Origin: Aplysia californica | Lineage: Eukaryota | Length of the DNA stretch: 64,000 nt | Direction of reading: 5' to 3' | Assembly: GCF_000002075.1 (NCBI RefSeq) | Contig: NW_004797328.1 | Location: 1,823,241 to 1,887,240 of the forward strand | Shown: positions 1-64,000 of the stretch, piece by piece | How positions within the stretch are numbered: position 1 is the stretch's first letter | How the letters are laid out: every line of letters starts with the position of its first letter | Notes under the pieces: generated by a model | Told to the model about the DNA's origin: nothing | Database searches by the model: none | Seen by the model: the letters and a program-made list of their open reading frames with translations, nothing else | Made by a program: the position numbers and the translations under genes

Positions 1-767
1 CGGTTTGTGTACAGTTTCTCTGCTAGCCTTTGTCTTCCACTGACAACCCACAAGGCAGTGGGGGCTTTGGTAGGATTTATGGCGCCTCCCGTCGCCAAGA
101 AGATGGTCCCTTCTTCGAGTGTGTGAGGTATTTATTCAAGCACCATATCCCATTTGGTTCGCGACTGCTTAGCAGCTAACCTCCATATCTGGAGGCATTT
201 CCCCTATCCACCACCCGGGGACGCGCTGGGTTGGGTATGAGGACCCAATACTAAATCTTAGTACTTCCCAAGTGTTGCACTATATTCAACAACAACAACA
301 ACAACAAATATTGGCAACAACAAAAATAGTCGATACTAAATAGCTACGAAGTGCTTTTCGTTGTTTACTGTTCGGTTATTTTCCAACAGTAAAGGTGAGT
401 TATATTGTAGATTAAAGATTCCCACCAGAGTGACTTCCTCTTCCTCGTCTTTAATATTATCGATACATAGAATGTAATCGTGTATTTTATGGAATATTTG
501 CGTTTCTAGCACTGTAGATTAAAACCTTTTCTCAAAACCATAAAGCAAACATAGAAATTTGTTATTTATTCAAAGCCACATTCACTTCATTATATTGTTC
601 TTGACACAATAACGTGTATTGATATTGTCCCGAATACATGACTAAAAGTACTCGCAAGGATTGATAGTCGATATCACAAAGGGCAACATTTTGTTGTTGT
701 TGCATGAGAATGAGGACGAGGAGACCACATGAGCCTTGACTTTGGCCAAAGGTATAAATTTAGCTAA

Positions 768-4511
<3,744 letters not shown>

Positions 4512-7339
4512 TAAACACTCTCCATAGCTTTGTGTAGAACATTCCGTGACTGGTCCTGGTTGAGACTGGCTTGTGTGAAATTTGTGTATTCAAAAGAAAA
4601 GTGATGAAGGCTGCACGTGCTGTTTCGGTCATTGACTTCAGACAAATACAGTACAGATCTTCACTGTGGTCATGCTGCTGGTAGGCAGTGACTGTCTCAA
4701 GCCCGGACACGAAGAGGAGAACTATACAACTAGGAATTAGATCTACTCATTTCAAAACAGTTTTCAGCGATCATATTATTGGAAAAATGTGTGTACGAAA
4801 CAGCATGAATAGGTCTCAGGTAACTCCTTACGTAAATAAAATGAAATATTTGCTTTTGAATGTAACTTGCTTGTTTTATGAATGTGAATGGCATCTAGAG
4901 AGGTTTTGATTTTTTGTTTTCTTCCAATGTGAAAGGTCATCTTTGAATTTGAGCAATGGTGGATTAGCTTGAAATACTGTTGTTACATTTTAACTTTGAC
5001 AATGATCAAATCAGCACTTCCTGAAAAAAAGGTGACTCCAACATATTTTACTTGCTCTGTGGAACAGGGTTAGAGGAGTTTAACTCTTTTTTCTTGAGGC
5101 AGCAACGAAATAGAACGGTTTTGAGTTGAGTCTTGGGAGCTGTTTTAGGCTCTTCTCGTTTAGAAATTAGGGTCTGTCTAAAAACAATGTGTATTTTTAA
5201 CTTGAAATATGTTTCATATCATATCTGTGTTCATTGTCTGAGTGCCATAGAGATATAAATATATTTGACTGAAAATAAAGAGTCATAAACCGAGGACAAG
5301 CCGATAAGGTATGCAGTACGCATGTTTCCTTGTGAGTTGTTTTTTTTTCACCCTGAGATGTAGAATTCAACATCATGAGTAACAACTTATTATTCAATTT
5401 CATGTACATTGTTATGTAGATCCCCAATTCATTTCTTTCTTCTTTTTTTTTTGTAAAAAGAATTTTGATGAGAGGCAAGTGGTTATAAATGTGATGAATT
5501 TTAACCCTTAAAACCCTATACCGCTGGTAACCGCTGACGCAGTATTTTCCTATACCGCTGGTCGACTTTATCGTTTAATTTCCAGTGCTAGCAACAGGGG
5601 ATGTAACTCTAGATGACTCTGTCACGAGCAGAAAGTACCAATAATGTCATGAGAGCAAGTTCTACACCGAAAGTTTGGAAATTTTGCGGGTTTTTAAGAA
5701 AAATTAGTCACTTTTTGCTGCCAGGCCCTTCAGGCTGCAAAATTTTTGACATTTTTTACCCTAACCAGACCCCAATAATGATCTTCCAGTCGGATATATC
5801 GATAAATATGACTGTTGAAGACAATTGCAATGTTCCGGGTAACATCAATGATGATTTTGACTATAGTGGAATTGGCAGGGGATCACCACTAAAGCTACCA
5901 GAGGCTAGATCTACGGCTGGGGCNNNNNNNNNNNNNNNNNNNNNNNNNNNNNNNNNNNNNNNNNNNNNNNNNNNNNNNNNNNNNNNNNNNNNNNNNNNNN
6001 NNNNNNNNNNNNNNNNNNNNNNNAACACAGAGGTAAATTGAAAGAAAAGGAAATCCTTATTATTTTTGTAGAGCAACTTCTTTAAACTGAAAATCCGGCT
6101 AAACCAAAAGACATCCAGCAGAATTGGGTTAAAGCAAACTCCACTATGTTATGGTGTATATATTTATATGGGGGTAAGAGAGTATTTTTTCTTCCCAGCA
6201 TTTGCCACAACTGTTTAGTGTGGAGTGGCTTGCTTAAAAGGTTAAATATTTAGGAGGTCCAATACACCCAGTTTCAAGTTTTTCAGGCTTAATTAACGAT
6301 AGTCTTACATAATTGTATCTTCATTTATGTGTTCACACGTGGGTCGTCCTACCAGCACAAGTATGATCTATGATGTTTGATCAGATGGTCAAGTCTGTAC
6401 TAGTATTAGTAGTACGTAAGATTTGGTTGCTGCTGTGTGCCATCATGTTCAGTAGGATAAAGATTGTAATAAACATATTTTTTTTACTTTAAAAGTTCTT
6501 CATTTATTTATATCTGTTTTGTCATTTCCTTTTTTTTCCCCCGATTGTTGTATGAAAAGATTAGTACAGTCTCGCGTACACATGGCAAAATCAGAGGGGC
6601 TCAGAAATCGTTCCAGTGTGTACGAATTTCACTGTGATGTTTTCCACAAACCTGTCTTCAGATTGAGCATATATATATATGTATTTATAAGCTCACTGTT
6701 ATTACACGGTATACGTGTAAAGACCGCACAGAGGGAGAGCTGGCAGTAAATACTCGGTATACCGTAGAACGGCCTCCTTGTAATGTTGTAAAGACTGCAC
6801 GGAGAGAGAGGGGGCTGGCAATACAATTTTATTGTTTAGCTGACCAGAGTTGGTTGCTACTATCCGGTGCATGGCGTACTGTTAAACTGTATGTAGTAGA
6901 TCTAAATAAACAATAATTATACTTTTTGCACGTGAGCGAATCGAGGTCCACATTATTTTTTTTTTTATGTATCATGTTTAATTTTAATGTTTACATAGTG
7001 GCATAATCTGTCAATTCACTGGATTTGTATCCCTTCCATGTTTCCAACACTTGCTCCCTGGCTGGCTTAAACTCAATCACTAATACTGTAGTAACACTTG
7101 TTAAACAGTAAGTGTAAAAAATAAATGGATTATTGCATTGTTTACATCTTTGAAGGTTCATGCTTTCACTGCCTTTAAATATTGTGGCACACTTGTCTGG
7201 TCACACCATGAGGCCTAGCAGTAGCAGTAGTGGTACGAAGTCAGCCAAAGTTCACTTTAACGTTTCATTTCCTTTTGTTAATTAATTCTCAATGTCTCCT
7301 AAGAAACCACATCTTTTTGTCTTTCGATTATTTTAACTA

Positions 7340-8131
7340 CAGTGGAGTCCACTTATAACGAGTCCTGAAACAACGAGAAGTCTGTTATAAAGATACTATT
7401 CAAAAACCCCGTTTTTTCTCTTTCTTTATCTTTGTAAATAAAATACTGCTATTGCGCAATCAGACCGTCACGCGAATCGGTTATAACGGAATATTGCCGC
7501 TGCTGTGCACAGCGCACAGACCAATTAAACATATTATAAAACCTTGCCAGTTGAGAAAGTTGTTGGTGATCCAGCGAAACAAAGAATGGGAGAGCCCATG
7601 CGAACCAACAATGAAGGCCGGAGCGAATGAGTGAGAAGGGTGTGGCAGAACGCATCGCGTGATAGGCCAGCCCAGTCTAGATATCTAGGCATACCGTGCC
7701 TCTCACTTCTCTGGTGCGGGATGGAGAGGTCACAATGCTGTGATAGACGGATGGAGTGAATGTGTGACGTACGCGAGCAGACGCAACGCACCACAGGGTG
7801 TGGTGGGGTGGGGGACAACACAGCAGGCGAGTAAGCCTTGAGCCAGAGCCCCTTCTTTCTGATTGCCAAGGCCGATTTGTCAACATTGCTAGTGTTAGAG
7901 AAAGAAACCTGATTCGATTTTTTTATCAAGTAAGACTTAGAGAGATCATGTTTAACAAATCATCATCAGGGGAAACACAAAAAGGAATAAACAGAACGTC
8001 AAACTCATAGATTATTAGGCCTACTTAACTATCTCCCTTGAATTTATTACTGGATCCCTTGTAACGAGAATCCTGCTATAACGGACATTTCGCACCGGTC
8101 CCCTCTCTCTCATTATAACAGGATTCCACTG
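7340..8131. mobile_element. Tc1/mariner (pogo/Tigger-like) non-autonomous element
   Basis: TA|CAGTGGAGTCCACTTATAACGAG ... CATTATAACAGGATTCCACTG|TA: imperfect TIR with TA TSD. Confidence 0.8.
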
Positions 8132-8839
8132 TATTTTATAACAAGATTATACTGATTATTATTATTGAGTGATATTCTAAATAACGCAACAACAAAAATT
8201 CTTACCGTAGCGCTGGACCGGCTGAGTGTTGCCTCAGTCACTAGGTAGGCCTGACTCAAAATGGTAAAGCTCCATTTTTTTTCCTATATAAATGTCTGGT
8301 CTATTATGGGGTCACGATGTACAATGGGGGGGGGGGGGGGTAGTAAGTATAATAAATATATTTTGATGCCATAACCTGAACACAAAGCCACCGAGTTAAC
8401 TCTCAAAGCTACCAGGTTGTAGGGTGGTTAGGGACAAACCACAAGATGGTCAATGGATGGTTGTCTTTCCGAGGGCCTAGTTGTGAAGGGCACCGATTCA
8501 GATCTAGATCTACAAGTAGATCTCTGTGTCTGATTGGGCAATTTCAAAAGGTAGACTAGGCCTCTACTATGCTGCAATTGGCACCTTCAACAGTTTACGT
8601 TTTATTTTAGTAATTTCCTCCACCAAACATTGTACGGTCAGTTATCATAAGCCAAATTGGTATCCTAAAACTTTTCGTGTAATATTAATATTACCTACAC
8701 CCGTACGTTAAAGTTAAATCAATGCAGAGAAGCTCTTGTCAGATAACAATTTAAATGGAAAGATAAAATTTATATTTCAGGTTGGTTTTAAAAAGAGAAC
8801 ATTTTTATTCTAGCTGCTTTTAATTTATGCCTCATCGAC

Positions 8840-9030
8840 ACAATTTAAATCCTTAGAATATGGGCTTCCGACCTTACCTGACATCGCCAACCCATGCTGA
8901 AAGGGATAGGTACAACATCCCAGAAGAAAGACCGAGAAACAATGCAATAAAAATTTCTCCTCAATTGGGAATCAAACTGGGGTCTTCTGTGTGCAACAGC
9001 AAAGCACATCTAACCGCTACACCAGACTCC
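8840..9030 (-). mobile_element. tRNA-derived SINE family 2 (degenerate)
   Basis: Related copies at ~13960-14080, ~39780-39970, ~42305-42440 and ~54295-54600 share (G)ATACAACATCC..G.AGAAAGAC.GAGA or CCCTGCCTGTCAGG. A/B-box-like head. Confidence 0.5.
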
Positions 9031-12000
9031 ATTCAGATTTTTAAAAATCCATTGACTTTGTCAAGTCTTGTTAGTGACCATAATCCGTGCCCTGTCCATA
9101 GCAGTCGCCTGGCTACAACATTTTTCTTAGTGTGATCTTGAGTGAATGTTTTGGGCAGGATTCACTGTATCAACTTATAATTTAGACTTAGTGAGTTCAC
9201 CATACAACTTTACAAATACTCAGTTCTTTGATCAATGGCTGGTGAAAAACAAGTAGGCCAATTGATACCAGTATGTTTTTCTCTGCTCTGTGACAAATGT
9301 TCACACTTACTGCTCTTTCAGTCTTTGTTGGTACAACTCACTGTCTACAGTGTGAGACTGCCAATGTGCTCGGAAAGGGACATGATTAATAATAATACAG
9401 AAGGTCTTTAAAAATACAAATACACAATGTATGACAGGACTGACTGAAGTTGTACCACCTCTTGTTCTTATCTAATTGTAAATGCTTTTAAGTTCCTGTC
9501 AACACTTTTAAATCCTTTTGGAGACTGGTCACTTGAACCTTATGTCAAAGCCAGCCCGGGCTAGGTTTCATACGACTACAGCATTCTAGCACTAGCAGAT
9601 GGAGATACACTAACCCGAATTTGTCGGGGATTGGAAATAGTGTTCAAGATTTCCGTAATTCGTCATGTCAGTTGTCCGTGACAGCCCCAAATACAAAGAA
9701 ATAGAAAATCAAGGGGGGTACAATAAAACCCATTAGAACAATTAATGTGGTTAGCTCCCTTGATCAACATGTTGACGGTGTGAAAGCAAGAAGATGAATG
9801 AATAAGTGGAAAGCAGAAAATCTCATTTGTGCAAAGCCGACTCTTACGTCATTCCTTTCCTCTCATTTCATTGGCTTACAGAAAGTTACACCTCCTGCCA
9901 TCAGCACAGTGTGCTTTCCACAGCATGATTGCATGAGTAGCGAGCCAGTTATGCCGCACGGTCAGCATCACTCCCCAACCCCCCTTCCTCCAGCCTCTCG
10001 TGGTGAGACAAGCATCACATTTTGGCTGTAACAACAATAACAAAGAAACGCCTATCTGCAGCCAGAAAGTGAAAGGCTGTAAAACCGGGTCTTTAGTTGA
10101 GAATGCAAAGTGCATTTGTTCACGATTCCAGTGTTGCGTGTTCCGAAGAAAACATAGGGACTGAAACTGGACCGAGCTTTATGTTCGAGATACCCCAGAA
10201 TTCATGATTATCATGTTCGAGATTTGTGAACTCTACTGTGTAATGAACTGAAGAACAGTCTAATCCGATGTAACAATTAGTAAATTTTATTTCACATTAC
10301 TATTTTTGGCATAAAAAAAACACAAATTGACCAACACAGGCACAGACAATCGCGGTCAGAGCCTGCCAGACAACAAGAGTCAAATATTTTGATTTTAATA
10401 CAACACAGCTCGTTGATATAAAACCAGTACATGCATCAATGACAACATCATACAAACATCCACCAATATGGTGTAATGCATCGTGGTAGACCATATCAGA
10501 CACATTAAAATAATAGTTTAACTTAATCCTATCTGTCTAACTAGCCCTTTTCTTACTATGGTAAGTTGGAACATAAAATCATAACCAGTAACAGGTTAAG
10601 ACATTTTAGTCAAGAGAGAGTCAAAGAAATGTTTACATTATTCAGTCAAAATTCAGTCATACGGTATATAATAGTAAAAATATAGAAGTCATCGTTGGCA
10701 TAACATCTAAGTATAATCATAATCACGATCTTTACTAAAAAAGTGACTCCCAAGATAATAAGAGTTCCAGTCCTAACTATACATTGTACTATAAGTGAGT
10801 CAGCAAGTCGAATAAGTCTACGCAGTTGGAATAGACCTAGGCCTACTTACTGTTCACATTGGTACTCTTTAAACTTTTAATATTAGTAATTACATGTAGT
10901 AGGTTTATAAGAGGTCTGACCAAGAAAAAAGTATTTTTTGCTTACACCACATGCAAAATTTTGTGCAGTTTAATATTTTTGTTCAAAGTTATTTACATAG
11001 GTGCAGTTGACATTGTGTTGCACTGTTGCCTCCATCTAGATCAACGAAGGGCACTCCACCCTCTCAAAGCAAATGCAGGCTTTTGTCACATGCTGTGTGT
11101 ATTGCTGTCTACAGGCAGGCTCACCATGATCCTTACAGTCGAGAATCCGAGAGCCTAACCGCCACACCACTGATGCCACACATTGTCTGGAATGCATAAT
11201 TTCGTGGCAATAACTGTCAGTGAAAGTAGACCTTTGATTGGTCAATCAAAATTAGTGCACTTACAGGTCATAATTTTTGACACAAACATGAAAGGTAGAA
11301 CTGGTTGTGGCAAAAATCTCAGATTCAGAGTAGTTAGACTGGAACATGTTCCATATGGTACTTCCACTTCTACTCAAAAAAAAAAAAAAGAACCCTAAAA
11401 CAAAGTTTAAAAAATCAAAGGTAGGCTTACACTTTGAAAAGAAGGCAGAATAAGATTTGTAACTTACTACACACTACACTCTTGCATGGAGGTACCGGTA
11501 CAGGTAAGATTAGCCACACTCATGCATGGGAGTACCGCTAGGTAGGCCTACCAGGTATGAAAGAACCACCAAAAGTAACATCAATCATTTTCACCATATT
11601 GAACAGCTTCACCTAGAAGTAACCTAACAAGCCCTCCATCATAGCGAATGGAATACCAGTGGATACAACAGTATTTACTTTACAATGTGATCAAAATACA
11701 TTAGAAATCTTTTCAGATTCAACAGCCAACACACATACACAAAGATGACCCGAAACACAAAAGTGTTAGCCCCAAAACGAACCACTACAGATGCACTTCT
11801 GATGAGGTTCACAAAATGCCGCAGCAATTCAATACATGTATTACAGATCATTGCACTTGAGCAGTACCGGTAGCTCAAATTTTCACTACAACATCATGAC
11901 ATGCTTCAAAGCAGTCAGTTCTTCACATGAATCAAAGGCCTATTTTACAGGCCTTCGAAACCATGGAGGTGCCTGCTCATAAATATAACACAATACACTT

Positions 12001-12831
12001 CGGTACACATTTCTCTCTATATAAATATGATGCCTTCATTTTTCATGAAGTCACTTCTCCTTCTTCACAACATACTCGGCTGTAGACATGGTGAGAAGAT
12101 GAAACTCCAAAATTACACTTTAATTAAGGAGTCCTAATTTCAGAGTAGACAGTTCATACTTTCATAAATTTTCCAAAGGGTATTCAAATATTTCTCTCTT
12201 AACATTGTCGTAATTTGTGTACCAAATTGCATGTGAAAGCTCAAATTGTACAGGTACAAGTATCTGCCATTTAACATTTTTTAAAGAGCAAAGCACAACT
12301 GCTTACATGAACCATGTGTTGTATATAGAAGCGAGACGGCAAGGTCAATCCATTCAAATTAGGAGTCCAAACTTGCCAATAATACTGAGCAACTAGACAC
12401 AAAACTCATGAAAGCACATAATGAAGATTTGAGTTAATTCATTTTACATGACACAAAAACATGCACGCTTGAAATTATTAATGTTTTGGTCAAAAATAAC
12501 AATTAATTAAAATTAAAATACAAGAGCGTGACCTTCATTTCAAAACACATGAGCTGAGCAACAATAACGCCTAAAATATAAACACAAAAAATTGGTGAAC
12601 TTCACAAAAAAAGTCAGAGGGCAATGCTTCACAAAATTGTCCACTCAATGTCAGGTCAGTGCACATCCAGTCAGTCCAAAGCATTCACATCATTCGTACA
12701 CAGAGAAAGTCAATAAATAACAGACTAAGTAATTCTAAGAGCATCAACTTGCCAAGGTGTAAAAACCAACATCACATTCCCTTGATACCGGTATTTATTT
12801 TCAACTCAGATCTGTCTGTGGATACCAGTAT

Positions 12832-15800
12832 CTATTTTCGTCTCAAAGCTCTGTCAAATTTCTCATCCTCATCATCGCTGTGGTACCCGTTTCCACGGTC
12901 ACGGTAACCCCGAGTGGCCTGCATGAGCTCTGCGTCGGGTCCTTTCCCACGGTGTTCGTACAGCAGAGTGTTCAAAGTTTCTTCAAAGATGCGCGCCTCA
13001 GGAAAGTCAACCTGGGACAAACATAGCACAGAATTTTTTTTAAAACGGAAGTGAAAGAAAGTTTTCCTCAGTGAAAGCTGAAAAGGACAAACACCGTAAT
13101 TCGTATCACATCACACCTGTCTATGTTCACATCAAAGCAATAAGTCTGAAACATATTGTGATTTGAATTTAGTCAAAGACAGTGACGTTCTCAGACGGTC
13201 TAGCTGAAAGACTAGCCAAGGGGCCAGGTCAATTTGCCTGCGCTTGAACAAAGTCCAAACTAAATGACCACTCAGTAGCTTACACTCAGTTTCAATTATC
13301 ACTCGTGTCTGCAGTCTGACAAAATTAATCCAATTTGAGGAAAGACAAAAAGTCCCAAGCCAAAGAGATTATTTTTACGAGACTGATAGACCTTTGTATC
13401 TTTTGATTTAGTCCTAGCAAACATTTACACAATAATCTGATGTGAAGGTGGAAGACAACGCAAGCTATTACTAACCCATCAAAGCCAACACAAAGCATCA
13501 CAAAATCAGCTGTTTGGTTTCTTGAAATACAAAATAGTGTCATAAAAAGTAAGTGTATGGGTTTAACGCCGTTATCAACAATATTTACAAATAGTAATTA
13601 AAGAGACGGGACCTCTGAATTGAACATCCATATCCGATAGAACCAATCCAAATGGTTTGAAAGTAATGAAAGCCTTGAAAACTCCACAAAACAACCTGAA
13701 TTCAAGAATGCCCAGTCTGGCATTCGAACAAGGGCCATACACTCCACAGGTCAGCATAATACCAACTGAGCTAACTGAGCACCCATTTTTTTCAAATTTG
13801 CAAAGTGTACAGGAAAAAGAAAAACACAATAGTGACTTCATTGCTGTATTGAACCTACAACCTTTTTTTTTTCATTTACCAAAAGATACACGTGTCATGA
13901 ATATTCAACCAAATACTGTACTCCCAAAAAAAAAAAAATGGGGTAAATGTGTTTAATGATTTAATGCCCACATCGACAAAATTTAGATAATTTACGAGGC
14001 AGGCTTTGACCCTGCCTGTCAGGCCCAACCCACATTGAGAACGATACAACATCCTAGCAGAAAGACCAAGATGTCGACTCTCTTATGTGCAATAGAGATG
14101 TACCTAATTGCTATACTATACAACAGATGCAGATTTTCTATACTGCCTGTGTACACAATGGACATCTTTACTGACCTTAGTGTGTTTCTTGTCAGTGCCA
14201 TACACAATAGAGGTGCAGCACACTTCCCCAATCTTCTGACCATGCCCGTAAAAAGACCAGCAGCAGATCTCAGTGTTGCCCAGTGTGTCCTTCACAAACA
14301 GGATCCTGGTGCTGAACCGCAGACACAGCTTGTCAAACAGCTCCAGGTTCTTCAGGAAGTTATCATCAGACATACTGCAAGTGAACCACAGTAGTATGGG
14401 AACATTGCAGTTTTAAATAAAATTATATAATCCTATATATATGATTTCTTCTTTCTCAATAGTTGTTTTTTAAAATTTACTCAGGTTACAGCTTTTTCCT
14501 CCTTTTTATTTATAAGAGATGTCAACATCCATAATGATGTGAAAGATAATTGAGAGTCAAAGGTTCAAATTAAATACAACAGGGTGAGTTTCACTGCCTC
14601 TCTATTGCATTACATCTCAGCTCTTATAAAAAAGGACTAGACTTCCTCTCCATTCTTCAATACAACAGGCTTATAATTAAAATCGCTACAGAAAATTACA
14701 GACACTTTTGGCGTATATTATCATCTGCTTAGCATCAGATTACCAGAAGTGAGAAGTGGTGTGGAGCAAAATCACTCAGAACATAAATCTATATCATAGC
14801 TTGACAAGAACCTCATTAGCAAGGTCAACACCATCTCACTGTTCTGTGATAGGCATGGTCCTGCTGGGTGGTTGGAGGACACCACTGGTAGGTCCTACAT
14901 GCTGATATATATATGCATTCAATCTCAATCTTGGTCTCAGCATACAAGACTTAGGGAGGATAATTGGCAGGTGCTCTGGTGTGGCTTGCTCATTCTTTCC
15001 TACCCAACATCTATCATCCTTATCTTTCCTCCCTTTTTCTTTTGTATTACTCTTTAGTAACACCTCAAATCTTCGACAGATACGTCATGGGATCAGTTTC
15101 TGTTTCAAGTGCCATAAAACTCTTCATAAAACTAAAAATGAAAAACTAAACAAGACTTTGATAAGCCACTTTGGCCTTATGAAGGTTGGCCATTAAGGAG
15201 TTTCAACTACATCCACCAGTCAGAAAGAAAGTTGTGTCTTGTGTCCTGGACACCTTTCCTCACCAGCACGTAGGTCCATTGGAAGAGCTCACAGCATTGT
15301 GATAGTTCACACATGGGCACATAGGTCATTCCCTAGAAGTGCTTACAGTATTGTGATAAACTGATATAAAAATATGCCTATGTCCAGCTATATGGTTACT
15401 ATGGTAACCACTTTAAAACATTTCCATGTTGTTCTGTTTCTGCCCATGATACTTACATATCCTGGACATAGAAATTATGCATTTCTTTTTTTTTTTTATT
15501 AACAAGTTTTGGGGAAATAAACCCAAAGATCAAAAAGCCAAACTAAAAATTCAGTTAACTTGAACACCCAACAGAAATAATATAAAACTGCACCAACCTT
15601 GTGTAGGAATATTTGTTGTTGTGCCTGTTACAGTTCAATTTGACCATCGGCTGAAAAAAACAAAAAAACAGAGCAGGTTGGTCAAACAAGGCCTGAAACA
15701 TTGCAATGTATTGACAATTGAAGGAATACAGTTATGTCACGACATGGTGGAATCAGGCGCTCATCAATTTTTGGGCATGTGGGGCTATTGTAATGTTATC

Positions 15801-18800
15801 ATCTGAAAACTTATTCATTTGCCTTGCTGTCAATGAAAAAAGTATCTATCTATCTTGAATAAGTGTCAAGATGCTTGCCATAGAAGAAGGTGGGGTCAAA
15901 GATACTCCACTACCAAGATATTGCACTTGTTCTTTGGGCTTTTGTCCGTGTCGTGGCGGGCCCCTCTTTGCCACATAGTCACATAGTGCGTGATGGGCTA
16001 CGTCACTAGGCGACGCGACGCTGGTTTCGTCNNNNNNNNNNNNNNNNNNNNNNNNNNNNNNNNNNNNNNNNNNNNNNNNNNNNNNNNNNNNNNNNNNNNN
16101 NNNNNNNNNNNNNNNNNNNNNNNNNNNNNNNNNNNNNNNNNNNNNNNNNNNNNNNNNNNNNNNNNNNTGAGATAGTCTAAAGATAACACAAATTAACAAA
16201 AGGAAAAATGGGGGAGGTGCTGTGAATGAGAAGGAAGAAAAGAAAACTGAAAATCAACAAACAAAAACAAAGAAAATTATTTAAAGACTTCAAGTGGCAA
16301 GGTAATTACTTACTTGAATGCTACAGGTGTTGAACGTTCATCAGTTCGAAAACAAACATCATATGACTATGATCGACCGATCGACCAGGGTTATAAGACT
16401 AAGACATCGAATTGGATAACAATCAGGTGATAGAGAGATGGGGGAAGACGAGGAAGAAAGAACAAGTATTTGGTAGGCCATGTCAGGCCAAAATACCACA
16501 ATAAATTGCAAACGGAGATGATAGCAATAATTATTCATCCTGTAAACAAGATTTATTAGCATTAAAATCGACAACACGAGAGAAAAATCTTTGAAATGCA
16601 GCGAAAATGTTCACGTTCTGTCTATCTGTATGCAGTGTAAACAATGGCATGCGAAGGGAACTCCCCGTCGTTGCTACCGGCTCGGTGAATTAAATTTACG
16701 GTCCGGTCACGTGACGGAAGAGGCCAACCGGTATTTGGTACTGGGTCTTTAAACATACCTAAACAGGTCTCCGGAGTTGTTCCGTAAGAAAACTAAAGTG
16801 CAATAATCGAATAGTTCTTATCATGGCCTTTCCAACAATACCAAACTTGATTACCTTGTAGCCACAGAGAGCGTTGTTGTCATGGGGTCAAGTTTAGCCT
16901 TTCCCAACATTTTGTTTGAATTTTTTTGCCCCCTCTACTGCTTTCAAATACATTTTTATGTATGTTAGAGGTCTCTTTAGGCCTTGGGACCTTCACAAAA
17001 CGGATGTCCAAATATTCAAATTTCCACATTTTTTCGCAAATACCCAATTTTCTAGGGGATCGAGAACCGCGGATTCATAAATTTTCAACAATCTGACAGA
17101 CCCAAAAAACATTCGACCTACCTTTGTCATTTTGGCAATGAGCATCTGTTCTTCCCGTGATGAAGTGATGAGTGGCACCTGACAAATGGGCTCAGGGTCT
17201 CGCACACTCAGAGCTTCCTCCACTTGTCTGATGAGCTCCTGCACACAGTAGTACTTGGCCTCCTGGAGAAGCTCATTCAGCTCCCGACAAGATTCTGGCA
17301 GCATGATGGACCCGTCCCTCAAGTAAGACAGAATGGTGCCGAAATGTTTTCCACATCGGTCAATGAGGACCCAACCTGGGGAAAAAAAATTGTTAAAACA
17401 AAGTCATGATCTCCACTGCTGCATCTCTAAAATGGTCAGACAATGACATCCTGTAAGCAAATGAGAACTCTCATTAACCCTTTAAGATTTTGTCCCGGAT
17501 AAATGTTCACCCGATTAGTGCATTCCCACGCAGTGTTCCCCAGAAGATTCCGGATCAGTCAGTCATCCTGCTCGGCTAACAGCATTTCGTTTCATGCGGG
17601 GGTCAGCAACTGTGCGCTAAAATGTAAGCACGTCGGTCTGCTTGTGCCTGTGTGCCCTTCTGGAACTTTCTGTGCTGTTTTGAAACATGAAGCGTAGGTA
17701 CAGAGATGTTCATCCAATGAAATATGAGCATTTCGACCTAGTAAGACACTTGAGGAACTCGAAAGGATATTCAGGAAATAAGACTTTCATCTTTCAATGC
17801 AAACACTTTAACACCTTTTCACGCTTTTCAAACAAGCTCATTTTTACACAAAACGCTGTGTTCTGATGCAAATAATCATATTCGATGGTTTTTAAAATCA
17901 TTGCCCTACCAGAGGGAGAAATTTGAGAGCAACCAAATGAAATTTATCCCCAGCTGTTCGCAAGTTCATAACAGGTGTGAAATCTGGAAAACTGGAAAAG
18001 TTATTTGATTTGGTGTAACTTCCACTGTCAGCGTCTGATCAACTGACGAGGGGATAAGGGGTTTATTCATGCGGCCGTAACACTTATTCATAGATCGCAT
18101 CAATTTGCTATAAAGCATGAGTTAACATTTTTTTTTCATTTTATCTGCTGCTTATACCCTTTTGGGTGTCACGGGAGGAAAAAGACGTCTCTCTGCCACA
18201 AGCTGGAGAGCTTGGGTCAGGGGGCAGTCATGAGTTGTTAGTGTTTCCCTGACGCCATCTATCCCGGTCTTTCTCTGTCATCCTTTCGCCTTGTTGCCAT
18301 TGGATTGTTTTATGTAGGCACGTTGTGCTGGACGGTGTGTTGGTAATCGCATGAGATGTTTGAACATTTGGAGTCACGGCGCAGTGGAATCAGGCGCTTG
18401 TCAATTTTTGGGCAAATCGGATTATTGACGTCACCTGAAAGCTTATTCATTTGCCTAGTTCTGTAGGAAAAAAATACTCATCTCCCTTCAATAGAAATTG
18501 AGATATTCGCCATTGAAGAAGGTGGGGTTGCCTGGTTTCTGTGGTAAAATAATCCAGAAAATGGCTGCCAAAGTCTGCCAAAGTTTAGTAACTTAAATAG
18601 CTTGAAAGTCCTTGAAAACTGAAAAATTACACATTCTGTGACTTAAACCAATGTTTTTCAGTAAAATTCACTGTGTTTTTACATGAACATAAAAGTTTTG
18701 AGCCAAAAAAACTAAAACTCAATAAAAATTGCCAAACAGGCGGAAAAAAACCTGTTTCTTCGATTTCATTCTTTTGTAGAGCGCCTGATTTCACCACGAT

Positions 18801-19748
18801 GCCTCACATTTGATTCTTTGGTGTTGGATGTGATGCATGACATCATTTGCACAATTTCTCTGACTAATTTCCTGAGTTTCCAATTTTGTCTCACCTGGTC
18901 TTGTTTACTGCTTTTCTAAGACATTGAATTTCATATGTTGTAATTTTCTGGTCCAATGTCTTGTTCGTGGAACTAACACAGTAGAAAAAATGTAACTTAC
19001 TGTACATCTTCCTTAACACTAAGAGTTACAGTAATGAGTTGGTCCTTTTTGAAAAACACTCTTGTGTTTAAATTCTAAATGTGTGTGACTTAATTCTATT
19101 GCTAAATCTAATAACTTTAGAAAAATATATATACTTTTTATAAAGTTTATATTTCATGCTCAAAAAGACTTTTTAATGGGCTTCTTTCAAGTTTCTAAAG
19201 AAGGAAGAAGATGAATGTGAGGTTCTTGAACCGGTTTGACAAACAACAGCAGTTGGAGGATGATCTAAAGCCAACAACATAAAAAAGTCTATAACCCAAA
19301 CAGATGAAGGAATTTTGTTGGGGACAAATACCACAGATGATAACAAGGAAATACAGAGTAGCACAGAAAACTTGAAGATGTGAAAATCGTATTCAATACA
19401 GCTCGAATAATATGCTATTCCCCTACTAAAACACTCTATATTTTCCTTGTATTGACAGCACTGTTTTCTCAAACACCTGTACAAATATGTCAAGCATCTC
19501 GTTTCGAAAAATAGAGAAGTAGTAAAAAACAGTTATGTCTGCCACTGCTGCCTCTTCCACCTACCTTCCACGTCGTGCAACACATCCATTCTGCCACTGA
19601 ACATTGCACGCAGCATCGTGTCCTGCTTACATAGTGTGTCGATGGTGCTCAGGTGCAGGGTGCCACCTACGTTCAGTTTCACATATTTAGAGTCGGACTT
19701 CGCCCGTACTGCTTGGGTGGCCAGTGCTTGACTGGCTGCCCCAGACAT
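12832..19748 (-). CDS. KCTD10: BTB/POZ-domain CUL3 adaptor of the KCTD10/KCTD13/TNFAIP1 (BACURD) family, 289 aa
   Basis: Coding exons 19748-19565, 17375-17122, 15650-15598, 14374-14176, 13011-12832. All introns GT-AG and phase-compatible (870 nt). Motifs [74 protein letters not shown]. Confidence 0.95.
18376..18802. mobile_element. MITE-like element; partial second copy at ~15738-15900
   Basis: GTGGAATCAGGCGCT ... AGCGCCTGATTTCAC inverted termini. The left ~150 bp is repeated at 15745-15897. Confidence 0.55.
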
Positions 19749-21017
19749 TCCAGACTTATCACCAGACTCCTCACTGAAAATGTTTGACAGACAAATAAGC
19801 TATGCTATTTAAAGTTTCCAAATGGCCAATGGCTAATCAAATTGCACGAATAATATTGGTACAGAGCCCTGGTACATGCAGTAAACTTACCACAATAAGT
19901 ATCAGTGTATCCCTCTGAGGGAAAACACAACTTTTTATAACCCACAACTACAAGAGTATTTATATATATACAATATTTTCATTAACAGGCGGGGGCATTT
20001 TAACGATGTTGCTTTAAAAACATACTTAACCTTGTAATGATGAAAATTATGAACCTCATTTAGTAAGGTTTAAGATTAGTTCTTTTGTCCTTTAAGTCAT
20101 TCTAAAACACAGTTTATAAGTCATGATAAGTGCCGCAGAGTAGAGACTTCAGAGTTAGAGACTGGAGTAACAATAACATACAAAGAAAGGGAGGCGAGAC
20201 AATGACAATTGAAGATTCATACAAAAGAAATAGAAACAAACTGCACAAGAATGCCCACCAACCACCCGCATCTTTAGTTTAGTGAGAAAAAGTAACTAAC
20301 TGCAAATGTAATTATAACTTGACTGGTTGACCAGTTCAAGACCTGTTCATTGGAATCAACACTTTTGCCCTTCAATACCCACCACAAGAAAAGATAAGAA
20401 TCATATTGATATTCACATGACATTAAAAAGTTTGTTTAGTCTCCACTTTCTTGAACGGGGGGGGGGAGAGCCAATCACAAGACAAGGATCACACTGACAT
20501 GTCAGTAGGATAAATACTAAGCTGTGCAGTTTCCACTTCCTTTGTCAACTTACCAAGTATCAATGTTGATTTTTCCCCAAAGTTCCACAGCAAGCCGGTT
20601 TCCCTCCAGTGTGTCAGTCAAGTTGTAAGTGAAGCCCACTTACTGAAATTGAAATATATAGACATTTTCAGTTTGTTGTTAATGAGAAACTAAATTCACA
20701 GTTATTGTTGGGAGAGTATACAGATCAGGTAACCGGAAAGAAAGTCATGAAGTATACAGACCCGGTAAGGGAAATCTTTTGTGATGTCGGAAAGTTTCAG
20801 CACGCTCTTGGCTCAGGGTTGACCTAGAGGTTCTTCTATGGCCTAGGTTTAGATCTAGACAGACATAAATCTTAGATCTAGTTTCGAGGCTTAGATCTAA
20901 ATGAGGATTGCCGATGTATTTGCGATGAACGATAATTTTTTCTCCGTTTTCGAGTTGGAGGAATCAATAAGACAATTTGAAAAGAACAATGTCATCTAGG
21001 CCTATTGTCAATCGAGC

Positions 21018-21085
<68 letters not shown>

Positions 21086-21358
21086 TGTACACACACACCA
21101 CCGGACCAAGTCTGGGCACTGAAACTTTGCGATATCACAAAAGATTTCCCTACCGCGTCTGTACTCTTCTTGACTTTGTTCTCAGTTACCGGGTCTGTCT
21201 ACATTTCGTTGTTGCTAATCGAATCATTCTCTGAATACTAGATCTAGATCTATTACTGTACTGTATAGTCCAGGGGCGAAGGCTGACTTGTTTGACAGGG
21301 TAATCAAAGTGAGAAGGGAAAAGATATAGGGCCTCGGGATATCCCACAAGAATCTTAC

Positions 21359-21480
21359 TCGAGGCGGCAACACTGCGTTGTGAATGAAAACAAATCCTGA
21401 ATTCATGTTGTATGCCATGTTCAACCGTTAAAATAATCGGGAAAGTATCTCATTAAATATTTAGTCCAACAAACATTAAA
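21359..21480 (-). other. Candidate non-coding first exon of KCTD10
   Basis: The ATG-containing exon starts at an acceptor (TTTTCAG| at 19773), so a 5' UTR exon must exist upstream. A good minus-strand donor CGA|GTAAGA lies at 21358. The upstream boundary is unknown. Confidence 0.35.
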
Positions 21481-21980
21481 TTTATCTTTAGATGTGAATA
21501 CACAAACACAGAGCAGAGAAGCAGAGAAGCAGAGATGTCAGTTCTACATACAACACCAGAGTGTCTAAACTCTTTGTAGAACATGACAATTATTAATTTT
21601 TTATTTCACAGTTGGCTGTTTTTTGTCTAGCATTTCGCGGCCAGGAGCCGATGTCATAATCGAAGTCACGATCTGGTTATAGGACGGTAAAAAGTCGGGA
21701 GAAAAAAAAGAACTCTCAACAGTCAAGATGTTAAATTAGGAGTTAGATCTAGTTCCCCTCACATCTGTGAGGTAGACTCGACAAGTGTAATAATTTGCTT
21801 ACATAATCAGAGCTTGTGACTGCTTGGCTTATATAACTGTGGCCCGAAAGGAGTGAACAGGGTATATGTGGCAATGAAACAGCTTTGAATGCCCTATGTA
21901 TACATGTTCCCTTCAACTCTTTTGGTAGACTCTTCCAGCGTCACTGTAAGCTTACTTTTAATCAAAGCTTGCGGCTGCTT

Positions 21981-22503
21981 TTGTAAGTTTTTGTAAAGTG
22001 TTTTACGGCGCTCGCAACTGCATAGGTCATATGAGCGCGCGGGACACACCTAATATTTTTAGTTGGTAGGAAATTTCGAATTTTGCCCGGGTGGCGGCCG
22101 AAGCCTACTCTTATCGATTTTAGACCACCAAGGGATCTTTAACGTGCGCAACTTACACACGGGCCCTCCGAGATTTTTCGCCCTTGTCCGAGAAGGCTAG
22201 GTGTAGATCTTTCCTACCAGAAGATCAGGGGTGTGGCAGAAAGACAGCAGTAAAGAGGAGCCAAGGAGTAGCAGTAGAAAGGCTGCAGAAAGAGTCAGGA
22301 GCCCAGAGGAGGGGGCAAAGGAGGTGAGGGGGTGGGGGCAGAAAGAGGAGACGAAAGCAGACGACAGAATATTGCTAGAGAGCAGGAAAGGAGGTGAAAG
22401 AGACAATTTTAGAGAAGAAAATTGTTCGGTCGCTACCCGGATTCGAACCCGGGACCTTTGAATGAGAGGCCAACACCTTAACCTCTAGGCCACGAGAGCC
22501 CCC
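21981..22503 (-). mobile_element. Full-length tRNA-derived SINE with Deu/Nin-like core (family 1)
   Basis: Head GGGGCTCTCGTGGCCTAGAGGTTAAGG...GGTTCGAATCCGGG (A and B boxes). Core GCACGTTAAAGATCCCTTGG...TAAGAGTAGG. 11-bp TSD TGCGGCTGCTT at 21970-21980 and 22504-22514. Confidence 0.85.
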
Positions 22504-23493
22504 TGCGGCTGCTTATGGAGTGGCCCGATAGGGGTGAACAGGCTATTTCTATTTAATTTATGAGGTTTACGTTTATAGGCGAATTTGACTGCGACAATGT
22601 TTCAAAATTAGGAAGGGAAGCAGTGATTATTAGATTAAATATATTGAGCCTTCGCCACTGGTATAGCCTGAAATCTGAAAGACTGTTACTAACATGCCTG
22701 AAAGTCTAATATTAGTATTATCAGAATCATTATCCTCTGTCTGCTTTCAACATTCTTAGAAACAAAAAGTACCAAAAAATTAACTGCAGTGGTATTTAAT
22801 ATAAATATGACAAAAAAAGCCAATGAGCCCAATGTAGCAGTGTTGGACCCAGACCCAATCCTGCAATACTAATGGCCACCTCTATTCTCACCCCGGATGA
22901 GAATAGCGCTGGCGAGTCTTTTGGCTATTCTCACCCGGTGTGCGTTCACCGTTATAGCCTAGGCCAACCAGTGAAGCGTTCACCCTGAACCACAGAATTC
23001 TACACTGTGATATAACTGAATTGTAGAATTCTGTGCCGTGAACAAACATTCTAGATCTATTACTACTGTTAGTGTAGCCTAAAAGCGTGCAATTTTGTCT
23101 GTGGGCAGTGGAGAGAGAGAAAGAGAGGAGTAGCACGAGAACTTCTAGGCAAAACGAAATGGCGACCCGCGTAGTTCGGCTTGATTCGGAAAGTTAACTA
23201 GCCGTAGCATCTTTGTAGACGACCAAATTGATTTAGTTTTGTTTTTTAACATCATTTTTTAACTATGTTTTGGTCAATTTGATCGTCCACACCGATAGAC
23301 AGTACATTCAGAAAGAGACAGAGAGAGAGAGAGGGGGGAGGAGTAGATCTTGCGAGAACTTCCGGGCAGAACAAAATGGCAACCCGCGTAGTTCGGCTCG
23401 ATTCGAAAAGTGAAATAGCCATGGCATCTTTGAAGACTATCAAATTAGCTTACTTTTGTGCTATAATGTAATTTTTTCTTGGCTTTTATCAAT

Positions 23494-24051
23494 GGTAGTG
23501 TCAATTGATACCGAGTGACGCGGTGGCAATTGACAAAATACTTTTTGTCAATTGCCACTGAGTAAATTGGAGCTCTTTTGCGTTGTGGTGGGTAGATCTA
23601 GCTTATTGTGCTCGAATGCTCGGTGTTGTGCGTTCGCCTCTCTGTCCCTCTGTGTGTGTGTGTGTGTATGTGTGTGTGCGTGTGTCTTTTCCTGACCCCC
23701 GTCCCCCAATTTATGTTCCTCGATATAACGTGCATTTCTGCTTGAGTTTGTGTGCATTTGTGACCTTCTACTTCTAGAATTGCCTGTGTTGGTTCTGCAC
23801 CAAAGTGTCAGCTAAGGCTAGCCTAGATCTAGGCCTACGTCTCATTGAAAACACGCGAAGTTGGTACCGTAGCTCTAGACAAGATGCTCGTCCAATGAAA
23901 TTAGTTGAAAACAAATTGACCTGGAGACATATATTATAATGCTAAAGATAGTGTTGTTTTCAGACTTGACACCGCTTCACTCTGTGGCAATTGACAAAAA
24001 GTCAATTTTTGTCAATTGCCACCACGTCACTCGGTGGCAATTGATGCTACC
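23494..24051. mobile_element. Mutator/MULE-like MITE nested in family H copy 2
   Basis: ~50-bp TIR GGTAG..TCAATTG..ACCGAGTGACG.GGTGGCAATTGACAAAA. 9-bp TSD TTTATCAAT (23485-23493, 24052-24060). Confidence 0.85.
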
Positions 24052-24100
24052 TTTATCAATTTGATCCTCCACACCAAAATGAGGAAAAACAGGTCTTGTT

Positions 24101-25281
24101 TAGCAATGCCAATGAAAATTTAAATTTTCACTTTTGTCCCCTTTTTTTTGGTACTTAAGAAAGAATTTTCAATTCTAAGAATTATGCTTCTTGAATTTTG
24201 AGAATTGGTTCATAAATAAAAAAAGTTATGGGGTTGTAAAGGTCGGCAAAATATGGATGACCCACATATAGGAAAATACTCCTAAAAAGTGGACCACGCA
24301 GTAGCAGATTCTGTAAGAAAATCGACGATATCTCGGTAACTAATCGGAGTGTTCGAGAGAAACTTGGCTACCCGATGTGTTTTTGAGTGTAGAAATCATT
24401 TCTGCAGTCATATTTACTACCAATTTCGTCGCTATTTTGTTATAATTAAAATTGTGGTGTACATATTACGAGTTTGCGAAAAAGGGGTGTCGGGATGAGT
24501 CCATTTTATTTATAGCATCGTATCACAACATGGGATCTTTAAGAATATATGTCGGCGGCGTGACTAAATAATTGCAAAGCTTTTTATGATGACTTTAGAC
24601 CATGCCAACCTTAAAAGATAAGTTAATTCGATCTAGCATGCCGTACAATTAAAAATTCTTTTCCCCCGTTGAGACGCGAACACCCCGAGACGAGATAACC
24701 TCGCCTCGGAATACCCCCATAGCGATGTTACAGGGGAATAGAGAGAAAAACAACCGGATGCGCGCGCCCGCCATTGCCCTATTTCAAGTGACCAATGAAC
24801 GGGCCCGGAATAGTCTTGTGGGGATTTGTAGGTCACATACATTTGCCACGAGAGTGAGGGGAAAATGGCCGGTCTCCGTGCGAAGCCGCTTTGGATAGGG
24901 GGGTAGTCGTGCATTTATGATCAGGTCTAAACAACTACTAGACACAGAACGTTCAAATTTGAGCACACTATAGAGGATAGATAGATCTATTACCATCTCG
25001 GCGTTGAAATTCAAACTCCTTATAGTTTTCGGTGTACACGATACGAAAGTGTTCCCGACACCAAAAGTATAGGTTAATTTATGTGTACGAACTTCAATGT
25101 CCACATATCATTAGTTTGCCCTATTTTCTGATTGGTTGCCGAGTTTCATTCGGATTGGTTCGGAAATAGAGCAGACCGAGGTTGACAAAGTTAGTCACCT
25201 ACGCTTCGGCCGGGTCCGCAAAATCGCCCGTAAACGGGGACCAAATTTTCGCCTCGCGGGAAAGCCCGATTGGCATTGCTA
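24101..25281 (+). mobile_element. 1.18-kb hAT-like non-autonomous element with 7-bp TSD, copy 1
   Basis: TIR TAGCAATGCCAAT / ATTGGCATTGCTA. TSD TCTTGTT. The empty site is visible in family H copy 1 near 2366. Confidence 0.85.
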
Positions 25282-25938
25282 TCTTGTTTCACAGCGGGTG
25301 AGAATAGCCTACGCTGGCAAGTCTCACCCGGGGTGAGAGGTAGATCGTATTTTTATTCTCACCCCGGGTGAGGATAGCCACTTCCATACTAATATTATAA
25401 GTAGATCTAGATCTAGAATCTAGACTAGATCTACATCTATATCTAGATCTAGATCTAGAATCTAGTAGTAGGAGTCTGTCACTTCAAACGAGTTTTTGAC
25501 TCCTATGAGTGAGCCAGGGGTGAGGGGTGTGAGGCCATACAATCATGAAGACCACAGTAACACTTATTATTGTAGATACCATATTCGTCAACTTCCTTTA
25601 ATATTTCATATAAAAATATTTAATCTCGGCCGACCTACCTCCCTACTCTTCTTAATTCTGGTTCAGGTTCGGTTTTAGTTGCACAGGCAGGCGAGCCACA
25701 ATGGCAATCGCAATGGTGTTCCTGAATGGCCCTGAATCCTGTCAATCAAAGTATACCGTTGGTGTGGTTGCCTCAAATATAATTACATCACTAAAGTGAT
25801 TTCACTAGAACACGCTGCATGAATACAAAAACAAATAGATCTACATTGACTGAAATTGCAGAAATCGTCCACCGAATTCTGAAAGGGAGTGTAATGTAAA
25901 CACAGTCGACTATCACACTCAATTATTAGTTTAGTCAT

Positions 25939-25962
25939 TGACGTCACTGACAACACGGAAGT
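25939..25962. promoter_or_regulatory. CRE (TGACGTCA) plus ETS core (CGGAAGT) in the KCTD10/UFL1 divergent intergenic region
   Basis: TGACGTCA at 25939-25946 and CGGAAGT at 25956-25962, about 0.8 kb upstream of the UFL1 ATG. Confidence 0.3.
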
Positions 25963-26747
25963 AAGCTTGGCAAGGGGCAGGGCAGCCTGGACTGTTGAAG
26001 TCGTATTGATTTATTTTCGCTATTTATGAAAAAGGCATAATAATACATATATTGGTTTCCTTTTCTTATCTATAGCGATATAATTATACTATTTTAGATC
26101 AGGAAATAAAATATTAAGACAGACTGGAGTGACTTAAATAACATTTCATGAATCATCTACAATTCCAAACTTCTTGCTAGGCCTAATATGCGATTTGTTC
26201 TCTGTACGGAACAATTGAATTGTTGTCCCAGATTGGAAGGAGGTTTATGCAAAGAAGTCTGGTTTTTTAAAAATAAATAAATAAATAGATAAATATAAAG
26301 TTATATATCGTGTATTATTCTTTGAAAAAAGATTTAAACTCCACCATCATATTTCAACTGGCTTTCATTAATTCAATAAATATTAATTGGGGATACATTT
26401 TATTTTAAAGGCAGTAAGCAATATAAATAGGTGTAGGTAGACTCTATACCTACGAATAATGGAACACAACATGCCAGAAGTCAATCAAGATTGCAGGAAC
26501 AGTGTCAGAATTAGAAGCTGATTTGCATCCTAGGTGACTGGAAGAACTTAATTTTTTTTTTCTTTTATATTATTATGAAATTTATTTTGTCACAACGCCC
26601 ATCCAATTTGGGTTTGGCTTTTTAGTTAAAGAGAAAAATTATAATTTCAGCCGAAAAAAATTTCGACAAAAGTAAACCGGGAGCCCCATGTTCACTTACT
26701 GTCTGACAGCAAAGAGAGTAGGCTCCCTTAGATTGAATGTTGACAAC

Positions 26748-29700
26748 ATGGAAGAAGTCTGGAAACTTGCGGCGGAGTTTCAAGCGCTTCAATTGTCTAC
26801 TGCTAAGCAAAAGTACCTTTCTTCATAGTTCTTAGAGTTATTACAAATAGTACTTTGCGTTTTATAAGTAGGGGTTTCCGCTGATTTTTTACTGCTTTGC
26901 AGAAAGTTATTTTTTCATGCACCAGATGCCGCATCTGGCTGGATAGCTTTCCGATCCGGCTCCCGGTGATGTCCGGGCCGAGACCTTTCGGTGCCTTACC
27001 CACTTGCACTTTCTTTTAGATTCTTGATTCTAGATCTAATTGCACTCTCATTACAGTACTCCTTGCACTGGCGAGTATAAGATGGAATCGCAAGGGAGCC
27101 AGAAAAAAATTCCGTCTCAGACAGGGAATTTAGGGAGGAGATGGAGGGGGCTTTCAAAGTAATCAGAGGCCCAGCCCGGGCCAGTGGGATCAACAAGACA
27201 AGGGTCACTTGTCGAGTCAGCAAGTAGTGGTCGAAACTTCACACCTCTCAACTGCTATCCTCTCTGATAATGACATGCGTTAGTCTTACTTATCCAATTG
27301 CCGCCTGTGCTTGCATTTCTAAAGACCACTGTTTGACATTAAAAACAGAAAGAAGCTAAACGTTTGAAGGTCTTGTTCCCCCCTTAGCAAAATGCCACCC
27401 CTCACTGCCACGTAACGATTCGAGGAACACTTTTCTAGACTGGCCGTACGATCAAGGCCCCAGGCATTGGTCAAACTAATTACTCACCTCTGGCTGGCTT
27501 CTGGCTACCCAGGAAAGTTTCCCTGGTGGCTCCCTACTCGAACCCGAACACTTTCACTGGCACTCGTGAGATTTCACACCCACACCACCCAGACCATCTA
27601 CATCGCTCAGGGCTCACAAAGATGGGGTAACAGTTACCCCCAAATTTCACCCCTATTCCCTGTCCTCACCCGGCAGTATGGTGTTAAGTTCAGCGAAGTG
27701 ACTATTCGGGCTCGATCCGATCTTAAACAAAAATTATATTTGGACTCTGAATTGAGTCCAGCTTGACGTCTGTTCCGACTTCCGACCCTTGTTCCTATAT
27801 ATTTCCAGCATTTATGAAAAAAATTTCGCATTTTTATAGTGATAACAATCGAGACTTGAGCTTTATTATCCAGTTATTAAGATCTTTCTAAACTAGCCCT
27901 CCCTGCATCATTAGTGTATGAACAGAACAACCAAGTTGCATACTTTTCCGTGGGCAAAATCCAATGAGATTGGGTGTTGTGGTCATGCACTCTCAGCTTG
28001 CTGGGGGAAGAAGTGTGGGATGTGATTTTTCTTAACCCTTAGAGCGCTGACTTCTTTCCCCTTATATTTTCCCTCTGTGCTGAATTTATTTAGGAAAAAC
28101 GCCAGATTTGCACATATGCTCTTTTATTGGCTAATAACTTTTTTATTTGTCAAAATTTCTAATAAAAGTAAGGATAAAAGTTTTAGAATATTGAAAGTTC
28201 TTTATGATTATGTTAAGCAAAAAGTATTTTGTGAAGTTATTGCTGTAGTAATGATGTTGACAATGACTAAATAAAAACTGCCGGTTCATTAGGTCTCTGG
28301 ATCTAGACCCGAGTCTAGATGCTTCGTAGGCCTATGTTATATATTCCACAAAGTGTTAGCTCTAGCATCAAAACATCTTCATCTGAATCTGATGCGACAC
28401 TATTTTCATGTTTGTCGCGGGTCGCAATCGCAAATTTTCCAACTTCACTATCTCTTGACTTCAACGTGAAACGAAAAACTCCTCGTGCCTCGATCGAACC
28501 CCGTGACAAGAAAAATGGCGGTCGAAATCACTTCTGCGTAACCTACCAGCCAGCAGTATAAAAATTAGTACGTCGTTCTTTTCGTACATCGCGTTATACT
28601 ATGCCAATGTCTATCGCGACCGGCGGTCGCGATCAGCACTTGACGAAAGTTCGGGCCGTCGCGACCTGTGGTCGCAATCAGCACTCTAAGGGTTAAAATT
28701 AATCACAGAAAAACTATTATAATAACACACAACAATATGAAATTAATCATGGAAAAACAAATGCTGGTGGAAGTAATGATGTTGCTGTAGTGGTGGTGGA
28801 AAGACCCTGAGTTATCGGTTACAGTGTACTTAGATAGCAATGCTAATCAGGCTTCCGCGCCCGGCAAATATTTGGTCCGGCACGGCCGTTTGCGGGTGAA
28901 TTTTTGGACCTGGTCAAAATGATAGTGACTAACTTTCTCAAGCTCATTACTCTATATCTGGATCAATGTGAATGAAACTTGAGAACCAATTAGAAAATAG
29001 GGCAAACTAATTATATGTGGAAGTTGAAGTTCGTACCTATATATTAACCTATATATATAACTTTTAGTATCGGAAACTCTTTCGTATCGGCTACACCGAA
29101 AACTCTAAGGAGTTTGATATTTGACGCCGAGATGGTGAGAGATCCATCTTTCCTCTATAATGTGCTAAAATTTGAATGTTCTGTGTCAAGTAGTTGTGCA
29201 GAATTTATCATAAATGTACCACTACCCCCCTGGCCAAAGCGGCTTCGCACGGAGACCAGCCATTTTCCCCCTTACTCCCTTTGCAAATGTAAATGACCTA
29301 CAAATTCCCGCTTGACTATTCTGAGCCCGTTCATTGGTCACTTGAAATAGGGCAATGGCGGGCATGCGCATCCGATCGTTTTTCTCTCTGTTCCCCTGTA
29401 ACATCACAATGGGGGTATTCCAAGGTGAGCTTATCTCGCCTCGGGGTGTTCGCGTCTCAACTGGAAAAAGGGGTTTTAATTTAACGGCATGCTAGATTGA
29501 ATTAAATTATATTTTATGGTTGGCATGGTCTAAAGTCATCAAAGAAAGCTTTGCCATTATTGAATCAGGCTGCAAACATATTCTTAAAGATCCCATGTTG
29601 TGATACAATGCTATAAATATAAAATGGTCTCTTCCTGACACCCCTTTTTCGCAAAATCGAAATATGTACTCCAAAATTTTTGTTATAACAAAATAACTAC

Positions 29701-32700
29701 AAAATGGTTAGTTAATCTGACTGCAAAAATGATTTCTCCACCCAAAAACACATTGAGTAGCCAAGTTTCTTTCTAACACTCCATTTAATTACTAAGATAT
29801 CGTTGATTTTCTGACAGCATCTGCTTCTGCGTGGTCCACTTTAAGGAGTGTTTTCCTACATGTGGGTCATTCATATTTTGGCGACCTTTACAATCACATG
29901 ACTTTTTTATTTATAAACCAATTCTTAAAATTCAAAAAGCATAATTCTTAGAATTGAAAACTCTTTCTTAGGTATCAAGTAGAAAAAGGATAAAGCTAAA
30001 AATAAAATTTTCATTGGCATTGCCAACTTAGACACTTCCATTGGGCAATGGGAGCGCAGTCTTTTGACTTTTGACACTATTACTGTCTTGGAAGGTAATT
30101 CTAGTTCAAATTCCGGTACGTAAAATCCCCTAATGGCAGTTATAATTGTAACCTCCTCACACTCACATTAGCTCACTTAGAAGCCGAGTTCGAATTAAAA
30201 AAAAAAAAATTTTACGAACCCGAGTCCGAATAGATAAAACCCATATTCGAACTCGAGTCCGAATAGAGATAAAATATCTAATCTGACTCGAGTCCAAATA
30301 GAGCTGGCGTAAGTTTAGAGCCCCAGAACAAAACTTGCGAGTTTTGTTTCAAATCAGGGCTGAGCAGGCAAAGCATTTTCTGTCTGAGACAGGTAAAACC
30401 CTCGGAAGGGAATGGATTTTTCTTTCTGTTTCCGCGTTGGGCAGGTTTCTGTTTTATACAGGTACCTAAAGAGGACTATATCCAGGTGGAGCAGGGAGAT
30501 TCTGTTTGAAACAGGTTTCCATTAAGGCAGGTTTGACTACTTTTTGTCGCTTGTGTGCAGTGGTGATAGGTAAATCAAAGTGTAGGTGGGTCTGAGGGTA
30601 ATTTTTTTTACTTTTGGTTTAGACCCACGCACAGATGTACTGTTTTCAGGGCTGAATTGACATTAGTTTTGCCTCAGAACACACATACATATGGCTACTA
30701 AAACCCTCACTAATGAATTGTCTTCAACAAAGTATCAAACCTAGGTGCAAAACATTAAATTATGGTGAAATACAGGGGATCGTCCCCCTCCCCCCGAGAC
30801 TGAACACCCCCCCCCCCCCCCCCCCACGTCGTCTTAATACTAAGTCAAATATTACTCTGCAGTAGGTTATATTGTAATATAGTTCGTATAAAAACATCCC
30901 CATACCTCTCATAAATTAATTATTTGCGATTGGTTTAAAGTCAAAATTTATGTAAAGTAAAAAAAAATATGAACAAGAAAAGTGCTTTGGAAAATCTGAG
31001 CAAGAGACAGGTCCATTAGTAAAATTATACCGGGCTCAGAAATTATGTTAATTTTAGGTCAAAGGTAAGATTTCCTCGGTGCACACGAAACCTCAGAGAT
31101 TTTTCGCAATTATCCGAGAAGGCTAGGTGTAGATTTTATCTACCATAAGATCTGGGGTGTGGGTGAAAGGCTGCAGAAAGAGTCAGGAGCCGAGAGGAGT
31201 GGGCAAAAGGGAGAGGGGGAGGGGGCCGAAAGTGAAGATGAAAGCAGGTGACAGAATCTGGTTAGAGACCCGGAAAGGGGGTGAAAGGAAATTTACATCC
31301 CCTCTAGACCATGAGAGCCCCCGAAAACTATCTTAATTTGTTTTAATAGCAAGAGAAAGAAAAAAACGCTCTTGAAGAAAAAGAAAACTGCCTCTGATTT
31401 GTCTGAATAGTTTTTATTTGATCGATATTTTGAAATGGCAATGTCTGGGGGCTGGAGGTAAAGCAATATTTTTTGCTCCCAATTTGTAATGAAACCATCT
31501 ATTGCAATGCGTGGGTGACTGACTTAGTCCATTAGGTGAAAAAAAGTATCACACATGACTTCACCAAATTTTTAACCAATCGAAACAAGTGGTCTACTGT
31601 TGGCTCGCCATTTCCTGTAGCTTGTAACCGAAAAACACAGGTGATATCGATCGATAAAGCGCATCCCGTAAATACACAGGATTAGGCCAGCGGGGCATCC
31701 CATAAATACACGAGAATAGGCTCAAGTGAGTTAAACACGAATTTCAACTTGTTCAAACCAAGGTTCACATTCGTTTTCATGGCAACAAATTCTACAGATT
31801 GTCTGAGAGAAATGTGATTGAGCTTGTTTCAAAGCTGGTCGACTTCCGGCTCATAGATGTCTTGTACACAGCTGACGGGAAAACTTACCTGACACATCAG
31901 CAGTTGGGAAAGGAGATCAAAGATGAATTGATCATCCGTGGTGGTAAGTGATGTTGTTTGTAAGGAAGACAAGAATTGTTCATTTTTACAGATTAAAAAT
32001 CTATCCTGAAAATGATAAGTAGGATCTGAAATCAAGTTTCTCTATTTTAAGTCTCTTTATATTCCCTCAGTATCTGTCTGTCTGTCTCTATTCTTTTATT
32101 TACCTCTGCAGTGCATGTGCTTTGAATTTGAAATAAAATCTTTTTTGAATTTGTGCATTTTTGCATCTTCTTATTTCTCTTCAACAGATAGATTTGTTTC
32201 ATTTGTCACTTTAGATACTTTCTATGATGATTCTCTCATTGTGTTGTAAGTTTAAGTGCTTAGATTTTATAACTTTACTTAACCCCTTCAATGCTGCAGG
32301 TAAAGAGGCCCCTGTGCCAGGGGAAATCCCATGAACCAAGGCAGCTCAGGGATGACCCCACTCTACATCCTATAAATTTTTTATTTATGAATATTTCCTC
32401 ATGAGTTTCTTCATGTACATTCTACATTGAACCACATTTCTATTTTATTATAATATGATTAGGGGGGAATTTCATTTCGAAATAGATGGAGAATAGTTTG
32501 AGTTAGTAGTAACGTGATTCCAAAAACAACACCACCAAACAACATAAACAACACACATTCGAGTAATGATTAACTGCGACCTAAAAAGGGGAATACATGT
32601 TGTGTGAGTGATTGCAGGTAAAGAAGAAGTGACAAGATGCTTTTCCTACCTTATACAACACTGGTACAATCCACATACATGGAAGATCATCTGTGTTTAC

Positions 32701-35700
32701 TGCCAGTAAATCATTTTTGTTTGGTAGATATGCTAGATCTAGATCTAGATCTAATCTTCTCTTCGATTTCAAATCTGAATCTGACGCTTTGCTTTCAAAT
32801 AGGTGGAAAAATGAAGGTTATCATAAAGGGAAGGTACCCCTTTAATAATTACAAGATTTTAGCAGCAACTTCCCTTATAATGTGTTTATATCAAAACAAC
32901 CACTGTCACAGTCCTGTAAATTCTACGGGCCATAGGCGCAGCGCTACAAGGCTCAGGCCCATAAATTCTACGGGCGCTGCTGTGAAGAGGTTAAACCCTT
33001 TAATGAAAGTTTAAAATGTTTGAGCTGTGACCTCTGTTTTTCAGGTCGCATCAACCTGGTGGAGTTGCAGCAGCTGCTGAATGTAGACTACAGCCACATT
33101 GAGGCCAAGGTCAATGACATGGTCAAGCATGACCATCACCTGGTCTTGGTCCTGGGTCAGCTCATTGACAGCTCGTACCGCACGCGGTTATCAGAGGAGA
33201 TTAATGACCTTCTGCAGGAGAAAGGTCATGTGACCATAATTGAATTGACGAAGACTCACGATTTACCTGCAGAGTTTCTCCGAGAGGTATGAGTATAATT
33301 ATTTTGGATTTTTTGGTCTCTTTATCATCTTTGGTGCTCACTATTCAAAAAATCTTTTTGTGTTGTGCAGTGAAGGTTCAATGCAACATTTTAGTGTATG
33401 TTATAAAAATTCATCAAGTTTTAGTGCAGAACCTCTGAAGTAAATTTGGTTGTTGTTAACAATTGTGGAAAAGTTTATGACATCTGGAAGTACTGTTGAA
33501 ATGTGAGGTTCAAAATTCTCCTCAAGATCATAGCTGCAGGTTAGGCAATGCTTGTGACCAGGTCAGAGGCAATGTTTCGTGTTTTTCTAAATTAAACATT
33601 TATAAGGAGGGGGGGGGGGATATATCCAAATTAGTTTTAGCACATTTGAACGTTCTCTTACAGCCCCATGTCTAAGACAACCACTTTTCTCCACCACAAT
33701 GTATGTGTTGGGCAATTTTGACTGTATTGTGCATTTATATCTGTTGTATGATGTCATCAGGTGATTGAGGAGAATCTTGGAAAGAAGATAAAGGGCCAGA
33801 TCGACAGCTATGACAGGGATGTCGTCTTCACCGAGGTCTTTGTGAGGAGAAAGAGAGCTGAAATCCGTGGAGCCTTATCCGCTGTGACAGTGTAGGTTCT
33901 TGTTTGGATATACAAATAGCAATCACAGTGGTCTTTGAACTGTGCTAGGGCCATAGTAATTGGTCAATTTCTTCTGTTCAATTCTTTCAAAAAGAGCTGT
34001 TATGAGTGGAATGATGCTTATTTATCTTCGCTCGTTAACATCTCAATATGTTTTTCTTCACTCGTTAATGTGTCGAAATGCTTCTCTTCACTTGTTCATT
34101 TGTCAGTATGCTCAAACTAAACTGTTTTAATTTGGAAATGTTGTCTCAGGAAAATTTTGAGCTGTCAGAGGTGAGCTTTGAGAATCACAATCTGTCGGAC
34201 GGGACGCAGAATAAAGAAGACAAAACTGAAAAAATCTGACTTGATGAGGAAACCTGTAATTACAAATAAAATCGAACCTGTTCTAATGTCGAAGAAAATC
34301 ACCTGTACAACCGGTCACTTCTCAACTCCCCCTTGCAATTTTTCTATCTTGTATAGACCCTGTCTAAGTTGTCCACCTGTCTAAGACAACCACTTTTCTC
34401 CTCGACAATGGGTGGCCGTCTTGGACAATTTCAACTGTTATTGTTTTCTCAGAGTAAACTTGGCCCAAATTCTGGTGCTCATTCTATCTCAACGTCAACA
34501 TAAATTTTTGTCAGTTTGCACAGTCCTGTGTGAATGTTCAGTATTATCATCCGTTTTTTCATCCGTTTTTTCTTTTTCAATCATAACTCAGGCCCACTAC
34601 CTTGGGACCAGTGAGGCAAGCTGTAGGCTGTCAGGAGCATCTTTTCCACAGTGAGTACAGTTTACGTAGATGTCACTCATTTCTGCCTCCAGAGAGAGAG
34701 AGATTCCAGTAGCAAGCAGGTGTAGGGATGAGCCAAGTTTTTGGTCAAGAGAGACACTTGTTACTAAAGAAAAATGCAAGTGCAAGTTATAAATGAAAAC
34801 ATAATGATATCGTTTGTCACAAATAGTAATCACTGAGGATATGTAGATTGCATACTGCACCTGTAATAAGCATAAGTGATACAGCTTCTTTCAAGTTTAA
34901 GTCAATGTACCGTTTTTGTGAGGCAAGGTTTGTGTTGGTTTTGTTTTCCATTATTTGTTTGTATCATCTTGTAAAGGAACCTGCAATATGTTGTTTGTAA
35001 AAGAATAAATGTGCTGCTATGTAAGAGTTGACTTCCATAATGCATTTTACTTTTTGCCCCAAAGCTAATTTAAGTGTTCAGGGATCTCATAGCAGTAGTC
35101 GACTCACCTTTCGTTTCCACTTGTTTTCAGCTATCCTGGAAGAGTTGCTTTCTAGTGGTCGGCTGGCAGGTGGTGTTATGGGCAGTAGACAAGACAAGTC
35201 ACAGTTCCTCCCAGATATCTACACCCGAGCACAGCACGAATGGGTCGACTCCTTTTACAGACAGAATGGTTATCTAGGTAGGAACACATGAGATATGTTT
35301 ATTTCTGGAAAAATATTGACACGATCGGTCACGTTCAGTATACAGTTGAACATGCTCTAACAGCCCCTTATCCTAGACAATCAATCACCTGTACAAACAA
35401 CCGCTTCCCACGACACCCCCCACCCCACCCTATGCTATTTTTAAATATGATAATGACACAGTCCAAGATGCCCACCTGTGTTAGTCAACAACTTTTCTAC
35501 TTTTCTCCTTGACTGTCTTGGACAATTATGACTGTATTTGAATGGTGGAGAGACATTACATTTTACAGGAGAATACATTGTTCAAAGTTGTAACTCATTG
35601 ATTTATTTGAATAAATATTTCCCTCCGTATAAGCTAAAAGCAACAGGAAGAGAATCAGATCCTGAGAACAAGCCAGTTTGTGATTTTTCTTTTCTGGCCA

Positions 35701-38700
35701 CACCATTTTCATCCTGTGCTTGTGTGTATTTTTGGCCATGATAGAAGGAGTGTCTCATTATATTTTTTATTGCTTAACTCTAGATTTTTTTGACATTAAC
35801 TGGATGAAGAAGAAAGTTTTTGGACTGGGGGGGTGGGGGGTGCCACCAAGAAATACAGCGTGTTGTTGTGGTTTTGAAGAAGTGTTTATATTTCTAAATG
35901 GTCCAAACAAATATCCTCCCCATACAGGTTGTAGTGTATCAATACTTTAACATGCTTCTGGTGTTTGGGGAGCATGTGGAATTTTTCCCTTATTGTTGAT
36001 CTTCATGCATTTGTCTGGTTGGACTTCAGTGAAAACTTCAATGTTCTTACCAGGATAGCAGATGAATAAAGGAGCCAGTCATTCCTCCTCTCCAATCTTC
36101 GTCCATGATAAATGTTTTTAAAGGCCATTGTTTTCTTTCTTCTCACAACCCTTTTCCATTCAACATTCTGAACATTTGACCACTTACTGAGAAAGAGTAT
36201 TCAGACATATTTGATTTGTTTCTTTTGTCAATGTTGTTACATGAAGCTGATGCAGATCTGTAAAACAAAGTCGTTTTTTTTTTTTAGACAATGAATTATC
36301 TTGGCAGTTCGTTAGTGTTTGATCACTTAATTGGCGACTTAGTAAAAAGATTCTTTTCTTTTACATCTTGATTTTCTCCCGTCTTCATTTAAAGTTTTAT
36401 TTTTGTTGATAGATAACATGACTGTGTATTCTGTATCATTCAGAATATGTGGCTACGTAAACGTTTGGGTTTTTTTGCGGACAGATTACGACGCAATCGC
36501 CCGCCTGGGTATCTCAGACCCAAAGAGCTATGTGAAGAAACGGTTCAAGTCGGAGACAATGGTGTTCCTGTCATCCTGCTGTGTGGGTCCCGCCATCTCA
36601 GAGCAGGTTCAGTACAGTTTGGACGAGGCTCTTGGTCTGGGCACGTATGTGGATGTGGCGGTAAGTGAATGTGTTACTAGTTTGTAATACCAAAGTTACA
36701 GATGTATCCAATGATGGGAAGGAGAGAAGGTTTCTCTGTTGTTTCATTGGGTCGGATAGGTTTGAATTGTCATGTATACCTACCGTTGCATGGTTAAGGT
36801 TAGGATAGTCTTTTATGTTTACCATTTTATGGGTAAGGTTAGGATTCTCTTGTATGTCTACCATTATATGGATAAGGTTAGGATTCTTTTGTATGTCAAC
36901 CATTGTATGGGTAAGGGTAGGATAGTCTTGTTTGTCTACCATTGTATTGTTAGGGTTAGGTTAGTCTTGTAAGCCTACCATTAAATGTTGTGTAATTTTA
37001 TTTTTTTTCCTCAATCTTCTGCTGCATAACATTTTAACAAAAAGAAGAATCAGCGATTGTTCCTTAAAATAGGGTATTTAAGTAACACATTTTTCCATTA
37101 AATTAAATCTTCATCTGAGAAGGAATTTCATTCTTTTTCAAGAGTGGTTTGTAGGCGCTCTGGTGGGGTTTGCGACTTCTTTCCTTGCAAACACCTATTT
37201 TGTCCTTATCTGTCCTCCTCTATTCTTCGACACTTATATATATATGACCCATTTGTGTTGGAAGTGCCATAAAACTCTTACTTAAACTAAACTTATTGTT
37301 CTCTTTCTTCTTTTAAACATGTATGTGACAGTGCCTGACATGTTTTGTTTCACTTCAGTCGGCACCTGGCATGTTTTGTTTTCCTACAGTCGGTCCTGCC
37401 TTCAGTCCTGAGCAGGAAAGATGTGTCAGAGCTGGTGACCAGCTGCCTCAAGTCAAGGTCCGGTGCCATCGTGTGTGACATGACCATTGTGGCCAGCGAG
37501 TCACTAGTGGCTGACAGCGCTCTGCTCTTCTCTGACATCATGGCCCAGAAAGCAGAGAAGGTTTGTGAAGGGCAGGCCAAGGCTTTGCCTGGGACAAGAT
37601 GCTGTCTTAATGTTGTTGTTCTTGTTGTCATTGTTATTGTTGTTGTTGCTATTGTTGTTAGAGTAGGATTTTGCTAGAATAATCAATGTGATATAGATCA
37701 ATGAGGAAAAAGTTTAGAGGCTGATTCACACATCAGAGCTTAGTGGTCGAAGGTTGTTATGCAATAAGCTGTCCCCATCGTTTTATGCAAGAAAAATTCT
37801 GAAATTATGCAAACTGAGGCCAAAAATGTGAAATGATGCGAATGTGTTAATTTTAACAAAGAATGATAATGGAAAATAATCAGAAATTTTGAAAAAAACT
37901 ATCAAATTTTGCTAAATTATGCGGGGTGCATAAAACCAGGGGGACAGAATAAGCATGCTTGAGGGATGTTTGTGTTGCTCCTGTTTTTGGCCTTGTGTTA
38001 TGCCGTGCTGTTGGTTCCTTTGAGGCTTTTGATTCTCCACTGTTAGATAATGGATGAAAACCCAGACCTGACTTATTAGAGCGTCGTATTGTCTTGAAGA
38101 TGACCGTTGGTAAAAATGCCAAGGCCACTCAGCAATTTGAATACATTATAATGATATGTGAGCAATAGACTTTCCACTAATAGCAGGCTGCAATATAATC
38201 CTCAAGGGTTCACCAGATGTAAAAATGAAAATTTTAAACCATTCCATGGGCATTGTTGTCAAGTCATTGGAACTTTCTAACTTAAGGGTACAACAAAACT
38301 GTCAAATACAAATTCTTGATGTGTACTGATATATTTTTTAAAGATTATAGTATTGAGTGTTCATATATATATATATATATACATTATTGTCTTCAGTACA
38401 TATATTTGACAAGGCACTCTATTAGATTAGGGATGCACACATGCTATACCCTTTGTGCCATACATGGACATGCCAACTGACGGGCACTGACCTCTGGTTT
38501 TCTGACTTGTCCTTTCACAGACCGTCTTGTCTCACCCGACCTTGATCTCAGGGGAGGCAACAGGTGGTGCAGGAGACAAATCCAACTCACACAAAGTAGC
38601 AGGTATTGACGACGGAAGCTCGGCTCGGGAGGACAAGAAGGAACAGCGCAGGAAAAAGGCAGCAAGTCAGTTCTGGCAGATGTAACTGTTTTTTGCTTGA

Positions 38701-38766
38701 GCTGTGTGTGTAGCTGGTGGCACAAAACACTCAACCCATGCTCCTCCCCCAACACACGCCCGCACG

Positions 38767-38838
<72 letters not shown>

Positions 38839-41800
38839 AACGCACATCCCCTCTTCTTTTTATTAAAGTTTGGCTGCCTTTGTAACACTGATGACTGTCC
38901 TGTAGAGAATTCTGTCAGTGAGAACAGTCCGAGGTATCTGGACTGTTAGCTGATGGATAGTCAAAAGCCACATTGTCAGCAAGCTATTCAAAACTCCGAA
39001 GTGGGTTTTTTAACATTTTTAATGCAGTTGCTTAATCTCGGGCAGAGGTTGCATGAGGTCATGAAATATTTTGTAAAAATACAAATTGCTAATGTTGGAA
39101 AAAGGAAAGGATGTCATAAACCCAGGGTCTGTGTTATTCACATTGTCGAAGTATGCCAAGCCGTGGTTAGCTGTGTAGCATGTCTGGACGTTTTTTCTTC
39201 CTGACCGACACGTGACCGCAAGGCAACATTTATGGAGACATTTACGATGTTCACCTTAGATGTACTGAGTACATGTACACGTTTGCTTGTAAAGACCTTC
39301 AGCCCACGTTGGCCCAGGCAGGGTCCTAAAGTATCTAAACTGTTTCAGTTGCTTGTGTAAAATTTCAACATTTCCATTTCCTGTCCCCACCTGCCACCTT
39401 GGCGGTCAAGGTGCTGGAACCACCAAGAAGGAAGGGACCGGGGGTCGTGAGGTCAAGATGAAGTCCACCAAGAAGAAAGGTCGAGGTCGGGACATTGACG
39501 ACGGGTCGGATGAGGACATGGCTGCACCTGCTCAAGGCAGCAAAGGAAAGCAGCAGGAGTTACAGTTCCTGAGTGTAGCAGAAATTACCAAGGTGACAGT
39601 TGAATGTGATAAGATTCTTGTCATTTTTTTGTGCCAGATCTGGAGCAGAGATCGCAGTTCATCATTCATTTCTCTGTTCTCATGCTCAAAAAATGGAGAA
39701 AAAAATCTACATTGTTGTAGTCTGATGATGTAGTAGAATGATGATTTTTCTTTTCTTTAAATGTAAGTGTTTTTGTGCCCTTATTTGCACAATTTAGATC
39801 ATAAAGGAGGCGTGCTTTGACCCTGCCTGTCAGGGCAATGCAGGCTGAGAGGGATACAACATCCCCGGAGAAAGACTGAGATACTCAGTTGAAATTCTCC
39901 TCATTTGGGAACCAAACCGTTGTCTTCTGTGTGTGACGGCAAAGGACCTAATGGTTACATCACTGACACCGCAAATAAAGACAGAAGTGACTGTTCATAG
40001 AAGAGAAATGAATCTTTATAACTCTTATTGTAGGTCAATGAAGCTGCTCAGTTCAAATTTTCAACATTTGAAAGGAATAATTTAAGAAACGGCGACTCCT
40101 TACAACAGAACCGTTACTGAGTTCAAAATCATTTTGTTGGGTTATTTAAAACACAATTAATTTCTTTTTGTAGGGAAAGGTGTTGCAGAAATATAAAAGC
40201 TGCCTGAATGAAGTTCAGGTTTTTGTCTGTAGTAAAAAGAATTATGATGATAAAGAACATTTATATAGTGCCTATCCCTGCTCAACAGCAAGCTCAAAGC
40301 TCTTTACAATCTACATAATATTTCGTTACTTCAGCAGACCCTAGAAAACCCCAAACCATCCTCTACTTCCCAGGAAGCATACATAGTAATGATAAATAAA
40401 AATTGCAGACAGAAATGGCAGTAGACCGATAAGTGATTCACAATGTAGGCCGCTGTGCCAGTCACTACCACCACTCTGTATGGAACAATTTGTCCCCCAT
40501 CATCAGGTTCTGAGGGAGCAGGAAAGACTGAAGGACTGTCCGGAGGAGTTGTTGACGGAGGTTGCCTCACGGTTACACAGGTCAGTTGCACTGTCGAAAT
40601 TGTTCAAGACAACCTTCTTGTCTTGTTGTCGGGGAGATAAGTGGTTGACTTAGACATGTGGACGTCTTGGACAGTGTCATTGTGATGTTGTTTTTTTTAA
40701 TGCAGGCGGGTAAGTGGGAAGTGGTAGTTTGGACAGGTGAATATTTTGGACAGGTGGCCGTTTGAGCAAATTTGACTGTGTATATCAATACTGTTGTATG
40801 AGAACATGCACAAGTTATTTATCATTGCTTGAAAACTGATTATGTTTGAGCTTTGAAAAAAAGTTTTAGGGGATTTGTAGTTAAGGAACACATTGTGCAA
40901 TGCTGCATGTCTACTGTAATTTTACTTTGGAAACAAATGAAATATCCTGCAAAAATTGATCACAAATTCTGAACAAATGATTTATATAGACCCGAGTTTT
41001 TTATACTTAGGCGCTGATTTAGCTGGATTTTTAGTGGCAGGTGGAGGGGGGTATGGCAACTGTTCTCAGTGATGTCATATCTTGTTCACTTTCACCTGAC
41101 CACCTTTTCAAAAATCTAGCTCATTAATGCCCACGAAACTTTGCATACCACTTCTGCAGGCCGGCGACTAAACAAAAAATTTTTTTTTTTTAATCTTGAT
41201 CCAGTAATAAAAAAGTTTTTCTCTTTAGGCCGTATATTAAAAATCGCTCTTTGAATGCATGCACAGGACCACTAGAATAAATAACTTACAGTAACCTTGC
41301 TAACAAAATACTCATTTGAGACAAGGACACTACCATGCCTCCTCATTTCTGTCGTTTCTATCAAAAGAAAACGTGTCGAAACTTCGTTAACAGTGACTTT
41401 CATGAATGGGCTTTTAGATTCTGCTGGTCATCCAACTTTTAGACCCGTATGCAAAGTTCTGAGAAGATTAAACAGAGCGATTTCATTTTATCTTGTTTTA
41501 ACAACGGTCGAACGAAAGTGAACAAGCTATAGTTTACTCTGTTTATGAGTGATTTTGTCTGTCAGGCCTATTTATTGAGCCAGTCATGGCTGATCTATTC
41601 ACTGCAAACTTTTGTGTACCGACAACTTACAAACATTTTTGTCAAACTGCTCAAGTTTAATGAGACTTAGTTTTTTCACATCCATTGTGTTCATTCAATG
41701 TTGCCTGGCAACCTGTTTGTCTTATTGGTACTTCTTTGTCCTTCCTTCCATCTGTCTCACTAATGTGTTTTTGTTTGTCATTCTTTCCATCTGTCAGTCA

Positions 41801-44800
41801 ATCTTATTGACATTTCTTTGTCTTTCCTTCAATCTGTCTGTCTTATTGATATTTCTTTATCTTTCCTTTCATCTTGTCTGTCAGTCTTAATGACATTTCT
41901 TTGTCTTTCCTTCCATCCATTTGACTAACTGATATTTCTTTATCTTTCCATCCAGACCTCTCCAGAAACAGTACCAGGAAGTTGCTAAATCCATCTTTTT
42001 GAAGACGTCTGGAGCGGAGAAGAAGAAAACAGCTGGAGAAATACAAGACAAGGTCAACGGCCTGTGGACCAATGCCAGGCTATTTGAGAAAGGACTCAAA
42101 TTGTTTGAAGGTAGGAAATTGGCATCTCACAGTCTGATATGTGGTGAAATAAGACAGATTACAGCAGGGTATGATTGATTTATTGTTTATGAGTATTCCA
42201 AATTTAACACAGCTGTTTGGAAAGGATTGTTCCAATATTTACGAGAAATATTTTGTTTTAATCGGGCAGTGCTCCAGTATGTGAACATTGTTTCACAAGT
42301 ACAGTTGTCTGTGGCGTAGTGTTTAGGCACTTTCCGTAGCACGCAGAACACTAAAGTATCTCAGTCTTTCTGCAGGGATATCTCCCTCTCAACCCAGGTG
42401 GACCATGACAGGCAAGGTTGAAGCCCACCTTTTGCATGCTCTTAATTTTGTCAAAGGGAATATTAAAAACTAGAGGAAAAAAAATGTCTCACAAGTGTTG
42501 GACTTACGTCCTGCCACCCCCACCACCCCTGTAAGATCTTGTTAAAGAGCGGAACTTACATTGTAGAGAGAGAGAAGAGATAAATGACTGGTATTAAAAT
42601 GTTGTTGAGAGAAAACTATAATATAATGGCACATGAAAGGGTCAGGTTAGGTAGGGCTCTCTGAGATGGGTGGGAAGGAGGATAGCAATTGACGGGAAAT
42701 TCCCATTGCCAGCCGGTTTTTAATTTACTGTTGTGCTGACAAGCCATCATCTCTCTTGGTTTTTTAACCACTGGCATTTATCTCGGTGTGAAGTCAACTT
42801 TTGTATTCTTTTATGAGAATGGACAGTAGATTAATTTTATGATCTGTTGTAGCCAGTTGCTTGTATAATCTCATTATTATGGGAACAGCTGTCATTGTTA
42901 GTGGCTGGTACCCTAAAGAAAATGTTTGATCCCTCAGAACCAGCACAAGGACAGCTGACCAAGCACTTGCTGAAGACTGTGGGTTCAGATCTGGCCAACA
43001 CTGTGGTCGTTGCCCTGGCCAGCGACAGTTTGCTCAATGTGGCAAACAACGAAGAGGAGCAACTCACACCGGAGGTGATAACTCGCTACCTTAGAAATAC
43101 AAAGTTCTATCTGACATTTCTAGCCTTTTTGAGTTACTAGTAGACCATGAGATCAAAAACCAAATGTTCTATGTGCTCTGTCAAAACAGTGAGATTATTC
43201 GGAGTCGTTATCAAGATATTCAAAGAATAGCATTTGAAAAAGCTTGACATGTTGTGAAACTCAAAATTATTAACGTCTAATTTCTCAGAACTAGGGATTT
43301 AGTAGGTAGAACTTTGTAATTCAAGGGTAGCGTACTGTCTGTAGATTTTGCTCATTGTCCTTAAATTGTTTGTGTCTTTCCTTGAGGGCTTGAGGGTTAT
43401 GTTTTTCCTCAATTAAATCTTTGTCGGAATTCAGTGCTGTTTAGAGAGCTGTTCACTTCTTGAGTCCTGGTCCTTTGAGCCTCACAAGGAGTGTGCATCT
43501 GTTACACTTGTACTAAGACGCCCACTTTCTTCCAGGCTCCGAGAAAGGTGGGGAGGCGAGTTGTTACACTTTTACTGAGACACCTGCTTTTTCCCAACTT
43601 CGGGGGNNNNNNNNNNNNNNNNNNNNNNNNNNNNNNNNNNNNNNNNNNNNNNNNNNNNNNNNNNNNNNNNNNNNNNNNNNNNNNNNNNNNNNNNNNNNNN
43701 NNNNNNNNNNNNNNNNNNNNNNNNNNNNNNNNNNNNNNNNNNNNNNNNNNNNNNNNNNNNNNNNNNNNNNNNNNNNNGTGCTCGAGCGGCCATTTTGAAT
43801 TGGGTTTGTTGACTAATTCAATTGTTCAGATCGTGTGGATTCATTCAAGTCCGACTCACTTGTAATAGAATCTAGATCTAGATCTAGATTTATATAGATC
43901 CTCAATGGAGGATTCATATTCCAATTCTATTGTGTCAAACCCTATCATAGGTTGTGCTGTAATATTAATGTTGGTTAAAAGCATTTCATCAGGTGCGTGA
44001 ATTATAAATTTAGAATCTAGAGAGATATCTACACTAGCTACACTAGATCTAGACTCAGCTGAGTCCCTCTGTTCGGAAGCGGATGCGGATTTCTAGTTCA
44101 AGGCCTATTCCTATTCATTTGTTCTACAAGATCTAGATCTAGATTTATTTAGATTACTAGATCTATATATGGAGGATTCATATTTCAATTCTATTGTGTT
44201 ATTGTATCAAACCCAATTATAGCAATGGAGATGTAGGCCATATTATGCTCCTTGTTTGTTTTGGAGTGTAGTTTTTTAAATTTTTAAATTTTTTCATTTT
44301 GGACATGTGCTGGCCTTTTTACATGAGAACCGTTGCAGGTTCTTTTTTGGGGTAGGCCTAGGGGTAGGGTTACGGTCAGGTCTCTTCTGTGTTTGTTGGG
44401 GTGGTCGCTCGTTACTCGGAAGTCCTTCCTTATGACACCCACAAAAGCTCTTATTTGGGGTGGGGTGGGGGGTGCGCAAAATTTTCAAACAATCTGGTTG
44501 AGGCTCACATGCAAGTCTACTCTTAGGAAGGTCGGTAATGAGGGATTTTATACTTGTACTAAGACATCCGCTATTTCCCAGGCTCAGAAGTGGGGTTGGG
44601 AGAGGGTTGGAGGGTGTAAAACAGGTACTAATAAACCCTCTATTTCCCAGGCTCGGCTTCGACTGATCGGACAATTGCCCAAAGAGCTGCAGGAGGCGTT
44701 GAGTCGTCTGCACGGTCTGCTCAGCGGCCAGAGCCTGGAGGATTTCTTCTCTCAGCTCGAGACGCTCTGCGGGCCCGCCCACTTGGGCATCCTGCTGAAA

Positions 44801-46418
44801 AAACCTGACAAGAGAAAAGAAAGGTAGGTCGCTGGATCCCACTGTTTCCCTGATGCTTGCACTGTATGCTTCATGGGAAGCCAAGAAGTTTCAGAGTGTT
44901 CTGGAGTCATTTGGGGTAATGATATAGATTGTAAAGCACGAAGAGCATGCTGTTGAGCGGTGATGTGTGCCACATAATGTTAATTATTAGGCCTCCGTAT
45001 TTATTATTATCATTGCAGAATAGAATTCGTCAGGGAGATTGAAAAAAAAGTTGGTTCTCAGGTGGGCTAGATGCTTATACAGCTTGTTCTTAGAGAACAC
45101 CAGACTTCAGTTCTGATTTTTAACCAGAAAATTATTTCCCAAGTGGTGAGCCTGAGCTGTCTTGCTTTATCAAATTACAAATCAAAAGTCAAGACGATAT
45201 CTTTTAATTTGACTGTATTTCTTTTGTTCCCCCTCACAGACAGCTGGTTTTCCATCATCGCCAAAGTCTGTCGGAGCAGCTGCGGGAGGAGACTGACCCC
45301 GCAATGACCCTTCACCTCTGTGTGGTCGTCTTGTTCCAGACGGTGACCCAATGCATGCTTCACGCCCCGGGCCGCCTGGTCCCAACCATCTTGCAGTTCC
45401 TGACCACACATTTAGAGGCCGACAAACTAGAGGTTTTGACCCAGATGCAAGGTCAGTTGGTTAAAGGTTATTGCCAGACATTATTCACAGCTTAATTTTG
45501 TTGTGGCTTAAAATGTGAGTTTGAAGTTCTGGATGGGAATGCCTAGTATTCGGACATCTAACAAAATTGCCAATTTGTGGAATGGCAGTAACCTTGCTGG
45601 CCAGGTTTCTTCACTGCTTTGACTGTGTCCAGTCTGACTCACGTGTGCAAACCAAGCTTTGTCGAGGTAACTGTAGGGTCTGTAACAGCTGTTTGCCACT
45701 CACCAGAAGGGAGGGTAATTCTGTTGCTCATCAAGGCCAGAGGGCTAGATGTAGACGTCTTGATATTTGGATGCAAAGCAGCCAGTCTGGTTTTCCCCGT
45801 GGCCTGTTATTACCCTGATCATACAGACTGGACCAGTCAGATCAGTCTACTGTTGCCAAGTTGTTCAAATTCACCAAGCCCAGATGGCGAAATTTTTCCG
45901 GAGAAAGAAACTATTTCATTATTTTAACAATTGTACGCAGATTATGTATTTTTCCTGGTTTTTTTTTTTTACATTTAGAATTTTAGTTTAGTTCAGCAAG
46001 AGTTTTACGGCACTCGCAACTTCATAAGGACTTAGAATTTGAATTTCGACTAAATGTTTATTGAGCGTACACAGATTAAGAAATTGCTATTTAAAATTTT
46101 TTTGTAAATCTAGGGCTTAACACAGTTTAACAGCTGGCTGACAGTAGGCCTACATTCCCAGACCTTCCCACAAGTCACTGTTGTCTTACAAGTAACACTA
46201 AGTCCTCGGCTCAAACTCTACCGTCTCTCTTTCTCAGTTTTGTTTTGTTTTTCTCTCTTCCAGACCTCGTAGTCCGACATGCCAAGCTGAAGGCCGATCC
46301 CGACGGAGAAAATCTGCCCGAGTTCAAAGACGTGGCCAACTCCATGACTGTTTTGTTAGGCAAGGTCAAGGACATTGCCCTGAACACAAAGAAAACCACA
46401 AGCACAGCCGATGATTGA
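26748..46418 (+). CDS. UFL1: E3 UFM1-protein ligase 1, 789 aa
   Basis: Exons 26748-26812, 31798-31943, 33045-33286, 33761-33891, 34592-34650, 35131-35277, 36485-36660, 37390-37560, 38521-38665, 39411-39592, 40507-40580, 41956-42110, 42938-43074, 44651-44823, 45240-45451, 46264-46418. Phases are compatible, total 2370 nt. Motifs LAAEFQxxQL/[69 protein letters not shown]. Exon 1 is the least certain because its donor is atypical. Confidence 0.93.
28036..28692. mobile_element. piggyBac-like MITE in UFL1 intron 1
   Basis: TTAA|CCCTTAGAGCGCTGA ... TCAGCACTCTAAGGG|TTAA. Subterminal palindromes TCGCGACC.G.GGTCGC.ATCAGCACT occur twice. Confidence 0.85.
28835..30025 (-). mobile_element. 1.19-kb hAT-like non-autonomous element with 7-bp TSD, copy 2 (inverted relative to copy 1)
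   Basis: Colinear reverse complement of 24101-25281. Termini TAGCAATGCTAAT / ATTGGCATTGCCA. TSD ACTTAGA (28828-28834, 30026-30032). Confidence 0.85.
31075..31322 (-). mobile_element. SINE family 1, truncated copy
   Basis: Matches 22155-22503 (GAGATTTTTCGC...TCCGAGAAGGCTAGGTGTAGAT...GAGAGCCCCC) with internal deletions. Confidence 0.7.
32283..32990. mobile_element. piggyBac-like element (imperfect TIRs)
   Basis: TTAA|CCCCTTCAATGCTGC ... GCTGCTGTGAAGAGG|TTAA. Confidence 0.5.
35343..35534. mobile_element. Tigger/pogo-like MITE
   Basis: TA|CAGTTGAAC...AATTATGACTG|TA. Related fragments at ~33645-33725, ~34350-34437 and ~40650-40780. Confidence 0.55.
36750..36985. repeat. Minisatellite, ~39-bp unit, ~6 copies
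   Basis: GTTAGGATAGTCTTGTATGTCTACCATTGTATGGGTAAG-like unit repeated. Confidence 0.8.
38768..38834. repeat. (CA)n microsatellite
   Basis: Direct reading. Other (CA)n/(CT)n tracts at 21022-21080, 49958-50103, 54936-55131 and 61240-61303. Confidence 0.95.
41715..41955. repeat. Pyrimidine-rich minisatellite, ~39-bp unit, ~6 copies, ending at the UFL1 exon 12 acceptor
   Basis: TCTTATTGA.ATTTCTTT.TCTTTCCTTCCATCTGTCTG-like unit repeated. Confidence 0.75.
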
Positions 46419-47822
46419 TGCGATGATAGTGCCCGATTTATATGTCGTTGTCCAACAGGGATTTATTATGGAAAGTTTATGATGTGACAAAACTGTCAAA
46501 TGATACTTAGTGATAAGGCATTATAACAGTTGTGCAAACATGTGGATACATAGGCAGTTTTATCAGAGGTCAAAATGTTCTTATCAGACAAAAAGATAAA
46601 GATTCTGCTTGTGTTGGTTTTGAAACTGATCAAAACAGGGTTTTTTTAATTTCACCATGTAATGGTAGGTTTTAAAAAAATTGTTTTATGGAATAATAAA
46701 AGAAGNNNNNNNNNNNNNNNNNNNNNNNNNNNNNNNNNNNNNNNNNNNNNNNNNNNNNNNNNNNNNNNNNNNNNNNNNNNNNNNNNNNNNNNNNNNNNNN
46801 NNNNNNNNNNNNNNNNNNNNNNNNNNNNNNNNNNNNNNNNNNNNNNNNNNNNNNNNNNNNNNNNNNNNNNNNNNNNNNNNNNNNNNNNNNNNNNNNNNNN
46901 NNNNNNNNNNNNNNNNCCCCCTTCTTCCCACTCTCTTTATCAACACATTTTCCGTAGAAGTTAGACATTCCCACTGAGTTACAGTACAGTTGGCAACATT
47001 GCCCCACCTTGCCTGCCATGCGAATCCTGTCCCGTTGATGACACCCCTGTTTTTCAGCATGCTGTTCTCCCTATTCCTGATGTCAATTTTGTTTTGCATT
47101 TTTGTTCCAGGAAAACTTTCATTTACTCTATTTCAGTGGCAACAGAGATTTTTTGCAAATGACTTTCTCAGATGTACACGTTGCTTTACAATGTAAACCC
47201 AACGTGGAGAATCTTTTTTGGGCTTGATTGTGCTCCAAAGTTTCATGCCCATGTTTTTGTCTGTCTTGATCCTAGTGTTCAACTGCACTGTACACAAATG
47301 TGGGATGGTCCATGGTGGGGGCACATAATGAGGAGACCTTGTGGCAGGGTGATTAAACCTCCACCTCATAATGACTCCCGAATGTACAAAATTTCTATGA
47401 TGTATTCTTCTGTGAGTTTTGGTTCAAATGTTTGGTTTTGGGGTAGACAAAAATTGTAAAATTTTATAGAAAATAAAGAATTGTATGAGAGACACTGAGA
47501 GTCACCGAGTGTTCGACTGTTTTTTATTCTCTTTGTTTGGTAAATAATTAGACAAGACTTTATTTTAGTAAATCCTTTACAGTTTGGAGAAAAGTGTTTG
47601 GTTAACTTATTGATAAACTCAAACCAATGGGTGACAAGGAAACACCAAGATGTCGGGATTTTTTTTTTAGATCGTTTGAGCGGAGAAATCAATGGAGAAC
47701 CATGATCGTTGACATGTGTATCAGTTCTGACACGTTTGGATGGTGAGGAATCTGTTAATGACTTTGTATTGTGCCAGTTGGAGTGCGGGATCAGTTGTTC
47801 ATCATTGGGCGATGTTGGTCTC

Positions 47823-50000
47823 TCACATATCCTGGAAATAATCTGAAATGGCGTTTGTAAAATTTATGGGTTAGTTATTGCTCCCTGTCATGATAATATT
47901 GTTTTGACGCTCTGTTGAACGAGGACTTTTATTCGACATTGCGTAGGATCATGTGCGCTCCCATGCTCAAACTAACTCATACTCGCACTCATGCACACAC
48001 ACACACGCAAGCGCACGCACTAAGACGGGCTAAGCAACACACATTATTGACAGGCACGCATGCACGGAACTAGCCCATGGCACTGGTATCTTGCCTGTCA
48101 ACACTTGCAGATAATGGACAGAGTTTAAGATACATGTACATGATGTATTCCCTACTGTTCCGTTCCTCTCCTGATGAGGAGAGAATATACTGTGCACTGT
48201 ACAGTAGCTGCGGCTATCAAGAGAAGCTATCTTGTGAAATGCGACCTTGAAAAAATGTCTTATTTGACCCAGTATAAGTCGTGTCAGTATCTGGGTTCAA
48301 TGAGCACACTGCTATTTCACCAATGATTTTCTATTCAGTATTCAGAAGTTTACCATCCTTTTATCAATGTATTCCGTGGTACCATCCTTCTACCCAGTGT
48401 CAAACATATTGAATGTGAATGGTAGGCGGGTACTTTAATATTATAGCTTGGTCCAATGTCTGTCATCCGTATCATCCTCTTTCTTTTCTTTGTATGATAC
48501 TCTCTTAAAAACATGTGCATTCTTCGGCACTTTACGATCTTTTTGTGTTGCAAGTGCCGTAAAACACTTACTAAAGCTTAAGTTAACTCAAACACTCACC
48601 TTTGTTCTTGTCAGCACATTCCTTGAGGGCATCGGCAGCTTTCTGGCAGTATGACACGTCATCGGCGTAGCTAGATGGTGAAGAGGCGGAGAAGTATTTT
48701 TTGTTTTAGTAGAGGTTTTACGGCACTCGCAACTGCATAATGTAATATGAGCGCCAGAAGATTAGATGTGTTACATGAGAGTAACAAACATAAAAAAGAA
48801 TGAGGGGAGATAAGGACGATAGATGTTTGATAGGAAAGAAGGAGCAAACCACACCAGAGCACCCGCCAACCACCCAGGGAGAAGTGTGGAAAGGGGTAAA
48901 TTCATTGGGAAATGAAGAAAAATCTTGTTTGAGTGAAGAGAAGCACGCCGACGAAATGACAGTCATTTTTAGTGCAGGGGAAACGTTAAGTACACAAAAA
49001 GAAAAAAAGGGGTGAAAGGAAGTAGGATCTAACCATCACAGAGGATATAGAGTCAAGAGTCATGTAGGTTGCACTCAACATTATCTTCCTCCTGGGCACA
49101 TTATGTTTTTGTACCGCTGTGTCTACTCACAGGGCTGGGGCTCTTGTGGTCTTGAGGTTACAGTTTCAGTCTTTGCCTCTCATTCAATTATCAATATGTC
49201 CTGGGCTCGAAACCTGACAGCAACGGAATATTTTCTTCTCTAAATTAACTTTGTCCTTTCAATTTTCATGCTCTCTAATCATGTTCTGTCGTCTGCTCTC
49301 ATCTCCACTTTCTGCTCCCCCTTCCCTGGGCTCTTTCTGCAGCCTTTCTAGGGCTATTCTTTGGCTCCTCTAAACCTAGCCTTCTTGGATAAGGGCGAAA
49401 AATCTCGGAGGTCCCATGTGTAAGTTGTGCACCTTAAAGATCCCTTGGTGGTCCTGAAATCGATAAGAGTAGGCTTCAGCCGCCACCCGGGCAAAATTCT
49501 AAATTAATTCATACCAAATTGTAAATGTTTAATGTGTCCCGCACGCTCATGATCATACTCATATGAGCTGTGAGCACCGCAAAACACTTACCAAAAAACA
49601 AACAAACCAGAAAAGGCAAAAACAAACAAAGAAACAAAAAAACCCTCACCGGGCACAGGCCAAGAAGACGTCCAGCTCCCTGCTGCAGGGGTTCCTGTCC
49701 GGCCCGTCGTCCACGTACTGACCGGTGTCTGGGTCACGGCCCTGGAACATCCGCGACGAGATGGCGTTCCCCAGGACGCTGCCCTGAGGAGAGACGTCAT
49801 CAGGCATTGGTAAGGGGGGAGTGACGTAATCAGGTTTTGGTTTGGGTGGAGGCAGTGACGTAATAAGGTGTTGGTGGAGGGACGTAGATCTAATCAGGCA
49901 TGGGTAGTAGAACAAGAGTTTCAAAATCAAATAATCTGTTACTAATCAAAGAGAAGCACGCACGCGCGCGCGCACGCACACACACACACACAAACACGCG

Positions 50001-50037
<37 letters not shown>

Positions 50038-53000
50038 ATAAACACACTCACCCACACACACAAGGAAAGAGAGGGAGGGCAGAGAGAGAGAGAGAGAGAG
50101 AGAGCAAAGGTCATTAATTTTTCGGGTAGAGACGTCAAAGATGCACAGTTTATTGTGCAAAAACGGGAAAGTGTTTGTGTGTGTGTGGGGGGGGGGGGGG
50201 GGGGGGAGACTGTCCACCATATAATATGTGTTAGTTAACAAAAGTTCAGTCGAATAACTCTTTCCTTGATTCCTCTTTCGTCTTGTCTGAGCTTAATTTT
50301 ACACCCAGCTTTGAGGAAAAGGGGAGGGTAATGCTTATCCTAATTGTTTTAGTTTTTGTTCGGTTTTCTTTTTTTTTTCTTTTTTTTTTTTGGGGGGGGG
50401 GGCTATGCTTTTTAATTTTTAATGTTTTTTTCCGGGGGGGGGGGGTTCTTCAGATAAAGATTATAGTAGTTGTTCACACTATTTTATATCATTTAGGGGT
50501 GGGCTTCTACCCTGCCGGCTTGGGTTAACCAAGGTCATCTTCGGCACATATAGCCTATTCGCATTGCAAGTGCCTTAAAATTATAACTCAAGCTAAACTA
50601 AAAACGGCATGTGTAGCTCTAGCAGTATATTACACAAACGATGGTCTGATGAACACGTCAGAATTGTTGAAAAGATGTATACACTCACCAGAGCCGAGCC
50701 AATGAACGATCCAGCTATAACCCCGCCTATCCCCGCCCCGCCCCCTCTTGGTGGGGTGTAGGGGGCGGGGCGTCGAGGGGGCGGTGGCCGCCGTGGTGGA
50801 GGAGGCGTTGGTCGCTGGGACCGTCTGGGCGGGGAGGGCGATCTGTGAGGATGGAGAAGTCATGTGTGTTTTTGAAATACAGTAATATGTAACAAATTCC
50901 ACTCTATTGATCCCATTGGGAAATTTATTAAATTATAGGCTTACATAAATACACAAACATTAATCACCATCATCATCATCAATGCCTTTCACCCCTGGCA
51001 GGGTATAGGCCACATATACAAGCTTCTTCCATAAGTTCCATCTATCTCTGTCCTGGGCCTTATTTCCAAGCTCGTTCCAAGTGAGCATCATCTCTCTCAT
51101 GTTCCTTCCCATACATCTCCTCGTTTCCCGTGGCCTACGCCTGCCTCGTGCTCCCTGTGGGTTCCACAGCAGGGACTGTTTTGTGATGTTTCCCCTGGGC
51201 TTTCTGAGAGTGTGTCCCATCTATCGCCACTTTCTTAGTCCTATTTTTACTTCTCTTTAGTCCTGTCCTTTCCCACAGCTCTTCATTTCTTATTCAATCC
51301 TTCCTCTTAAGTCATCTCCTGATGAAAGTCTGGACTTTATTCTGTACTATCTTTGTTGTCTTCCAAGTTTCGCAGCCGAAGAGGAGCACAAACTTGACAT
51401 TGGAGTTAAAGAAACGAGTCGAATCTTGGTGCGCAGTGAGATGTTGCTTGCTTTGCAGACTTTTGCTAATGATTGAATGCTGACAATGCCTTGGCAGTTC
51501 TTGCTTTTACATCTGCCCCGGTTCCACCTTTATTATCGATGACACTTGCGGGGTAGATAAAGGAGCCCACTTCTTCCAGGACTTGCCAGGATGTAAACAT
51601 AGGCCAACACTCCTTGATTGGCTTTTGAGCTCCTTGGTCTTTTCTTGCATCAGAGCATGTGTGCGAGAGAGCAGTGCAAGATCATCGGTGAAGTCTAAGT
51701 CGTCCAGCTGCTGCCAAGGGGTCCACTGTATTCCATTACGCTTGCCTCAAGTGGCTTCTTTCACGACCCAGTCAATTGCCAGTATGAAGAAAAAAGGTGA
51801 GAGCAAGCATCCTTATCTCACTTCTGTCTGTACCCGGAATGGTTCTAAGAGTTGTCCTTCATAGAAGATTTGGCAAACCTTCACAAGATTGGCAATTTTG
51901 TAAGGTATTCCTTAATGCCGCATGAATGTCCAAAGAGTTTCCCTGTCCATGCTGTCAAATGACTTTTCATAATCAATGAAGTTGACCACAAGTGGTGAAT
52001 TTCATTTAATCGATTGCTCAACCACGATGCACAGAGTAGTGATCTGGTCCACACATGATCAGTTCTTGCAGAATCCTGCCTGGTTTCCTCGGAGCTTCTC
52101 ATCTGTTGTCAGCTTGATTCTCTCCAGGAGTATCATGTAAAAGACTTTCCCAGGTATGGAAAGGAGGGAAATGCCTCTGTAGTTGTAACCATTGCTAAGG
52201 TCTCCCTTCTTTAGAAGCTTGATTATGGGACCTACCTTCCAGTCTGGTGGTATTTCTGCTCTTGTCAAACCTTTTCAAATACTGTAGAGCATCGGCCGCC
52301 ACCTGGGCAAAATTCAAAATCTCCTACCAACTGAAAACGTTTAATGTGTTCCGTGCGCTCATCATATGACCTTATGCAGTTGCGAGTGCCGTAAAACACT
52401 TGCAAAAACAAAAAAGAACATTGAGAATTTCTACTGATGTATCTTTATCTATTTTATGGCTTCTGGTGGTATATGGTCAGGACCAGCTGCCTTGTGGGAC
52501 TTAGTGATGCTTTAGCTGCAGCAATTTCCTTTCTCGATAGTGGTTCCTTAACTCTTGTGAAACGCTTCTAATCTTCTGCATTTATATAACCTTATTGTGT
52601 TGAAAGTGTCGTAAAACTTTTGCTAAAACTAAAATTAATGGGTTTCGGTGCTAATGGCCATTGTTCGATTCTTCTTTTAGTTTTCGACATTCTAATCTTT
52701 GAGTAAGCCTACTGTGTTCTTTTGATTTCATTATACTCCCTTATCACCGCTCTAAGATCATGTAAAAGGCGAGTTCTCAGAATTTATCCTACCCCTCAGA
52801 GCCACCTAGGCCCTACCCATGTAGATAGAGAGTCTCGCACCCGCCCCCCCCCCTTTCCCTCCAACCCCCGAAAAATAAGTCCAGAAAAGTTCCACTGAGG
52901 GGTTGATAAGTCCAACCAGGGCCTTTAACACAATGGTCCAACATTTCTTTCTTTCTTTTCTTTCTTTCTTTCCTTCTTTCTTTCAAACACAGAAAAGGAG

Positions 53001-54723
53001 GAGGAATGATAAGGACGATAGATATTTGATAGGAAAGAAGGAGCAAATCACACTAGAGCACCCGCCAACCACGTCCTATGGAANNNNNNNNNNNNNNNNN
53101 NNNNNNNNNNNNNNNNNNNNNNNNNNNNNNNNNNNNNNNNNNNNNNNNNNNNNNNNNNNNNNNNNNNNNNNNNNNNNNNNNNNNNNNNNNNNNNNNNNNN
53201 NNNNNNNNNNNNNNNNGAAACCCATAAGCGATATATTATACATGCATTGTGTGTATAACATACACTGATGTAGGAACCCTTTAGCGACATACTGTGTAAT
53301 ATACAAAATACGTTACAAGTATTCATATAACCTTAGAGCATGCATAACAATTACATTGAGTATGTATGAACCTTAAGATTATTTTTGTTTATAATACTGT
53401 TCATTTATATTAGGCANNNNNNNNNNNNNNNNNNNNNNNNNNNNNNNNNNNNNNNNNNNNNNNNNNNNNNNNNNNNNNNNNNNNNNNNNNNNNNNNNNNN
53501 NNNNNNNNNNNNNNNNNNNNNNNNNNNNNNNNNNNNNNNNNNNNNNNNNNNNNNNNNNNNNNNNNNNNNNNNNNNNNNNNNNNNNNAGAAGAATCTTATC
53601 TTAAACTGATATAGGAACCCGTTAACGATGTTATACATAAATATATAATATAACATAAACTGACATAGGAGCCCAGTAGTGTAGCGATATACTATGTATT
53701 ATATTATATGTAACATAAACTGGCACAGGAACCCAGTAGCGATATACTATGTATAACATAAACTGACAATAAACGGAGCTAGAAGTTGTAATCCAACAGT
53801 TTGGAGTCGTTAACTTGCTCCTCTGATGCATACCCTTCACTGACGCGTTGAGATTATGCCCATCACTAGCAGTTTAAGTGTGGGTGGGTGGCAGGTGATA
53901 CGGTGTGGTTTGCTCTTTCTTTCCTATCAAACATCTACGTATAATCATCTTTATCTCTCTCCTTTTTTGTGCGTTACTATCTTGCAACACATCTAATCTC
54001 GGGTAGGCTACTTATGTATTATTATTATGATATTGTGTTGCAAGTGCTGTAAAATTCACTCTAAAACTTTAAAGTAAACATTTTAACATGTCCAACACAA
54101 CTCCTTGAGATTATGATCTATCTTGGAACCCAAACCGGACGCTTTTTCGTTCCTCCCCGTCAAATAAAAGGTGGTCTGTTCAGTGTTGTGAGTCCTATAT
54201 AATTATAATTTTACATAATATGATTAATAATTTGTAGGCCTCCTATTTTTGGCGCTGTTAAGAGCAAACTTTAGTCTGCTTGGTATACTGAACCAACTGG
54301 CGTCTGTAGTAGGCTATAGAGATTAGGTGTTTTGCCATCATAGGCATGAGACCCGTTTTCGATTCCCGGGTGAAGAAATTTTTTGTCGAATATCTCGGTC
54401 TTTCACAGGCTGAGATGTAGATCCAGATCTAGATATCTAGATCTAGATGAACTAGATATAGATATAGATCTAGATCTAGATCTAGATCTAGATCTATATC
54501 TAGTATCCCTTTTACTTTTTTACTTTTAGTCTACGTTGGTCCTGACAGGCAGGGTTAAAGTTTAAAGCCGCTTCTTAAATGATCTAAATTGTGTCGATGA
54601 GGGTGTAAAAGCTCTTATATTTTAAAAGAAATGATTTCAGAGATTTCGTCTGTCACTGCCAACGCAAGGTTTCCACTACCTGCCAAATCCTCGCCCACCT
54701 CCGAACCCCCGGCCTCTCGGCAT
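47823..54723 (-). CDS. CHCHD2/CHCHD10 (Mix17)-like twin-CX9C mitochondrial protein, copy A, ~140 aa
   Basis: Exons 54723-54680, 50842-50689, 49783-49650, 48670-48600, 47842-47823 (last exon less certain). All GT-AG and in phase. Protein: MPRGRGFGGGRGFGRSPSPPRRSQRPTPPPPRRPPPPRRPAPYTPPRGGGAGIGGVIAGSFIGSALGSVLGNAISSRMFQGRDPDTGQYVDDGPDRNPCSRELDVFLACARYADDVSYCQKAADALKECADKNKDYFQDM*. MPRG start, Arg/Pro-rich N-terminus, GxxxG hydrophobic helix and C-terminal PCxxELxxFLxCA...CX9C match the CHCHD2/10 architecture. Confidence 0.85.
49137..49592 (+). mobile_element. SINE family 1 copy
   Basis: Reverse complement of 21981-22503 (head GGGGCTCTTGTGG, core TTAAAGATCCCTTGGTGG...GATAAGAGTAGGCTTC). Confidence 0.75.
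50968..52275 (-). mobile_element. Degraded RTE-clade LINE RT with (TGA)n tail
   Basis: IPPDWKVGPIIKLLKKGDLSNGYNYRGISLLSIPGKVF, LRGNQAGF, LDFTDDLALL, GHTLRKP...WNPQGARGR, AQDRDRW. Many stops and frameshifts. Confidence 0.9.
53218..53770. repeat. AT-rich minisatellite interrupted by gaps
   Basis: Repeated ATAACATAAACTGA.ATAGGAACCC..TAGCGATATACTATGT unit. Confidence 0.65.
54416..54504. repeat. (TAGATC)n self-complementary microsatellite
   Basis: Direct reading. Similar arrays at ~1360-1390, 20850-20900, 25402-25465, 32735-32752, 43868-43890, 44129-44165 and 63395-63800. Confidence 0.9.
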
Positions 54724-54745
54724 TGCCCTTGTGTCTGTAATGGAA

Positions 54746-54754
54746 CCGGAAGTG
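54746..54754. promoter_or_regulatory. ETS/GABPA-type motif CCGGAAGTG just upstream of the copy A start codon
   Basis: Perfect consensus about 25 nt upstream of the ATG at 54723. Common in promoters of nuclear-encoded mitochondrial genes. Function not shown. Confidence 0.4.
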
Positions 54755-54982
54755 TTTGGTAAAAGTTCTCAAAAGCGTCGACCTAAGGAAATGTGCGTGG
54801 TGCTGAATGGTTCAGACTTAAAAGTAGACTTCCTAACCTTTACTTAGAAGTAGAAGTAGAAGACCATCTCCTCAAGGAAAAACTGTGTTAATCTCACTCC
54901 AAGTATGGTTTAGCCTGTTCACCTCACCCCCCCCCCTCTCTCTCTCTCTCTCCCCCCCCCTCTCTCCCTCTCTCTCTCTCTC

Positions 54983-55017
<35 letters not shown>

Positions 55018-55058
55018 CGCTCTCTCTCTCTCTCTCTGTATCGCTCTCTCTCTCTGTA

Positions 55059-55134
<76 letters not shown>

Positions 55135-55689
55135 ACTCCCCAAAGGGGTGGGGTTGTATGGGAGTGGGGGCAGGGTCGAGGCGGGAGGGGGGAGTCAGCT
55201 GCTGTTATAGGATGACATTTCTAAAAGATGGATGTGGGGGGTAAGTGCAAGGGATGAGGAACGATAGGAAGAGGTCGTGGCAAAGTGCATGAGGACAAAT
55301 GAAAGATGTGGTAGAAGATGGGGGAGTGATTGAGTGGTAATGGCCTGTCTAGATGTCTGGAGGACGAACACACTTTTTTAAACAAATTAGATCTTTGGTT
55401 TAGATTAGAAGTTATTCAGTCTTTGCTTTGCGAAAAGCGTGGTTAACGCCCGTTTCGTATTGATTAAAAAAAAAGAAAGTAGAAAGAGGGGCTTAAAGGT
55501 AGGAGATCCAGGGGTAGACAAATAGTGAAATGGATGGACATTATGGCATGGACTGGTCTGGGTATAGCAGAATGTGCCACTGCAGCTTGCGACCGTGAAG
55601 GCTGGAGGGTCATTACACGTCAACCTAGATAACACCTACAGGTATGCAGGGTTTTAACAAATGTAAATACATTTACGTAAATGTTTGCT

Positions 55690-56005
55690 CTCCCATTGAT
55701 TGCAACAACTAGAGAGGTATCTCACTTCTAAGCATCACTGGAAAAGCTTTTGCTAGAATCATCCTGAAGCGACTCCAGAAACTAGCAGAAAGAGTCCTAC
55801 CAGAGAGCCAAAGCGGTTTCAGATCAAACCGTTCAAGCATGGACATATTTTATATTCACCAGCTACAAAAAATACAGGGAGCAACAACTGCCATCACATA
55901 CACTACACTGCGTTCATCGATCTGACAAAGGCTTTAGATAGTTTTTAGTTAGTAGATCAGGACTGTGCATGGTTCTAGGAAAAATTGGCTGTTCCCCAAT
56001 ACTTT
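55690..56005 (+). mobile_element. LINE reverse-transcriptase fragment
   Basis: Translates DCNN*RGISLLSITGKAFARIILKRLQKLAERVLPESQSGFRSNRSSMD ... AFIDLTKA. Confidence 0.85.
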
Positions 56006-58469
56006 TTAATATTAATCATGAATTAGTCATGAAAAGAACCTGCATGGGGATAACAGTAACAGTGAGACCATCTTAAGCTAAACTGACCGTCTGAATAGAT
56101 GAAAAGAGTCATATACAATATTTTTCCATATTAATAAATAAGGGCCGCCAGTCTGGGGGAGGTAATTATGCTAGAAACACCGTCTCTGGACACGGCATCC
56201 ACCTTTAACTTTAATTTAGTTTTGGTACAAAAATTACAGCACTTAAAACAAAAAATAGGTAATGTAACTGCCAAAGATTAGAAGTGACACTAGATAGTAA
56301 AACACAAATTAAAGGAGGAAAGACAAGGACGGTAGATTTTTAATAGGAAGAAGAAGTAAACCACACCAGAGCTCCGGCCAACCACCCACCTTGCACCTCG
56401 ACCTTGGGGTTGGAGAACTTGTCTCGCTATGCTTTTTTAGCAAACCAGCGATCACGTTTCAATCACAGCATGAAGGTGTTGAGCCTTCACTCCGGTTCAT
56501 ACAAGTATAATCATTAAGTGTATTTCGGTCTCTCAGTCTCTGTATTTCTACTGATTATAAATCTCATTTTACGCCCCCCTTGACACAGTTTTTGGCCAAG
56601 CCGCGTTGGGTGGAACCCGGCACACCAGCAGCTAGAAGGAGATTAGATACCAGATAAAAATAAAACTTCTCCACCAGAGAATCGAACGCTCGTTTTTGGT
56701 TGGCAACGGCGTAGAATCTATTTTTTTAATTAAAAAAAACAACAACAACCCCGAGCTTGTTTGTTTGGGGGAGGGTGGGGGGGGGGTTATAATTTTGTCG
56801 ATAGATGGATGGATTGATCGATGGATGGATAGAAAGTAACTTGTGAAAAACAAACACGTAAATCTGTTTGCATATTTTTAGACAATACGTTTAATTTGTA
56901 GAAGAAGACATGAATATCTCGCTGTCAACGTTGACCTTGGTACGCGTGTTCTTGAGTTATTTTCAAAGCTTCGGTGTTGATAGACGCCATAGTTGTGAGT
57001 TTTCGCAGCTCCTTCCTCCCAGCATTTGTTTGTTGAATCTGGTAGACGTGTAGGGCTTTGACTTAGTTTGTAAAAAACAACAACCCAGACAAACAAACTA
57101 GATAAAACTAAACTACCCGATAAAACTAAACTACACCTTTAGTCTGACATCAGAAAATGCCTAGGATCCATCAATTGAACCGTACACTTGATAAACAAAC
57201 AAATAAACAAATGAATGAACAAATGAATATATAAATGAATGAATAAATGAATGAATGAATGAATAAATGTTGATGCTGAAATGTGGGTTACAATGAAAAG
57301 AACGAGCGTTGGTCCATGTCAAACAATACCCAAGACGTTATAAATACAACCAAACACGCCATGTAATCTGGCCACTCTTCTTGCGTGCTTGTTATCGTCT
57401 TTTGCTCAAGGTCACACCCCAACAGCCATGCCGGACTACCATGAGGGTGACCTCGCTTGGAACCTCCAACAAGGTGTCCTTGACCTTGGTTTATTTGGGA
57501 AGTTTCAAGACTATATTATTATATTCCCCGGACTTGGCTTCCTCCTAACTACTATGGACATTGAATTCATAGGTTCTGCTTCTTGGCACCATTACAATAT
57601 TGAAAGAGATGTTCACCCATCCCGTAATATTTTTATACCTATCGGCTGAACAGATAAAATCATTAATTTAATTTAACACAAGTAGCAGGCCTACAAGAAA
57701 GATTGAATTCTGAATGTACAAAAAAACATGAAACAGATAAGAGCAATAATATAGCCATAGTAAAATGCTATTTCCATACTTTGGAGTTAAGGCAGACTAC
57801 AGGACAGCACTTGTAGCTCCAGAAAGCTGACGTGTCTTTGTTGGAACAGAAATAAACCCAAGAGATAAATGTATCATGCTATAGTTCGTATAGATTCACA
57901 GATAGACTGACGTCTCAGTATATCTTTCTATTTCCTCATACCACTCCATACGAGCCTCGATAACATCGAAGATAAATTATGTTTTGTCAAGTGCAGTGTT
58001 ATCACTAAATGTTGTTCGGGAAAATCGAAGATTAGATATCTGTGTTAACGCCTGCCATTGCTTTCGTGGGCTGTCGTGACACCGCAACAAACCAACATAC
58101 ATTCTTTTGTAAGGACGCTGACACTGTTGGAACATGATAATAATAATCATTAATATTATAGACAGAACATTTTCAATGGATCTAGGGAACTCATCATAAA
58201 GTTCCCGACCTGAAACAAACATCGGTGATTGGGGTTCTCCATTTATTTCTCCTCTCGGACACTCTTAAACATCCTAAATTATCCTGGTGTTTTCCCATCA
58301 ACCATCTGTCCAGGTTTTTCAAATAAGTGTCTGTCTGCCGCTGCTTCGCTTGCTTTTAATTTTTTTTTTTAGGGAGAGCAAGATGTTCAAAGCCTTATAA
58401 TATGTTGATATAGGAAACTACTGGTGTACAAAATTATTAAAAAGAAAATGTCAGCATGCGTATCAGATA

Positions 58470-58837
58470 AGTCGGTAGAGTTTTGGTTCGCAAAACGTCT
58501 GCTGCGTATCTCATGGACAGAAAAACAAGGAAGAAGTCTTGGTTGAAGCAAATGCATACAGTAACTTATGACGAATATACGAAAGCGACAGGCGAAGTTC
58601 ATTGGACAATCATAGCGGAAAGAAGCTTTGGAGAATATTGTAACAACAGGTAAGTTTGATGGAAAGAGAGGCAGACGCAGACAGAGCGAAAAGATATTGG
58701 ACCGGTTGACAACATGGCTGGGAACAGCAAGAACGACAGACACCATCGCTGCAACGTAAGACAGAGTGAAGTGGAGGTCCACGATCGCCCCCTCCAGTCG
58801 GCAAGGCACCTGATGATGATGATGATGATGATGATGA
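58470..58837 (+). mobile_element. LINE 3' end with (TGA)n tail
   Basis: RLLRISWTEK, IRKRQAKFIG, LENIVTTGKFDGKRGRRR-like translation, ending GGCACC(TGA)n. Confidence 0.75.
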
Positions 58838-58980
58838 GATGAGTGTGAATTCCTAGAAGTCACAAGATAGAGACCCATCAGTAGAACAAAAAAGCCGGTG
58901 CGCCTGACAATGTAAAGCCAAATGTGGCACGTGTGTCCATGGTCTACTCACCTTTAGATGTTCCAGTTAGCGACCAGGGA

Positions 58981-61258
58981 TCACTTGCCGAAATAAGCTG
59001 GGAATGAATCGAGNNNNNNNNNNNNNNNNNNNNNNNNNNNNNNNNNNNNNNNNNNNNNNNNNNNNNNNNNNNNNNNNNNNNNNNNNNNNNNNNNNNNNNN
59101 NNNNNNNNNNNNNNNNNNNNNNNNNNNNNNNNNNNNNNNNNNNNNNNNNNNNNNNNNNAAAGGAAGGAATAGACAAGTCTTTTGATATGCACACCTGATT
59201 TGATCATCGTTGTGAATGGGCTTTCTAAATAATCGGATAGGGTCTGATACGGGGAAATGTACGCACCTTTAAAATCTTACAAGCATGCTTTCCAAAATGT
59301 TTATTCTTTCCCTTAGATTTTGTAAGAATTTTACGACACTAGCAACACAATTAGGTTATACAAGTGCAAACGATTAGAGGTGTTAGGGTGCTCTCGTAGC
59401 CTTGAAGTGAAGGTGTTCGCCTCTCATTCACTAGGTCCCTGGTTCAAATCCGGATAGGGACGGAAAATTTTCTTCTTTCAAAATGTTCTCCTTTTAAATC
59501 CTTTCCTGCTCTTTAACAATGTTCTGTCGTCTGCTTCTGTCTCAACTTTCTGCCCCCACCCCCTCAGCTTCTTTGCCCCCTCCACTGGGCTCCCGATTCT
59601 TTCTGCAGCCCTTAGTGCTGTCTTTCAGCCAGACAACTGATCTTATGGTAAGGAAGATCTACACCTTGCCTTCTCGGAGACGGACAAAAAAATCCCGGAG
59701 ATCCCTTGTGCAAGCTGTGCGAGTTAAAGATACCTTGGTGGTCCAAAATAGATAAGATAAGGCTTCGGCCGCCACCCGGGCAAAATTCTTAATGCCCTAA
59801 CAACTGAAAATGTTTAGTGTGTCCCGCGCGCTCAAAATGACATTATGTAGTTGCGAGCGCTGTAAAACACTTACCCCCAAAAAGGTGGGGGGCGGGGGGG
59901 CGGGGAGATGTTACAAGACAGTAACAAACACAAAAAGAAAGAGAGATGAGAACGATTGATGTTTGACAGAAAAAAAAGAAAGAAAGAAACAGACCACACC
60001 ACAACACCCGCCAACCACCCACACCCCATACTACTGATCCCAAGTCGGAAATAACACATTTGTGTGTGTGTGGGGGGGGGGGGGTATTTTTGTTTTTTGG
60101 GAGTTTTTTTGGTAAGTGTTTTACAGCGTTCTCAACTGCATAAGGTCATAAGAGCGTGTGGGACACATTAAACTATTTCAGTTGGTAGGAAATTTTGAAT
60201 TTTGCCCGGGTGGCGGTCGAAGCCTACTCTTATCGATCTTAGACCACCAAATCTGTGTTTGGGAGGGTATTAAACATCATAATTGTCATAAAAACAAGAC
60301 AACTTAACCTCTTCACTGCTAGATGTGAGAATTGAGTGGTGAGGCAAGTCTTCTTGTAAAAGCACATTCCTGCGTTTCATAAATTTTAGTTTTTAGAGAC
60401 CAAAAATAATCCACTGTATACTTCTTTTTTAGTTAGAATTTAGTTTGGTATAGTCGTCCCCTCTCCATCGACGGCCCAATAATTGTCAAGGCTCAACCCC
60501 ACAACAATTTGACAGTGAGCTGATCCTGCTGAGACGACCTTGGTGTTTACAAAACGTTGTCTTCCCCTGCAGATTCCCAAACTTTTTTATCCCTCAGATG
60601 TATCAATGTCATGCTCATACAATGCCGGAACAACAAAGGGGGAACTGCTGCTTCTTCCGTCTTCATCCTTACTATCGCCATTTTTTCCTCAACTTCTTTT
60701 GTATGTTTGTCACTCTCCTGCGAACTGCTATTCCCGGGGTGCCTAGATAGTCGAAGCAGACTTGGGTACCGTTGTGGCTACAGGAGTGAGCAGAGTAGGC
60801 CCGATTCCCCGTTTGGACGTCTTTGTTGATATCCACCTCTTGGCGCTCATATGACCTTATGCAGTTGCGAGGGCCGTAAAACCTTACTAAAAAAAAAACA
60901 CCCAAAGAACGAAGACTTGGTAAATGACTTCAGATTTGTTGTCACCCCCTCCTTCCCTTTCGGCGCCACACAAGTGGCTGCCAATTTTGAATAAAGCACA
61001 AATAACCATCCCTGTTACACTTTTTACGGTACTATTCTCTTGTTGGGAATAAAGTATACCTGGGTTGGTGAGTACGCATTTCTTTAAGTGCTCGATAGCT
61101 TTGACACAGGTGGTGGCTTCTGTAAGCTGGTTGCTGTGGATATATTGATTGGGAGAGTTTTGAGTTTGAGGATGAGCAATAGGCACGTCTACACGCGCAC
61201 ACACACATACACATTATACAAAATCCCATACACGTACAAACACACAAACACACACACA

Positions 61259-61300
<42 letters not shown>

Positions 61301-62673
61301 CACAAACTCGTTCACATACACACGTATAAACACAGCCACCAGCTCGCACGCGCATAGGCATACATACAAAAAGCCATACATATACTTTCATATGCACACA
61401 ACCATTACCATACACATACACATGTATAGGCACAAGCATGTACACTAGCGCAAAGACTTTCTTGCCTTTCAATTTATGGTTGCTGTAGAATGCTAATGAG
61501 ACTAAGCACAGCTCTTGCGGACATACTACGATACATTATGACGAGTTGTTTGTAACAGCCATGACAAAAGGTGTCAGTCAAAATGTTACATCCTACATAA
61601 TATATTATGATGAGATGGGGTGGGATGATATGATATAATGTGTCATACGACGTGACACATGATCTGATATGATTTAATGACTTGCAAATATCTTGTCTTC
61701 CATTATATCTTAAAGCGCATCTGGAGGCACAAGTCGTGCCTGTAGTTGTGTGGTTGCGACAAAGATTACCTAGCCAAAGAGACGAAGTCGTCCAGTTCCT
61801 TCTTGCACGGGTTGCTGTCCTCGCCCACCGCTGTCCACTGCCCTGTTTTATATTCCCTGCCCTGAAGCATCTTGGCGGCCACTCCGCTGCCAAAGGCAGT
61901 TCCCTGACATTACAGGAAGTATCGTATTTGTCGTTGATCGTTTATGACTGCCTTGGGCTGTGCACCGAAATTACAGGTAACATTTTATTTGTCGTTGATT
62001 GCATTTAATGACTACATAGGGCGGGACCCTGACGTTACAGGAAAACATGTATTTGTCGTTGATTGTTAATGGCTGTGCCCATTACTGGAAAAAAATCATA
62101 GATAGTCAGAGAACAAGTTGGCTCGATCCCTATAAATAAACACTACATAAAATGGTTTGGACATGAAAAGCCCGCCACCAGACAAAGTTGCAGCAGCGAG
62201 AGCATACAATCAGAAAGCAGAAGGATACAGAAGAAGAGGCTGGCCAAGGAAAAGATGGGTACAGGGCGTCAGAGAAACGTTAGACAGAAACCAAATAACC
62301 AAGCAACAGGCAATACAACAAACAAGAGAATACTGTTGTCTTTGAATCCCTAGATTGAATCGTGTAGCTTTTTTTCTACGTCAAAATTGGATTCAACTTG
62401 GTATATTGTTTGTTAGTGGTCATATTTTCTTCGGGTTGCACTTTTTTCCAGTATATATACACAGAGACATTAGAACTACACGTGTCCTTAGATTCAACAA
62501 TTCTCTCAGCAGAAACCAAACACGGTTGCCCCAGTCCTGGACTCACCAGCACTGCGTTCATTGGGGCGCCAGAGATGAGTTTGTGGACACTGGCTCTGGT
62601 CCGGCTAGCGGACATCGTCTTATGGATGGCACCTCGAGACGAGGATCTGCTGCGCTTGCTGTGGGAAGATTTC
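58981..62673 (-). CDS. CHCHD2/10-like paralog, copy B (divergent, second Cys replaced by Leu); first exon unresolved
   Basis: Exons 62673 (or 62658)-62547, 61903-61770, 61133-61060, 58997-58981, with the same intron phases (2,0,2,1) as copy A. Protein: ...KRSRSSSRGAIHKTMSASRTRASVHKLISGAPMNAVLGTAFGSGVAAKMLQGREYKTGQWTAVGEDSNPCKKELDDFVSLASNQLTEATTCVKAIEHLKKCVLTNPAYFGK*. The 134-nt exon has the same length as its copy A counterpart and 19/44 identical residues. A possible first exon is 63131-63079 (MPAARKENTVSIPYSYI, phase 2, weak donor). Confidence 0.75.
59385..59873 (+). mobile_element. SINE family 1 full-length copy
   Basis: Head GGGTGCTCTCGTAGCC...GGTTCAAATCCGG, core and tail as in 21981-22503. 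Further partial copies at ~52292-52405 (+) and ~60112-60250 (-). Confidence 0.8.
62140..62330 (+). mobile_element. LINE 3' fragment
   Basis: KWFGHxK / AARAYNQKAEGYRRRGWPRKRWVQGVRE resembles the RT C-terminus. Confidence 0.6.
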
Positions 62674-62744
62674 CTGGGGTGGGATTAGGGGGTTTGGGAG
62701 CACATCGTTTAGATTAACGTTGTCATAAAGTTATGATTTTATAG

Positions 62745-62950
62745 ATGTGGCGTGGTGTTCATTTATTAAAGTGGCATGGTGTCCATCTCTTAGTGTGACA
62801 CGGTGTCCATTTATTGATGAGCACCTTGTTCACTTATTGATGAGGCACGGTGTCCTTGTATTGATGTCGTTCTTTACCCATTTATTAGTAAGCAGCGGCG
62901 TCAATTTATGTATTGATGAGTCTGGGTATCCAGTTATTGACGAGTCGCCG
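62745..62950. repeat. Degenerate ~24-bp minisatellite
   Basis: Repeated G.GGCA.GGTGTCCATTTATTGAT unit. Confidence 0.65.
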
Positions 62951-64000
62951 TGTTTCAAGTTTACCCAGCCAAATCCAGCTATCTATGTCTCGGGGGGGGG
63001 GGGGGAGAGGGAGGGAGAGGGGGATCGGGGTCTGGGTTTTTTTAGTTCTTTATTTTCTGTCCCAGAAAATGGGGTTACGCAATGTAAGAGTATGGGATTG
63101 AGACAGTATTTTCCTTCCTCGCTGCTGGCATCTTGTTCCCCTTTTTTCTTCTTGTTATGTTTTTTTTTCTCTTTCTCGTTCCAAAACCAACCGTGCGTTT
63201 GTCACAGATAGTTGATCTAGTCTTAGTTCTTTTGACATCCGTGGACCGTTACCACACCGAGGTGTCACTCTTCTATCCTAGACCCTGCCATCTTAGTTAA
63301 GTATTAGAGTCACGAGTCACTGTATCCAAAAGGTTGACGGGTTAATTGCTGGACCACACATGTAATTGAATTGTTAACATTCAACGTCCGTATTTAGATC
63401 TAGAATCTAGATCTAAGATTCTAGACCTTAGATCTAGGGTATTTCCATTAATTGGATGAGCCGCTTATTGGGCACATTCAATAATAATCATTCATATTAC
63501 TGATCACAGACGAGAATACCTTGCCGACTCGAAATAGATTAATTATACAATTCAAACTTTACTCGACAAGCCCGACAGTTGCACACATCCTCAAGTGGAA
63601 TTGAAGCTATTGAATGCTCGAAGTGTGGCCCCTGAAATGATGTGCCGTAACATCTAACTAAATCGACAATTTGCGACATTTTTCAAAGCGAAAATCGTGT
63701 CCAAGGCCCTAAAAAAAAACCTAGATCTCTACATCTAGAATCTAGATATAGAATCTAGATAGATATCTAGATATCTAGATTCTAGATCTAGATCTAGTAA
63801 ATCTATAGTTTACAGCTACAAAATAATACACTTTAAGTTTCAGAGACGGCAGTATTTCTACAAATTTACCAAAATTTTTATGCGTCAGAATTTGTCTCAT
63901 CGGCCACAGCAGAAGCCATAGATCTAAGTCATCTCAACTGAAATTTAATTCTTCCAATTTTTCTATTTTACTTGAAAATTAGTAGGTATTTTTATAGAAG

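Follow-up and report, generated by a model that had tools for sequence, protein, structure and literature searches.

Does the 64,000-nt stretch of Aplysia californica DNA analysed here (the window, which ends at position 64000) hold two copies of the ordinary CHCHD2/CHCHD10 gene, an additional branch of that family, or members of a different group of CX9C proteins? The molecular role of CHCHD2 and CHCHD10, which are Parkinson's and ALS/FTD genes, is still described as unresolved, and invertebrates are described with one copy (fly, worm and yeast are named) in the available text of a preprint (bioRxiv 10.64898/2026.07.15.738671).

An initial annotation had proposed two minus-strand genes, here copies A and B, with intron phases 2,0,2,1 in both. 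This structure was borne out: both are five-exon models with GT-AG sites and open frames. The same applies to the third exons, both of 134 nt with 19/44 identical residues (77/134 nt), and to the tiny last coding exons (20 nt in copy B, 17 nt in copy A). The features are as follows.

54680..54723, minus strand: copy B coding exon 1, 44 nt, with the ATG at 54723, an Arg/Gly-rich start and a phase 2 donor
50689..50842, minus strand: copy B exon 2, 154 nt, encoding a low-complexity stretch rich in Pro and Arg and half (the first) of the hydrophobic Gly/Ala-rich helix, with a phase 0 donor
49650..49783, minus strand: copy B exon 3, 134 nt, second helix half, conserved linker and first CX9C (C99, C109), phase 2 donor
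48600..48670, minus strand: copy B exon 4, 71 nt, second CX9C (C119, C129), phase 1 donor
47823..47842, minus strand: copy B last coding exon, 20 nt including TGA
63079..63131, minus strand: copy A exon 1 as initially proposed, frame kept, without the family's MPR start, probably not genuine
62547..62673, minus strand: exon 2 of copy A (LOC101850634), 127 nt, encoding a stretch rich in Arg, Ser and Lys and the first helix half, phase 0 donor, equal to P0001 from residue 21
61770..61903, minus strand: copy A exon 3, 134 nt, helix, linker and first helix of a CHCH-like hairpin with C95 and Leu for the second cysteine
61060..61133, minus strand: copy A exon 4, 74 nt, second CX9C (C116, C126), phase 1 donor
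58981..58997, minus strand: copy A last coding exon, 17 nt including TGA

Copy B spans 54723-47823 and encodes 140 aa, with AATAAA signals at 47564 and 47528. Its MPR start is common to the database proteins P0001, P0003, P0004, P0011, P0012 and P0013, and acidic/aromatic tails like its own occur in P0002, P0010, P0011, P0012 and P0013. Exons 2-5 of copy A agree in every letter with RefSeq LOC101850634 (P0001) from residue 21 on. The pair had been called hidden, a description that was not borne out: copy A is already a RefSeq gene and the Biomphalaria and Physella relatives are automatically named CHCHD2 or CHCHD2-like. The first 19 residues of P0001, beginning MPR, are encoded nowhere in the window; as the first exon of the public model thus lies outside it, the exon proposed at 63131-63079 is probably wrong. 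By comparison with this model, the true first exon of copy A probably lies past base 64000, and 63131 is possible as an alternative first exon. An assembly gap (59014-59158) is located 16 nt upstream of the acceptor of the last coding exon of copy A.

The tandem pair is real. Local alignment of the two proteins scores 160, against a mean of 25.1 (SD 3.9, maximum 45) in 2000 shuffles, and their introns have only repeats in common. When a family profile was run over the 2836 six-frame segments of the window, the six best rows were exons 2, 3 and 4 of both copies, and no third copy was found among these segments. Rfam and tRNA scans of the 64 kb gave no match. Clusters of TCTAGA repeats near both first exons were considered as a promoter marker and rejected, as they also occur inside UFL1.

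Database searches provided 11 relatives, P0001 (copy A) included, which with copy B form a set of 12 rows; P0005 and P0009, two of the nine matches of one search, were dropped as long repeat proteins matching over short stretches. A later search, which scores only candidates with exact words in common, gave 10 matches among 3182 candidates, from which the protein of copy B itself was absent. A word-indexed search with exon 3 of copy B alone gave no match and is considered unreliable, because P0003, in the searched length range and with several exact words in common, was found later. Atlas searches yielded no usable feature match, and none of the structure rows exceeded TM 0.40. All seven relatives with organism names are euthyneuran gastropods. 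Copy B is 53-73% identical to seven B-like database proteins, of which five are named from pulmonate snails: Biomphalaria glabrata P0003 ('CHCHD2'), Physella acuta P0004 ('CHCHD2-like X2'), Lymnaea stagnalis P0013, Candidula unifasciata P0011 and Bradybaena similaris P0010. These five are members of the subfamily (core identity to B 56-73%), with a common linker motif and, where the hairpin is complete, a common cysteine spacing, but their linker is one residue longer than that of A and B, and they are known only as database annotations; a literature search found no paper describing them. LOC101850634 and LOC101848940, a third Aplysia paralogue among the relatives, were not found in the main texts or supplements searched.

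Copy A is 31-39% identical to all rows. A tree was built from the 12 subfamily rows without outgroup, P0004 being trimmed after exon 3 and P0002 reduced to its CHCH-type part. None of its branches is supported, and copy A groups weakly with the third Aplysia paralogue rather than with copy B (78/86); branch lengths are 1.32 for copy A and 0.27 for copy B. None of four groupings was rejected by topology tests (p-AU 0.145-0.354, the A+B clade having 0.145). Judged by sequence, copy B is the conserved member and copy A the derived one. The initial annotation had seen an old, lineage-specific subfamily produced by tandem duplication: lineage restriction and tandem duplication both stand, but the subfamily is older than the duplication and is also present in pulmonate snails. 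The shorter linker common to A and B hints that the tandem event may be younger than the Aplysia/pulmonate split.

The twin CX9C that had been attributed to both copies holds for copy B (C99, C109, C119, C129) but not for copy A, which has three cysteines (C95, C116 and C126 in P0001 numbering, offsets 0/21/31), a Leu at the second position and halves separated by 10 residues. The full set of four cysteines, at offsets 0/10/20/30, is present in copy B and 7 of the 11 database rows, and P0007 has two, exactly the outer pair. Both copies exhibit the Arg-rich, unstructured N-terminus of CHCHD2/CHCHD10/Mix17: the first 45 residues contain 11 Arg, no Lys, 3 Ser, 16 Pro and no acidic residue in copy B, and 10 Arg, 6 Lys, 12 Ser, 1 Pro and 4 acidic residues in copy A, for which the AlphaFold model has a pLDDT of about 45-52 across residues 1-50. 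Between N-terminus and CHCH domain, both carry a central hydrophobic Gly/Ala-rich helix whose best 19-residue hydropathy, from residues 52-53, is 1.64 in copy B and 1.14 in copy A, the lowest value in a comparison of ten proteins (1.14 vs 1.38-1.84). As the initial annotation had stated, the helix motif that it gave for the family is absent from A and B. The linker that it had singled out is indeed conserved across the subfamily as GR-x-P-x-TG...NPC (in full M-x-x-G-R-x-P-x-T-G...D-x-N-P-C); it counts 21 residues in A and B and 22 in 9 of the 10 other rows, and identity among B-like rows is 59% in the linker, 69% in the helix and 65% in the CHCH part. The model of copy A comprises a disordered N-terminus, a helix (58-74), a linker predicted to be ordered (pLDDT 76-89) in which a bridge links residues 78 and 85, and hairpin helices (96-107 and 113-129). 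With this model, Foldseek gave 0 matches at E <= 0.001 and VIA-align none with Z >= 5 among 48161 chains (best Z 4.8), both uninformative for a small helical hairpin. A single-sequence fold of exon 3 of copy B (pLDDT 53.5) was not usable, and a two-copy complex prediction for residues 44-136 of copy A (score 0.01) speaks neither for nor against binding.

The first and last introns of human CHCHD10 may match in phase, a point given no weight here; support for intron positions from human CHCHD10 variants was sought in the literature and not found. The phase-0 intron of the pair interrupts the helix 33 codons ahead of the first cysteine, in contrast to human CHCHD2, where the distance from the donor at c.300 (PMC8100248) to that cysteine is about 14 codons, and the pair has an extra phase-2 intron splitting the hairpin when compared to the human four-exon structure, as given in the accessible part of PMC5480048. 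The pair further departs from the CHCHD2/10 family in a helix that does not fit the initially given motif, in the fixed-length conserved linker joining helix and hairpin and, for copy A, in the missing second cysteine. On the other hand, like CHCHD2/CHCHD10 (MNRR1/Mic14), yeast Mix17, fly CG5010 and worm har-1, these are proteins of about 15 kDa with a basic low-complexity N-terminus, a Gly/Ala-rich helix and, in copy B, a C-terminal twin CX9C. Copies B (140 aa) and A (136 aa) fall in the size range of 15-18 kDa, and human CHCHD2 has, as copy B, nine residues between its CX9C halves (C134 and C144 are cited), according to the available sections of PMC8100248. The pair probably belongs to CHCHD2/10/Mix17, a placement by architecture in which the canonical proteins were compared by description only.

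Pfam CHCH (PF06747) matches 4 of the 11 alignment members at E <= 0.1 (best E 2.2e-5, 24.9 bits against a cut-off of 27.2); exon 4 of copy B alone gives E 0.0013 and 19.2 bits, also below 27.2, copy A has no Pfam match at E <= 0.1, and P0013 carries PF06747 by the precomputed annotation of the database. Weak glycine-zipper and DUF2076 matches were each found in 5 of the 11 members. An origin from a different CX9C family (e.g., mS37/CHCHD1-like), or from an independent glycine-zipper helix joined to a CHCH hairpin, would make the likeness to CHCHD2/10 convergent. Indeed, the best sequence matches of the family profile among solved structures are the CX9C proteins mS37 (E 0.0013) and NDUFA8, not CHCHD2/10, and the published table lists no human BLAST hit for the transcript following UFL1. 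However, these matches involve profile positions of about 42-87 of 90, that is the CHCH hairpin only: mS37/CHCHD1, NDUFA8 and p8MTCP1, which are subunits of the ribosome or of complex I or consist of CHCH alone, resemble the hairpin weakly (E 0.0013-2.8; for p8MTCP1, 38 residues overlaid, rmsd 2.3, Z 3.5) and match neither helix nor linker. The database searches, including the exact-word search to E 10, brought up no canonical sequence of CHCHD2/10/Mix17, but the latter scored only exact-word candidates. Since the CHCHD1, 3, 4, 5 and 7 transcripts of Aplysia are located elsewhere, NCBI names two relatives CHCHD2 or CHCHD2-like, and the order of basic N-terminus, central hydrophobic helix and C-terminal twin CX9C at about 15 kDa is that of CHCHD2/10/Mix17 in the available text of PMC7909247, PMC5480048 and PMC8100248, we regard an origin in another family as distinctly improbable. 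That these snails would instead have in copy B their only CHCHD2/10 orthologue, evolving fast, could be argued from the one B-like match per pulmonate species and from the name CHCHD2 given by NCBI to the Biomphalaria protein, but is hardly credible: in Aplysia the KEGG K22758 label is on another transcript, XM_005097007.1, the only one so labelled (CHCHD10-like) in the published table, where its CHCH match to human CHCHD10 has 54% identity across 39 aa.

XM_005097007.1 neighbours RNF141, RNASEK, NDUFA9 and PPP1R2, about 3900 accessions from UFL1 and KCTD10. Because this separately located transcript bears the CHCHD10-like/K22758 label, the pair is most likely an extra subfamily and not the orthologue, as the initial annotation had thought possible, XM_005097007 being called canonical by its published labels. 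Aplysia appears to hold four genes, the canonical one (by label), B, A and LOC101848940, in contrast to the single copy described for fly, worm and yeast in the parts available of PMC8100248 and bioRxiv 10.64898/2026.07.15.738671. The subfamily, for which all occurrences to date are from sea slugs and air-breathing snails, appears from these sequences to exist beside the ordinary gene.

As to copy A, it could be a decaying, non-functional duplicate, in line with its long branch, the loss of a structural cysteine, the absence of a Pfam match and the alteration of 8 of the 27 positions invariant in B-type proteins. Yet its frame is open and its seven splice dinucleotides are intact, although its introns share only repeats with those of B, a combination rarely seen in neutral simulations, where open frame and splice sites survived in 0/20000 runs at both 0.5 and 0.7 substitutions per site and in about 0.1% at 0.3. 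Over 82 codons, pN (0.41) is lower than pS (0.66) between the copies, with 0/1000 bootstraps reversed, a pairwise value that averages both branches, and RefSeq models LOC101850634 as coding. Decay is therefore very unlikely; neither copy resembles a pseudogene, and copy A is, on codon evidence, under purifying selection. A second alternative takes copy B as in our preferred reading but holds that copy A left the mitochondrion for the nucleus or cytosol through weak Mia40 trapping and its basic Arg/Ser/Lys-rich N-terminus, the two locations of CHCHD2 being divided between paralogues. The missing second cysteine, the composition of the first 45 residues and the low hydrophobicity of the helix favour it, as does the build-up of human CHCHD2 in the nucleus upon import block (available text of PMC8100248). 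Against it, copy A retains three cysteines in register, outer pair included, and 19 of the 27 B-type invariant positions, and the retention of just the outer pair in P0007 suggests that a single disulfide suffices and remains under selection; this relocation seems to us unlikely.

We consider it likely that the pair consists of coding members of a euthyneuran-gastropod subfamily derived from CHCHD2/CHCHD10/Mix17 and kept beside the canonical gene, copy A having arisen from B by local tandem duplication, probably in the sea-hare lineage, and evolved fast under constraint, with Mia40-dependent import and the linker as a new binding surface. The finding is a lineage-specific duplication within a known family, with a putative mitochondrial localisation and function. 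By analogy with yeast Mix17 and human CHCHD2, the protein would be made in the cytosol and pass the TOM pore; Mia40 would catch the C-terminal cysteines and, through oxidation in the intermembrane space, yield a helical hairpin stapled by disulfides. The helix rich in Gly and Ala may lie at the membrane or pack against partner subunits; the N-terminus, basic and unstructured, may help import or remain exposed at the outer membrane. Import of Mix17 needs Mia40 and the CX9C cysteines, its N-terminus being exposed outside (bioRxiv 10.1101/2024.05.30.596364, in the text available), and import of CHCHD2 is impaired by single Cys mutations (PMC8100248, accessible part). The fixed-length conserved linker, the subfamily's own feature, is probably a short folded hairpin that would offer a different binding surface. 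Copy B could form both disulfides; copy A could form only the outer one (C95-C126) and would leave C116 unpaired, which should make it differ in import or redox behaviour.

The set offers a natural series for the number of cysteines needed in import, with four cysteines in B, three in A and just two in P0007, and bears on the binding partners of the central helix and linker. The 'CHCHD2' entries of Biomphalaria and Physella are probably this paralogue and not the orthologue, which matters for disease-gene modelling in snails. A bolder version, which we hold to be unlikely, is that euthyneuran snails have a new CHCHD2-derived class with the linker as a folded binding module, in which copy A, lacking the second cysteine and carrying an Arg/Ser/Lys-rich N-terminus, escaped Mia40-dependent import and took over the nuclear/cytosolic role seen in human CHCHD2 only under stress; if true, tandem paralogues would naturally split the two CHCHD2 locations in an animal that is a standard model for neuronal ageing. 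In published data, XM_005093135.1, listed directly after UFL1 and corresponding to copy B or A, is expressed in sensory neurons.

Assembled by exon coordinates from the minus-strand reading of the window, copies A and B each give a five-exon model with an open frame, and the intron phases are 2,0,2,1 in both, as had been claimed for a tandem pair in the initial annotation, which was also right about the shared 134-nt exon (exon 3 of both copies, 19/44 residues identical).

Features of the window (coordinates, strand, description)
62673-62547, 61903-61770, 61133-61060, 58997-58981, minus: copy A, exons after the first, assembled by coordinates
54723-54680, 50842-50689, 49783-49650, 48670-48600, 47842-47823, minus: copy B exons, product of 140 aa
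About 32900-46420, plus: UFL1 (E3 UFM1-protein ligase 1) exons, stop near 46418
About 16990-19800 (17-20 kb), minus: BTB-domain exons of a KCTD10/BACURD-like gene, named from the accession adjoining that of UFL1
768-1046, plus: TRIAP1/Mdm35-like exon, matching Pfam UPF0203 with E 6.5e-18
About 50950-52300, minus: decayed retroelement-like fragment, LINE-type by appearance, inside copy B intron 1
2480-3210, minus: second decayed retroelement-like fragment, LINE-type by appearance, DUF6451 match
49369-49598, 21988-22207, 59658-59875, 60105-60250, 52284-52408: dispersed repeat of about 230 nt, copies 76-83% identical
24601-25100 and 29024-29527: 500-nt element, two inverted copies, 85% identical

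Local alignment of the two proteins scores 160, against 25.1 +/- 3.9 (maximum 45) in 2000 shuffles. When a profile was scored against all 2836 six-frame segments of the window, the six internal exons of A and B took the top six ranks and a third copy was not found; dispersed repeats are the sole sequence common to their introns. From residue 21, the database protein P0001 (Aplysia californica LOC101850634, annotated as an uncharacterized protein) corresponds letter for letter to copy A exons 2-5. Its first 19 residues have no coding match in the window and its N-terminus starts with MPR, as do B and five further relatives, which places the true first exon of A just past base 64000; the first exon proposed at 63131-63079 is thus probably wrong, and is possibly an alternative start. 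The protein of B itself was absent from the 6 matches among 8000 scored candidates and the 10 matches among 3182 candidates of two word-limited searches, known to miss true relatives, so that current protein sets may have no entry for it. Assembly gaps occur in or beside the pair (59014-59158, 53084-53216, 53417-53586 and 46706-46916), the first of them preceding the last acceptor of copy A by 16 nt.

A two-sequence exon 3 profile, scored against 1.84 billion representatives with E up to 0.001, retrieved nine proteins including seven relatives; the two others, repeat proteins, were dropped. All searches pooled yielded 11 database proteins, seven with species assigned: two from Aplysia (the second being LOC101848940, placed on a contig of another length) and those of Biomphalaria glabrata (labelled 'CHCHD2'), Physella acuta ('CHCHD2-like isoform X2'), Lymnaea stagnalis, Bradybaena similaris and Candidula unifasciata. 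Each of these six species belongs to the Heterobranchia, Euthyneura, and no match from other molluscs or animals was present among the seven named of 11, which, with so short a query, bounds the range only loosely; the suggestion of a lineage-specific CHCHD-type subfamily is supported. Core identity reaches 53-73% between B and seven B-like rows, and 31-39% between A and every row. The nine invariant positions of the core alignment all fall in the first hairpin helix and in the linker (GR-x-P-x-TG...NPC) that joins the hydrophobic helix to the CHCH hairpin; among B-like rows, identity in the linker (59%) comes near that in the helix (69%) and the CHCH part (65%). Almost constant in length, the linker measures, from Met to first cysteine, 22 residues in 9/12 rows, 21 in A and B and 20 in the database member P0007. 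The shortening common to the two copies points to a sister relationship of A and B and to a tandem event later than the split from pulmonates. The tree had no supported branch, with A grouping weakly with LOC101848940 (78/86), and the topology test did not reject an A+B clade (p-AU 0.145). LOC101848940 (P0008), outside the window, is a third Aplysia member with four cysteines, a much altered helix and an acidic N-terminus (8 acidic residues and 3 Arg in the first 45). The N-terminal region of P0007 presents the helix segment repeated twice, and P0002, a fatty-acid-binding/lipocalin domain fused to a B-type C-terminal half, is probably a merged gene model.

In twin CX9C hairpins, disulfides pair the first cysteine with the fourth and the second with the third. 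The C-terminal twin CX9C attributed to both copies is present in B, with cysteine offsets 0, 10, 20 and 30 as in 7/11 database rows, and lacking in A, which has three cysteines (offsets 0, 21, 31), the second being replaced by Leu. Given this pairing, A, as read from its sequence, can form only the outer bond, leaving one thiol free. P0007 has lost its second and third cysteines and kept the outer pair. Copy A nevertheless looks to be under constraint. Over 82 codons aligned between A and B, pN is 0.41 and pS 0.66 (dN 0.60; dS about 1.6, which is close to saturation), and pN < pS held in 1000/1000 bootstraps, a pairwise measure that averages both branches. Under neutral simulation, the frame stayed open and all seven splice dinucleotides remained intact in ~0.1% of cases at 0.3 substitutions per site and in 0/20000 at both 0.5 and 0.7. 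Most amino-acid change lies on the branch of A (1.32 vs 0.27 for B), and A retains 19 of the 27 positions invariant in B-type proteins.

The AlphaFold2 model of A (11 aligned rows, mean pLDDT 68, pTM 0.50) predicts helices at 58-74 and, for the hairpin, at 96-107 and 113-129, after an N-terminus that is disordered. The linker is modelled as ordered, pLDDT being 76-89 for residues 71-100, and a bridge connects its residues 78 and 85. Fold searches with this model were uninformative. Among solved structures, the best matches by sequence to the family profile were CX9C proteins and were confined to the hairpin (mS37, E 0.0013). Pfam CHCH matches 4/11 members at E up to 0.1, none reaching the cut-off in these scans, and the helix region weakly matches DUF2076 in 5/11 and glycine-zipper models in 5/11.

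Tables supplementing two RNA-seq studies of Aplysia neurons (PMC8195618, PMC7522570) list KCTD10 as XM_005093133 and UFL1 as XM_005093134. The sole row of its table with KEGG K22758, XM_005097007.1, is labelled CHCHD10-like and aligns with residues 100-138 of human CHCHD10 at 54% over 39 aa (E 3e-9); its accession neighbours are RNF141, RNASEK, NDUFA9 and PPP1R2. Since this transcript, known here by its published labels alone, stands among other neighbours, the pair is probably not the canonical gene, in agreement with the distinctness from the CHCHD2 orthologue initially proposed as possible. Directly after UFL1 comes XM_005093135.1, without human or KEGG match in these tables, which accession order would make B, or else A should B lack a model. 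Both neuron types express it, at scaled values of 2.6-3.6 and 3.2-4.0, compared with 5.3-5.7 for the CHCHD10-like gene's transcript and 3.2-3.7 for that of MIA40. It shares a 3036-transcript module with the CHCHD10-like gene, which counts for little as evidence. The table has no rows for accessions 5093136-138, but it excludes low-variance transcripts and is uninformative on the other copy.

Beyond gene structure, conservation, cysteine pattern and predicted fold, we infer location and function throughout. Yeast Mix17 cannot do without Mia40 or its own four cysteines for import; the N-terminus of Mix17, which contains Arg, makes import more efficient and is accessible from the cytosol (bioRxiv 10.1101/2024.05.30.596364). 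The conserved functional part is the central hydrophobic stretch (PMC7909247, PMC5480048), and CHCHD2/10 complexes measure 150-200 kDa (bioRxiv 10.64898/2026.07.15.738671). As B has every Mix17/CHCHD2 element cited, the most likely reading, which we consider fairly probable, is that B would be imported by Mia40, reside in the intermembrane space or in association with the outer membrane, and act beside the canonical gene, the new linker giving it partners other than those of the canonical protein. Single cysteine changes impair import of human CHCHD2, and a block of import leads to its build-up in the nucleus (PMC8100248). Copy A would most likely be a one-disulfide variant of the B-type protein; a relocation of A out of the mitochondrion, a bolder reading, seems improbable.

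The pair's proteins resemble CHCHD2/10 in architecture, A departing from them by its incomplete twin CX9C, and on that architecture membership by descent is likely. Literature searches on CHCHD2 in molluscs, Aplysia and Biomphalaria/snails, on CHCHD2 paralogs/duplication and on both LOC numbers, with most subscription papers outside their reach, found no description of the subfamily; the one mollusc mention was of CHCHD2 in a clam, with SNPs that contrast between the sexes (PMC9803972). The pair is a real, undescribed, lineage-specific variant within a known family.

UFL1, on the plus strand, ends at ~46.4 kb, tail to tail with copy B, whose 3' end is at 47823; the putative polyadenylation signals of the two genes are close to each other (plus 46695, 47352, 47472; minus 47564, 47528). 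The TRIAP1/Mdm35-like exon, ~47 kb from the pair, encodes another twin CX9C protein, for which the family profile search of the window detected no resemblance to the pair. The ~230-nt repeat, without match in Rfam and tRNA scans, occurs in introns of A and B and elsewhere, and the two retroelement-like fragments are related, their translated pieces being 41-62% identical.
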